Below are positions 1 through 64,000 of a stretch of 64,000 nt of DNA, one piece after another. The stretch is taken from positions 105,750,397 to 105,814,396 of the forward strand of contig CM097887.1 in the NCBI GenBank assembly GCA_044892525.1, read 5' to 3'. The position numbers and the translations under genes were made by a program. Origin of the DNA: Schmidtea polychroa. Its lineage: Eukaryota. A model generated the notes under the pieces. It was not told where the DNA came from. It made no database searches and saw nothing but the letters and a program-made list of their open reading frames with translations. Numbering within the stretch: position 1 is the stretch's first letter; each line of letters begins with the position of its first letter.

Positions 1-3000
1 AAGATCTTTTGAAAGAAATTCAACAACTTCGCAATGAGAAATTGGATTCTAAATTCACTACAACAGATCAAACAAGAATTCTTGAAACTTCTACGTCTTC
101 AGAAATGACTTCGATTGTAGTTCACGAAACAGCAACAGATGGGTCTGACGGCATTTTGAATGAGATTTTCCAGGAATTAGAGGAAAAGAATCGAGAAATT
201 TCAATGCTTCAAGACCAGAAAAGCTCTCTGATACATGGAATTGATCAAATGAAACGAGAACTTATTAACAAAGACGCAGATGTAGAATTGAAATTGAAAG
301 AAAAGAACAGTTTCATTATTGAATTGGAAAGGCAGAAAACGGAGTTGGAACAAAATGTCGAATATTTGACAAAGGAAATGAGCGAATGCGTGATTTACCG
401 AAAGGATGGAGACGCGAATGAGAAACTTGTTGAGTTGTATAAAGAACTAGAGATTAAGAACCACGATTTGATGTTGTTGAGAAATGAAAAAGTTACACTC
501 TTAGAGGATATCGATAATATGCGTAGGGAAATGCATCAGAAATACGAAAGGTTCACTTTGACTTTGAAAGAGAAAGAAACAATTATCAGTGAATTGCATT
601 CAATCAAAGTATCTCTCGAATCAAACATTGATCAAATGGCTCGAAGAGTGAGAGAAACAACAGAAATATCTGGTCTTGAGAGTGAGCTTGATGTCAAATT
701 AGTGGAGTTATACCAAGAAATCGACACAAAGAATCTGGATATTGTCACTCTTAAAAATGAGAAACTGGCGCTGTTGACAAATATTGAAAGATTGCAAACG
801 GAATTGCGTGAAAGTAAAGAAAAGTACGTAGATTCATTCGAACAGATGACAAGGACAGTCGTTCATAAATCCTTCGCTACCCAAGACGATGTTGAAGTTG
901 ATGAAAATGTAATCAAACCGGAAATTGCTTCTCAAATGACGGCAATCAGTGTGACTGACGATGCAAAACTCATTGAAGAATTGCAAACGAGAATCGAAGA
1001 TCTTTTGAAAGAAATTCAACAACTTCGCAATGAGAAATTGGATTCTAAATTCACTACAACAGATCAAACAAGAATTCTTGAAACTTCTACGTCTTCAGAA
1101 ATGACTTCGATTGTAGTTCACGAAACAGCAACAGATGGGTCTGACGGCATTTTGAATGAGATTTTCCAGGAATTAGAGGAAAAGAATCGAGAAATTTCAA
1201 TGCTTCAAGACCACAAAAGCTCTCTGATACATGAAATTGATCAAATGAAACGAGAACTTATTAACAAAGACGCAGATGTAGAATTGAAATTGAAAGAAAA
1301 GAACAGTTTCATTATTGAATTGGAAAGGCAGAAAACGGAGTTGGAACAAAATGTCGAATATTTGACAAAGGAAATGAGCGAATGCGTGATTTACCGAAAG
1401 GATGGAGACGCGAATGAGAAACTTGTTGAGTTGTATAAAGAACTAGAGATTAAGAACCACGATTTGATGTTGTTGAGAAATGAAAAAGTTACACTCTTAG
1501 AGGATATCGATAATATGCGTAGGGAAATGCATCAGAAATACGAAAGGTTCACTTTGACTTTGAAAGAGAAAGAAACAATTATCAGTGAATTGCATTCAAT
1601 CAAAGTATCTCTCGAATCAAACATTGATCAAATGGCTCGAAGAGTGAGAGAAACAACAGAAATATCTGGTCTTGAGAGTGAGCTTGATGTCAAATTAGTG
1701 GAGTTATACCAAGAAATCGACACAAAGAATCTGGATATTGTCACTCTTAAAAATGAGAAACTGGCGCTGTTGACAAATATTGAAAGATTGCAAACGGAAT
1801 TGCGTGAAAGTAAAGAAAAGTACGTAGATTCATTCGAACAGATGACAAGGACAGTCGTTCATAAATCCTTCGCTACCCAAGACGATGTTGAAGTTGATGA
1901 AAATGTAATCAAACCGGAAATTGCTTCTCAAATGACGGCAATCAGTGTGACTGACGATGCAAAACTCATTGAAGAATTGCAAACGAGAATCGAAGATCTT
2001 TTGAAAGAAATTCAACAACTTCGCAATGAGAAATTGGATTCTAAATTCACTACAACAGATCAAACAAGAATTCTTGAAACTTCTACGTCTTCAGAAATGA
2101 CTTCGATTGTAGTTCACGAAACAGCAACAGATGGGTCTGACGGCATTTTGAATGAGATTTTCCAGGAATTAGAGGAAAAGAATCGAGAAATTTCAATGCT
2201 TCAAGACCACAAAAGCTCTCTGATACATGAAATTGATCAAATGAAACGAGAACTTATTAACAAAGACGCAGATGTAGAATTGAAATTGAAAGAAAAGAAC
2301 AGTTTCATTATTGAATTGGAAAGGCAGAAAACGGAGTTGGAACAAAATGTCGAATATTTGACAAAGGAAATGAGCGAATGCGTGATTTACCGAAAGGATG
2401 GAGACGCGAATGAGAAACTTGTTGAGTTGTATAAAGAACTAGAGATTAAGAACCACGATTTGATGTTGTTGAGAAATGAAAAAGTTACACTCTTAGAGGA
2501 TATCGATAATATGCGTAGGGAAATGCATCAGAAATACGAAAGGTTCACTTTGACTTTGAAAGAGAAAGAAACAATTATCAGTGAATTGCATTCAATCAAA
2601 GTATCTCTCGAATCAAACATTGATCAAATGGCTCGAAGAGTGAGAGAAACAACAGAAATATCTGGTCTTGAGAGTGAGCTTGATGTTAAATTAGTGGAGT
2701 TATACCAAGAAATCGACACAAAGAATCTGGATATTGTCACTCTTAAAAATGAGAAACTGGCGCTGTTGACAAATATTGAAAGATTGCAAACGGAATTGCG
2801 TGAAAGTAAAGAAAAGTACGTAGATTCATTCGAACAGATGACAAGGACAGTCGTTCATAAATCCTTCGCTACCCAAGACGATGTTGAAGTTGATGAAAAT
2901 GTAATCAAACCGGAAATTGCTTCTCAAATGACGGCAATCAGTGTGACTGACGATGCAAAACTCATTGAAGAATTGCAAACGAGAATCGAAGATCTTTTGA

Positions 3001-6000
3001 AAGAAATTCAACAACTTCGCAATGAGAAATTGGATTCTAAATTCACTACAACAGATCAAACAAGAATTCTTGAAACTTCTACGTCTTCAGAAATGACTTC
3101 GATTGTAGTTCACGAAACAGCAACAGATGGGTCTGACGGCATTTTGAATGAGATTTTCCAGGAATTAGAGGAAAAGAATCGAGAAATTTCAATGCTTCAA
3201 GACCAGAAAAGCTCTCTGATACATGGAATTGATCAAATGAAACGAGAACTTATTAACAAAGACGCAGATGTAGAATTGAAATTGAAAGAAAAGAACAGTT
3301 TCATTATTGAATTGGAAAGGCAGAAAACGGAGTTGGAACAAAATGTCGAATATTTGACAAAGGAAATGAGCGAATGCGTGATTTACCGAAAGGATGGAGA
3401 CGCGAATGAGAAACTTGTTGAGTTGTATAAAGAACTAGAGATTAAGAACCACGATTTGATGTTGTTGAGAAATGAAAAAGTTACACTCTTAGAGGATATC
3501 GATAATATGCGTAGGGAAATGCATCAGAAATACGAAAGGTTCACTTTGACTTTGAAAGAGAAAGAAACAATTATCAGTGAATTGCATTCAATCAAAGTAT
3601 CTCTCGAATCAAACATTGATCAAATGGCTCGAAGAGTGAGAGAAACAACAGAAATATCTGGTCTTGAGAGTGAGCTTGATGTCAAATTAGTGGAGTTATA
3701 CCAAGAAATCGACACAAAGAATCTGGATATTGTCACTCTTAAAAATGAGAAACTGGCGCTGTTGACAAATATTGAAAGATTGCAAACGGAATTGCGTGAA
3801 AGTAAAGAAAAGTACGTAGATTCATTCGAACAGATGACAAGGACAGTCGTTCATAAATCCTTCGCTACCCAAGACGATGTTGAAGTTGATGAAAATGTAA
3901 TCAAACCGGAAATTGCTTCTCAAATGACGGCAATCAGTGTGACTGACGATGCAAAACTCATTGAAGAATTGCAAACGAGAATCGAAGATCTTTTGAAAGA
4001 AATTCAACAACTTCGCAATGAGAAATTGGATTCTAAATTCACTACAACAGATCAAACAAGAATTCTTGAAACTTCTACGTCTTCAGAAATGACTTCGATT
4101 GTAGTTCACGAAACAGCAACAGATGGGTCTGACGGCATTTTGAATGAGATTTTCCAGGAATTAGAGGAAAAGAATCGAGAAATTTCAATGCTTCAAGACC
4201 ACAAAAGCTCTCTGATACATGAAATTGATCAAATGAAACGAGAACTTATTAACAAAGACGCAGATGTAGAATTGAAATTGAAAGAAAAGAACAGTTTCAT
4301 TATTGAATTGGAAAGGCAGAAAACGGAGTTGGAACAAAATGTCGAATATTTGACAAAGGAAATGAGCGAATGCGTGATTTACCGAAAGGATGGAGACGCG
4401 AATGAGAAACTTGTTGAGTTGTATAAAGAACTAGAGATTAAGAACCACGATTTGATGTTGTTGAGAAATGAAAAAGTTACACTCTTAGAGGATATCGATA
4501 ATATGCGTAGGGAAATGCATCAGAAATACGAAAGGTTCACTTTGACTTTGAAAGAGAAAGAAACAATTATCAGTGAATTGCATTCAATCAAAGTATCTCT
4601 CGAATCAAACATTGATCAAATGGCTCGAAGAGTGAGAGAAACAACAGAAATATCTGGTCTTGAGAGTGAGCTTGATGTCAAATTAGTGGAGTTATACCAA
4701 GAAATCGACACAAAGAATCTGGATATTGTCACTCTTAAAAATGAGAAACTGGCGCTGTTGACAAATATTGAAAGATTGCAAACGGAATTGCGTGAAAGTA
4801 AAGAAAAGTACGTAGATTCATTCGAACAGATGACAAGGACAGTCGTTCATAAATCCTTCGCTACCCAAGACGATGTTGAAGTTGATGAAAATGTAATCAA
4901 ACCGGAAATTGCTTCTCAAATGACGGCAATCAGTGTGACTGACGATGCAAAACTCATTGAAGAATTGCAAACGAGAATCGAAGATCTTTTGAAAGAAATT
5001 CAACAACTTCGCAATGAGAAATTGGATTCTAAATTCACTACAACAGATCAAACAAGAATTCTTGAAACTTCTACGTCTTCAGAAATGACTTCGATTGTAG
5101 TTCACGAAACAGCAACAGATGGGTCTGACGGCATTTTGAATGAGATTTTCCAGGAATTAGAGGAAAAGAATCGAGAAATTTCAATGCTTCAAGACCACAA
5201 AAGCTCTCTGATACATGAAATTGATCAAATGAAACGAGAACTTATTAACAAAGACGCAGATGTAGAATTGAAATTGAAAGAAAAGAACAGTTTCATTATT
5301 GAATTGGAAAGGCAGAAAACGGAGTTGGAACAAAATGTCGAATATTTGACAAAGGAAATGAGCGAATGCGTGATTTACCGAAAGGATGGAGACGCGAATG
5401 AGAAACTTGTTGAGTTGTATAAAGAACTAGAGATTAAGAACCACGATTTGATGTTGTTGAGAAATGAAAAAGTTACACTCTTAGAGGATATCGATAATAT
5501 GCGTAGGGAAATGCATCAGAAATACGAAAGGTTCACTTTGACTTTGAAAGAGAAAGAAACAATTATCAGTGAATTGCATTCAATCAAAGTATCTCTCGAA
5601 TCAAACATTGATCAAATGGCTCGAAGAGTGAGAGAAACAACAGAAATATCTGGTCTTGAGAGTGAGCTTGATGTCAAATTAGTGGAGTTATACCAAGAAA
5701 TCGACACAAAGAATCTGGATATTGTCACTCTTAAAAATGAGAAACTGGCGCTGTTGACAAATATTGAAAGATTGCAAACGGAATTGCGTGAAAGTAAAGA
5801 AAAGTACGTAGATTCATTCGAACAGATGACAAGGACAGTCGTTCATAAATCCTTCGCTACCCAAGACGATGTTGAAGTTGATGAAAATGTAATCAAACCG
5901 GAAATTGCTTCTCAAATGACGGCAATCAGTGTGACTGACGATGCAAAACTCATTGAAGAATTGCAAACGAGAATCGAAGATCTTTTGAAAGAAATTCAAC

Positions 6001-9000
6001 AACTTCGCAATGAGAAATTGGATTCTAAATTCACTACAACAGATCAAACAAGAATTCTTGAAACTTCTACGTCTTCAGAAATGACTTCGATTGTAGTTCA
6101 CGAAACAGCAACAGATGGGTCTGACGGCATTTTGAATGAGATTTTCCAGGAATTAGAGGAAAAGAATCGAGAAATTTCAATGCTTCAAGACCACAAAAGC
6201 TCTCTGATACATGAAATTGATCAAATGAAACGAGAACTTATTAACAAAGACGCAGATGTAGAATTGAAATTGAAAGAAAAGAACAGTTTCATTATTGAAT
6301 TGGAAAGGCAGAAAACGGAGTTGGAACAAAATGTCGAATATTTGACAAAGGAAATGAGCGAATGCGTGATTTACCGAAAGGATGGAGACGCGGATGAGAA
6401 ACTTGTTGAGTTGTATAAAGAACTAGAGATTAAGAACCACGATTTGATGTTGTTGAGAAATGAAAAAGTTACACTCTTAGAGGATATCGATAATATGCGT
6501 AGGGAAATGCATCAGAAATACGAAAGGTTCACTTTGACTTTGAAAGAGAAAGAAACAATTATCAGTGAATTGCATTCAATCAAAGTATCTCTCGAATCAA
6601 ACATTGATCAAATGGCTCGAAGAGTGAGAGAAACAACAGAAATATCTGGTCTTGAGAGTGAGCTTGATGTCAAATTAGTGGAGTTATACCAAGAAATAGA
6701 CACAAAGAATCTGGATATTGTCACTCTTAAAAATGAGAAACTGGCGCTGTTGACAAATATTGAAAGATTGCAAACGGAATTGCGTGAAAGTAAAGAAAAG
6801 TACGTAGATTCATTCGAACAGATGACAAGGACAGTCGTTCATAAATCCTTCGCTACCCAAGACGATGTTGAAGTTGATGAAAATGTAATCAAACCGGAAA
6901 TTGCTTCTCAAATGACGGCAATCAGTGTGACTGACGATGCAAAACTCATTGAAGAATTGCAAACGAGAATCGAAGATCTTTTGAAAGAAATTCAACAACT
7001 TCGCAATGAGAAATTGGATTCTAAATTCACTACAACAGATCAAACAAGAATTCTTGAAACTTCTACGTCTTCAGAAATGACTTCGATTGTAGTTCACGAA
7101 ACAGCAACAGATGGGTCTGACGGCATTTTGAATGAGATTTTCCAGGAATTAGAGGAAAAGAATCGAGAAATTTCAATGCTTCAAGACCACAAAAGCTCTC
7201 TGATACATGAAATTGATCAAATGAAACGAGAACTTATTAACAAAGACGCAGATGTAGAATTGAAATTGAAAGAAAAGAACAGTTTCATTATTGAATTGGA
7301 AAGGCAGAAAACGGAGTTGGAACAAAATGTCGAATATTTGACAAAGGAAATGAGCGAATGCGTGATTTACCGAAAGGATGGAGACGCGAATGAGAAACTT
7401 GTTGAGTTGTATAAAGAACTAGAGATTAAGAACCACGATTTGATGTTGTTGAGAAATGAAAAAGTTACACTCTTAGAGGATATCGATAATATGCGTAGGG
7501 AAATGCATCAGAAATACGAAAGGTTCACTTTGACTTTGAAAGAGAAAGAAACAATTATCAGTGAATTGCATTCAATCAAAGTATCTCTCGAATCAAACAT
7601 TGATCAAATGGCTCGAAGAGTGAGAGAAACAACAGAAATATCTGGTCTTGAGAGTGAGCTTGATGTCAAATTAGTGGAGTTATACCAAGAAATCGACACA
7701 AAGAATCTGGATATTGTCACTCTTAAAAATGAGAAACTGGCGCTGTTGACAAATATTGAAAGATTGCAAACGGAATTGCGTGAAAGTAAAGAAAAGTACG
7801 TAGATTCATTCGAACAGATGACAAGGACAGTCGTTCATAAATCCTTCGCTACCCAAGACGATGTTGAAGTTGATGAAAATGTAATCAAACCGGAAATTGC
7901 TTCTCAAATGACGGCAATCAGTGTGACTGACGATGCAAAACTCATTGAAGAATTGCAAACGAGAATCGAAGATCTTTTGAAAGAAATTCAACAACTTCGC
8001 AATGAGAAATTGGATTCTAAATTCACTACAACAGATCAAACAAGAATTCTTGAAACTTCTACGTCTTCAGAAATGACTTCGATTGTAGTTCACGAAACAG
8101 CAACAGATGGGTCTGACGGCATTTTGAATGAGATTTTCCAGGAATTAGAGGAAAAGAATCGAGAAATTTCAATGCTTCAAGACCACAAAAGCTCTCTGAT
8201 ACATGAAATTGATCAAATGAAACGAGAACTTATTAACAAAGACGCAGATGTAGAATTGAAATTGAAAGAAAAGAACAGTTTCATTATTGAATTGGAAAGG
8301 CAGAAAACGGAGTTGGAACAAAATGTCGAATATTTGACAAAGGAAATGAGCGAATGCGTGATTTACCGAAAGGATGGAGACGCGAATGAGAAACTTGTTG
8401 AGTTGTATAAAGAACTAGAGATTAAGAACCACGATTTGATGTTGTTGAGAAATGAAAAAGTTACACTCTTAGAGGATATCGATAATATGCGTAGGGAAAT
8501 GCATCAGAAATACGAAAGGTTCACTTTGACTTTGAAAGAGAAAGAAACAATTATCAGTGAATTGCATTCAATCAAAGTATCTCTCGAATCAAACATTGAT
8601 CAAATGGCTCGAAGAGTGAGAGAAACAACAGAAATATCTGGTCTTGAGAGTGAGCTTGATGTCAAATTAGTGGAGTTATACCAAGAAATCGACACAAAGA
8701 ATCTGGATATTGTCACTCTTAAAAATGAGAAACTGGCGCTGTTGACAAATATTGAAAGATTGCAAACGGAATTGCGTGAAAGTAAAGAAAAGTACGTAGA
8801 TTCATTCGAACAGATGACAAGGACAGTCGTTCATAAATCCTTCGCTACCCAAGACGATGTTGAAGTTGATGAAAATGTAATCAAACCGGAAATTGCTTCT
8901 CAAATGACGGCAATCAGTGTGACTGACGATGCAAAACTCATTGAAGAATTGCAAACGAGAATCGAAGATCTTTTGAAAGAAATTCAACAACTTCGCAATG

Positions 9001-9451
9001 AGAAATTGGATTCTAAATTCACTACAACAGATCAAACAAGAATTCTTGAAACTTCTACGTCTTCAGAAATGACTTCGATTGTAGTTCACGAAACAGCAAC
9101 AGATGGGTCTGACGGCATTTTGAATGAGATTTTCCAGGAATTAGAGGAAAAGAATCGAGAAATTTCAATGCTTCAAGACCACAAAAGCTCTCTGATACAT
9201 GAAATTGATCAAATGAAACGAGAACTTATTAACAAAGACGCAGATGTAGAATTGAAATTGAAAGAAAAGAACAGTTTCATTATTGAATTGGAAAGGCAGA
9301 AAACGGAGTTGGAACAAAATGTCGAATATTTGACAAAGGAAATGAGCGAATGCGTGATTTACCGAAAGGATGGAGACGCGAATGAGAAACTTGTTGAGTT
9401 GTATAAAGAACTAGAGATTAAGAACCACGATTTGATGTTGTTGAGAAATGA
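1..9451 (+). repeat. Coding tandem array, 996-bp unit (332 aa), about 9.5 copies, near-identical
   Basis: The unit start AAGATCTTTTGAAAG recurs at 1, 997, 1993, 2989, 3985, 4981, 5977, 6973, 7969 and 8965. The last copy diverges at ~9452. Only a few variant bases were seen (218/3206, 238/3226, 2687, 6393, 6698). Confidence 0.98.
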
Positions 9452-9695
9452 GAAAGCAGCTATTCTTGTTGACTTTCATAGTTTGACTTCTGATTTGATT
9501 TCGAAGTTACATCAATTTGATCATGTGACTTCCCATAAAGAATCTTTGATCAAAGATCTTCTCACTCAGATAACAAGCTCAAGACCTCATTTACCAACCC
9601 CTCTTGTGGCTGAACTCCAATCTCATATTGTTTTGTTGGAACGCGAAATTTTGCTTTTGCAATCGAAATATTTCAATTTGAAATTATCTTTGCAA
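1..9695 (+). CDS. Giant internal coding exon (5' end outside window) of a very large coiled-coil repeat protein
   Basis: The frame is open from the window start to a GTGAG donor at 9696 (...LKLSLQ|gtgagt, phase 0). The E/K/L-rich heptad sequence has Ser/Thr-rich linkers. The ORF-track start at 9 and the tail after 9695 are artefacts of an unspliced read-out. No orthologue recognised. Confidence 0.9.
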
Positions 9696-10665
9696 GTGAG
9701 TTTTTTGTTTTTCTATTATTATTGGTTTATCTTAATTATCTCTCTTTCTTTATCTTAATTTTTGTTATGTTTTTTTACATTTATTATATTTATAATATTT
9801 TTATTTGATATAATTTCGGATTTTTTTAATTTTTTTCATTTTCATTTTTTGAAAGACCCTTTTTATGTTTATTTAATATAACTTACATTGCACTCCTGGC
9901 ATGAAGGTAAGTTTGTCCTATATGTCTGAGCGCTGCGTTTACAAAAAGTACAAAATGTAAATTTTTCATGAATCTTGATAAAAATCTTTTTGTTCTTTTG
10001 TTTTTTCTGTATACGTAATATACTAATTATGAATGTTTTCTCTTTTTTGGGAAAATTTTATAACATCACTCATTTGAGCGTTTCCCTAGCAACAATATCT
10101 TTGAAATTCCTCTTATATAAGTTAGACTTTGGATTACTTTATCATTAGTAAGTTGTGAGCCCGTAACATCAAATTGAAAAGTATACCAAACCCGCTTTAA
10201 TTCACTTTAAATGTAGAAAAGGTGTATTTGATATAGACATTTCGGTATAAAAGGAATAAACCTAATACAAATAAAAGCCAAAGTCAACGAAATGATCTCA
10301 TCTCAAAAAACTTCAAAACAAAATTTAGAATTTTTGTTTTAATTTTTCATTCAGCTCGTTTCTTTTGAAAATCTTTCTCAACTTGTCCATTTCCTAATAG
10401 AGTGGTGATATTTATCAACTTTTTATGCATTTTTCAGTTGTTAAAATTATTTTTGTTTACAATTGGTAACATATGGGGAAATAGTGTAAGCGATATCTAT
10501 TATACAAAAGTCTTTCAGTGTACAGATGTTCTCTGTGACTTTCAATAAATACTGTTTCTTTAACTTTGTATTTTGCCGGTTTGAAGCGTCATATATTGAA
10601 TAACAAAATAATAAACCGGGGCATTATGGCGTTCGGAAAGGTCTTGCTGAGACAAAAAGGATTAA

Positions 10666-10998
10666 CCCTTATTAGCCTGATTTACGAATTATATCATAAC
10701 GAAAATAATATATTCACTTACCTCAAAAGTATTTATATTCTTCAGAAATAGAAAATATATCAAATTTGTATCCAACTAAACTTTTAGTAAAATGTGTTTA
10801 CTTGTTCACTTTACCGCACAATTAATATGTCATAGATAAAATAAAACAATAATGACATTTGTTTTTTTTTAATTTCGTTGGAAAGAATATTATACAACAG
10901 TAAAATACGAACAGCCAACCTATAAAAAAAACTAATAGTAATGTGAAAATTCGGTTTATAAGATTGGTATCAAAATTGAAACTCTAGGTTATTAAGAG
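10666..10998. mobile_element. Degenerate piggyBac-type MITE (possible)
   Basis: TTAA at both flanks. The ends CCCTTATTAGCCTG and (reverse complement) CTCTTAATAACCTA match at 10/14 positions. Confidence 0.35.
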
Positions 10999-11400
10999 TT
11001 AATGCTTATAAAAGAACAGTTGTTTTGGTCGGCTAGTACTTTACTTTTGTATGATACATGTTATATTATATTATATAAACCAATAGGTTATATTTCAAGA
11101 TCTATTTAATATTGTTAACTAAATTTTAGGAAAACTTTGATAATCATATACCCGATAGTCAAATATTTTCTTCCTATTCAGTTGAAGCTTTTAAGTTTCA
11201 TGAAAAGTCTTTTTGTGACAGTGACAAAATATCTTCGAGGTAAAATTTTCATGGGTTTCGAATTTTTTACATCTTGTTAGAATTTCTTCGACTTCGGAAT
11301 TTTTAGATTCGATTGAAAAACTAAATGTTGAAATAGCCGAACAACGAAATAAAAATCAAGTATTTAAAGATTTGAATCTTTTGGATTTATATTTTTGCAG

Positions 11401-11484
11401 GAATTACGAACATCAATTCAACAGTCGTGTTCATCGGCTTCACCACTCCAGGGACGATTTCATGAACTACTTAAAGACCAAGAT
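11401..11484 (+). CDS. Coiled-coil gene exon (ELRTSIQQSCSSASPLQGRFHELLKDQD)
   Basis: TTTTTGCAG acceptor, open phase 0-0, GTGATT donor; continues the frame of the giant exon. A 44-bp intron follows. Confidence 0.7.
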
Positions 11485-11528
11485 GTGATTTAGTTTTAAA
11501 ACCCTTTCTTGAAATTATAATATTGTAG

Positions 11529-11626
11529 ATAATTAATTCGAAATATGAAGAAATATGGGAGGTATCCAGGTCCACCATTTCTGAGCATGATTATGAAAAT
11601 TCGAGATTGCGCGAAAAATTGGCAAA
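11529..11626 (+). CDS. Coiled-coil gene exon (IINSKYEEIWEVSRSTISEHDYENSRLREKLAK), 98 nt
   Basis: TTGTAG acceptor, GTACAT donor, phase 0-2; joins in frame to the phase-2 exon at 31076. Confidence 0.75.
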
Positions 11627-11871
11627 GTACATCTTTATATATTATTTATTTTCTTACAAAATCTTTAGTATAGAAATTCTTTTATTTTCAGACTTTGAAT
11701 TAGTATTTGGTTTCATATTTATCAAGAATTTTCAGTCCCTTCCTTTTCAAGTGTTTTTTTATAATTAATAATAGATATTTTCGATTATGAGAACGCAATT
11801 TCGACAACTAATTACAGTGAAAAACTGAAAAAATAAGAATCAAAGCATGTTTAAAAGAAATTATTTTTAAT

Positions 11872-12108
11872 ATGCACCATTTCCACCAATTTGTTATAGG
11901 CAGGTAAATATGTACGCCACCGGATCTTTACACACATACTTACTAGTGGCATGCAGTCAGAACCACGGGAAAAATGAAAAAAACACCCGATTCTATACAC
12001 ATACATCAAAGTAATAAATGAGCATAAAATTTTTAGTTACTTGAACTTTAGTGTATTTTGACGTAGAAATTGCTTCCTGATGGCAGATTCAATTTGGAAA
12101 TGGTGTAT
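11872..12108. mobile_element. Small MITE, TIR core CACCATTTCCA; related copy at ~45048-45303
   Basis: Inverted CACCATTTCCA (11875) / TGGAAATGGTG (12095-12105) in TA-rich flanks. The internal sequence (tacacac..cttact..gca..cagtca..aa..cat/cac..g...ttctat...aaatgagca) recurs near 45095-45300. Confidence 0.55.
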
Positions 12109-13306
12109 ATTACAATTTACAGCTTGGCCTTTATCAAGTTTTATAATAAGTGTAATAGCACTTGATAAAAGCAAATCCGAAAATTTATGTTACATATAAT
12201 TAAGTTTTGACCTTTTATCAGAATTAAAATAAATAATCGGAAAAAGAAAAGATCGAAATTGACCAAAAAAAATAATCTATTGTTTTTTCTGATGGTAATA
12301 CAAATTTACTTGAAAAAGGCAGTGCCGAAAATTCGTGAGTATCAAAAAAATCATCGATATATAGTCTTCAAGCTCTTTTTTTAATAAATTCAATGGAAAA
12401 ATAATCACTGGTGAAATTGGAAAAAAAGTTCTTATAGTACAATAGTATTAATATTTAATTTATTATGGCTAGACCAGGTTAGAAAGTTGGTAAAAATATT
12501 AAAGGTGTTGGAGTTAGTAAGAAAACCAAAAAATACGTATATATAAAAGGAAGACATAACAAATATTGGTAAAATCAATAAAAGTGCAAAATTGATTAAA
12601 ACTTACTAAAAATCAAAAGTCAATATCGGGTATGGTTGAACGCCAAATCGATCGATTAGATAAGAGTTGGATTATTTCGAGCGCCAATCTAGGATAAACA
12701 AGTTAAATTAATTTGGAAACCTTCAAATGTTTATCTAGGATTAACGGGAAATTATTAATTGCGATTCTGTAAATAATTGCCTTCTAAGAAACAATATAAA
12801 AAGAGAGCTCAGAAACAGACAGGCCACCAGTTGTTCAAAGAAACAAAGAGAATCTCAGAGATTCAGGGATCAGTGATAGAAGAACGAAATATAATAATTT
12901 TAAAAAAGGTATAATTTTCGTACCAGAAAAGGTGATTGCCCCTTGGGCTATCTACCTTATCGAGTAATATTACTTTTGACCAAAAGGTGCAAATATAGTG
13001 ACAAATTGTAATTTTATTGAAATTGAATTAAGTTATTCAGTGTTAGGTTTCGACTTATCTGTTTTAATAAGAACACGAGAAGTCAGCGAGAGAACCGACT
13101 TTAAAAATAAAACCAAACAAAGGCAGATTACAAAATTACAGATATTTTGGAAAAATAAAATTGACATTACACAGAGCGTGTGGATCATTTATAATTTAAT
13201 ATTTTAAAGAAAATACTTGAAACATTAGTTATAATATGAATAATATAAATCAGAAATTGTCAGTGTCTGGTTTGGACCACTACTTAGTAGGTAGTTAGTA
13301 GCCCAC

Positions 13307-13347
13307 GGGAACAATTACCCCCCCCCCGGGGGGGGGGGTTTGTTCCC
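13307..13347. other. Subterminal hairpin GGGAACAA-tta-C10-G11-t-TTGTTCCC (mirror copy C8G8 at 29690-29725)
   Basis: Self-complementary sequence starting 21 bp inside each terminus of the palindromic element. Confidence 0.9.
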
Positions 13348-13439
13348 AAATTTTTATTACGCAATTGTTCCCAACTCATTTTTTTGCTTTCAGGGATTTT
13401 TGGTCCAAATTTTTTTTTATCAGACTATAGTGAGGGGGT

Positions 13440-14230
13440 CTCGATGGTCCTGGGATTTTCAATACAAAAAAATTTTTTCTATACAAAAACGATGGTCCTG
13501 GGATTTTCAATACAAAAAAAATTTTTTCAATACAAAAACGATGGTCTTGGGATTTTCAATACAAAAATTTTTTTCAATACAAAAACGATGGTCCTGGGAT
13601 TTTCAATACAAAAAAATTTTTTTCAATACAAATAAAATTTTTTCAATACAAAAATCCGACTACCACTAAAAAAGCCAAGGATTTTTCAGACTATAGTGAG
13701 GTGAGTCTCCTTGGTCCTGAGAAATAGGTGGTCTACACTAAAAAACGTGGTAAATTTTTCAATTACAGTAAATAATGGTTCTAAAAATTGAATTAAAGTA
13801 AATTATGGTCCAAAAATTTAAATTAAAGTAAATAATGGTTCTAAATTTTAAATTAAAGTTAATTAAGGTCCAAATTTTTTTTTATCAGACTATAGTGAGG
13901 GGGTCTCGATGGTCCTGGGATTTTCAATACAAAAATTTTTTTTCAATACAAAAATCCGACTACCACTAAAAAAGCATAGAATTTTCAGACTGTAGTGGGG
14001 GGGGGGTCTCGATGGTCCTAGGATTTTCAATACAAAAAAAAAATTTCAATACAAAAACGATGGTCCTGGGATTTTCAATACAAAAACGATGGTCCTAGGA
14101 TTTTCAATACAAAAAAAAAATTTTTCAACACAAAAAGCTGGTCTACAATAAAAAAGCATGGTAATTTAAGGTCTTAGGATATTTTCAATACAAAAAGCTG
14201 GTCTACACTAAAAAAGCCAAGGATTTTTCA
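13440..14230 (+). repeat. Subterminal ~47-49 bp repeats (GATGGTCCTGGGATTTTCAATACAAAA...) with related modules; mirror at ~28630-29610
   Basis: GATGGTC recurs at 13443, 13491, 13540, 13587 and again at 13900-14110. These repeats explain the repetitive ORFs 13340-13669, 13384-13635, 29338-29697 and 29372-29653. Confidence 0.9.
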
Positions 14231-14299
14231 GACTATAGTGAGGTGGGTCTCCTTGGTCCTGAGAAAAAGGTGGTCTACACTAAAAAACGTGGTAAATTT

Positions 14300-14900
14300 T
14301 TCAATTAAAGTAAATTATGGTTCTAAAAATTGAAATTAAAGTAAATAATGGTCCAAATTTTAAAATTAAAGTAAATTATGGTTCTAAAAATTAAATTATA
14401 GTAAATTATGGCTCAAATTTTTAAATTACAGTAAATTATGGTCCTAAAAAATTAAATTACAGTAAATTATGGTTCTAAAAAATTAAATTACAGTAAATTA
14501 TGGCTCAAATTTTTAAATTACAGTAAATTATGGTCCAAATTTTTAAATTAAAGTAAATAATGGTTCTAAAAATTAAATTAAAGTAAATTATGGCTCAAAT
14601 ATTTCAATTACAGTAAATTATGGGTCTAAAAATTGAATTAAAGTAAATTATGGTTCTAAAAATTGAAATTACAGTAAATTATGGTCTAAAAATTAAATTA
14701 CAGTAAATTATGGTCAAACATTTTAAATTAAAGTAAATAATGGTCCAAATTTTTCAATTAAAGTAAATAATGGTTCTAAAAATTAAATTATAGTAAATTA
14801 TGGCTCAAATTTTTAAATTACAGTAAATTATGGTCCTAAAAAATTAAATTACAGTAAATAATGGTCCAAATTTTTAAATTAAGTAATCAATGGTAAAAAA
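14300..14900 (+). repeat. 30-31 bp satellite (AAATTACAGTAAATTATGGTYC...); mirror at ~28080-28620
   Basis: GTAAATTATGG recurs every 30-31 bp (14401, 14431, 14462...). A shorter block lies at 13760-13880. Confidence 0.9.
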
Positions 14901-15179
14901 TTTTAAATAAGTAAATTAAAGTAATAATTTTTAAATAAGTAAATTAAAGTAATGTAATAAGTAAATTAAAGTAAGATTTTAAAATTTAATTACAAAATAA
15001 TAGAAGGTGTTTGAGAATTGAAATTTTTTAATGAAAATTTTTATGAAATAATTTTTAAGTAATTTTTAATAGAAATTTTAATGAAATATTTTTCAATGGT
15101 AATTTTTAATGGAAATTTTTAAGATAATTTTTAATGGAAATTTTTATGAAATATTTTTCAAAGCAAATTTTAATAATAA

Positions 15180-16430
15180 TTCAACAACAAACCAACAACT
15201 TAGTACCAACATGTATTTACAACCAGATACCTACAACTAGTTACTAACAACCAGTTACCTGATACCAAGTACCTACAACTAGATACTAACAATCAGTTAC
15301 CTGCTACCTAGTACTTACAACTAGTTACTAACAACCAGTTACCTGCTACCAAATACTTACAACTAGTTACTAACAACCAACTACTTACAACTAGTTACTA
15401 ACAACCTGTTACCTGCTATCAAGTACTTACAACAAGATACCAAGTACTAAGCACAGTCAACTAGATACCAAACACTTACAACTAGATACCACGTACTAAC
15501 TAACTCTCAAACAACTAGTTACTAACAATCAGTTACCTGCTACCAAGCACTCAACCGTCAACAACCAGTTACTAAGCATTATTAACCAACTACTAAGTAC
15601 CTACAACCACCTACCCATTAACTAGCTACAACCACCTAACAACCAATTACCTTCAACTAGTTACTAACAACTAGTTACCTGATAGCAACCAACTAGGTAC
15701 CAGATACCAAGTACTAACAACCGCCAACAACCAGATACCTACAATTAGTTACTAACAACCAAAAACAACCAACCAACCAGTTACCTGATACCAAGTACTA
15801 ACAACCAGTTACCTTATACCAGATACCTACAACTAGTTACTAACAACTAGTTACCTGATAGCAACCAACTAGGTACCAGATACCAAGTACTAACAACCGC
15901 CAACAACCAGATACCTACAATTAGTTACTAACAACCAAAAACAACCAACCAACCAGTTACCTGATACCAAGTACTAACAACCAGTTACCTTATACCAGAT
16001 ACCTACAACTAGTTACTAACAACTAGTTACCTGATAGCAACCAACTAGGTACCAGATACCAAGTACTAACAACCGCCAACAACCAGATACCTACAATTAG
16101 TTACTAACAACCAAAAACAACCAACCAACCAGTTACCTGATACCAAGTACTTACAACCAGTTACCTTATACCAGATACCTACAACTAGTTACTAACAACT
16201 AGTTACCTGATAGCAACCAACTAGGTACCAGATACCAAGTACTAACAACCAGTTACCAACTACTAAGCATTAATTACCTACAACTAGTTACTAACAACTA
16301 GATACCAAGTACATACAACCAACATCAACCAGATACTAAGCATTATCAACCAAGTACTAACAACCAAGTAACTTACCAAGTACTAAGCACTGTCAACTAG
16401 ATACCAAACACTTACAACCAGATGACCACA
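15180..16430 (+). repeat. Strand-skewed C/A-rich array containing a 176-bp higher-order unit; G/T-rich mirror at ~26720-27795
   Basis: Built from ACTAAC/TACC/AACC/CTAG words. The unit recurs at 15665, 15841, 16017 and 16193. The CCGCC marker occurs 3 times on the left and 2 times (GGCGG) on the right. Confidence 0.9.
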
Positions 16431-16841
16431 TGAAATTAATGGTTAAATATGAAAATAAGGATTATATTTAGTTGTTAAGTAAATAATGGTGTAAAATTAA
16501 GAAATAAAGAATAATTAGGTAAATTAAAGTAATAATTTTTAAAAAAGTAAATTAAGGTTCAAAATTTAAAATTAAGTAATAAATGGTTCAAATTTTAAAT
16601 TAAAGCTAAAGAAGTAAATTAAAGTAGTAATTTTTAAATAAGTAATGTAATAAGTAAATTAAACTACGATTTTTAAATTTATTATCAAAAGATTGAATAA
16701 CCACCAACTTTTTTGAGAAATGTAATTTTTAATGAAAATTTAAATGGAAATTTTTTTTTAAGTTAATTTTCAATGTAAAATTTTTTAAGTAAATTTTAAT
16801 GAAATAATTTTTTAAGTTAATTTTGAATGAAAATTTTAATG

Positions 16842-16843
<2 letters not shown>

Positions 16844-16887
<44 letters not shown>
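16844..16887 (+). repeat. (AAT)n microsatellite; the mirror (ATT)n at ~26245-26304 is 5 units longer
   Basis: Directly visible. It gives the poly-Ile runs in the mirrored ORFs of 79 aa versus 84 aa. Confidence 0.95.
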
Positions 16888-17318
16888 TCAACAATCAGTT
16901 ACCAACAACCAGATACTAAATATTTTTCACTATGTGCTAAGAAATAAGTACCAAATACTTTCAACACGATACCACGTACTAACTAACTCTCAAACAACCA
17001 CATACTTACAACTAACTACTAAATATTCTTTATTGTATTTTATGAAATGCTTTTTAAATTAATTTTTTATCTGTCTTCAAAAATATGTTTAATTACAATC
17101 AGTAGAAAAAATCTTTTCAAATTTAACAAAAATGTTGATTTTCATCAAAAAATAATTGACAACTCATCACCACGTGAAATTCAAAATAATTTAAGTTACA
17201 ATGAAAGACTAATGAATTCTAATTTACAAAACATTCTTCTTTTAAATGATAACTACTGACTTATTATTGCAAAGTAAAAATCACATTCAATAAATACTTA
17301 TTATTGATCAGTTTTATT

Positions 17319-20300
17319 ATATATACTCTGAGTTTATCCGACAGGATGTTTTGACCCCCTAAGGGTACAGGTCGTAAGGGTATTAGTCGTAAGGGTACTG
17401 GTCGTAAAGGTACTAGTCGTAGGGGTATTGGTAACACTTAACCACAACCTACCAATTAACTAGCTACTATGTACTAACCACTAGGTTTCAAACAACAACT
17501 ACTAACAACCACCATCAAAACCCATCGAGAAATTAACAAATATCAACCTACAACTATATAACAATCAGTAAACAACACTGTACCAACTACCAAATACAAG
17601 ATACCAACAACTTAGTACCAACAATCAACTAACAACACATAAAAATAATAGCAATTAAATACAAAATATTCTTCATCGCATACACTATTTTCTTATCAAA
17701 ATCTAAAAAGTCAATCAGATACCAACTACCAAGTACCAAGTACTAACAACCAACTACCTAGAACCAACAACTATGTACTAACAAATTGATCTTTAAAAGC
17801 AAATACTCTTCACTTGAAAAATTGGATGAAAAATTATTTGAACTCAAGGCATCAATAACTTGGTAAAAATTGATTAAATAATTGTAAAAATTTAAATTAT
17901 TCAAAATAAATATCATAAAAATTTAATTAATGGACAAGAAAAAATTCTAATCATCCAATAAATAAAAAAAAATGCTGATCATTCAAGTTGAATCAACTAA
18001 GATAATAAATTAATAAGATAAGATCTAGTAGATAATTGATTAAGATTGAATAAATTAATTTAAATAAAATAAAATTTAATTATTTTTGTAAAAGTAATAC
18101 ATGTACTCAAATTGATTGACTGATTTCTCAATATATTCAAAAAAAATCAGTATAAATTCATTACAATTATCAAAGTCAGCAATCTACAATAAAAATAATT
18201 ATCATAAAATTCCAAAAGAGACTAGATAACTAATGATAACATCTAATAAACCAGTAAATTTATTTAAATGACAATAATTGGTATATCCTAGTGAATTCTC
18301 CAATTTCTCATTTCCTCCCAAATATATCAATATGTAAAGATTAGTATTGTAATGATAAATACTTGTTAAAGATCATATATTTACCTCAAACTAACAAGAT
18401 TCCTTAAAATCCCTTAAATGACTATATTTCTACCCTTAATTCATATTATTACAAATATTTCACTAAAATCATCTAAAAAGCATCAAATTTCCCTGAAATA
18501 ACTATCTTTTAAGATTGATATTTTAATGATAAGTACTTGTTAAAGATCATATATTCCCCTCAGACTAATAAGATTGCTTAAACTCCCTTTTAATTGCCTA
18601 TAATTCTAACTTTAATTCCTATTATCATACATGTTTCACTATTGATAAAACCGGTTATAATTAACTTTTTGTTAATCACTGTACTCGAAATTTAAAATAA
18701 ATATAACTGACTAGGTCCCATTAAAAGATTAAATTTATCCATTCAATAAAATATATTTCTTCAAATGATCATTTTTACCAATATTCAACCGATTTAATTA
18801 CTAATTAAAATCAAGATTTCTTCCAATAAAGATCAATTTTATTTAGTCGATGTTTTAAGTCCATATTTCTAAACTTTTGTCATTCTCCGCCTAAATAAAG
18901 ATAAAAATAAATTAAAGTTGATATCAATCCCAATTATCTGTAAAGATTTCATTGTCAAAACCAAGTAAATCGATCATTATCCCTACTTAATAAAACATTG
19001 TTCTAAATTAATTTACTATGCATTAATCACAACCTAATAAAACGATATAATTATTATTGATTCATAACTGACTAATGTATTGCAATTTCCTTAAAAAACA
19101 TTGATATTTTACCAACATCACCCTTAAAAAATCATATATTCCCATCGAAACCCTTCCCTCATTAAAAGCAACCGACTATATCTCCCTTACAATAATATAT
19201 TCCCATCTTAACCCATCTCACATTAAATCTAACCGACTATATCCCCTTAAAAGATCATATTTTCCCCATCTTAACCGATCTCTCATTAAATCTAACCGAC
19301 TATATCCCTTTAAAAATCATATATTCCCATCTCTCATTAAATCTAATCGATAATATCCCATCTTATCCGATCTCTCAGCAAATATTTCTACCCTTTTAAA
19401 CATCTATCCGATTATATCCCTTAATTTCCCTAAAGATTCCACCCACTTGAACCCTTTAATATATATCAATCCTCTTAATATCCTTAGAGAACTTCAAAAA
19501 GTATGAATTTTCATAAACTGTTAAAGACACCAGGCATTCTTCCATTGAAATAATTTAGAAGCTAAATAATAAGAGCCCACTAAAAGATCAAAATTTACTA
19601 AAATTTTCTACAAATATTTACCATCAAATACTGGAGATGATATATATTGATTGATCATAATTCTTCATCGATTCAACCAATCATTTTCAAGCAATAACAG
19701 CAAACTAAATTTCTGTATATCCTACAATAATTATCAAGTAAATTTAAAGTCATTGATAAAGTTGGTTTCTTAGCTTATGTTTTTTAAAGTGCATCAATGT
19801 GTAAATATTCTTAGAAAATTATTGAAAAAAATTATCTAGTCAAATATATTACAAAGTTATCATCAAAAATTTATTCTATCACTTAATTATTAACCTAATT
19901 GTCAATGAAATTAATTTTTATTTAAAAACTATTCAATAAAATACAACTAATTATCAAGAAATTAACTAAATTTATCAATTAAATTTATCACCATTAAAAC
20001 TTTTAATCAGTCAACATGAAATTCTTAGAAAATTATTCAATATCCTCATAAAAATTTATCCTACCACTTCATTATTGTAAAATCTCTAATTATTAACCTC
20101 ATTGAAAATAATTTTTATTTAAAATTAAAAAAAAAACAAGTCAATAAAAATACATCCAATTATCAAGAAATTAATTAAATTTATCTTAGAATTAGCATTA
20201 AATTATTAAATATTCATTCAATAAACATGAAATTTGCAAAAATGTTAGAAATCCATGAAAATGATAGATATCTACAAAAATTACGCATATTCACAAAAAA

Positions 20301-20559
20301 GTACGGAAATTCATGAAAATAATAGAAAATTACAAAAAATGATAGAAATTCATAAAAATGATAGAAATTTACTTGAATAAAACCATCAACTCTAAAAAAT
20401 TATCAATACCTTAAACAACAAATTTGTCTAAATTCAAATAAAAACATTAAATACCTTTACGACTAATACCCTTGCGACATGTTGAATGTGAGTAGTACCC
20501 TTGTGAGCAATACCCATAGGGGGACAGAATATTTTGTCGGATAAACTCAGAGTATATAT
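17319..20559. mobile_element. Nested ~3.2-kb non-autonomous TIR element inside the left arm
   Basis: ATATATACTCTGAGTTTATCCGACA at 17319 and its reverse complement ending at 20559. About five 15-bp subterminal repeats (AGGGTAYTRGTCGTA) lie at 17360-17430. TA-rich flanks suggest Tc1/mariner-like targeting (uncertain). Confidence 0.7.
19140..19400 (+). repeat. Degenerate ~60-bp repeats (CATATATTCCCATCTTAACC...TCTAACCGACTATATCCC); mirror at ~23740-24000
   Basis: About four degenerate copies visible. Confidence 0.7.
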
Positions 20560-21165
20560 TAATTAACTCATTTATCATTGAATTAGTCAAATTATCGTAA
20601 ATTTCGATAAAAAATCTAAAGTGGTAAGCAATGTAAAGAGAAATATTCTTTAAATTTTGATAAAATTAACAATGAAGGTGGTAAGAATCTTCATTAAAGT
20701 GAGGAAATTATTCATTACTCGATTCAAATGGGTGAAAATAATTGGTAGAATAATCCATTAATGGAGGTAGATAATGAGAAGTGGCATATATAAGAAGAAG
20801 GTGGATAAGAATGGAAGTATATTAATTGAATTTATTTAAAATTATTTCATAAAATTCATAAATTTAATAAAAAAAAAACTTTTAAAACAAATATTTGTGG
20901 GGATGTTTTAAGTGAATAATTAATAAAAATCGGCGGAATATAATTGATTAAATATCGGGGGGTGGGGGTTATAAGTGAATAATTAGTGGAAAATAAAGGG
21001 GATATAAGTGAATAATTAATGGAGAATCGGGGGGAATATAGGAGATTAAATAGTGGGATAATGAGAATCGGTGGAATATAAGTGAGAAGGATATGTAATT
21101 TAAATTATTTTATTACGTAACAAGCCACGACTAGTTTATTACATAACAAGCCGTGACTAGTTTAT

Positions 21166-21943
21166 TACATAACAAGCTGTGAATAGTATTTTATTGAAAA
21201 TTATTGATTAGGTCTTTTTTTTTTTAATTTTTGAATAGGTACTTTAATACCTTAATAATTTAAATGTTTTGATTTACACTAAATAATTTCTAAATCAATT
21301 ACCCTTTTCAATCAATATAAGTTAATATTCAAATATAAGTCTTCGAAAATATAAATTTTATAAGTAAAGCTTTTTTAAATAAATTTAAATAAGAAATTAA
21401 TTTATTACCAGTTATATACTTTAAAACTTATTTATTGAATAAAACATTAGAAATAAAAAAGTTTTTGTTGTATAAAATACAATTAAAATTAAATTCTTTA
21501 CACTAAATTTAAAAATATAAGTTTTATTAGAAAATGTGAATAAAAAATTGAATTATTAACAGTTATAGACTTTTTAAACTTAATGATGGAATTAGGTAAT
21601 AGAAAGTAAATATTTTTTTTAAAAAAAGACCTTTAATATTGTAGCTATTTATTATTAAATTTACTATTTTACACTAAATATTTCGATTTAGAAAACAATC
21701 ATCACAATATTAAATGTGATACTTCAATCAAAATAAGTTAATACTCAAATATATGTCTTATAAAATACAATTAAAATTAAATACTTCACTAATTTTAAGT
21801 AAAGTTTTTTAAATTCTCAAATAAATGTTAACAAGATATTAATTTATTAATTATTATAGATTTTTTAAACTTATTATTGAAATTAAACAATAGAATGATA
21901 TTCAAAATATATACAATTTTAAAATATAATTAAAATTAAAATT
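21166..21943. other. Non-palindromic AT-rich spacer (loop) of the fold-back element, flanked by 26-bp repeats
   Basis: Arm symmetry stops here. The 26-bp units AATAAAATAGTCGTGGCTTGTTACGT border it (21108-21186 and 21944-22030). Degenerate direct repeats (TTATTA.CAGTTATA.ACTTT..AAACTTA) occur at ~21400, 21555 and 21845. Confidence 0.8.
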
Positions 21944-22573
21944 ATAAACTAGTCACGGCTTGTTATGCAATAAAATAGTCGTGGCTTGTTACGTAATAAA
22001 ATAGTCGTGGCTTGTTACGTAATAAAATAGTTTAAATTACATATCCTTCTCACTTATATTCCACCGATTCTCATTATCCCACTATTTAATCTCCTATATT
22101 CCCCCCGATTCTCCATTAATTATTCACTTATATCCCCTTTATTTTCCACTAATTATTCACTTATAACCCCCACCCCCCGATATTTAATCAATTATATTCC
22201 GCCGATTTTTATTAATTATTCACTTAAAACATCCCCACAAATATTTGTTTTAAAAGTTTTTTTTTTATTAAATTTATGAATTTTATGAAATAATTTTAAA
22301 TAAATTCAATTAATATACTTCCATTCTTATCCACCTTCTTATCTATGCCACTTCTCATTATCTACCTCCATTAATGGATTATTCTACCAATTATTTTCAC
22401 CCATTTGAATCGAGTAATGAATAATTTCCTCACTTTAATGAAGATTCTTACCACCTTCATTGTTAATTTTATCAAAATTTAAAGAATATTTCTCTTTACA
22501 TTGCTTACCACTTTAGATTTTTTATCGAAATTTACGATAATTTGACTAATTCAATGATAAATGAGTTAATTAA

Positions 22574-25500
22574 TATATACTCTGAGTTTATCCGACAAAA
22601 TATTCTGTCCCCCTATGGGTATTGCTCACAAGGGTACTACTCACATTCAACATGTCGCAAGGGTATTAGTCGTAAAGGTATTTAATGTTTTTATTTGAAT
22701 TTAGACAAATTTGTTGTTTAAGGTATTGATAATTTTTTAGAGTTGATGGTTTTATTCAAGTAAATTTCTATCATTTTTATGAATTTCTATCATTTTTTGT
22801 AATTTTCTATTATTTTCATGAATTTCCGTACTTTTTTGTGAATATGCGTAATTTTTGTAGATATCTATCATTTTCATGGATTTCTAACATTTTTGCAAAT
22901 TTCATGTTTATTGAATGAATATTTAATAATTTAATGCTAATTCTAAGATAAATTTAATTAATTTCTTGATAATTGGATGTATTTTTATTGACTTGTTTTT
23001 TTTTTTAATTTTAAATAAAAATTATTTTCAATGAGGTTAATAATTAGAGATTTTACAATAATGAAGTGGTAGGATAAATTTTTATGAGGATATTGAATAA
23101 TTTTCTAAGAATTTCATGTTGACTGATTAAAAGTTTTAATGGTGATAAATTTAATTGATAAATTTAGTTAATTTCTTGATAATTAGTTGTATTTTATTGA
23201 ATAGTTTTTAAATAAAAATTAATTTCATTGACAATTAGGTTAATAATTAAGTGATAGAATAAATTTTTGATGATAACTTTGTAATATATTTGACTAGATA
23301 ATTTTTTTCAATAATTTTCTAAGAATATTTACACATTGATGCACTTTAAAAAACATAAGCTAAGAAACCAACTTTATCAATGACTTTAAATTTACTTGAT
23401 AATTATTGTAGGATATACAGAAATTTAGTTTGCTGTTATTGCTTGAAAATGATTGGTTGAATCGATGAAGAATTATGATCAATCAATATATATCATCTCC
23501 AGTATTTGATGGTAAATATTTGTAGAAAATTTTAGTAAATTTTGATCTTTTAGTGGGCTCTTATTATTTAGCTTCTAAATTATTTCAATGGAAGAATGCC
23601 TGGTGTCTTTAACAGTTTATGAAAATTCATACTTTTTGAAGTTCTCTAAGGATATTAAGAGGATTGATATATATTAAAGGGTTCAAGTGGGTGGAATCTT
23701 TAGGGAAATTAAGGGATATAATCGGATAGATGTTTAAAAGGGTAGAAATATTTGCTGAGAGATCGGATAAGATGGGATATTATCGATTAGATTTAATGAG
23801 AGATGGGAATATATGATTTTTAAAGGGATATAGTCGGTTAGATTTAATGAGAGATCGGTTAAGATGGGGAAAATATGATCTTTTAAGGGGATATAGTCGG
23901 TTAGATTTAATGTGAGATGGGTTAAGATGGGAATATATTATTGTAAGGGAGATATAGTCGGTTGCTTTTAATGAGGGAAGGGTTTCGATGGGAATATATG
24001 ATTTTTTAAGGGTGATGTTGGTAAAATATCAATGTTTTTTAAGGAAATTGCAATACATTAGTCAGTTATGAATCAATAATAATTATATCGTTTTATTAGG
24101 TTGTGATTAATGCATAGTAAATTAATTTAGAACAATGTTTTATTAAGTAGGGATAATGATCGATTTACTTGGTTTTGACAATGAAATCTTTACAGATAAT
24201 TGGGATTGATATCAACTTTAATTTATTTTTATCTTTATTTAGGCGGAGAATGACAAAAGTTTAGAAATATGGACTTAAAACATCGACTAAATAAAATTGA
24301 TCTTTATTGGAAGAAATCTTGATTTTAATTAGTAATTAAATCGGTTGAATATTGGTAAAAATGATCATTTGAAGAAATATATTTTATTGAATGGATAAAT
24401 TTAATCTTTTAATGGGACCTAGTCAGTTATATTTATTTTAAATTTCGAGTACAGTGATTAACAAAAAGTTAATTATAACCGGTTTTATCAATAGTGAAAC
24501 ATGTATGATAATAGGAATTAAAGTTAGAATTATAGGCAATTAAAAGGGAGTTTAAGCAATCTTATTAGTCTGAGGGGAATATATGATCTTTAACAAGTAC
24601 TTATCATTAAAATATCAATCTTAAAAGATAGTTATTTCAGGGAAATTTGATGCTTTTTAGATGATTTTAGTGAAATATTTGTAATAATATGAATTAAGGG
24701 TAGAAATATAGTCATTTAAGGGATTTTAAGGAATCTTGTTAGTTTGAGGTAAATATATGATCTTTAACAAGTATTTATCATTACAATACTAATCTTTACA
24801 TATTGATATATTTGGGAGGAAATGAGAAATTGGAGAATTCACTAGGATATACCAATTATTGTCATTTAAATAAATTTACTGGTTTATTAGATGTTATCAT
24901 TAGTTATCTAGTCTCTTTTGGAATTTTATGATAATTATTTTTATTGTAGATTGTTGACTTTGATAATTGTAATGAATTTATACTGATTTTTTTTGAATAT
25001 ATTGAGAAATCAGTCAATCAATTTGAGTACATGTATTACTTTTACAAAAATAATTAAATTTAATTTTATTTAAATTAATTTATTCAATCTTAATCAATTA
25101 TCTACTAGATCTTATCTTATTAATTTATTATCTTAGTTGATTCAACTTGAATGATCAGCATTTTTTTTTATTTATTGGATGATTAGAATTTTTTCTTGTC
25201 CATTAATTAAATTTTTATGATATTTATTTTGAATAATTTAAATTTTTACAATTATTTAATCAATTTTTACCAAGTTATTGATGCCTTGAGTTCAAATAAT
25301 TTTTCATCCAATTTTTCAAGTGAAGAGTATTTGCTTTTAAAGATCAATTTGTTAGTACATAGTTGTTGGTTCTAGGTAGTTGGTTGTTAGTACTTGGTAC
25401 TTGGTAGTTGGTATCTGATTGACTTTTTAGATTTTGATAAGAAAATAGTGTATGCGATGAAGAATATTTTGTATTTAATTGCTATTATTTTTATGTGTTG

Positions 25501-25814
25501 TTAGTTGATTGTTGGTACTAAGTTGTTGGTATCTTGTATTTGGTAGTTGGTACAGTGTTGTTTACTGATTGTTATATAGTTGTAGGTTGATATTTGTTAA
25601 TTTCTCGATGGGTTTTGATGGTGGTTGTTAGTAGTTGTTGTTTGAAACCTAGTGGTTAGTACATAGTAGCTAGTTAATTGGTAGGTTGTGGTTAAGTGTT
25701 ACCAATACCCCTACGACTAGTACCTTTACGACCAGTACCCTTACGACTAATACCCTTACGACCTGTACCCTTAGGGGGTCAAAACATCCTGTCGGATAAA
25801 CTCAGAGTATATAT
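22574..25814. mobile_element. Mirror copy of the nested TIR element inside the right arm
   Basis: ATATATACTCTGAGTTTATCCGACAAAATATTCTGTCCCCC near 22574 and GTCGGATAAACTCAGAGTATATAT ending near 25814. Confidence 0.7.
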
Positions 25815-26245
25815 AATAAAACTGATCAATAATAAGTATTTATTGAATGTGATTTTTACTTTGCAATAATAAGTCAGTAGTTATCATTTAAAAGAAGAAT
25901 GTTTTGTAAATTAGAATTCATTAGTCTTTCATTGTAACTTAAATTATTTTGAATTTCACGTGGTGATGAGTTGTCAATTATTTTTTGATGAAAATCAACA
26001 TTTTTGTTAAATTTGAAAAGATTTTTTCTACTGATTGTAATTAAACATATTTTTGAAGACAGATAAAAAATTAATTTAAAAAGCATTTCATAAAATACAA
26101 TAAAGAATATTTAGTAGTTAGTTGTAAGTATGTGGTTGTTTGAGAGTTAGTTAGTACGTGGTATCGTGTTGAAAGTATTTGGTACTTATTTCTTAGCACA
26201 TAGTGAAAAATATTTAGTATCTGGTTGTTGGTAACTGATTGTTGA

Positions 26246-26306
<61 letters not shown>

Positions 26307-29300
26307 CATTAAAATTTTCATTCAAAATTAACTTAAAAAATTATTTCATTAAAATTTACTTAAAAAATTTTACATTGAAAATTAACTTAAAAAAAAATTT
26401 CCATTTAAATTTTCATTAAAAATTACATTTCTCAAAAAAGTTGGTGGTTATTCAATCTTTTGATAATAAATTTAAAAATCGTAGTTTAATTTACTTATTA
26501 CATTACTTATTTAAAAATTACTACTTTAATTTACTTCTTTAGCTTTAATTTAAAATTTGAACCATTTATTACTTAATTTTAAATTTTGAACCTTAATTTA
26601 CTTTTTTAAAAATTATTACTTTAATTTACCTAATTATTCTTTATTTCTTAATTTTACACCATTATTTACTTAACAACTAAATATAATCCTTATTTTCATA
26701 TTTAACCATTAATTTCATGTGGTCATCTGGTTGTAAGTGTTTGGTATCTAGTTGACAGTGCTTAGTACTTGGTAAGTTACTTGGTTGTTAGTACTTGGTT
26801 GATAATGCTTAGTATCTGGTTGATGTTGGTTGTATGTACTTGGTATCTAGTTGTTAGTAACTAGTTGTAGGTAATTAATGCTTAGTAGTTGGTAACTGGT
26901 TGTTAGTACTTGGTATCTGGTACCTAGTTGGTTGCTATCAGGTAACTAGTTGTTAGTAACTAGTTGTAGGTATCTGGTATAAGGTAACTGGTTGTAAGTA
27001 CTTGGTATCAGGTAACTGGTTGGTTGGTTGTTTTTGGTTGTTAGTAACTAATTGTAGGTATCTGGTTGTTGGCGGTTGTTAGTACTTGGTATCTGGTACC
27101 TAGTTGGTTGCTATCAGGTAACTAGTTGTTAGTAACTAGTTGTAGGTATCTGGTATAAGGTAACTGGTTGTTAGTACTTGGTATCAGGTAACTGGTTGGT
27201 TGGTTGTTTTTGGTTGTTAGTAACTAATTGTAGGTATCTGGTTGTTGGCGGTTGTTAGTACTTGGTATCTGGTACCTAGTTGGTTGCTATCAGGTAACTA
27301 GTTGTTAGTAACTAGTTGAAGGTAATTGGTTGTTAGGTGGTTGTAGCTAGTTAATGGGTAGGTGGTTGTAGGTACTTAGTAGTTGGTTAATAATGCTTAG
27401 TAACTGGTTGTTGACGGTTGAGTGCTTGGTAGCAGGTAACTGATTGTTAGTAACTAGTTGTTTAGGAGTTAGTTAGTACGTGGTATCTAGTTGTAAGTGT
27501 TTGGTATCTAGTTGACAGTGCTTAGTACTTGGTATCTTGTTGTAAGTACTTGATAGCAGGTAACTGGTTGTTAGTAACTAGTTGTAAGTAGTTGGTTGTT
27601 AGTAACTAGTTGTAAGTATTTGGTAGCAGGTAACTGGTTGTTAGTAACTAGTTGTAAGTACTAGGTAGCAGGTAACTGATTGTTAGTATCTAGTTGTAGG
27701 TACTTGGTATCAGGTAACTGGTTGTTAGTAACTAGTTGTAGGTATCTGGTTGTAAATACATGTTGGTACTAAGTTGTTGGTTTGTTGTTGAATTATTATT
27801 AAAATTTGCTTTGAAAAATATTTCATAAAAATTTCCATTAAAAATTATCTTAAAAATTTCCATTAAAAATTACCATTGAAAAATATTTCATTAAAATTTC
27901 TATTAAAAATTACTTAAAAATTATTTCATAAAAATTTTCATTAAAAAATTTCAATTCTCAAACACCTTCTATTATTTTGTAATTAAATTTTAAAATCTTA
28001 CTTTAATTTACTTATTACATTACTTTAATTTACTTATTTAAAAATTATTACTTTAATTTACTTATTTAAAATTTTTTACCATTGATTACTTAATTTAAAA
28101 ATTTGGACCATTATTTACTGTAATTTAATTTTTTAGGACCATAATTTACTGTAATTTAAAAATTTGAGCCATAATTTACTATAATTTAATTTTTAGAACC
28201 ATTATTTACTTTAATTGAAAAATTTGGACCATTATTTACTTTAATTTAAAATGTTTGACCATAATTTACTGTAATTTAATTTTTAGACCATAATTTACTG
28301 TAATTTCAATTTTTAGAACCATAATTTACTTTAATTTAAATTTTAGAACCATTATTTACTTTAATTTAAAAATTTGGACCATAATTTACTGTAATTTAAA
28401 AATTTGAGCCATAATTTACTGTAATTTAATTTTTTAGAACCATAATTTACTGTAATTTAATTTTTTAGGACCATAATTTACTGTAATTTAAAAATTTGAG
28501 CCATAATTTACTATAATTTAATTTTTAGAACCATAATTTACTTTAATTTTAAAATTTGGACCATTATTTACTTTAATTTCAATTTTTAGAACCATAATTT
28601 ACTTTAATTGAAAAATTTACCACGTTTTTTAGTGTAGACCACCTTTTTCTCAGGACCAAGGAGACCCACCTCACTATAGTCTGAAAAATCCTTGGCTTTT
28701 TTAGTGTAGACCAGCTTTTTGTATTGAAAATATCCTAAGACCTTAAATTACCATGCTTTTTTATTGTAGACCAGCTTTTTGTGTTGAAAAATTTTTTTTT
28801 TGTATTGAAAATCCTAGGACCATCGAGACCCCCCCCCCACTATAGTCTGAAAATTCTATGCTTTTTTAGTGGTAGTCGGATTTTTGTATTGAAAATCCCA
28901 GGACCATCGAGACCCCTCACTATAGTCTGATAAAAAAAAATTTGGACCTTAATTAACTTTAATTTAAAATTTAGAACCATTATTTACTTTAATTTAAATT
29001 TTTGGACCATAATTTACTTTAATTCAATTTTTAGAACCATTATTTACTGTAATTGAAAAATTTACCACGTTTTTTAGTGTAGACCACCTATTTCTCAGGA
29101 CCAAGGAGACTCACCTTAATTTAATTCGAAAAATCCTTGGCTTTTTTAGTGTAGACCACCTATTTGTATTGAAAATATCCTGAGACCTTAAATTACCATG
29201 CTTTTTTAGTGGTAGTCGGATTTTTGTATTGAAAATATCCTGAGACCTTAAATTACCACGTTTTTCTAGTGTAGACCACCTATTTCTCAGGACCAAGGAG

Positions 29301-29752
29301 ACTCACCTCACTATAGTCTGAAAAATCCTTGGCTTTTTTAGTGGTAGTCGGATTTTTGTATTGAAAAAATTTTATTTGTATTGAAAATCCCAGGACCATC
29401 GTTTTTGTATTGAAAAAAATTTTTTTGTATTGAAAATCCCAGGACCATCGTTTTTATATTGAAAAAAATTTTTTGTATTGAAAATCCCAAGACCATCGTT
29501 TTTGTATTGAAAAAATTTTTTTTGTATTGAAAATCCCAGGACCATCGTTTTTGTATAGAAAAAATTTTTTTGTATTGAAAATCCCAGGACCATCGAGACC
29601 CTCTCACTATAGTCTGATAAAAAAAAATTTGGACCAAAAATCCCTGAAAGCAAAAAAATGAGTTGGGAACAATTGCGTAATAAAAATTTGGGAACAAACC
29701 CCCCCCGGGGGGGGTAATTGTTCCCTTGGGCTACTAACTACCTACTCTACTT

Positions 29753-30833
29753 CTTGTTTTTTTAATGCTCTGCCCCTGGCTGACTTGAATCTCATTACTC
29801 AAATTACTTAAATTTATAATTTTAATTGTATTTATTAAAAAATTGAAAAGAAATAAGAAATAGAAATTGAAAGAAGTTCTTATAGTATTATAAATTTTGA
29901 GGATACCTAAATAATAATTCATAAAGAAATAAATAAAATTACCTGGGGGAAGATCGCCATGACAAACGGGACGATCTATAGAGACTCAGAAAAGAAAACG
30001 GAAGTGAAAAGAAATCAAAAAGGAGAAAGAGAAAGGAAATAAAAGTTATCAAACAGGAAAATAAAAATCAAGGTCAGTACTAATTAATTAGTAAAAAAAG
30101 GAAAAGAAATTTTGAAATCAGGGAAAAGGAAAACAACAATATCCTTATCTCGACAGCTTGCCGGTGATAATAGAATTGATGGGAGAAGGCGGTCGAACAA
30201 GAAAGGAAAAAGGGAAAAACAACTTGACAGCTGTCAGAAATAAAAATGGGACAGTCGGGGAAAGCAGGAGATGGAAAGTGGAAAACACTCGATTATCTGG
30301 AGTGCCATAAGAGAAGCGAACTATATAAGGGAAAACTGGTGAACATGAAATTAGAACAAATTGAGAGCAAATTTAGACAAATTTGGAGCGAAAAGTAGAA
30401 CGGAAACAGAACGAAGTTGAGAGCAAAACGAAACGAAATTAGACGCAAAAAGTAGAGTAAAATTAGAGACGACAGAGTAAAAAGGGGAATCAAAACAGAG
30501 TGGAAAGAGAAGTGACAAGAATCTTTTATAAAATTGAATATAAAGTAAAGGTGGAGTAAATAAATTGTGTGGTCAAAGCAAATAGAACAATCGATCAAGC
30601 TATCCTGTAATTGAGTAGTTGACGGCTAGTGATTATTGTTGTGATTACAGAAAGGGCTATTCTTCACGTAGTGTCAAAATAAGCTCTGTGTAATAAATTG
30701 GTTATAATTAATTGGTTGTAATTGAAATTTGTACTATTACGTGTAGATATTAATAAAGCTTATTGTGTTCAGGAGTGTTGAATAGCGAATTAATACACAC
30801 GCTTTGGAGCCAGATTAAAGGTTTGAATTTACA
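29753..30833 (+). mobile_element. Possible solo LTR (5' end TGTCAG at 13258) interrupted by the palindromic element
   Basis: A purine-rich 1.1-kb segment with TATATAAG (~30322) and AATAAA (~30753), ending ...TTTACA. TG...CA ends are present if joined across the insertion. The TSD is imperfect (AAAT vs AATA). Confidence 0.3.
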
Positions 30834-31075
30834 AATATTGTCACCAACTCAATAACCCAACATAATTTTAAATTGAAATTACAAATAGTTAAGTTGTACC
30901 TGCTAAAACTAACCAATTATTGTATCAAATTTTTCTTATAATTTTTAAAATTTTTATTAAATGACATTTTTTTGAAGTATTTTTGAACTATAAAATGTTG
31001 TAGATGTAAAAACATAAAAATTGAACATAAATTTTTAGTGCATATTTTACTGACAGTTAATAAATATATTATCAG

Positions 31076-31235
31076 GTTTAAAGAAGAAAATGAAAAATTA
31101 AATCACCATTTAAATATTTATCGAGAAGTGCTTAAACAAAGTGATATTCATTTGGCAAATATCAAAGAATATTACTGCAAAGAAAATGAAAGTTGGAATA
31201 AACGACTTAAAATATTACAAGAACAAGGAATTATA
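31076..31235 (+). CDS. Coiled-coil gene exon, 160 nt (FKEENEKLNHHLNIYREVLKQSDIHLANIKEYY...QGII)
   Basis: ATCAG acceptor with phase-2 start; GTTAAT donor at 31236, then a 46-bp intron. Paralogous to exon 34391-34550. Confidence 0.8.
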
Positions 31236-31281
31236 GTTAATTATTTTAATATTGTTTTAATAAATTACTATTGCATTTTAG

Positions 31282-31347
31282 AATGAAAATAAAATAAAAG
31301 AACTTTTAAATCAGCTTAGTGTTTTGGAAAGAAATAAACAAATTTTG
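31282..31347 (+). CDS. Coiled-coil gene exon (NENKIKELLNQLSVLERNKQIL)
   Basis: TTTAG acceptor, GTTAGC donor, phase 0-0; paralogous to 34597-34665. Confidence 0.75.
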
Positions 31348-32428
31348 GTTAGCGATTTTATGTTACATTATATATTAATTTTGTTCAATTTAAATTTTAT
31401 TTAAACTTCATAAATTTTAAAAGCAAAATTGAGATACTTCTTGAAAGAATTTAATTAAATTTACAAATTTTGAGTTCCATTAATAAATTTCTCTCAGCAT
31501 ATTCGAGGTTAAGTTTAAATTCAATAATTTAAGATTATTAATTTAGATTACTATTTAATTTAAAAATTGTTTCAAAAAGCTTCATTAACACTAATTTAGT
31601 AAAAAATATTTTAAAAATATAGTTTCAATCAAAAGTCTTGTTTGTTCTAAGATGTTCTATTCGAAGTCTTAAAAAATAGTAACAAAATAGTAATTACTTA
31701 TTAAAGTATAAACATTATTTTCCTCCAAATTCTTATGTAAACAATTAAATTTAGTGACTTTCACTAATTCGACCAAATTTTACTATATTTTGAAAAGGTT
31801 TACTATGTGAATATACATGGCTTGCATTATATGTCAGAGATGGGTAAGCTATAATTTTCTAAATCTCCGATTGCAATTTGAGTCAAACATGAATCTTGTT
31901 GATGTGGTGTCATTGTTTTTCACACTGAATAACAAATGGGTAAAATTTCGTAAGCTTGATGTATTTGAAATAAATTCAATATTCCTTCAATATTTACACC
32001 CAAATTAAAACCATCATCTCTCATCATAATCAATCTTGTGAGTATCTCCAGACTTGGAACATTACCAAGAAATATCCTATTTTACCCATTTTTAATGCAA
32101 TAACACGTTAATATATTCTTTTGATTTTTTCATAAAATATAACTTTGAAATTAAAAAATTTAATTAAAACACGTGAAATTACTCAGATTTAAATTTAAAT
32201 TACAATTGTGTTATACTTTTTATTGCAAAGATTTATCAACTTTTTAATTATTATTTTAGTTTGAAGAAAATGCAAAAATTGTAGGATAATCTAATTATTA
32301 AATATAAAAATTAATAAGACAAAAATATTTTGAAAATTTACAAACTAAATATTATTAATTGTCTGAAATATTTTATTAATTTCATAATAACACTCCAGTT
32401 TAATCTTTTTACTGATTTCGACATTTAG

Positions 32429-32500
32429 AAATCCGAAGAAACATATGATCAAATCATTTTTGATGAGATTATTTGTGGTGATCTCGCAGAAATTTCAAAT
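32429..32500 (+). CDS. Coiled-coil gene exon (KSEETYDQIIFDEIICGDLAEISN)
   Basis: TTTAG acceptor, GTAAAG donor, phase 0-0; a 46-bp intron follows. Confidence 0.7.
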
Positions 32501-32546
32501 GTAAAGTATTATTTAATAAAATCATAAATATTTGTATTGTTAACAG

Positions 32547-32644
32547 GATTATGAAAATAAAATTGAAAATGAGAAACAGGAATCGTTGATTTCTGAGTCT
32601 ATTCAAACTGAAAATGAAATTTCATTAAAACAAAACCTACAAAA
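32547..32644 (+). CDS. Coiled-coil gene exon, 98 nt (DYENKIENEKQESLISESIQTENEISLKQNLQK)
   Basis: AACAG acceptor, GTTCGT donor, phase 0-2; same length and phases as 11529-11626. Confidence 0.75.
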
Positions 32645-33054
32645 GTTCGTTTATAAATGTTTATGTAAATTGGTTCACTTTTATTCTGAGACAATTTATT
32701 GCATTCAAAATTAAATTAAATAATCGAATTCTTTAAGACTGCTTTTACGTAAAGTATCGTGACATCTATAGTTTATCAAGATTTTTTTATTTGGTTTTTT
32801 GTCATCACTTGTCGATTACATTGTACAAACCTAGGCCATTGTCATTTGTTTCCGGAGACTTTGGGAGCTAGTTTATGACGGTAATAGTTTAATAAATTTG
32901 TCACTGTGGTCATTCAAATTTACAATACTTTTTTTAACATGTTGACCAGCAGTGACTATTTGAATAGTTGCTTTATTAGAAGTTGTTGGAAATAATAAAC
33001 CATTCATATGAATTAAACTTTTTATATCTTGTTTTTATATTATTAACAAATAAT

Positions 33055-33826
33055 TATGGATGTACCTGTTTTCGGCTCCGGCTCCAGTAAGCCGGACTTT
33101 CGGCATTTTGTACAGCACTATAATGATCAAATAACATTTCACTGTCTAATCAGGCCTAATGATTGTGACCATGTTATATTTTGATTGCATTGAAAGATTA
33201 CGTGAAGTGGCAAATGCTTAATATCAATCAGACCAGCAAAAATATACACTCCCGTATATAAGCAGAGATACAGGAGTGCACTCACGCATTGAATGTGCTT
33301 CTGAGAATAGTCCCCGGGGTTTCCTGGATGAGCTATTGTCCTCATCATCCCATACTTCTCCTGCTCCATCCCAAGTGGAGGCAGGGCTTGCAACGTACTT
33401 TGCTGAATGTGTTCTCCCTCGAAAAGAGGACCAATTCTTGTGGTGGAATATGAATATGCACCGTTTCCCGTCGCTGTCCAATTTAGCTCACAGGTACATG
33501 GCTTCACCTTCAACGAATGTCCCCTCAGAGAGAGTTTTTAGTACCGCAGGCAACGTCATTTCAGATCATCGTTCGCGTTTACTTCCATTAAATGCAGAAA
33601 GACTCATTTTTTTAAAATTTAATTTTCATTTCCTTTATGTCTCTGTTGTTTAATAGTAATATATGTATTCTGAGTTCCTTCTACTTATACTGTAAAAAGA
33701 GCATTTGACGGAAATGCATGTTTATTTTCTAAAAAACCGGCTCCGTCACCGGCAGGTTTTGTTGGCAAAAAAATAAACCCGCTTCGGCTTTTGCTGGTTA
33801 AAAAAAACGATACCGGTACATCCCTG
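33055..33826 (+). mobile_element. Internally deleted hAT derivative (772 bp)
   Basis: TIR TATGGATGTACC vs (reverse complement) CAGGGATGTACC; exact 8-bp TSD CAAATAAT (33047-54 and 33827-34). Confidence 0.88.
33276..33653 (+). pseudogene. hAT transposase C-terminal dimerization domain remnant
   Basis: WWNMNMHRFPSLSNLAHRYMASPSTNVPSERVFSTAG matches the hATC WW..FP.L..A...P.TS..SER.FS motif; the N-terminal and most catalytic regions are absent. Confidence 0.88.
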
Positions 33827-34233
33827 CAAATAATAGCACATTTAGATAAATCTACCGCAATCGGAACGAACTTTCTGAATTACTCATTATTATTAATATT
33901 ATTATTATTATTATTAGTTGCAATAGAATTACATTCGATTTATTTATTCATTTTGAGTTTGCAAATATAATATGCCAATTATAAATTATATATTTCATAA
34001 CATAATACTTTCAAATAAATTTTCTGAGACTTAAATTTCAATGCTCTGCTTAACTTTCAAAATAAAATTCATACTTTACAAACATTCATTTCATACCAAT
34101 CATTTTAAAATTAAAATATTAAAATTTATAAATGAACAGTTTTCTCAAACATATATGTATGTAAAATCATTAAAATTAAAATTAAAACAAACAAATTTAA
34201 ATAACATATTTAAATTTTAAAATTTTGATTCGT

Positions 34234-34374
34234 NNNNNNNNNNNNNNNNNNNNNNNNNNNNNNNNNNNNNNNNNNNNNNNNNNNNNNNNNNNNNNNNNNN
34301 NNNNNNNNNNNNNNNNNNNNNNNNNNNNNNNNNNNNNNNNNNNNNNNNNNNNNNNNNNNNNNNNNNNNNNNNNN
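34234..34374. other. Assembly gap (further gaps at 37626-37769, 48516-48653, 49060-49192)
   Basis: Runs of N, 133-144 nt each. Confidence 0.99.
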
Positions 34375-34390
34375 TTATGTTTGATTTTAG

Positions 34391-34550
34391 GTGCATATTA
34401 GAAAATAATAATTTAAAAGCAGAGTTAAAAGTTTTCCGAGAGGTTCTGGAACAAACTGATATTCATTTTTCAAATATTCAACAGATCTATGTTTATGAAG
34501 AGTCAAATTTGAAAGACAAAATACAATCATTAAATGAAAAAGAGAAAGAA
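34391..34550 (+). CDS. Coiled-coil gene exon, 160 nt (CILENNNLKAELKVFREVLEQTDIHFSNIQQIY...EKEKE)
   Basis: TTTTAG acceptor, phase 2; GTAAAG donor; REVL.Q.DIH..NI motif shared with 31076-31235. Confidence 0.8.
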
Positions 34551-34596
34551 GTAAAGAATTTCAATTTTCAAATTTTCAATTGATAATTTCTCATAG

Positions 34597-34665
34597 TATC
34601 TAGACAAGTTCAATTGCCTTATAAATAAATTGGATACTTTGGAACGGGAAAAGGCAGAACATTTA
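34597..34665 (+). CDS. Coiled-coil gene exon (YLDKFNCLINKLDTLEREKAEHL)
   Basis: CATAG acceptor after a 46-bp intron, GTAAAT donor, phase 0-0. Confidence 0.72.
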
Positions 34666-35723
34666 GTAAATTAATTTGATTTGTATATTTCTAAATATTG
34701 CTAGTAACTTATCTCACGAAACACTAAAAATTTCACATAAAAAATGATAGAAAATAATTTCTCTAAAATTTAAATAAATTAAAAATTATTGGTTTATTTT
34801 ATTTTAGTTTTTTTTCCGTATTTAATTTGATATTTTTCTCAATCTCGTTATTAGGTAGACAATATCAATAAATTTGTTTTCTAACTAGAAAAGAGATTTT
34901 AAATAAATCGAAAATATTCAATTAATGATGAAAAAATAAAGATTTTGTTGATATAATTAAATTATTTAAAAATGAGATATAATTATAATAAATAAATAAA
35001 ATTCTATTTTTTATATATTGATTTTTACCTATCCTTTGAGAAAAATATAGAAAATACCAAAAATATAATGGCAACTATTTAAAAAATTAGATATGCTAAA
35101 AGGTTGAATTGAGTGTCAGGATTGTGCAGCAAAAATCACATCACAGGTAAAAATCCTGATCGCAAAAAATGTGGACGAAATTAGGCCTCTGATAGAAAAT
35201 CTAAATTAAAGCTGCCATACCTTATAAAATTATTCCAACTACTTAAATTAGGCTGATGAATCTTTCGTTTTGAATTTGAAGACTATTTGAAGACCACCTT
35301 TATATAAGATTTTCATGATAGAAGCTTATCTCTGATACCCTTCTATAATATGTTTACATTTTACATACATTTATATTTATACATATAATTTTAAATTATT
35401 ATTTACATTTATACTTATTATAAGAACTTTTTTTTCCAATTTCACCACTGATTATTATTTATTAATATTTATACATATATACTTTGTTCAATTTTCACCT
35501 TTGATTTATTTATTAGAAATTTTTTGATTATCAATCAGTAAAGATGTTGATGTTTTTTTGATATTCACGAATTTTCGGAACTGCCTTTTTCAACAAAAAT
35601 CAACGCTCGAATAATAAAATAAGTCAGCTTATTTAAAAATTAAATGCATTGGTAATTCAGTTTTTTAATCGCTGTTAATAAACTATACAAAATCTATATT
35701 TATAATTTTATGAGTCATACGAC

Positions 35724-36082
35724 CAGTGACGTAGCTAGAGTACTTGGCGCCCTGGGCTTACTATAAAAATTTTTTTGTGATATTAAAATAGACATATGTA
35801 AAAACGCCAAATATAAAATGCATATTAATAAATTCTAAAATAATATTTTAAAAAAATATAAAATAATAAAAATATAAAATATAAAAATATAACAAAACTA
35901 GAAAAAAACTGGAAAACAGAAAAATAAAATCCCTTTTTCATCGTTTATTTTAAAAAATTTTCAATGCTTGGCTATATTTATATATTTTATATATATTGCG
36001 TTCAATCCGGCGCCCGGGGCAACTGTCACCCCTCTCCCCCCCCCCCTCGCCCCCCCCTCGCCCCCCCCTCGCTACGCCACTG
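35724..36082. mobile_element. hAT-type MITE, 359 bp
   Basis: TIR CAGTGACGTAGC / (reverse complement) CAGTGGCGTAGC; exact 8-bp TSD CATACGAC. Confidence 0.9.
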
Positions 36083-36274
36083 CATACGACCGTCACGGAT
36101 GATGGGCTTAATTTACTAGTCTTTCGTTAATTGGTATTTTATTTCAAAATTATTTTAGTTATGTCAACATTTTCTAAATCTTTATAAATATTTTAATTTT
36201 AAAAACTAACATTTAAAAAATTTTCATTAGTCATGATTTTTATTCCAATTTATAAATCAATTAAATTATTTTAG

Positions 36275-36367
36275 GTGAAATCTAAAACCAACACTGCCGT
36301 TTTCGAGTCGTTATCATTTGATTTTAGGAAAAAGAGGAAACGTAGACATCGTAAAAGTGAAAATAGA
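36275..36367 (+). CDS. Probable coiled-coil gene exon with basic cluster (VKSKTNTAVFESLSFDFRKKRKRRHRKSENR)
   Basis: TTTTAG acceptor, GTGAGT donor, phase 0-0, compatible with the preceding exon. Confidence 0.65.
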
Positions 36368-36773
36368 GTGAGTAGTAAATTTATTAATGGTTTTAATTTC
36401 CAACTTTACAAACTCTACAAATCTTTTTGTATTATCAAATTTATTAAGATTTTATTTAATATTTGATTAATTACTTAAAATTATCATTTATTGGTCCTTT
36501 AAAAAGGAAGTTATATATCAAGTGATAATAGTAGGAACTGTTTTATAATGATTTCTTGCAAATAAGATAAATATTAGCTTCAAGAAATCGAATTAACTAG
36601 TCATCGAAGTTTCAGGAGGTGAGAATAGTGAAAAGTTGGAGTTGGAACAAATATGCTATTTTGCGATCCAATTTGACCAAAACGATGAATAAAAAGTGTG
36701 AATTATTTTTTTTGTAAAAGAACAAAATGATCTAGTGGGAATTACAATATTTTTTAGTCGAAGAATTCACTTG

Positions 36774-37270
36774 TCATTCGAGAAACATCTGTTGTGTGCA
36801 TTGAGGCATTGCACTTGTTGATTTGCAAAAGTTCATTACGACACCTTTGTCTGCAAATTCATTGAGAATTATACCTTTTTGATTCCACAAAGTGGAAAGC
36901 AGCCTCGCTTGTCCATGGCTTGACCTGTTTCTTATCAAGGAGTTTCCACTCTGGTGACTCACGCTTGGCTTCAGACAAACACATGCTGAATTTCGGGTTT
37001 CACCATCAGTTATTAAATTTGCAAGAAAATGCTCACTCTGTTGCTACCACCGGCTCGGATTACTCTTGTAGCTCTCCAATAGTCTTTCCATTAATTCACT
37101 AGATAATAATTGAGGGAAGAATCTGAACAACGTCTTTAATCTAGCATTGACATTGCTAACACTGATATTAGGGTGAGTCGACAGCATTTCCGTGGTTTCC
37201 ACGATTTTCTTAGATTAATTTCTGTAATTTTTCATCAATAAACGGAAAAAACTTTTGGTGACTGGCCTTA
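36774..37270 (-). pseudogene. Decayed mariner transposase fragment
   Basis: Minus-strand translation gives FLANLITDGET (cf. F..RIVTGDETW), SEAKRESPEWK in a shifted frame (cf. PETKRQS.EW) and LWNQKGIILNEF (cf. FWD.KGI..I.F). A TIR-like end lies near 37245-37270. Confidence 0.72.
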
Positions 37271-39461
37271 TTAATAAATAAGATAAATATCTCTTTCTTC
37301 ATCAAAAACTTAGGTGTGTCATCATTTGAAATCTGTCACACAATATATAACAGTAGTTACCGATTGGACATTTTTCTAGTAGGTCAACCAGGTCAAAAAT
37401 TTCACAACACACGTTATTCTTGAAAAGGAAGAATAAAAACGCGGAAATATTGTAATTAACCAAAAAAATAAAGCTACAGAAACAAAAATTAAAACGTGCA
37501 TATATTAAAAAATTGTACAAAAATTGGATTATTGAATATTGGGTTTTCACAGTTTGATCGGGTACTTGAAAAGAGCAGTGCTGTAAATTCGTGAATATCT
37601 TAAACATCGATATAATTACTGATTTNNNNNNNNNNNNNNNNNNNNNNNNNNNNNNNNNNNNNNNNNNNNNNNNNNNNNNNNNNNNNNNNNNNNNNNNNNN
37701 NNNNNNNNNNNNNNNNNNNNNNNNNNNNNNNNNNNNNNNNNNNNNNNNNNNNNNNNNNNNNNNNNNNNNAAGTTAATTAGCCGTAACTTAGCCCCCCTGA
37801 GAACCCCTGGACTAGATATTCGAATTTTAAAAAATAATTTTTAATTAATTATTTATTTATTATTAATATTATAATTTTTTATTATTATTATTTGTTTTAT
37901 TTTCAGAATTAAACAGACTTTAGAAAATATCATATTTTAGCGTTAAACGATCATTATCCCATTTTGACATGAAATTTATAGTATTTAAGTGATATTATAG
38001 AATTAATAACTTTTTTGCATAAAATTAAAATTTTTTATTGTGTTTTTTTCATTTGATATTTGACTTCATGTTATTTTTATGAAAGTTTATCATTGTGATT
38101 TATGATTTAATCATGTTTAGAATATTAAAATTTTGAAATTAAAAGTTAATTTCAAATTAAATTTTAAAAAGTTCTTTTATTTTTATTATTAATGTAGGAG
38201 ACCCTATGTCATTTTCATGTGAAGTTTAAGGATTTCTCCATCGTGTTTCACTGATAAAATTACATACTTAATTATATTATTCACTGAAGCGTCAAATTGG
38301 ACAATGTGTTGATTATAATCGTAAAAGGGGTAAAAAGTATATTCAATGATGAGAAAAATGTTTTTTTAGGTGGACCTTAAAATTGAAGTCGTACATGTTT
38401 GAGTCTATTATTATTGGTCTAAGTATTATTATTACTGGTGAAATAGTTAATTAGTATTGACAAACGGTGTCATTATTGTTTTCATCAATATTCTTATGCA
38501 AGGTCGACGTAAATTTTTTCGGGTCTAGGTTCGAAATTTGCGATGGATCAAAAACAAAAAAAACATTTAAATATTTTTTTAGTCTTGTTGCAATGTTATT
38601 AATTACTTGTTCAAAATTTACAGGATTTTTTAATTCGCTTTCGATAGACAAAATTGGTAGAGCTGTAAAACTGTTTTATCTTAATTAATTTTAACCCTGA
38701 AAAAATTACGTTCGGCTGAAGCTACAGTGTATTTATAAATTGTAATAAAACTTTAGACCACAGGGCCGGGTTTCGGGGGAACGCATTGAAGCGCTGGTCT
38801 TGTTAGCATGATTAAGGCAAGTTATTGTTTATTGTAGGAATTACTGTGATTATTAAATAATGATATAATACGCATTTTCTGCAAGTTTTAAGATTTTTTT
38901 AAAAACAATTAAAAATTTTCAATTTGTTTAATTGAATAATTTGATTTCTTTAAATGAATTTCTTCTCTTACCGATCAGATTATTGTATTAAAGTGTAAGT
39001 AATACAAGAGCCACAGCGAGGCTCGTTGGGTAGTCATAACGTATGATATTTCCTGCAATAACAGCTCGGATGTGTAATTTGTGATATATATAATTCATTC
39101 AATTAAAATCCAACATATTTAAGAACTTTTCCTTTCCTCAAATAAGGTTCTCTTCTTTTTATTCATTAATTTCTAAGCTCAAGAGTAAGAACCAACCTAG
39201 CCAGCAAACTTATTATCGTTAACATAAGCAAAGGCTGATGAACATTTCAATAATGTATTGCTCTAAACACATTTAACGGTTTGAGCATGTTAAATAAATT
39301 AATAATTTCTATTATTTGAAGATATATTATTTATTCTTTATAGGTAGAAGCAAAAAAAATTATTATGAATTTTCTTAAATTCAATTCATGTTTGTTTTCA
39401 TCTTTTAACCGGTTGGTATAGTACATTTTTTGAATCGCTAGTCAACTAATTATTATCTTAA

Positions 39462-39917
39462 CCCTTTCCGCATTTTTGTCGAATATATTCGACAATACAA
39501 GTACATCGATTTCGGTGGTTATTAGATTACGGTTGATCTGTTTTTCTTCACTTTTTTGTTTGAAACAAGTTTATAGTTTTAAGAAATGCTATCGCTGCAA
39601 ACTTTAATTATTATTTAGTATGAGTTTGATTGAGGTGATGATAACGACGGATAATATATAACATTTTGATTTAATAAATTGCATATTCAAAGTGCTCAGA
39701 CTATTTCCAAAAAATAAAATAATTTTGAGCATAATAATTAAAAAAATTAATTGTTTGGTTGTTTATGGAGAGATATTTTGGTGTGGCCAATATATTCGAC
39801 ATTGACCTACAGTCTCAGGTAAAAAATATTTTCCCCCAATTCAGCTTAGTAAAATTATCTTAAATGCAAAATTTTAGATTTATTGCTCCACTTAAAATAT
39901 TTTTGACACGGAGAGGG
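39462..39917. mobile_element. piggyBac-type MITE, 456 bp
   Basis: TTAA|CCCTTTCCG ... CGGAGAGGG|TTAA. Confidence 0.7.
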
Positions 39918-41232
39918 TTAAGTCAATTCCGAAGATCTTTTATACTTAGGCCAATGTCTGCTTTAGATGGATGACTCGCAATTGGAATATCACATCTTAA
40001 ATTGTGGTGTAAATGATTATAATGTTGGGTACAAACCTCTTAAATGCCGGAAAAGTTTAAGCGACCCAAAAACCCGAAAGATTTAAATAAAACTAAAATT
40101 GAGAATCGAGAAATCTATGAAAAATGGTAGGAAATAAATTGAGAAAAATTAATTTATGGTTTAGAAATAAATAATTAAAAATTAAATTGAAATTTCAAAA
40201 TTATTTATATTAAAATCACTAATAGAAAATTCGGGAATCAAAAATATTGTTTCTATTGTATAAAATAACTAATAAAACTTTCGCTGTACAAATAAACTAG
40301 TTTTTGCAAAACATTAAAAAATGATTTGAGGGGATCAAGTTTAACAGAAATTTGAAATGCTTCGTGATATCAAAAAACGTAAATTGAAATTATAAAATAT
40401 GTTAAAATGGTTTAGGTTATTTTTTATTTCGTTTCCAATAAATTTTGGTGTTTCTGCGCTTTTGATCTTTGTATAAATTGAATACGACGCGCGTGCACAA
40501 TAACCTATGCACGCACACTGTAAAATTTTGGTTTACATAATGGGCCTTAATTTAATTTTATTTGAAAATTTTAAAGTTGAAGATACATTTTTAATTCACA
40601 AGTTAAGTTAAATGTATGCATAATAAATTTTTGAAGATATTTTAACTTGTCAACCTGACCACATATAATTATTTTTATATAGTTTGTAGGGCTTTTTTTA
40701 ATAGTAGTTTTATTTTAAATAATTCATAAAAAATACTTTATTCGAAAGTTAAAAGTTAATTTAAAATATATTCTAGTTGTCGGGTGAATTTAATTTGGTG
40801 CAAAAAATTATTATTTCGTATATTATATTTAAAATTTTTTATTAAATGATTGTGAAAATAATTCAGAAATAAGTTTTGAAGATATATTTTTATAGTCCGC
40901 TTAAAGAAAACCTGAAAGCATCCATAACTCATATTTATTTTATTTATGGCCTTTTATAGAGTAATTTATAGCTACATAATTCTTGTAAAAATTTGGAAAT
41001 TTTTAGTTTAATCAAATTTTTAAATATAGTAAAATAAATTTAGAAAACTTATTTTTACATAAAAAACATTATTTAAATAAAATTGATAATTAAATCATAA
41101 ATTAAATCGACTTTTGACCTTCAGCCAACTAATTTGTTTTATCGTTTCAATTTTCAAGGAGAGCCATTATTAATTTACTTTGCGAAATTATTCAAACATA
41201 TTTTTACATTTATAAATTTTATTGTCATTAAA

Positions 41233-41240
41233 ATGCTAAG
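41233..41240 (+). CDS. SNAP25: Putative first coding exon of SNAP-25 (ATG CTA AG|gttaga)
   Basis: Provides the phase-2 end needed by exon 41462, giving MLSGKH...; chosen by inspection only. Confidence 0.45.
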
Positions 41241-41461
41241 GTTAGAATTTTTTCATATTTAATTTTTTTAATCTTTCTTTATCGCGATGAATTTCCTTTG
41301 AATGATAAATCTTTGTTTAATTATTTTTCTCAATCGTAGAATATTTGAATTTATATAATATTTTTGGTATTTTTGACTAAATGTATACAAAATTTATGAA
41401 TTAGAAATATTTGAAAATTAATTTTCAAGTTATATTAATAATGACTTGTCAATTATTCTAG

Positions 41462-41558
41462 CGGGAAACACAGTTCGAATAATGGTCCCGACATTAATAA
41501 TGAACCGCCAACAGAGATGCAATTAATTCAAATGAAAATCAACACTACGACAGATGAG
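41462..41558 (+). CDS. SNAP25: SNAP-25 exon (..GKHSSNNGPDINNEPPTEMQLIQMKINTTTDE)
   Basis: TTCTAG acceptor, GTGCAG donor. It ends ...MKINTTTDE, resembling the invertebrate SNAP-25 segment just before SLESTRRML. Confidence 0.85.
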
Positions 41559-41970
41559 GTGCAGATTTTGTAATTTCGATGAAAGTTTTATTATAAATAT
41601 AAATTAAAATCAATCTAATGTTCCATTATAAATGAAGTCAATATAATATTTTTATCTATTAAATAATTATTTTGTGTCTTAAAATCTTTACAATCTATTT
41701 ATAATTTTGCTATTTCAGAGTTAGGACATTAGTTTTTTAATATTATATCATTATAATTAAGATTACTTAATAAAATTTAATTCAGATATAATTCTAAGTT
41801 TTTTCAATTGTCCAGAAGCCCAAACCGCGAAACACCTAGGACATAAACTCTTTTTATTTTATAATATTTAAAATTAATGTTAACCTGTTATACAATAATA
41901 TTTTACCGTTAAATTCTTTTATTCAATCCATTTGAATATTTTGGTGTATTGACATTTTTATTATGAATAT

Positions 41971-42311
41971 TAGGGGAATAACCGAATTGTTTTTTCTGTC
42001 GATTCCGAATTTATAAATTCTGATGTTTCAAATTTTGGATACGGTCTGAATAGTTGGTATTGGAGACAATTTACTTCCTTATTTGTTTCTAATTTTTTGA
42101 AAATCACTTTGAAGATAATCAATAATAAATATCATGCCCAGAATAATTATTTGAAGCTGGTGTACAATCCGAATATACCATTCAATGCTTAATTTAAATA
42201 GCTAAAAATAAGGCTCCCGGACAATTCTTCCAATTTTGACTACTCGGATCGGTAGTCCACGGCGGCGTCGATTTTGAATAGCTATTTGAGGTGCGGACTT
42301 CGGTTATCCTA
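41971..42311. mobile_element. Degenerate hAT-type MITE
   Basis: Ends TAGGGGAATAACCGAA and (reverse complement) TAGGATAACCGAA; TSD ATGAATAT/ATAAATAT (7/8). Confidence 0.5.
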
Positions 42312-43216
42312 ATAAATATACAAAGAATACAAAGTTTACCTGGATTAGGCTTTAACTCAACTTTTGCAAAATTAGACTTACGCCACTTTCATTTATAAAA
42401 ACTCATATATCATTGGAAAAAAATCGAATAATACAGAAATGATTGTTTCAATAAAAAATAGAAGATTTAATAATGTTTTTATCGATTTAAAAATTAAAAC
42501 TATTTTTGTGCGTCTGGCATCCAAAAATGACCTTTTGTTGTTATTAGTGAATCAAATTCAAATATTATACATATAAAATACAAAATCCCGCCTTCTCTCT
42601 GTCCCCTTGTATAGATATTTCTGAAATATAAATTTGTTATATAAATATCTTTAAATCGTATTTATTAAAACGCTTGACTATGAATCAGTAAATATATCAA
42701 AGACATCGATATATTTACTGGAAAAGAAATCAGTGGTAAAATTTGAAAAAAAGTTCTTATATCACTAAATTATCTTTTTACTACATTGGAATTGTTTTCT
42801 TTGATATAATTATAACCATAAATGCATATTTTATGAAGAAAATAAGTGTGTAAATATATTTTGTTTATTTCTGTCAATGATTTTCATGTCGAAATTCATC
42901 TTAGGGCGAACGTTCCTTCGAATTATTAGCCATAGCTCGTCATCATGAAATATACAATCCTATCAATCAAAATATTACCGTATATTAAAATATAGGACTA
43001 AATCTACATTTATCCTCTAGAAAATTTTCATAACTATCCAAACCCAAAATTCTGAGATTAATTTTTTGCTAACCACGTTTGGGCTTATTTTTAGAGAAAA
43101 GGCATTTATATTTTATTTTCAATACCGAGTTTTGATTTTAACTGAAATTAATTAAAAAAATATATCGATGGGATGATAAATTTTATTAATATCAAAAAGC
43201 ACATTTATAGCTAATA

Positions 43217-43653
43217 TAGGGTGACCATTTGTCTCGGATCCTGAGGAACAATGTCGGATTCTAACTCCATGTTTTGCACGAATATATGTCCCGGAAAATG
43301 TCCCAAAATTAGAGATTCGTATATTATCAAATTAAATTTAGTGTATGTTATTTTTTCACATACAGATCGAATTATTTTCAGAGCTTTGTATTGACAACAT
43401 TGTAAACAAACATTATTATAAACATTTCAGCGAAAATCATATTCCTTGTAGTAATTTAATAAAAATTATAGAATAATTATAGAAAAATTATAGGAAATTT
43501 TATAACCAATTAAATTACTTAGATGTTATTATTAAAAAAACTTTTGTTGTATTAGTATTTATTTCATTAAGAATAATTTTAAAACTAATTTTATAAAAAT
43601 ACTCCCCAATACAAATGACCCGGATTGTACTCCAGGCAAAAATGGTCGCCATA
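43217..43653. mobile_element. hAT-type MITE, 437 bp
   Basis: TIR TAGGGTGACCATTT / (reverse complement) TATGGCGACCATTT; TSD AGCTAATA/GGCTAATA (7/8). Confidence 0.75.
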
Positions 43654-46605
43654 GGCTAATATCAATCAGTATTTTTTCATTCAAAATGCAACACATCATT
43701 TAATTAAATTATTCTAAAGAAAATAAAGTAATTTTCAATTAAAATATTTAATTCCCATTTATAAGTATGAAAACAGATTAGAAAAATGTGTTATATTGAT
43801 AGAATTAAAAGATTACAGCAATATATTCCTTGGTAGAATTAATTTAATATCTTTAAATATTAATTAATGCATTATTGGTTTGATAAATGTTTCATTTTGT
43901 ATTTTATTTAAATTTTTTTTGAATTAAGTTTTATGAAATTGTTTCCTTGCTTTATTTTTACTCATTAACTGGATTTTATTCGATTTCGGAAGGTGTGAAA
44001 TCTCTAATCTTACAAAGAAAACATTTTTGTGTAATTTTCCCCCAATTTTTTCATTCCCTTTTCCATTCTAAACCTTTTTACTTATAGTCAGACATTTACA
44101 ACAATCATTAGATTTATATGATTTCATATGATATTTTATATGTGCTACATTATAGATATAAACGAGTAGAAATAGATAAATATATAGTGACAATAAGAAG
44201 TAGATAGGGAAAGAAAGTGTTAGAATAAAAACAAATATTTAACAACCGAATGTGGTATTGTGATTTACTTTTTTAAATCTTTAGATTATTCCAAAATATA
44301 AATATATGATTAAATACTTTTACTTTTGATAGTTGATATTTTTTTGATTTGTAATTTATGATAAATAAATTCATTATTTTCAGTGTTCAAAGGTTTTATC
44401 GGTAACACCATTTATTTCTTTTTCATTCTCGATCTGCTTTCATTTACGATTGCATCTATTTTTATTTAGTTTTCGACAATAGATTTTCTGTTTACCACAA
44501 ACATTCAGAACATTTTTTTTCAAGTATTATTTGAATTGATTTATAGTCGAAAATCTAATAATGGAGATAAATAACATCGTTAATACAAAGGTTTTTTTCT
44601 AACCAGCTGGCTCTTAATCTTTTAAATTCCTTGACCACTTTGATTACATCCAATCGCCAGGAAAGAATTACTGATCCAAATAATAACATTAATTTATCAA
44701 ACATGACAAGTTGTCTAATAGAAAATAGGTAAGTTTGTTCCCATTTCCAATCTGTTAAAGAAAAAAAATGTTTTACATTTTTAAAGGATTAGTTATAGTA
44801 ATTTTAATTGATATATTATTTAGTCACAATTTAGAATATGTGATCATTATCTGACATCCTTTATAATCTTTCTAAAATCCCATCATGTTGTCTTCTGGTC
44901 ACTTTAGTCATTTCTCGATGTCAGATTTTGCCTTATTCTGACACTGACTGTTTTTTTAAATATATTAAAATAATAAATTAAATAATAAAATGTAATTTCT
45001 GTTCCGCTGTTATTTCCAGTGTGGAGAAACCATTATTTTCAAATTTATATACCAAATTCAATGTAATATAAGCAGAATAATGTTTGCTCTTACTTACACA
45101 CACTTACTAAAGCATACAGTCAAAATCATGAGACAAAAGCAAAATCATCCGGTTCTATTGAAAAACATGATTGTGAAAAATGAGCACGCAATTTAAAGTT
45201 AATTATGCATTAAGTGTATTTTCTATCCAACCACAAGAAATGTCACGTGAATATTATGTACAAATTATCTGCTTATTGCATAATCAATTTGGAAATGGTG
45301 TATTCAAAACTATCTACCTCATCTTTGCTTTATAAGTCTTGAATTATTCGATGCTATGGTAGTCTTTGATTAATGAAGAAAGATTGAATCTTTTTGGAGT
45401 GACTGAGTAACTTTTTTTATAAGAAATTGTATTTTCAATTGATATTATTTTGTTAAATGAAGTGCAATACCGTAATCATGACAGTTTGCCGATTTTGCAT
45501 GTTGTGATGATAGAGAATTGATTTTGCTTGCGTTTGGTATTGCATAGTATGCAAAGTTGATATTATCGTCTACAATCTAAGAAATTGAGATCATAAGACT
45601 GTCAATACTAATTCAAAATTAATTAATTTATTAATTTCTTTAAGCATTAAAGTCGCGTATATAGTCTATAGTTTAAAAGACGATGAACATTGTTCTCGAA
45701 GTTGTTTCGAAAGCTATTGTGAAAGAAATAATAAAGCAGCTTATTGATAATATTGAAACAGTTTAAGTCATTTAAAAAGGATTGTTCAAGTAAAGAATTG
45801 GAATAAATAGATAAACACAACATAAGACTTGAAATTTGTTACCATATGCTCCCACACATCAATGACGTCTAATTTATTATTATTTATTTAGATACAAAGT
45901 AGAATGAGTGCTACACCAAATACCACTGAGATATGTTTCCTATAATATAAGAAAAAAATCAATCACAAACACAACACATACTAAAAACACATGCAAACTT
46001 TCGATATATAGAGATGCGCCTTTGAGATACGTTTCTATAATACTTTAGTTTAGAAAATTTTCAGAAAAAAATGATCGCTGAAAATGTTTTTAAATTTAAT
46101 GTTAAAGAAACTACGTTAAATTGTCGTGAAAATGACGAAATATCATCATAAGAATTATTTTTGAGTTAAAATTAAGTTAAATATTCGTTAGAATTTCTGA
46201 TATTTGTTTTAGAAATATTTTAGAAAAATATATTTTGGGCGATTGATTTAATTATTTAATTATAATAAAAAATATATCTAACTTACATTAGATCAAAATA
46301 ATTCCAAAATAATTATAAAATAAATTTCAAAAAAATTCCTAAAAACCTGAAAATTAATTAAAAATAATTTATAATACAAATGTTGACTAAAAGTAATATT
46401 TAATAACTTGAATAATAATCTCATATCTATATCAAAAATTTTCTTAAAATGAAATATCTTACCTGAAAGCCATTTCTAAAATGGCTAAAATAAATTTCCA
46501 GAAAAATGAAATTTATTAAATTGGTGAGCTAATTTTATGAGACCAATTGATGTACACACTAACCACCACTATAGAAAATGTATGTCAGTGGTGTTTGGTG
46601 TAGAC

Positions 46606-46924
46606 CAGTGCTTCTTAAACTTTTTTCATTCGCGACCCCATTAATGATTATAAACCTTTTTTGCGACCCCTTATAATTTAAAATAAAGATATATAAATTT
46701 TTTGTGAAGATTTATTAATTAAGTAATAATATAAATACATATGACAAAATTGACGTTTCAGAGTTGGTCACTACGGACAAATTTCCATTTGCCTAATGAG
46801 TAGGGAAACATACGGCAATTATGCAATTTTATGTATTTGAATATTTTATATAAAAATTTCGCGACCCCAATATTTCGCTAGGCGACCCCAAATGGGGTCG
46901 CGACCCATAGTTTAAGAAGCCCTG
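46606..46924. mobile_element. hAT (Charlie-like) MITE, 319 bp
   Basis: TIR CAGTGCTTCTTAAACT / (reverse complement) CAGGGCTTCTTAAACT; exact TSD GTGTAGAC; GCGACCCC subterminal repeats. Confidence 0.9.
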
Positions 46925-48091
46925 GTGTAGACGATAATCATAAATGAGCACAAAGACTTAATACCCATATTTCATCTGAAAGGTTCTTGAAACCACTTAG
47001 ACATCCATAAACGACTAAACAAACTTATTGAAGGTCAATAATAAGTGTAATATATTACAATTTTCTGAAAACCGCTAAAACCATAAATTTGAGAAGCATA
47101 CTGTCATACAATTGAAACATAACATCGAAAGTTTATAGAAAAGTAGCATGCATTAGTCAATTGAATATAACCCTTTTATCTTCACGACCTCGCCATACTT
47201 AATATTTCTTTTAATTACACATCAGAAATTAAATGAATTCAATTTCTCATTCACATTATTTGCCAAATCTATTTCTTGGCAAATTATTGTTTTATCAAGC
47301 ATTTAGGTAATTTTCTCGACTACAAGAAATTTTATAATCAAGTATCTGTCAAAACTGTCTTCAACAAATTCCTTGACTCCATAAAAATTTTTTTTTAATA
47401 TGTTAGTAACTCGATTGTAACTATCTTTTACAATAGTTCATATTTTGATTAATACAATTTTTTAATCTAATTCATTTGCAATGCTTCAAAGTGATATCAC
47501 AAAACGTTTATTTCATTTTGAATAACTCTATACAAATTTATCATTAATTATAATTTATTCTTTTATTTTTAATAGTTTATAAATTTGTTTATTAAATATT
47601 TTAATTATAACATACAAATTCGTTAGTAATTTAGTGAAAATTTCGTGATTTTCAAACATTACATAAACATTTACATAGGATAATTTATAAGAATAATGTG
47701 AATACTCAATTAACCGCGTTTTTGATTATGCTTCTAAATATTTTATTTTTAATCTATCAAAAAAATTTTAACTTATTAAATTAATTTGAAAACTAAATAT
47801 AATTATCAATTTACATTTTCTTCATTTCAGACAATTGATCAATATTTTTTATTTATTTAACACAAATTTTCGGCACATTTTTGTCGTTCGATAATTTTAA
47901 GTAAATTTTAAGTAATTTTAAGTAATAATTTTAAATAAAAATATTGATTAAGAGTTTGAATTAAACATATTAGAAATCGATATTGATTCCATTTGGTCAA
48001 TAGTGAAGGAATTAAAAGGTTTTACTGATGAATATAAATCTAATTTTTCATTTAATATTAATAATAATTAATTATTTTTCTATTGTTCTAG

Positions 48092-48133
48092 TCTCTCGAA
48101 AGCACCCGACGAATGCTGAATCTATGTGAAGAG
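48092..48133 (+). CDS. SNAP25: SNAP-25 42-nt exon (SLESTRRMLNLCEE)
   Basis: TTCTAG acceptor, GTAAAT donor. SLESTRRML..CEE is the signature start of the SNAP-25 N-terminal SNARE helix and matches the conserved 42-nt exon. No downstream exons were found in the readable sequence. Confidence 0.92.
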
Positions 48134-48953
48134 GTAAATTCAATTATGATATCGTTTGTTCACTTAATCCACTTAATCATTTGATAAAGTTTTCCATAAT
48201 TATTCCTGTCGACAACATTGGAGAAATGTTTTATGGGAAAAATAATTTATATAAGAAAAAAAACTGACTGTCACAATAATCTAAGTCACTATCGAAACCG
48301 ATTTTTTGTGTTAAGATTAGAAACGAAATTAATTCCAACATGAGTTCTTCAGCTTTGACTGCTATATTAGAAATCTCATTTATAATTCACGAGAAATAAT
48401 TTCGTTCTAATTCTCATATAGACTAAATTATTTTGTTTAAATCACACATTTTTAATGGAAGGTTTTATGCTAATTTCTCTCATTTATCATTTTTGTTGTT
48501 GATTAACTGTCATAGNNNNNNNNNNNNNNNNNNNNNNNNNNNNNNNNNNNNNNNNNNNNNNNNNNNNNNNNNNNNNNNNNNNNNNNNNNNNNNNNNNNNN
48601 NNNNNNNNNNNNNNNNNNNNNNNNNNNNNNNNNNNNNNNNNNNNNNNNNNNNNTTTAACTTTTAAAAATTTGAAAATTTAATAATTTTTTTTTAATTTTA
48701 CATTTAAATTCTTGAAAATTTTTTTTTCATTTATTTCCACTAATTAGAAAGCAGGAAATGAATTTAACAACAAAGATCACCAAAGCAATTGAAAATTGTA
48801 ACAACTAAATTCCACCGTCTATACACAGTTTACAAGAGCATCCGTAAACCTTTAGCATTTTTAACTTGTAATGTTGTAAAATATTTTTTACGGATGTCTA
48901 ACATTAAAATAAAATAAACATTACAAGCTTTGTGATACCCAGTACAAATCCCA

Positions 48954-48995
48954 ATAGTAGACTAGTTTTGAGCTTTTGGCTCTCATCAGTACTAT
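48954..48995 (-). ncRNA. Minimal type I hammerhead ribozyme motif (Penelope-associated type) with G12A change
   Basis: The minus strand reads ATAGTA CTGATGA GAGC-CAAAA-GCTC AAAA CTAG TC TACTAT: a 6-bp stem I, the CUGAUGA core, a 4-bp stem II, a palindromic mini stem III and a GUC cleavage triplet. The GAAA box reads AAAA. Confidence 0.72.
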
Positions 48996-50059
48996 GCATG
49001 AGACGCGAAGATTTCCCTTCGAGCCAGGTAAGTATACAATATTGCTGATTCAACTATAANNNNNNNNNNNNNNNNNNNNNNNNNNNNNNNNNNNNNNNNN
49101 NNNNNNNNNNNNNNNNNNNNNNNNNNNNNNNNNNNNNNNNNNNNNNNNNNNNNNNNNNNNNNNNNNNNNNNNNNNNNNNNNNNNNNNNNNNNAAATTATT
49201 TTGCTGCAAAATCTTTATTGAATAAAATGAATTCATTTTATTCAGCATATACTTCGCATCAATAGGCTTATATTATTATTTACTTGTTTAACATTTAATT
49301 AATGATGTTGCCAAGAAATCATCATTTTATTATTTAAAAGACGGTAAAGTTTTAATAATTGAAATATTGCTATATTTCGACCACTTAATAGGGTTCTTCG
49401 GGATATGAATCGTATTAAAAATAACTAAATGAAAATAAGAATATCAAACAAATAATCAATAATAATCCTTTTTTTTGAATAAAAACTTATTAAATCATAA
49501 AAATTATTATTCTTTTTATAAAAACGGACAAAAGTATTATCATTCTCATAAAGTTTTTTTAAATTAATACAAAACAATCAAGTTCAATTTAAATTTAAAA
49601 TTTAAAAAATGTTTTCCTACAAAAGAATTTAACAAATGTTGGAATGTTCGATGGTATATGTTTATTGGTTTGTATTTATATTCGAGTATTTATTTATAAA
49701 TGTGTGTGTGTGTGTTAGAGAGAATTGATGAGCCCAGCCGAGTCACCAGTAAAGAAACTGTCTTGGGACAGCTGGGGTGAATGTATGTATTGAAATAATG
49801 ATAAAAATTAATAATAATAACTAGGCTAATAAAATATAAACAGTTAACGATATTTTACAAATTTATTAACGGCAAAAGTAACGATAAGAACCTTATTTAT
49901 CTCAGGTTTGTTTACTATGTCTGTCAGCCGGCGTTATCTTTCAAGTTTTATCAGGACTTGGCTACCAATACTCTTAGCCTTAGGTGTCGAAACTTTGTCG
50001 AAACTTTGAAAAGTCGGGGAGAATTTCCAGATAATAAAATCGACGAATGAAGGATCTTG

Positions 50060-50305
50060 GACTTATTAAATTGTCTGAGGTTGATTCACCGGATAGCGAA
50101 CCTTCAACTTATTAGATTTGGGGGATTATTTCACCGAATTGGAAACATTCGACTTATTAAATTGTTTGAGGTTGATTCACCAAATGGAGAGCCTTCGACT
50201 TATTAAATTTTTTGAGATGAATTTACCAAATTGAGAACATTCGGCTTAATAAATTGTTTGGGATTGATTCACAAGATAGAGAATTTTCGGCTTATTAAAT
50301 TGAAC
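50060..50305 (+). repeat. Degenerate 45-46 bp minisatellite, about 5.5 copies
   Basis: RRCTTATTAAATTGT...TTCACC...TTC recurs at ~50060, 50106, 50151, 50197, 50243 and 50289. Confidence 0.8.
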
Positions 50306-50582
50306 TTAGAATAGAATTTTAGAATTAGATTAGAACTTTTAGCTTATATTAATTCAACTAATTGTTTATTAATTTTTTCTGTTTTGAATTTTTTCGATTT
50401 TTCTATAGCGATAATTTACCATAGTAAATTATCGCTATATAGTTTTTTATTCAAATTTTCGAACACTGCTTAACCCAAGCGAAACGACAAGGCATCACGT
50501 AACCTTGTTTAAAAATAATATAATTATACATTACAACAAACATTAATTTCAATAATAAATATACAAGTTAAATTATTTAAAT

Positions 50583-53500
50583 TAGGGTTGTTAAACGAAA
50601 ATCGGAAATCCGATTTTCGATTTTGAAAACGATTATCGGTTTCTTTATTTCACAAAACGATAATCGGTTTTGTTTGTCTTTTACATATTATACAGATAAA
50701 TTGAATGCCGGGAATTTAATTTTGTTCATTGTTTACTACTGTATCCATTCAATTTTACCGACAGAAAGGGGCAGTTTTTTTCAACTCGTCAAAACTCCTT
50801 ACAACGTGTTTGTACATGAGTCAATCTTTTCAATTATCCCATTCCTGTAACAACGGCAAGAGGTTGCTCTAGTATTCCAACATATCTCACCGACTGACCA
50901 GTTATTTGTCAGTTGATGTCCGTAATCGGCAACCGCTGATTTGTTTTATACAGCCCCTGACAGGTACTGTGCCCATTAAATCTTTTAATCGGGACCAGCT
51001 GAGGCCAAGGTTGTGGTTGTGTGTTTTAGTATTTGCATTTTGCCGGTTTTGTTTGGCAACCTGATATTTGTTGCCGAAATCGGCCACCAAAGATTTGATT
51101 ACTGCAGTCCATAACAGAAGCTTAGCTATTAACCCCCTTGACAGGGACTAGATGTGGCCGAGGTCGGCGATTTTGTGTTTAGTCCGTGAAGGTCTATTTT
51201 GCAATCTGATATCTTGCATCTGCGAACCGGTTAAAAGTTTATTCTGGTTTTATCTTAAAACCAGAATAAACTGAATTGCATACCGCATCATCTTCATGAA
51301 AGCCAGATGTAAAGAGATCGAAAGACATGTGCCATTCCTCGAATCATAATGTTTAGTTGTTTACCCATTGAAATATGGAAGAGAGTTGGACACTAGGATA
51401 AACTTCAAGTTTGGGTGACGACCATTCTCAAATTTATTCAGTTTGTTGATCTTTTGACAATGTCTAAGAGGCTGCTCAGGTCGAAGTAAATTGATTTTCG
51501 GGATTTTAATTTATGACAAGATTTTGGAAAGTCCAATCCATGGTTCAAATCTACTATAAACATATAAACTGTTATATAATTTCCATTCATTCAGTTAGTT
51601 GCTCTTGTAGTAGCTGTTATTAATCCATATAATTGAAAATTGCGGTTTAGTTTGAATATTACGTAATATTCAATAAACATTTTTTATATTATCTAAATCA
51701 ATACAAAATCAGTTTAAATTTATGGGTTTCCGTATAAATAAGTCTGACGTCTGGGACAATTTTGATAAAATTTCGGCGACGATGGCACAATGTAAGCTCT
51801 GTGCACAGCAAATAAGTAGGAGTGGAGGTACTACGACTGGTTTGCATGCACATTTGCGTAGCAAACATGGTGGATTAACAACATCTTCAAATACTCAAAC
51901 ACGATTGACTGCATTGATTACAACACAAAGAAATTGTCCGAGTAGTAAACAGGAAAAAATTACGGCTGCTGTTGCGAGATTGATTTCCGAAAATATGTTG
52001 GCAATTTCGCTCGTGGAATCGAAATCCTTCCGTGAATTGATGGCGATAGTGGAGCCAGGATATCGTCCTCCGTGTCGTCAGACGATGACAGCACGACTAA
52101 CAGCAATGAAAAATAATTTAGTGGTCAAAATGTCGAAATATATCCATGAAAATGTCAAGGACATTGCGATCACTACCGACATCTGGACTAGTGTCACCAA
52201 TGAAGCTTATCTCAGTTTTACTGCAAGCTACATTGATACAGACTGGAATATGATGACGCCTGTTCTTGGAACAATTCTGATGACTCAACGCCACACACAA
52301 GCCGTCATTGCTGACCATCTATGTAGTATAGCTGATGAATGGTCAATAAAAGAAAAAATTGTTGCATGTGTCCATGATGGTGCATCCAACATCAATCATG
52401 CAGGCAATCTCAATGGATGGTTTGACGTTCACTGTGCGGCGCATAAATTGCAACTTTGCATCAATAATGCAATGGGCTCCCATGTTGTCACGGATCATCA
52501 AATTTCCAAATGTATATCAGCTGCAGCACGACTAGTCGGACATTTCTCACATAGCCCAATGGCAACGGGGGAGCTCCTGAAAAGACAGTTGTCCATGGAC
52601 AAGGATAAAACGCCACTAAAACTTATTCAGCACTGTAAGACTCGTTGGAACAGCGTCTATGACATGTTTGAACGACTAGTAGAACTGAGATGGCCAGTAG
52701 TTGCAGTATTGAGCGACAAAAACGTGGTGAAATTGAACGATGCCAAAACGTTGGGCATGAAGGACGATTATTGGCAACTGATGACTGAATTGCTCCCTGT
52801 TTTAAAAGCGTTGCAGATCGTGACGTCCGTCATGTCAGCCGAAAGCCAGCCATCAGCCTCTTGTGTTTTTCCCATGTTATGGGGACTCGTGAAAAATCAT
52901 TTAACCATTAAAGAAGAAGATTCTGACATTATGGGTGAATTTAAGAGAGTTCTTGCTAAGAATATTTCACGTCGTTTTGGATTAGAAAATAATGAAACAG
53001 CAAAAAACGAATGCGTTGTTGCATCAATTCTCGATCCGATGTATAAGCATCTTCCTGGATTTCCGGACGATTTCAAAAAGCTGGCGTATGAAAATGTCCG
53101 TCATCTCATCAGACAGCTGCCAGATTGCCCCGAACAGCCGAAGACGAGTCGGGATGAAGATAACATGATCCCACCAACTAAAAGATCACGACCAAATCAT
53201 GATGCAGTTATGTTTCTCCTTGGTGATAGTGCAGCACAACAGGCGCCAGAGGAATCCGACTTTGAATATTACGTCAAATCATCATGGTCGACAAACTCAA
53301 GTGAAACAGCCCTGGAGTGGTGGAAACATAATATGAAACTTTTCCCCAAAACAGCTATTCTTGCCCGGAAGTTCTTATGCATTCCTGCAACCTCAGTGCA
53401 ATCGGAACGATTATTTTCGGCCACTGGACGTCTGATAACCAAGCTTCGTAACCGGCTCCTTCCAGATCATGCAGAATCTTTGGTCTTTTTGAATATGAAC

Positions 53501-53922
53501 CAGGACTTGTCTGATATTTAAAAATAAAATCGAATTTAGTACTTACTTTTAAATGTTTACACTTTGGAATCTTTGTTTTTGATATCTATTGTTTCGATAT
53601 GTTTATGTTTAATTTTAAAATAAGGCCGCCGCAGCACCGGAAAGTTTTATTTTGATTTATACTTTAGTATATACAGGGAAAATTACCGAAGAAATTGAAA
53701 ACAAATTTACTTATATGCTTTAACTTTCTACATAAACAGTCAGTTCATATTCTCCTTGTGTGTGGTATAAACTTTGAATAAAACTAATTATACTATACAC
53801 GTGCGTGAATAGTAATAATGTAAGTAGCTTTGGTTATGCAAAATGCAAACGATAATCGGTTTAAAATCGGATTTATACAAACGATAATCGGATTGCTCGA
53901 AAAACCGATATTAACAACCCTA
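50583..53922 (+). mobile_element. Full-length autonomous hAT DNA transposon, 3340 bp
   Basis: Perfect 12-bp TIR TAGGGTTGTTAA; exact 8-bp TSD ATTTAAAT (50575-82 and 53923-30); subterminal AAACGAT(A/T)ATCGG repeats at both ends; intact transposase ORF. Confidence 0.96.
51722..53521 (+). CDS. hAT transposase, 599 aa (BED zinc finger, DDE catalytic domain, hATC dimerization domain)
   Basis: BED finger (VWDNF..CKLC..HLRSKH), TTDIW, HDGASN, CAAH, TRWNS, WW..FP..ARKFLCIPATSVQSERLFS; no stops or frameshifts. Confidence 0.96.
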   Translation: MGFRINKSDVWDNFDKISATMAQCKLCAQQISRSGGTTTGLHAHLRSKHGGLTTSSNTQTRLTALITTQRNCPSSKQEKITAAVARLISENMLAISLVESKSFRELMAIVEPGYRPPCRQTMTARLTAMKNNLVVKMSKYIHENVKDIAITTDIWTSVTNEAYLSFTASYIDTDWNMMTPVLGTILMTQRHTQAVIADHLCSIADEWSIKEKIVACVHDGASNINHAGNLNGWFDVHCAAHKLQLCINNAMGSHVVTDHQISKCISAAARLVGHFSHSPMATGELLKRQLSMDKDKTPLKLIQHCKTRWNSVYDMFERLVELRWPVVAVLSDKNVVKLNDAKTLGMKDDYWQLMTELLPVLKALQIVTSVMSAESQPSASCVFPMLWGLVKNHLTIKEEDSDIMGEFKRVLAKNISRRFGLENNETAKNECVVASILDPMYKHLPGFPDDFKKLAYENVRHLIRQLPDCPEQPKTSRDEDNMIPPTKRSRPNHDAVMFLLGDSAAQQAPEESDFEYYVKSSWSTNSSETALEWWKHNMKLFPKTAILARKFLCIPATSVQSERLFSATGRLITKLRNRLLPDHAESLVFLNMNQDLSDI

Positions 53923-54181
53923 ATTTAAATACATTAAAAATATTAATTATAGGATTTAAAGATCTAATTAGCAACGCCTCGCACGTTACTCGTTCACAGT
54001 AATTACTCAGTATATTCTGTTGGCAATGCTCAAGAACTCTCACTATATTTTGCTTGTATTTATATTCACAAAAGCTCTCAGGAGTAGTATAAATACCAGT
54101 ATCAGTTGCTTTTCTGCTTTTCGGAAAATTACTAAATTTGATCAATATTTGTTTCAAAAAAATACTAATTTGGGATATATT

Positions 54182-54283
54182 CAGTGGTGAGCTATGCATG
54201 TCCCGCGGGGGCTCGGCAGAGCCCCTTGTTAACTTTTTAAAAATTTTGCGAGCCCTTTTTTGTTTTTTCACAGCTCACCGCTG
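54182..54283. mobile_element. Very small hAT-type MITE, 102 bp
   Basis: TIR CAGTGGTGAGCT / (reverse complement) CAGCGGTGAGCT; exact TSD GATATATT. Confidence 0.88.
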
Positions 54284-55450
54284 GATATATTAGGTCTATG
54301 GCAAATATGTGGCTGCTAAGCAAATAAGCCTGTGGTTACGTGTGTACTTAGAAGTGTAATGTATCTCAAATATTCGTTTTTTTTAAAATCCAAATACTTA
54401 TTTTTTACTGTGACACTTCGTTAATTGATCACTAATGTAATCAAAGAATTTATTTAAAATTGCCAATTATAACTAAATTTATGAAAAATATTATATTCTA
54501 TCAAAACATTTCTAGTATAATTTCCATACAAATTAATAAAAACAATAATAATAATATTGCTGACAAGTAAAATCTATTTATTTTCCCATTGCAATTTCTG
54601 CACTAAATATATCGAATGTCAATTATTGTCTCATTCTGTCTTGTACATGGAATTTCATTAAACCAATTTTGTCATTAAATGTGCATCACATCACTGATAA
54701 TCCTATATGTAATAACCCAGCTTCTCCCAGGATTTTGTTTTTGCATATATTAACTTCATACTAATTTATATTTCATTGAAAAAACACGAAAAAATACTTA
54801 ATTCTTATAAAAAATTCAACAAAAAGTTATCACAAATTATTCATTGTATGATTATTTCAAGATTTAGTCATGAAGAACATTAGCGAAAATGTATAATTCA
54901 CAATCAAACTCATTTTCAATTTGGATGATAGTGACTTGACTGGTTGCGAATGCATTTAAACACGAGTATATTGTGAGCTGGAAATAGTTGCGTTTATTGT
55001 GAAAGTTAGATTAGTCGACAATGTTGAAACCTCAAAAAAAATAGTCGACGGGAAAAAAGCATTAACTTGATATTTTAGTCGCCGACTAATTTTTTGGGAT
55101 TTGTTAGCTGTGGCCTATTCTTCCACTTTTGTAGGCGACTAATTTTTTCATGATTTGACGACTTTTATTTTTAGTTCCATTGGTGAGTATTCTGATTTTT
55201 ATTGAATTGACTGAAAATTCCAGATAGAAAAACCTATACAAATGTCATGATCAAGACGACATGTTCAAGGTTGTATTGTCGGTTAGCAGCGTTTACGCTA
55301 TGCCGACTGTTTTTCTGCATACATACACTATTTCACTAGAATAAAGTCAATATTTACTATTTAGATATTTCAATTGTTCCCGGGCTATACAGAATCTTAC
55401 AAATCAATCCGTTCAAAATCCTAAGCGTCACTTAACGTGTTAATCTAATA

Positions 55451-56239
55451 CAGGGTTTTTCAATTGAAATCAGATTTTTTTCAAATGAATTCAGAATTTT
55501 TTCAAATGAAATCAGATTTTTTCAATTGAAGTCAGAATTTCTTTAATAGAAATCAGAACTGTTTTAAATTGAATTCAGAATTTTTATGGGTAATAAAATA
55601 TTATATACACTTTAAATGAAATCATGATAGAGTAAAAATTGGTAGTTAAAACTTTTAATCAGAATTCTTCTCTTCTTACCGCCTTTAATGCAAACCTTCT
55701 CGTGTCGTTGAAAAATCCGATACAATCCTCCGTGGTTATCAAATTGTGTCCCATTTCAATAGCGTTTTTCAACTCGAATACATTTAGAACGTTAGCCGAT
55801 TTGACAATTGATTTCCATTTCTAGAAACACTCTTCAATCGGATCTGCAGCAATTTTTTTACGCTTTGGCCGGAATCAAATTTGATACATATAAGTTTTCT
55901 CGCAGCATTGCTCAATTGTGATTTTTTTGTTGGAGGTGTCTTATGGTTCATTGATTTTGAAAAATATTAATATTTTATGGATATTATATATACATATTTG
56001 AATTTGATTTCGTTTAAAACGGTTCTGATTTCATTTGAAAAAAATTCTGATTTCATTTGAAAAAATTCTGATTTCATTTGAAAAAATTCTGATTTCATTT
56101 GAAAAAATTCTGATTTCATTTGAAAAAATTCTGATTTCATTTGAAAAAAATTCTGATTTCATTTGAAAAAAATTCTGATTTCATTTGAAAAAATTCTGAT
56201 TTCATTTGAAAAAAATCTGATTTCAATTGAAAAACCCTG
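55451..56239 (-). mobile_element. Non-autonomous Tc1/IS630-like element, 789 bp, with 21-bp subterminal arrays and transposase C-terminal remnant
   Basis: TA|CAGGGTTTTTCAATTGAAATCAGATT... long TIR, TA on both sides. The minus strand reads DPIEECF*KWKSIVK...EDCIGFF (cf. NPIE..FSKWK). There are ~9-10 copies of TTCTGATTTCATTTGAAAAAA at 56023-56225. Confidence 0.82.
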
Positions 56240-57712
56240 TAAATGAATAATATACATTTCCATCAATTAATTAATTTAAAGAAATAACTTTATTTCTGAA
56301 ATTTCCTATCGCGATGTCGTATGGTGAATATTATTTTCTAATTTCCTTTATAATCTCATAATTATAAGGGATCAAGATATATGCTGAACTTTTTCAGAAA
56401 TTTAAATACTAATAATTTTACGAAATCGAATAATTTTTGTTATAGGTAATTGGAGATTTTAATCTCCATTGAGAACTTACTTTCGACTACCTAAATTAGA
56501 CAATGGTTTAGGATTTGTAATTCTTTCGAGACGCAATTTCTTAATAGATACTCAAGGCATATTTAGCAATACTAAAACACCTGCTTTGTACTTGTCAGGG
56601 TAAAAAGATTTTAGAAGCATTTTAGGACACCAAGAATTAAATTCTGTCTATAATATATAATGAGAAAGAACTATTTATTAATTCCATTATATACGAAAAA
56701 TTTAATGAATTTCTGTTGGAAAAAAGAAAATATAACTTTATTTATTATGTATATAATTAATTTTTACACATATTTCATATCATTATTATTGCAATAGAAA
56801 ATAAATATTTTAATGAATGTTTTTGTTTTATGAGTCTCTTTTTTTTACAATATGCAATTCTCTCAAGCAAAAAAATTTCGTTTATCTAATTTAATTTTCT
56901 TAATTGAACTAAACCTTATTATAATTGTTTAATTGTGTGCATTTAATAACGTAGTGCGCTACTGATCACTTGTGTTCTAATAAATAGGGATTTTTATTCT
57001 AGTTTCGAAAATTAGCAATCCGTGGAGATCTTTGAGGGGATAAAAGTTCAACGCTATCTGATATATTAAATTTCAGCATGAAATTGAAACTTCATTATAA
57101 TTTATATTTATTATTTTGATATTGCTAAAAATAGATTCGAAAAAAATCAATCGACTGCATATAGCCAATCAAAATCCGACTTGACTATAAGACTACGCAG
57201 TAGGCATTATAGTTTATGTTTTATATTAATTGACATCATACATTCAAATTATTCATTCTAATTACAAACCCTTCACACAGAACTGCAATTCTCTATAAAT
57301 TTGTTTGGAAATTGAATTCTAAAGATTTCCAATTATAAAACTTTATTTTCTATTGAAAGAATTTATTATTAATAATATAAATATAATCCTACTCTCACGA
57401 TAAAATTTAATTTAAAGCATATTTCAATCATTTATTTGAGTTGGCATTCAAATTGTGATTTATTTTTTTACTGAAATAGTTCTATTTTAATTAAAATATT
57501 TTCTAATTAAATTAATTTTTCCATTCATAACTTGTTTTTGTTGTTGAACATTATTCATTATTTCCTATTTGACAAGTTTCTATTTAATTTGCTATTCTTG
57601 TACAAGGTGAAATTTTGTTAATTTCATTAATGGATTCTTTTAATAGAAATCTAATTCATTATTTTTCAAATCGTGACATTTTCCTTAAAATGACACTTCG
57701 ACTAAAAAATAT

Positions 57713-57995
57713 AAATTTTGGCGACGCTCTAGTATAGGGGGGCAATATAAATATAAATTAATTAATTGATTGTAAGTTTTTATATATAGTCTGAATTTAT
57801 CCGACAAAATATTTTGTCCCCCCATGTGTATTTGTAGTAAGGGTACTGGTCACATTCAACATGTCGCAAGGGTATATTAATTATATTTTATTATATTTTA
57901 TTAAATTACATATATTATTTTATATTTTATAATCAATTAATTAATTTTTATTTATATTTATATTGCCCCCCTATACTAGAGCGTCGCCTAAATTT
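57713..57995. mobile_element. ~280-bp hairpin/MITE enclosing a solo terminus related to the element nested in the giant palindrome
   Basis: About 55-bp inverted repeat GGCGACGCTCTAGTATAGGGGGGCAATATAAATA... The interior 57781-57875 matches TTTATCCGACAAAATATT.TGTCCCCC...CACATTCAACATGTCGCAAGGGTAT of 22585-22670. Confidence 0.75.
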
Positions 57996-60900
57996 TATTA
58001 ATGCTCAAATTCAGTGCCATACTGAGTGGGAGGCAGTCCACCAGACTGATATATGTCCGTAGAAATAATTACCATGACTTATCAAAAATTTCTAAATCAG
58101 TTTTAGTGTTTTTTGAATATTAATTAAAAATAAATATTTATCAAAAATTTCAATTCCAAAATTCGTGCTCATCAATTAAATAAACAAAGATTGCTTGCAA
58201 TTTTCTTAATATTTATTGTTGTCTAATATTAAATATTCAAGTTTATTTTTTGGACATTTACATTAAATAAATCACATGTTGATAGTTGTATTATGAAAAT
58301 AATATGATATTATATTTATTTAATTACCGTAAAATTTGGGATATAAGCCACAGACCTATATAAGTCATATATCTGTTACCAATCACTGTAAATAGGTATA
58401 AAAGCGTATGTTTTATTTAGATATTATTTAATCATTGAAATTTCACAATTTCAAATATTTAGAAATCCATGTTTCTATTTATCTATTCTCATTCATCAAT
58501 ATAAAGTCCTCAATTTCCCGTTCTTTTGTGTTAGAATTGAACAGTTCAGAATAACAGATATGAATTTACTCAACTTTACTTTCATTATCTGTATTATTAT
58601 TACATTATTGATACAGGAAGATAGGGAGTTTTCCCTATCCTTGTGTACCCACTAATTGACATCTACCAGTCTTACACACCGTGTTTGGTCAGATTTCATG
58701 AAACTGTTCCCCTGATATCGTTGAATTTGCTATGAATTATTTGTTTATTGCAATATTTGTGATTTTGTTAAGACCAATTGTATATTCTGTCAAAGCTTCC
58801 CATTATGCATCTTCTGTAATATGTGCTCACATAAACTCCATTTTTAACAATGATTTCTTTGCCTTAAAAAGCTATTGTATTTTACTGTAGTAGTTGTTCA
58901 ATCACTATTTATTTATCCTTTTGGATTAACATATATAGAAACAACAAAGGGTTACCTTTCTTTTAAATATGACCATTGATGGAAGTTTGTAAAGTGCAGC
59001 AGAGATAGAAAGTGCAAAAACATTCCTAGACTTCTCATAACTTCTCATAACTCATTGTTTCTTATCTAACTTACTTTTAACTAACTTACTTTTACAGTAT
59101 GAGACGTTGTCATATTGAAAGTTAATAAAATTTCATCCATGTTGATCATATATTTGTCCTGAAAAATAATTCTTTTTGTTTGTTTCCTATGTAATTTCAA
59201 TTTTTCTTTAATGTTCATCAGGTACTTCTTGCTTTAATATGCAAATGTTTTCTCTAAATAAATCAGAAGCACATGATTGACATCCTTCAAAATAATCTAT
59301 TTTCATGTTTTAGACTAATTTCTACTCTTTAAAAAGAATTGACTTTCTTATACTGCCCTTCTGTTCTAATACTATATTCTTTTCTTGGTTTTCTCGATCT
59401 GTCAATCATTCACAATTCCCTTTATTCGTTTTTTTGTCTTTTTATTTATCAAATAAAACATCCTTTCTCTATTTTTGAAATGTTGACTTAATATTCCGTA
59501 ACCCTTACTTTTATCCTATTCCTAAATTTGTATCCTGAATGTCACAGTATAACTTTGTCGGGCCATATTGAGTCAGTTTAAACGGATATAAACTAATATA
59601 CTTAGCAGCGTTCTGTCATAAACAAGATAGAAACTTTATAATCACAAGGTAAATTAATTATTAATGAAATAACAACACTAACTTGGCCAATAATAACTTA
59701 ATAAAGTTTATGTTATGGCATAAAAACTTTTGAAAATATTTAAATGAAAATAAAAATATTTTGATATTTCAATATTTTTCTTTAAATTATTGGATAGGCT
59801 ATTTTAGGAATTTTATTAATAGTAAGTAGTATTAATTTTAATTTTTTCATTTTGATTGAAAAATTGAAAACTTCCTAATAAAAATTGTAATTTTTAATTA
59901 TTAAATTTTATTTAAAATGATAAATTTAGTAAATAATTTCTAAAATCTTTGTTAATACGAACCTACCTATTTATATTATACAATGTCATTAATATATTAT
60001 TATGAATTAATTAGTTCTCAAAATATGGATTGACAAAATATAACAAAAGTTGTCGTTTATTTTCTATTTCAAAAAGATAAAATCTCTTCTATTTTCACCA
60101 TAATTATAGCTTTATTATATCTCCCTAATTTTGTCTGTCGCGTTTGAAGTGAGAAACAACTTCATTGATAGTTTTTATAAAGAATTATAAGATAACATTT
60201 ACATCCAGACAAGTGATTTTAAGAATAAAAAGATAAATTATACAACCAAATTACTGAAAATGAAATGTGGACTAATTAATAACATTTCTCTTTTCAGCTC
60301 TTTTTCTGGGAACTAATTTGTGAAAGATTTCCACACGAGATTTATTATAATTTCTAGGATACTCTAGATAGGAAATTAGCATGTTTATTTAGGTGTGAAG
60401 CGTTTATAATAAATATTAGCTTGATTCTGTTTGTTGTTTGCCTTTCTGAGAGCAGAGTCTGAACGAAATATAATTAAATCCACGAATTTCAGAAAATATT
60501 GATGGTTAAGTATTTATAAACGATGATTGTCGGATTTTCTTGTGATGAATATTTTAGAAAAGTTGATTGGAAAATTTTTTAGAATTTAAAATTTTTATAT
60601 ATGATTTCGTTGTAGACAATTAAATATTTATAATAAAGTTTGGTCAATTAAAATAATTAAATTAGAAAAGCGGTATTCTTAACCCCATCTCCCTTTTCGA
60701 CATCTCTTCTTTAATCAAAATGTAAATTATCATAACTCCTCAAAAAAGTTAGGTAACATAATTATGTTAGGCGACATTTTTTATGCAAAAACTAAAAATG
60801 CTTTGTTAAATTAAGTAAATTACTTTTATTATTATTTTTTAATTTAATTGATCTTTAGTCTTATGAAAATGACGAAAATATAAATTGAAAGTAGTCAATC

Positions 60901-63900
60901 AATCATGAAGAAAAAGTATTTTACTAATAGAAATATTTTTTGCATAAACCACATTTTTTAATAATATTTAACAAAATTCATTTTGTAAAATCATAATCCT
61001 TTCTATTATACTTTCATTTTCATGTTATACAAAAATCTCCAATAATTATTCACATTCTGACTATAAATCCTTCAACTAACTAGACTAAGGATTTTACGTA
61101 ACAATTGATTTGTTTCCTGAAACCTTTTAGTTTTGTAATTCTCATGTAACTGTATCAACTCTTTTTCAAACTGTTACAATTCGGACTATACCATTGTTCA
61201 CGAGCATCCTTTGTCTCCTTTGAATACACCTAAAAACTGCTGGTCTATGAATTATCTACAACCGTAGACCGTGTAACTATCGTGTTAATAATATTTGCTA
61301 TTTCATGATAATACTCATGTAATACTCAACCCAAAATAATGCAATGATTTTAAAATTTCATTTATTTTCACCTTGACTATAGATGAGCAAATAATTTACA
61401 CGAAGAGCCATTTTAGTTTCAAATTATTTTCGATGAACCAGAGTGCATTATCTAAATTTTTGAAATTTCATCATATAATAAATTATTTTTAACGAAAAAA
61501 GAATTTGTAAATGTACAGACATAAATTTTATTGAAACAAAAAAATTTTAAGTATTCAAAACAAATATAACGAAAAAAAGAAAACTTCAATGTCAACTTAA
61601 AATTCATTAAAATTAACTTTAAAATTAAACAAAAAAAGTATTTTAATGACAAAAACTTAAAAAACTTATCAATGGTGAAAAAATAAGCAATCATTTTGAT
61701 ATAATGATTAAATTATGAAATGTATTTAATGTGATACAGTTTGATTAATTTAATGCTTACAATACAACACTTTATTAATATTATGCCATTAATCCCTTGA
61801 AGTAAATGGGAAAAATTTATTTAAAAATATCTTATTTATTCTCAACAATAATAATTACATGTATCTAAAAATCCCCCATTGCGGAACTCTCATACGAATT
61901 ACTCGCTTATACATTTGCATGTAATATTTAACATGCACCGCATATTCCCCAGGTTTATTTTCTGTACACAATTAATATTATGTAAAATTCCCAAGTGAAT
62001 TATGTAATTTGTAAAACAAATATCTTTTGTAAAGAAATTCACTGAATCCATTATTTTTCGTCTTGTTTTATTTCTAGTTGAATGCTTAAAATTTATATTA
62101 TATTTTCTTTTGCTAATAGAAAATTATTAATTATTTTTGGAAAAAATTATCAATAATTTTATTTATTTTCATTTCATCAATGTGTTGTTTAAAAATGGAA
62201 TTTTTAAAATTTTCATCTCGGCAAAGTGATTGTTTCTTATTTAATTAAATTAAATTTGAGTTGAAGTCAATTAAAGTTTTAACGAAATCAAAATAAATAG
62301 AAAAATGAAAATAAATTATTTCTCCAATAACAACAGATAATTCGTCGTAGCAAATTATAGGAAAATAAAAATAAAAATAATATCCTTTATCCTTTTATAC
62401 CATTAATCATTTTGAATTTTCCATATCTTCGTTACAGATTAAATAAAGTAATAAAAACTTTTGATTTAAAATTCGAAAAGATGAAGGAAATTAAAAAAAA
62501 AAGATTTATTGGGTTTTTATCGTAGTGGTTAAAACCTTAGAAAAATGAATTAAAAAATCTTTGATTATTTTCAATAACATTTTTTTATAATTTAAATATT
62601 TTTCATTAATCAATTTTTCTAGAAAATTGACGAAACTCGACTTTTGTATGTTAGTTGAGAATAAATCAAATTTGCGGTTTTTCATAAAGATTTTATTGAA
62701 CTATTATAATTTAATAACAAAGACTTTTATTTTGACCAATGGTGAAAAAGTACACAAAATTAATTTATAACTTCATATATATTTTAATATCTAATAATTA
62801 TTTTCGGTTGACTGTGAGTGAAATGACTTCCTATGAATCATCAATGGGTGAAGGAGAATTATTAAACAAAAAAACCACTTCCAAATTCAATCTGATATTT
62901 GCAGAAAAGTGTATATACTGTCTGATGCATTCACACACACTTGTTAATGGCAAACAGTCAGATTCACTGGACTAATATATTGAATTTATCCACAACCATC
63001 AAAATTATAAACAAAATTACACAATTTTAAGTTATTTGTGAGTTGGTGAGTATAAAACTACAAAAATGTTACATAAGTTTGACGTACAAATTGTCTGCTT
63101 ATAGAAAATTTGATTTGGAAATGATGTGTTCCAAAGTGCATTTATTTGTTTCAAGTACTATAGTACACCGTATCAAAATAATTAAAAACAGCCTATTAAA
63201 TAGTCACAATTTATAGTTTATATTATAAGAAATAGATTAAGATTTATCATTGAAATAATTGATCTACAAAAAACAATTTGTTGAAAAATTGTTTAAAAAA
63301 CGAATCTTTTTAAACTTAAAATTAAATGGAAATGAATTCGCCATGTTGAAAAATTGGGCATCATGAATAATTTATATTTTCGGTCGTACAAACGTGCTTA
63401 CAAATGCGGTCCACAATTAAATCTATAAGATCATTTGAGCATTTGCAAAATTAAGATTAGTTATTTCGAGCATAAAACCGAACATTTTATTAATTTCTTA
63501 AACAATAAAAACAATAAATAACTAAGAAATGATTACTATTATGACTATATAAACTTTTTCAATTCCTGACGTTTGATATAGAAAATAAAAATATTTTTCC
63601 TATCAATTATTAATTGAAAACTCTACAATAATTTCACGAACAAATTTGATCGGGTTTTCTTCAAAATATCTTGCAGATATTAAATCCAGTGATTTACTCC
63701 AAAAGTACGGTTTTGTCCAGTACCTAAAGCAATTTTTTATTCTCAAATGCCATCAACTGAACCGGAGGTGTTGAGATTAATTTTGCACATAGTTTTTTGT
63801 AAATATTGTAAGTTTTTTCTTTTTATCATTGTTTTTAATTAATTGACTTGACATGTGCTAAAGGTATTTTGTATTTGATCCTTAGGTCTTAAACTATTTT

Positions 63901-64000
63901 TATCACTCACAAATTTTAAAGATTCTTTCAAATCCTAATATTTAGTAGTTCATTATTCAATATTTGTCTTCTCTATCATTTTTCTATAAAAACTTTGCTT

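What the first reader, a model, noticed from the sequence alone, without database searches (positions are those of the whole stretch)
13280..29752. 16.5-kb gene-less palindrome with Polinton/Maverick-type ends and an exact 6-bp TSD
Seen: two ~7.8-7.9 kb arms in perfect inverted orientation around a ~0.8 kb spacer, with ends 5'-AGTAGGTAGTTAGTAG...CTACTAACTACCTACT-3', CTACTT duplicated on both flanks, and no coding capacity. Established: 6-bp TSDs with AG/AGT-repeat termini are typical of Polintons/Mavericks (retroviral-type integrase, protein-primed PolB). Their TIRs are usually hundreds of bp to about 1 kb and flank many genes. Inference: this is a non-autonomous Polinton parasite whose TIRs have grown to cover ~95% of a body that still has Polinton length. 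It may be copied as a single-stranded hairpin and mobilised (possibly packaged) in trans. I know of no described fold-back class with this combination, but I cannot search.
Basis: partly seen in the sequence, partly recalled or inferred. Interest (0 to 1): 0.92.

Follow-up and report, generated by a model that had tools for sequence, protein, structure and literature searches.

The report
Gene-less fold-back transposon with Maverick-like ends
A real 16.5-kb DNA insertion that encodes nothing and is almost entirely two mirror-image halves; its ends and 6-bp insertion scar look like those of Maverick/Polinton virus-like elements, but no link to an actual Maverick could be shown.

Summary
Window 13286-29746 (16,461 bp) is a bounded inverted repeat. 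The arms are 7,917 and 7,814 bp, around an asymmetric 730-bp spacer. The ends are AGTAGGTAGTTAGTAG / CTACTAACTACCTACT, flanked by an exact 6-bp direct repeat, CTACTT. The arms are not perfect. They differ by about a dozen substitutions (~0.15%) and seven indels of whole tandem-repeat units. Nothing in the element is coding.

Anatomy: the outer 3.6 kb of each arm is 73% tandem arrays, as in classical fold-back elements. Each arm also carries the same nested 3.2-kb TIR element. Arm identity drops sharply from ~99.9% to 85% in the last 100 bp before the spacer, which suggests one-step fold-back copying primed at an older short inverted repeat.

The Maverick reading is only partly supported. The 6-bp TSD, the AGT-type reiterated end (5 of 6 positions of the published (AGT)2 motif) and the length (published mean 16.9 ± 1.7 kb) all fit. 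However, there are no Maverick genes, no second copy and no autonomous partner, and the source organism is unknown.

Best reading (~0.45): a non-autonomous fold-back element integrated in trans by a Maverick-type integrase. Main rival: a fold-back element of another superfamily that makes 6-bp TSDs. Rating: a new variant of a known kind.

The parts
13280..13285 (.). Left copy of the target-site duplication, CTACTT
   Evidence: identical 6-mer directly outside both ends; the repeat cannot be extended in either direction.
13286..29746 (.). Whole fold-back element, 16,461 bp, non-coding, 25.8% G+C (flanks about 28%)
13286..13301 (+). Left terminal 16-mer AGTAGGTAGTTAGTAG. It is C-free and internally reiterated: AGTAG occurs twice and GTAG three times.
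   Evidence: It matches the published Maverick (AGT)2 end motif at 5 of 6 positions (PMC8097293).
13307..13347 (+). Subterminal 41-nt palindrome (GGGAACAA..C10/G11..TTGTTCCC) just inside the left end
   Evidence: DNA fold -20.7 kcal/mol, z = -3.9, 0 of 200 shuffles fold as well. The homopolymer runs are shorter in the right-end copy.
13286..21202 (+). Left arm, 7,917 bp. The inward-reading strand is G-poor (G 10.7%, C 15.7%).
13442..16887 (+). Outer tandem-array domain of the left arm. Unit sizes are 49, 30, 13/65 and 14/28/42/88/176 bp, plus (AAT)15. 73% of 13286-16887 is tandem repeat.
   Evidence: The arrays at 15.26-16.35 kb hold terminus-like motifs in the orientation of the far end.
17325..20553 (+). 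Nested non-coding TIR element (~3.2 kb) in the left arm. Its ends read A[C/G]TCTGA[G/A]TTTATCCGACA, with 15-bp subterminal repeats, and it is flanked by ATATAT on both sides (TSD length ambiguous).
   Evidence: A related end fragment lies at 57779-57875.
21105..21202 (+). Inner 26-bp tandem array of the left arm. It is only 85% complementary to its partner at 21933-22035 and may be an older short inverted repeat that primed the fold-back.
   Evidence: 15 mismatches lie in these 98 bp, against none in the preceding 310 bp.
21203..21932 (.). Asymmetric spacer or loop, 730 bp, 85% A+T, with degenerate direct repeats only
21933..29746 (-). Right arm, 7,814 bp, the mirror image of the left arm
22579..25808 (-). 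Mirror copy of the nested TIR element in the right arm
   Evidence: (I1 and I4: 3,294 nt with 2 mismatches; 693 nt at 99%). Coordinates were mapped from the left copy.
26246..29595 (-). Outer tandem-array domain of the right arm. It has the same arrays as the left arm but different copy numbers (indels of 29, 192, 19, 77, 60, 176 and 15 bp).
29690..29725 (-). Subterminal palindrome, right-end copy
29731..29746 (-). Right terminal 16-mer, CTACTAACTACCTACT on the + strand
29747..29752 (.). Right copy of the target-site duplication, CTACTT

Best explanation
This is a genuine insertion of a non-autonomous, non-coding fold-back transposable element. It probably sits in an intron of a + strand coiled-coil gene of an A+T-rich animal genome. 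It was inserted as one 16.5-kb unit by an enzyme that cuts the target with a 6-bp stagger.

The most likely enzyme is the retroviral-type integrase of a Maverick/Polinton acting in trans. The reasons are the 6-bp TSD, the AGT-type reiterated 5'-AG...CT-3' ends, and a total length inside the narrow Maverick size range.

The palindrome was most likely made in one step on a free linear copy. A strand ending just past a pre-existing imperfect ~100-bp inverted repeat (the 26-bp arrays on either side of the loop) folded back and was extended along the ~7.8-kb left part. This produced a molecule with two identical valid ends. A fully palindromic strand would snap back into a hairpin whose duplex terminus is equivalent to the panhandle used by protein-primed replicons.

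Shown: the bounds, the TSD, the end motif, the lack of coding capacity, the mirrored nested element and arrays, and the sharp step in identity.
Inferred: the identity of the mobilising enzyme, the fold-back copying event, and any replication or packaging in trans.
For: Bounds and TSD:
- Exact 6-bp TSD, with the inverted repeat ending precisely at it.
- The end AGTAGG...CCTACT matches the published vertebrate Maverick motif 5'-(AGT)2//(ACT)2-3' at 5 of 6 positions. A random end would do so about 0.5% of the time (my estimate).
- That motif always comes with 6-bp TSDs and is thought to serve 'jumping-back' in protein-primed replication (PMC8097293).

Other candidates excluded:
- Other 6-bp-TSD superfamilies have TA..TA or TGTNR ends (PMC10045372; PMC2836005).
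- The only intact transposase in the window is a hAT whose own element has TAGGGTTG ends and an 8-bp TSD.

Size: 16,461 bp against 16,862 ± 1,678 bp for intact Mavericks.

One-step origin:
- Eight array types and a 3.2-kb nested TIR element are mirrored with ~12 substitutions in ~7.8 kb.
- There are then 15 mismatches in the 98 bp next to an asymmetric loop.
- Palindromic 'snap-back' genomes made by reverse-complementary copying are a recognised class of defective viral genome (PMC13506859).

Polinton TIRs are known to extend, to ~2 kb with genes inside.
Against: - No second copy and no autonomous element could be examined.
- No Maverick gene or gene remnant was found in the arms, the loop or the rest of the window.
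- The end motif is imperfect (AGTAGG, not AGTAGT), and the published motifs come from vertebrates, whereas this genome is not vertebrate-like (about 25% G+C, introns of 50-60 bp).
- The match in length may be coincidence.
- The outer arms have the tandem-array architecture typical of cut-and-paste fold-back elements (PMC4079207).
- The element's G+C content equals that of its flanks, so nothing marks it as virus-derived.
- Template switching during gap repair at a chromosomal donor site could give the same palindrome without any replicative linear form.
- The near-identity of the arms could be inflated by assembly polishing.
- Exact-match scans of the viral and metagenome collections with terminal and subterminal motifs found nothing related.
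Confidence: 0.45

Rival explanations
1. A fold-back, cut-and-paste element of a different DDE superfamily that also makes 6-bp TSDs. This could be an undescribed lineage, an atypical IS3EU/GingerRoot or Ginger2 relative, or a hAT subgroup with short TSDs. In this reading the long TIRs arose, as in FB, Galileo and Tetris, by loss of the transposase gene, expansion of tandem repeats and template switching during gap repair. The resemblance to Maverick ends would be coincidental.
For: - The architecture is classical fold-back: the outer arms are 73% tandem arrays, the middle is non-coding, and array copy number varies between the arms.
- The literature says the fold-back structure evolves independently in different superfamilies by loss of the transposase and elongation of the TIRs (PMC4079207).
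- The window holds other TIR elements with tandem subrepeats, for example 55451-56239.
- Terminus-like motifs are amplified inside the arms, as transposase-binding sites are in Galileo TIRs (PMC3688188 appears in the results list, and I did not read it).
Against: - Fold-back elements with a known partner are mostly Mutator (8-10 bp TSD) or P (7 bp).
- The described 6-bp-TSD cut-and-paste superfamilies have TA..TA or TG..CA ends, not AG..CT.
- The window's hAT does not match in its ends or its TSD.
Confidence: 0.3
2. A conventional short-TIR element inserted here, and the palindrome arose afterwards in place. The mechanism would be intra-element gene conversion or repair copying one half onto the other. 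On this reading the 16.5-kb palindrome never moved as a unit.
For: - Only one copy is seen.
- The arms are almost identical, as expected for a young or continually converted palindrome.
- The TSD and termini would survive such an event.
Against: - It needs a template switch across the whole element that precisely preserves both ends.
- The sharp boundary at the central 26-bp arrays and the asymmetric loop are explained equally well or better by fold-back priming on a free end.
- The two readings cannot be separated with one copy.
Confidence: 0.15
3. An assembly artefact: a fold-back chimeric read or a mis-join created or exaggerated the palindrome.
For: - Palindromic chimeras are a known failure of long-read libraries (my own knowledge).
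- Homopolymer lengths differ between the two subterminal palindromes, which hints at error-prone reads.
- Arm identity could be inflated by polishing.
Against: - The two flanks are unique and different, and they share an exact 6-bp TSD.
- The inverted repeat ends exactly at a defined terminal motif on both sides.
- The 730-bp loop is asymmetric.
- The arms differ by seven whole-unit indels.
- A chimera would produce none of these features.
Confidence: 0.05

Closest known systems
Maverick/Polinton elements (polintoviruses)
   Same: - 6-bp TSD.
- 5'-AG...CT-3' ends with AGT-type reiteration.
- Total length inside the constrained ~17-kb range.
- TIRs that can lengthen, to ~2 kb in Lepidoptera.
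   Different: - It encodes none of the defining genes (pPolB, integrase, capsid, ATPase, protease), and no remnants were detected.
- TIRs cover 95.6% of the element, against a typical 46-1,447 bp.
- The arms are tandem arrays plus a nested transposon.
- No sequence homology to any Maverick was shown.
Fold-back transposons (Drosophila FB, Galileo, Tetris; nematode Tm1)
   Same: - Very long TIRs built of tandem subrepeats.
- A short non-coding middle domain.
- Unequal array copy numbers between the arms.
- Non-autonomous.
   Different: - Those families make 7-bp (P/Galileo) or 8-10-bp (Mutator-type) TSDs and have other end motifs.
- Arms of 7.9 kb that include a whole nested transposon are unusually long.
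Snap-back defective viral genomes
   Same: An almost fully palindromic molecule made from one end of a linear genome by reverse-complementary copying, with two identical replication-competent ends and dependent on a helper (PMC13506859). That adenovirus makes such molecules is my own recollection and was not verified; the paper I tried was not held.
   Different: - Here the molecule is integrated in a chromosome with a TSD.
- It carries no viral sequence that I could recognise.
- Any helper dependence or packaging is conjecture.
IS3EU/GingerRoot and Ginger2/TDD DNA transposons
   Same: 6-bp TSDs and integrase-related transposases.
   Different: Their termini are TA..TA (occasionally TG..CA) or TGTNR. 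The termini here are AGTAGG...CCTACT.

Membership tests
Maverick/Polinton | 6-bp target-site duplication | tested here: met
   CTACTT at 13280-13285 and 29747-29752, exactly 6 bp. Criterion from PMC8097293 and PMC10045372.
Maverick/Polinton | Reiterated end motif 5'-(AGT)2//(ACT)2-3' or 5'-(AG)3//(CT)3-3' | tested here: inconclusive
   The ends are AGTAGG//CCTACT, which matches (AGT)2 at 5 of 6 positions, with further AGTAG/GTAG reiteration inside the 16-mer. The published motifs come from vertebrates only.
Maverick/Polinton | Encodes a protein-primed family B polymerase and a retroviral-type integrase (by definition; PMC5499653) | tested here: not met
   No frame longer than 124 aa. The 20 longest pieces have no Pfam match. 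It is therefore not an autonomous member; at most it is a non-autonomous dependant.
Maverick/Polinton | Terminal sequence shared with an autonomous Maverick of the same genome (the criterion for a non-autonomous derivative) | not testable with these tools
   The source genome is not available. Exact-match scans of viral and metagenome contigs gave nothing related. Look-ups of ORFs from the window found no public contig.
Maverick/Polinton | Length of about 13-25 kb with a constrained mean near 17 kb | tested here: met
   16,461 bp against 16,862 ± 1,678 bp. This may be coincidence.
Fold-back elements (structural class) | Long TIRs that make up most of the element, built of tandem subrepeats, around a short middle domain | tested here: met
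   The arms are 95.6% of the element, the outer 3.6 kb is 73% tandem arrays, and the loop is 730 bp.
FB/Mutator-type fold-back elements | 8-10-bp TSD | tested here: not met
   The TSD is 6 bp. Criterion from PMC4079207.
IS3EU/GingerRoot | 6-bp TSD together with TA..TA (or TG..CA) termini | tested here: not met
   The TSD length fits, but the termini are AG..CT and no alternative phasing gives TA..TA ends.
Ginger2/TDD | TGTNR termini and an A+T-rich RTATAY target | tested here: not met
   The termini are AGTAG and the target is CTACTT.
hAT (the intact copy in this window as possible mobiliser) | 8-bp TSD and matching TIR ends | tested here: not met
   The window's hAT element, 50583-53922, has TAGGGTTG ends and the 8-bp TSD ATTTAAAT. 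The fold-back element shares neither.

The most novel reading that the evidence does not exclude
The element is an integrated satellite of a Maverick virus-like element, comparable to a defective-interfering genome. On this reading it is a gene-less snap-back genome that keeps only the ends needed for protein-primed replication and integration. It would be held at capsid-filling length (~16.5 kb) by non-coding stuffer, would self-correct its arms through the hairpin form, and would be replicated, and perhaps packaged, entirely in trans. This would be the first described gene-less Maverick parasite and sequence-level evidence that the Maverick machinery acts in trans on foreign DNA.
Probability: 0.22. 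Interest if true: 0.85.

Novelty: new variant of a known kind. Interest (0 to 1): 0.55.

Why it matters
Gene-less, non-autonomous Mavericks are almost absent from the literature I could search. The phrase occurs in one held paper, and there it refers to Tlr1. If this element really uses a Maverick integrase, or the whole replication and packaging apparatus, it would show that Maverick machinery works in trans on DNA that carries only the right ends. That bears on how these virus-like elements move host cargo between genomes, and on whether they have parasites of their own, as viruses have defective-interfering genomes. If instead it belongs to another superfamily, it is an unusually large but otherwise ordinary fold-back element, and a reminder that TSD length plus two end bases is weak evidence for classification. 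In either case, a 16-kb near-perfect palindrome inside a probable intron is a likely source of hairpin RNA and of local instability.

Tried and rejected
Identifying the organism:
- Exact look-up of the window's hAT transposase found nothing.
- Its best homologue is 77% identical and comes from an unnamed Logan run, SRR33065468. That accession is not in the paper library.
- The giant coiled-coil ORF has no detectable homologue.
- No tRNA or Rfam family was found.

Finding relatives of the element:
- The terminal 20-mer and a subterminal 25-mer gave 0 hits in metagenome contigs (both scans are now used).
- The terminal 20-mer and a subterminal 20-mer gave 0 hits in viral contigs.
- The bare 16-mer gave 10 internal matches in viral contigs. 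I judged them to be chance and did not follow them up.
- Three spurious ORFs of the element were looked up in public assemblies, with none on record.
- The rest of the window has no other copy, only a fragment of the nested element's end.

Looking for coding remnants:
- All stop-to-stop frames of 45 aa or more were listed.
- Twenty of them were scanned against Pfam, with no hits.

Explanations rejected:
- Mobilisation by the neighbouring intact hAT (8-bp TSD, different ends).
- IS3EU/GingerRoot, Ginger2, FB/Mutator and P/Galileo membership (wrong ends or wrong TSD length).
- An LTR-type integrase, which would give TG..CA ends.
- A simple read chimera, because of the TSD, the distinct flanks and the asymmetric loop.

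The nested element's TSD could not be settled. It could be ATATAT, TTA or TA, so I did not use it as evidence.

The Kapitonov & Jurka 2006, Krupovic & Koonin 2015 and Daniell & Mullenbach 1978 papers are not held. Statements resting on them are marked as secondary citations or as my own knowledge.

Full report
**1. The observation**

- The window is A+T-rich, about 25% G+C outside a few islands.
- Between 13286 and 29746 lies a 16,461-bp inverted repeat.
- It begins AGTAGGTAGTTAGTAG and ends CTACTAACTACCTACT.
- The terminal 30-mer occurs only at these two places, in inverted orientation, with 0 and 1 mismatches; none are expected by chance.
- Directly outside both ends is CTACTT (13280-13285 and 29747-29752). 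The repeat is exactly 6 bp, and the inverted repeat stops exactly at it. At this base composition I estimate the chance of such a match at about 1e-3.
- The finding's coordinates are therefore right; they include the two TSD copies.

**2. Arms and loop**

- Left arm 13286-21202 (7,917 bp), right arm 21933-29746 (7,814 bp), spacer 21203-21932 (730 bp).
- The spacer contains only degenerate direct repeats, so it is truly asymmetric.
- A global alignment of one arm against the reverse complement of the other gives 7,776 matches.
- From the terminus to 21104 there are only about a dozen substitutions (~0.15%).
- There are also seven indels of 15-192 bp, each a whole number of tandem-repeat units.
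- One stretch of 3,294 nt has 2 mismatches.
- The last 98 bp before the loop (21105-21202, a 26-bp tandem array) carry 15 mismatches, whereas the 310 bp before them carry none.
- So identity does not decay gradually. It steps from ~99.9% to 85% at the edge of a small array that flanks the loop on both sides.

**3. Content**

- Nothing is coding. The longest stop-to-stop frame is 124 aa and lies in subterminal repeats.
- The 20 longest frames have no Pfam match, and there is no tRNA or Rfam family.
- The outer 3.6 kb of each arm is 73% tandem arrays, with units of 49, 30, 13/65 and 14/28/42/88/176 bp plus (AAT)n. The inner 4.3 kb is 15% tandem arrays.
- Just inside each end is a 41-nt palindrome with C10/G11 runs.
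- Each arm contains the same ~3.2-kb non-coding TIR element (17325-20553, mirrored at about 22579-25808). It has its own subterminal 15-bp repeats, and a fragment of one of its ends lies at 57779-57875.
- The inward-reading strand of each arm is G-poor.
- Motifs within 4 mismatches of the terminal 16-mer occur 24 times per arm, always in the orientation of the far end. Shuffles give 1.4, though tandem repetition inflates the observed count.
- The element's G+C (25.8%) is like that of its flanks.

**4. Surroundings**

- Positions 1-9758 are a 996-bp in-frame tandem repeat, at least 9.6 copies at 99-100% identity. It forms a 3,249-codon coiled-coil ORF that is cut by the window start and has no detectable homologue.
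- Short + strand exons with GT..AG introns of about 50-60 bp follow it at ~11.1-11.6 kb. Coiled-coil-like exons resume at ~31.07 kb.
- The element therefore probably sits in an intron of that gene (inference). The gene structure looks like that of an invertebrate animal.
- An intact hAT element lies at 50583-53922. It has zf-BED and hAT dimerisation domains, TAGGGTTG ends and the 8-bp TSD ATTTAAAT. It cannot be the mobiliser.
- No Maverick gene is present anywhere in the window.
- I left the four N runs untouched.

**5. What it is**

- It is a real transposable-element insertion with fold-back architecture. An assembly chimera would not produce distinct unique flanks sharing a TSD, defined terminal motifs, an asymmetric loop and arm-specific indels.
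- Which enzyme inserted it has to be judged from the TSD and the ends alone.
- Published data on 1,345 vertebrate Mavericks describe:
  - perfect 6-bp TSDs;
  - end motifs 5'-(AGT)2//(ACT)2-3' or (AG)3//(CT)3, interpreted as the reiteration needed for 'jumping-back' in protein-primed replication;
  - a constrained size of 16,862 ± 1,678 bp;
  - TIRs of 46-1,447 bp (PMC8097293).
- Here the ends are AGTAGG//CCTACT, a 5 of 6 match with further AGTAG/GTAG reiteration. The TSD is 6 bp and the length is 16,461 bp.
- The other superfamilies reported with 6-bp TSDs have TA..TA or TG..CA ends (IS3EU/GingerRoot) or TGTNR ends (Ginger2).
- Fold-back families with known partners make 7-10-bp TSDs.
- So the Maverick-type reading is the best available one. 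It rests on three short or soft characters and on motifs described in vertebrates.
- No homology, no partner and no second copy could be obtained.

**6. How the palindrome arose (inference)**

- Eight different arrays and a complete nested transposon are mirrored at ~99.85% identity.
- The only diverged part is a ~100-bp imperfect inverted repeat hugging an asymmetric loop.
- This is the pattern expected if a strand ending just beyond a pre-existing short inverted repeat folded back on it and was extended along the whole left part. That would create, in one step, a molecule with two identical ends.
- Such 'snap-back' products of reverse-complementary copying are a recognised class of defective viral genome (PMC13506859).
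- A free linear, replicating form, as proposed for Mavericks, would make this easy. A fully palindromic displaced strand would also form the duplex terminus that protein-primed replicons otherwise obtain through a panhandle (my own knowledge of adenovirus replication).
- Template switching during gap repair of a cut-and-paste element could give the same structure, so this step does not discriminate between the main explanations.
- The near-identity of the arms may reflect youth, gene conversion through a hairpin, or assembly polishing. I cannot separate these.

**7. Comparison and novelty**

- Structurally it is a fold-back element. The literature notes that this architecture evolves repeatedly by loss of the transposase and elongation of the TIRs.
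- It fails the defining test for a Polinton, which is to encode pPolB and an integrase (PMC5499653).
- It can only be a candidate non-autonomous dependant, and the criterion for that, ends shared with an autonomous copy, is untestable here.
- Gene-less non-autonomous Mavericks are almost undescribed in the searchable literature.
- I rate it a new variant of a known kind, with interest 0.55.
- The most novel reading not excluded is an integrated, capsid-length, gene-less snap-back satellite of a Maverick. I give it about 0.22 probability; it would deserve high interest if true.

**8. Two oddities remain unexplained**

- The target CTACTT is 5 of 6 identical to the element's own 3' end, so the left junction reads as a palindrome and the right junction as a tandem repeat.
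- The terminus-like motifs are amplified inside the arms only in the orientation of the far end.

Noticed in passing
window 1-9758 (+), with likely further exons at about 11.1-11.6 kb and 31.07-31.35 kb: A 996-bp (332-codon) in-frame tandem repeat, at least 9.6 copies at 99-100% identity. It forms a 3,249-codon coiled-coil ORF that is cut by the window start. There is no meaningful Pfam hit and no homologue in the 5.8-billion-protein collection. The fold-back element probably lies in an intron of this gene.
   Followed up: partly
window 50583-53922 (ORF 51722-53521, +): An apparently intact hAT transposon with a 599-aa transposase (zf-BED and hAT dimerisation domains), TAGGGTTG ends and the 8-bp TSD ATTTAAAT. 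Its G+C is 34-40%, against ~25% around it, which suggests a recent arrival. The best public homologue is only 77% identical, from Logan run SRR33065468. A hAT C-terminal fragment also lies at 33276-33653.
   Followed up: partly
window 17325-20553 and about 22579-25808; fragment at 57779-57875: A ~3.2-kb non-coding TIR element nested in both arms. Its ends read A[C/G]TCTGA[G/A]TTTATCCGACA and it has 15-bp subterminal repeats. All three ends are preceded by ATATATA, so the TSD could be 6 bp (ATATAT), 3 bp (TTA) or TA, and the superfamily is undetermined.
   Followed up: partly
window 57720-57988: A 269-bp MITE-like element with ~30-bp TIRs (GGCGACGCTCTAGTATAGGGGGGCAATAT...) and the 8-bp TSD TAAATTTT. 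The fragment of the nested element's end sits inside it.
   Followed up: no
window 55451-56239: A 789-bp fold-back-like MITE with CAGGGTTTTTC ends and a TA TSD (Tc1/mariner type). Its TIRs are arrays of a 21-bp unit, with several more copies on the right side than on the left. This shows that tandem-repeat TIRs are common in this genome.
   Followed up: no
junctions at 13280-13290 and 29742-29752: The target 6-mer CTACTT is 5 of 6 identical to the element's own 3' end. The left junction reads CTACT-T-AGTAG (a palindrome) and the right junction reads CTACT-CTACT-T (a tandem). This could be chance, a target preference, or a trace of end processing.
   Followed up: no
window 15262-16354 and 17005-17747 (left arm), mirrored in the right arm: Sequences within 4 mismatches of the terminal 16-mer occur 24 times per arm, always in the orientation of the far terminus. 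Dinucleotide shuffles of that region give 1.4. They belong to G-free CTA-rich arrays, and the count is inflated by tandem repetition.
   Followed up: partly
window 34234-34374, 37626-37769, 48516-48653, 49060-49192: Four runs of N, 133-144 bases long.
   Followed up: no
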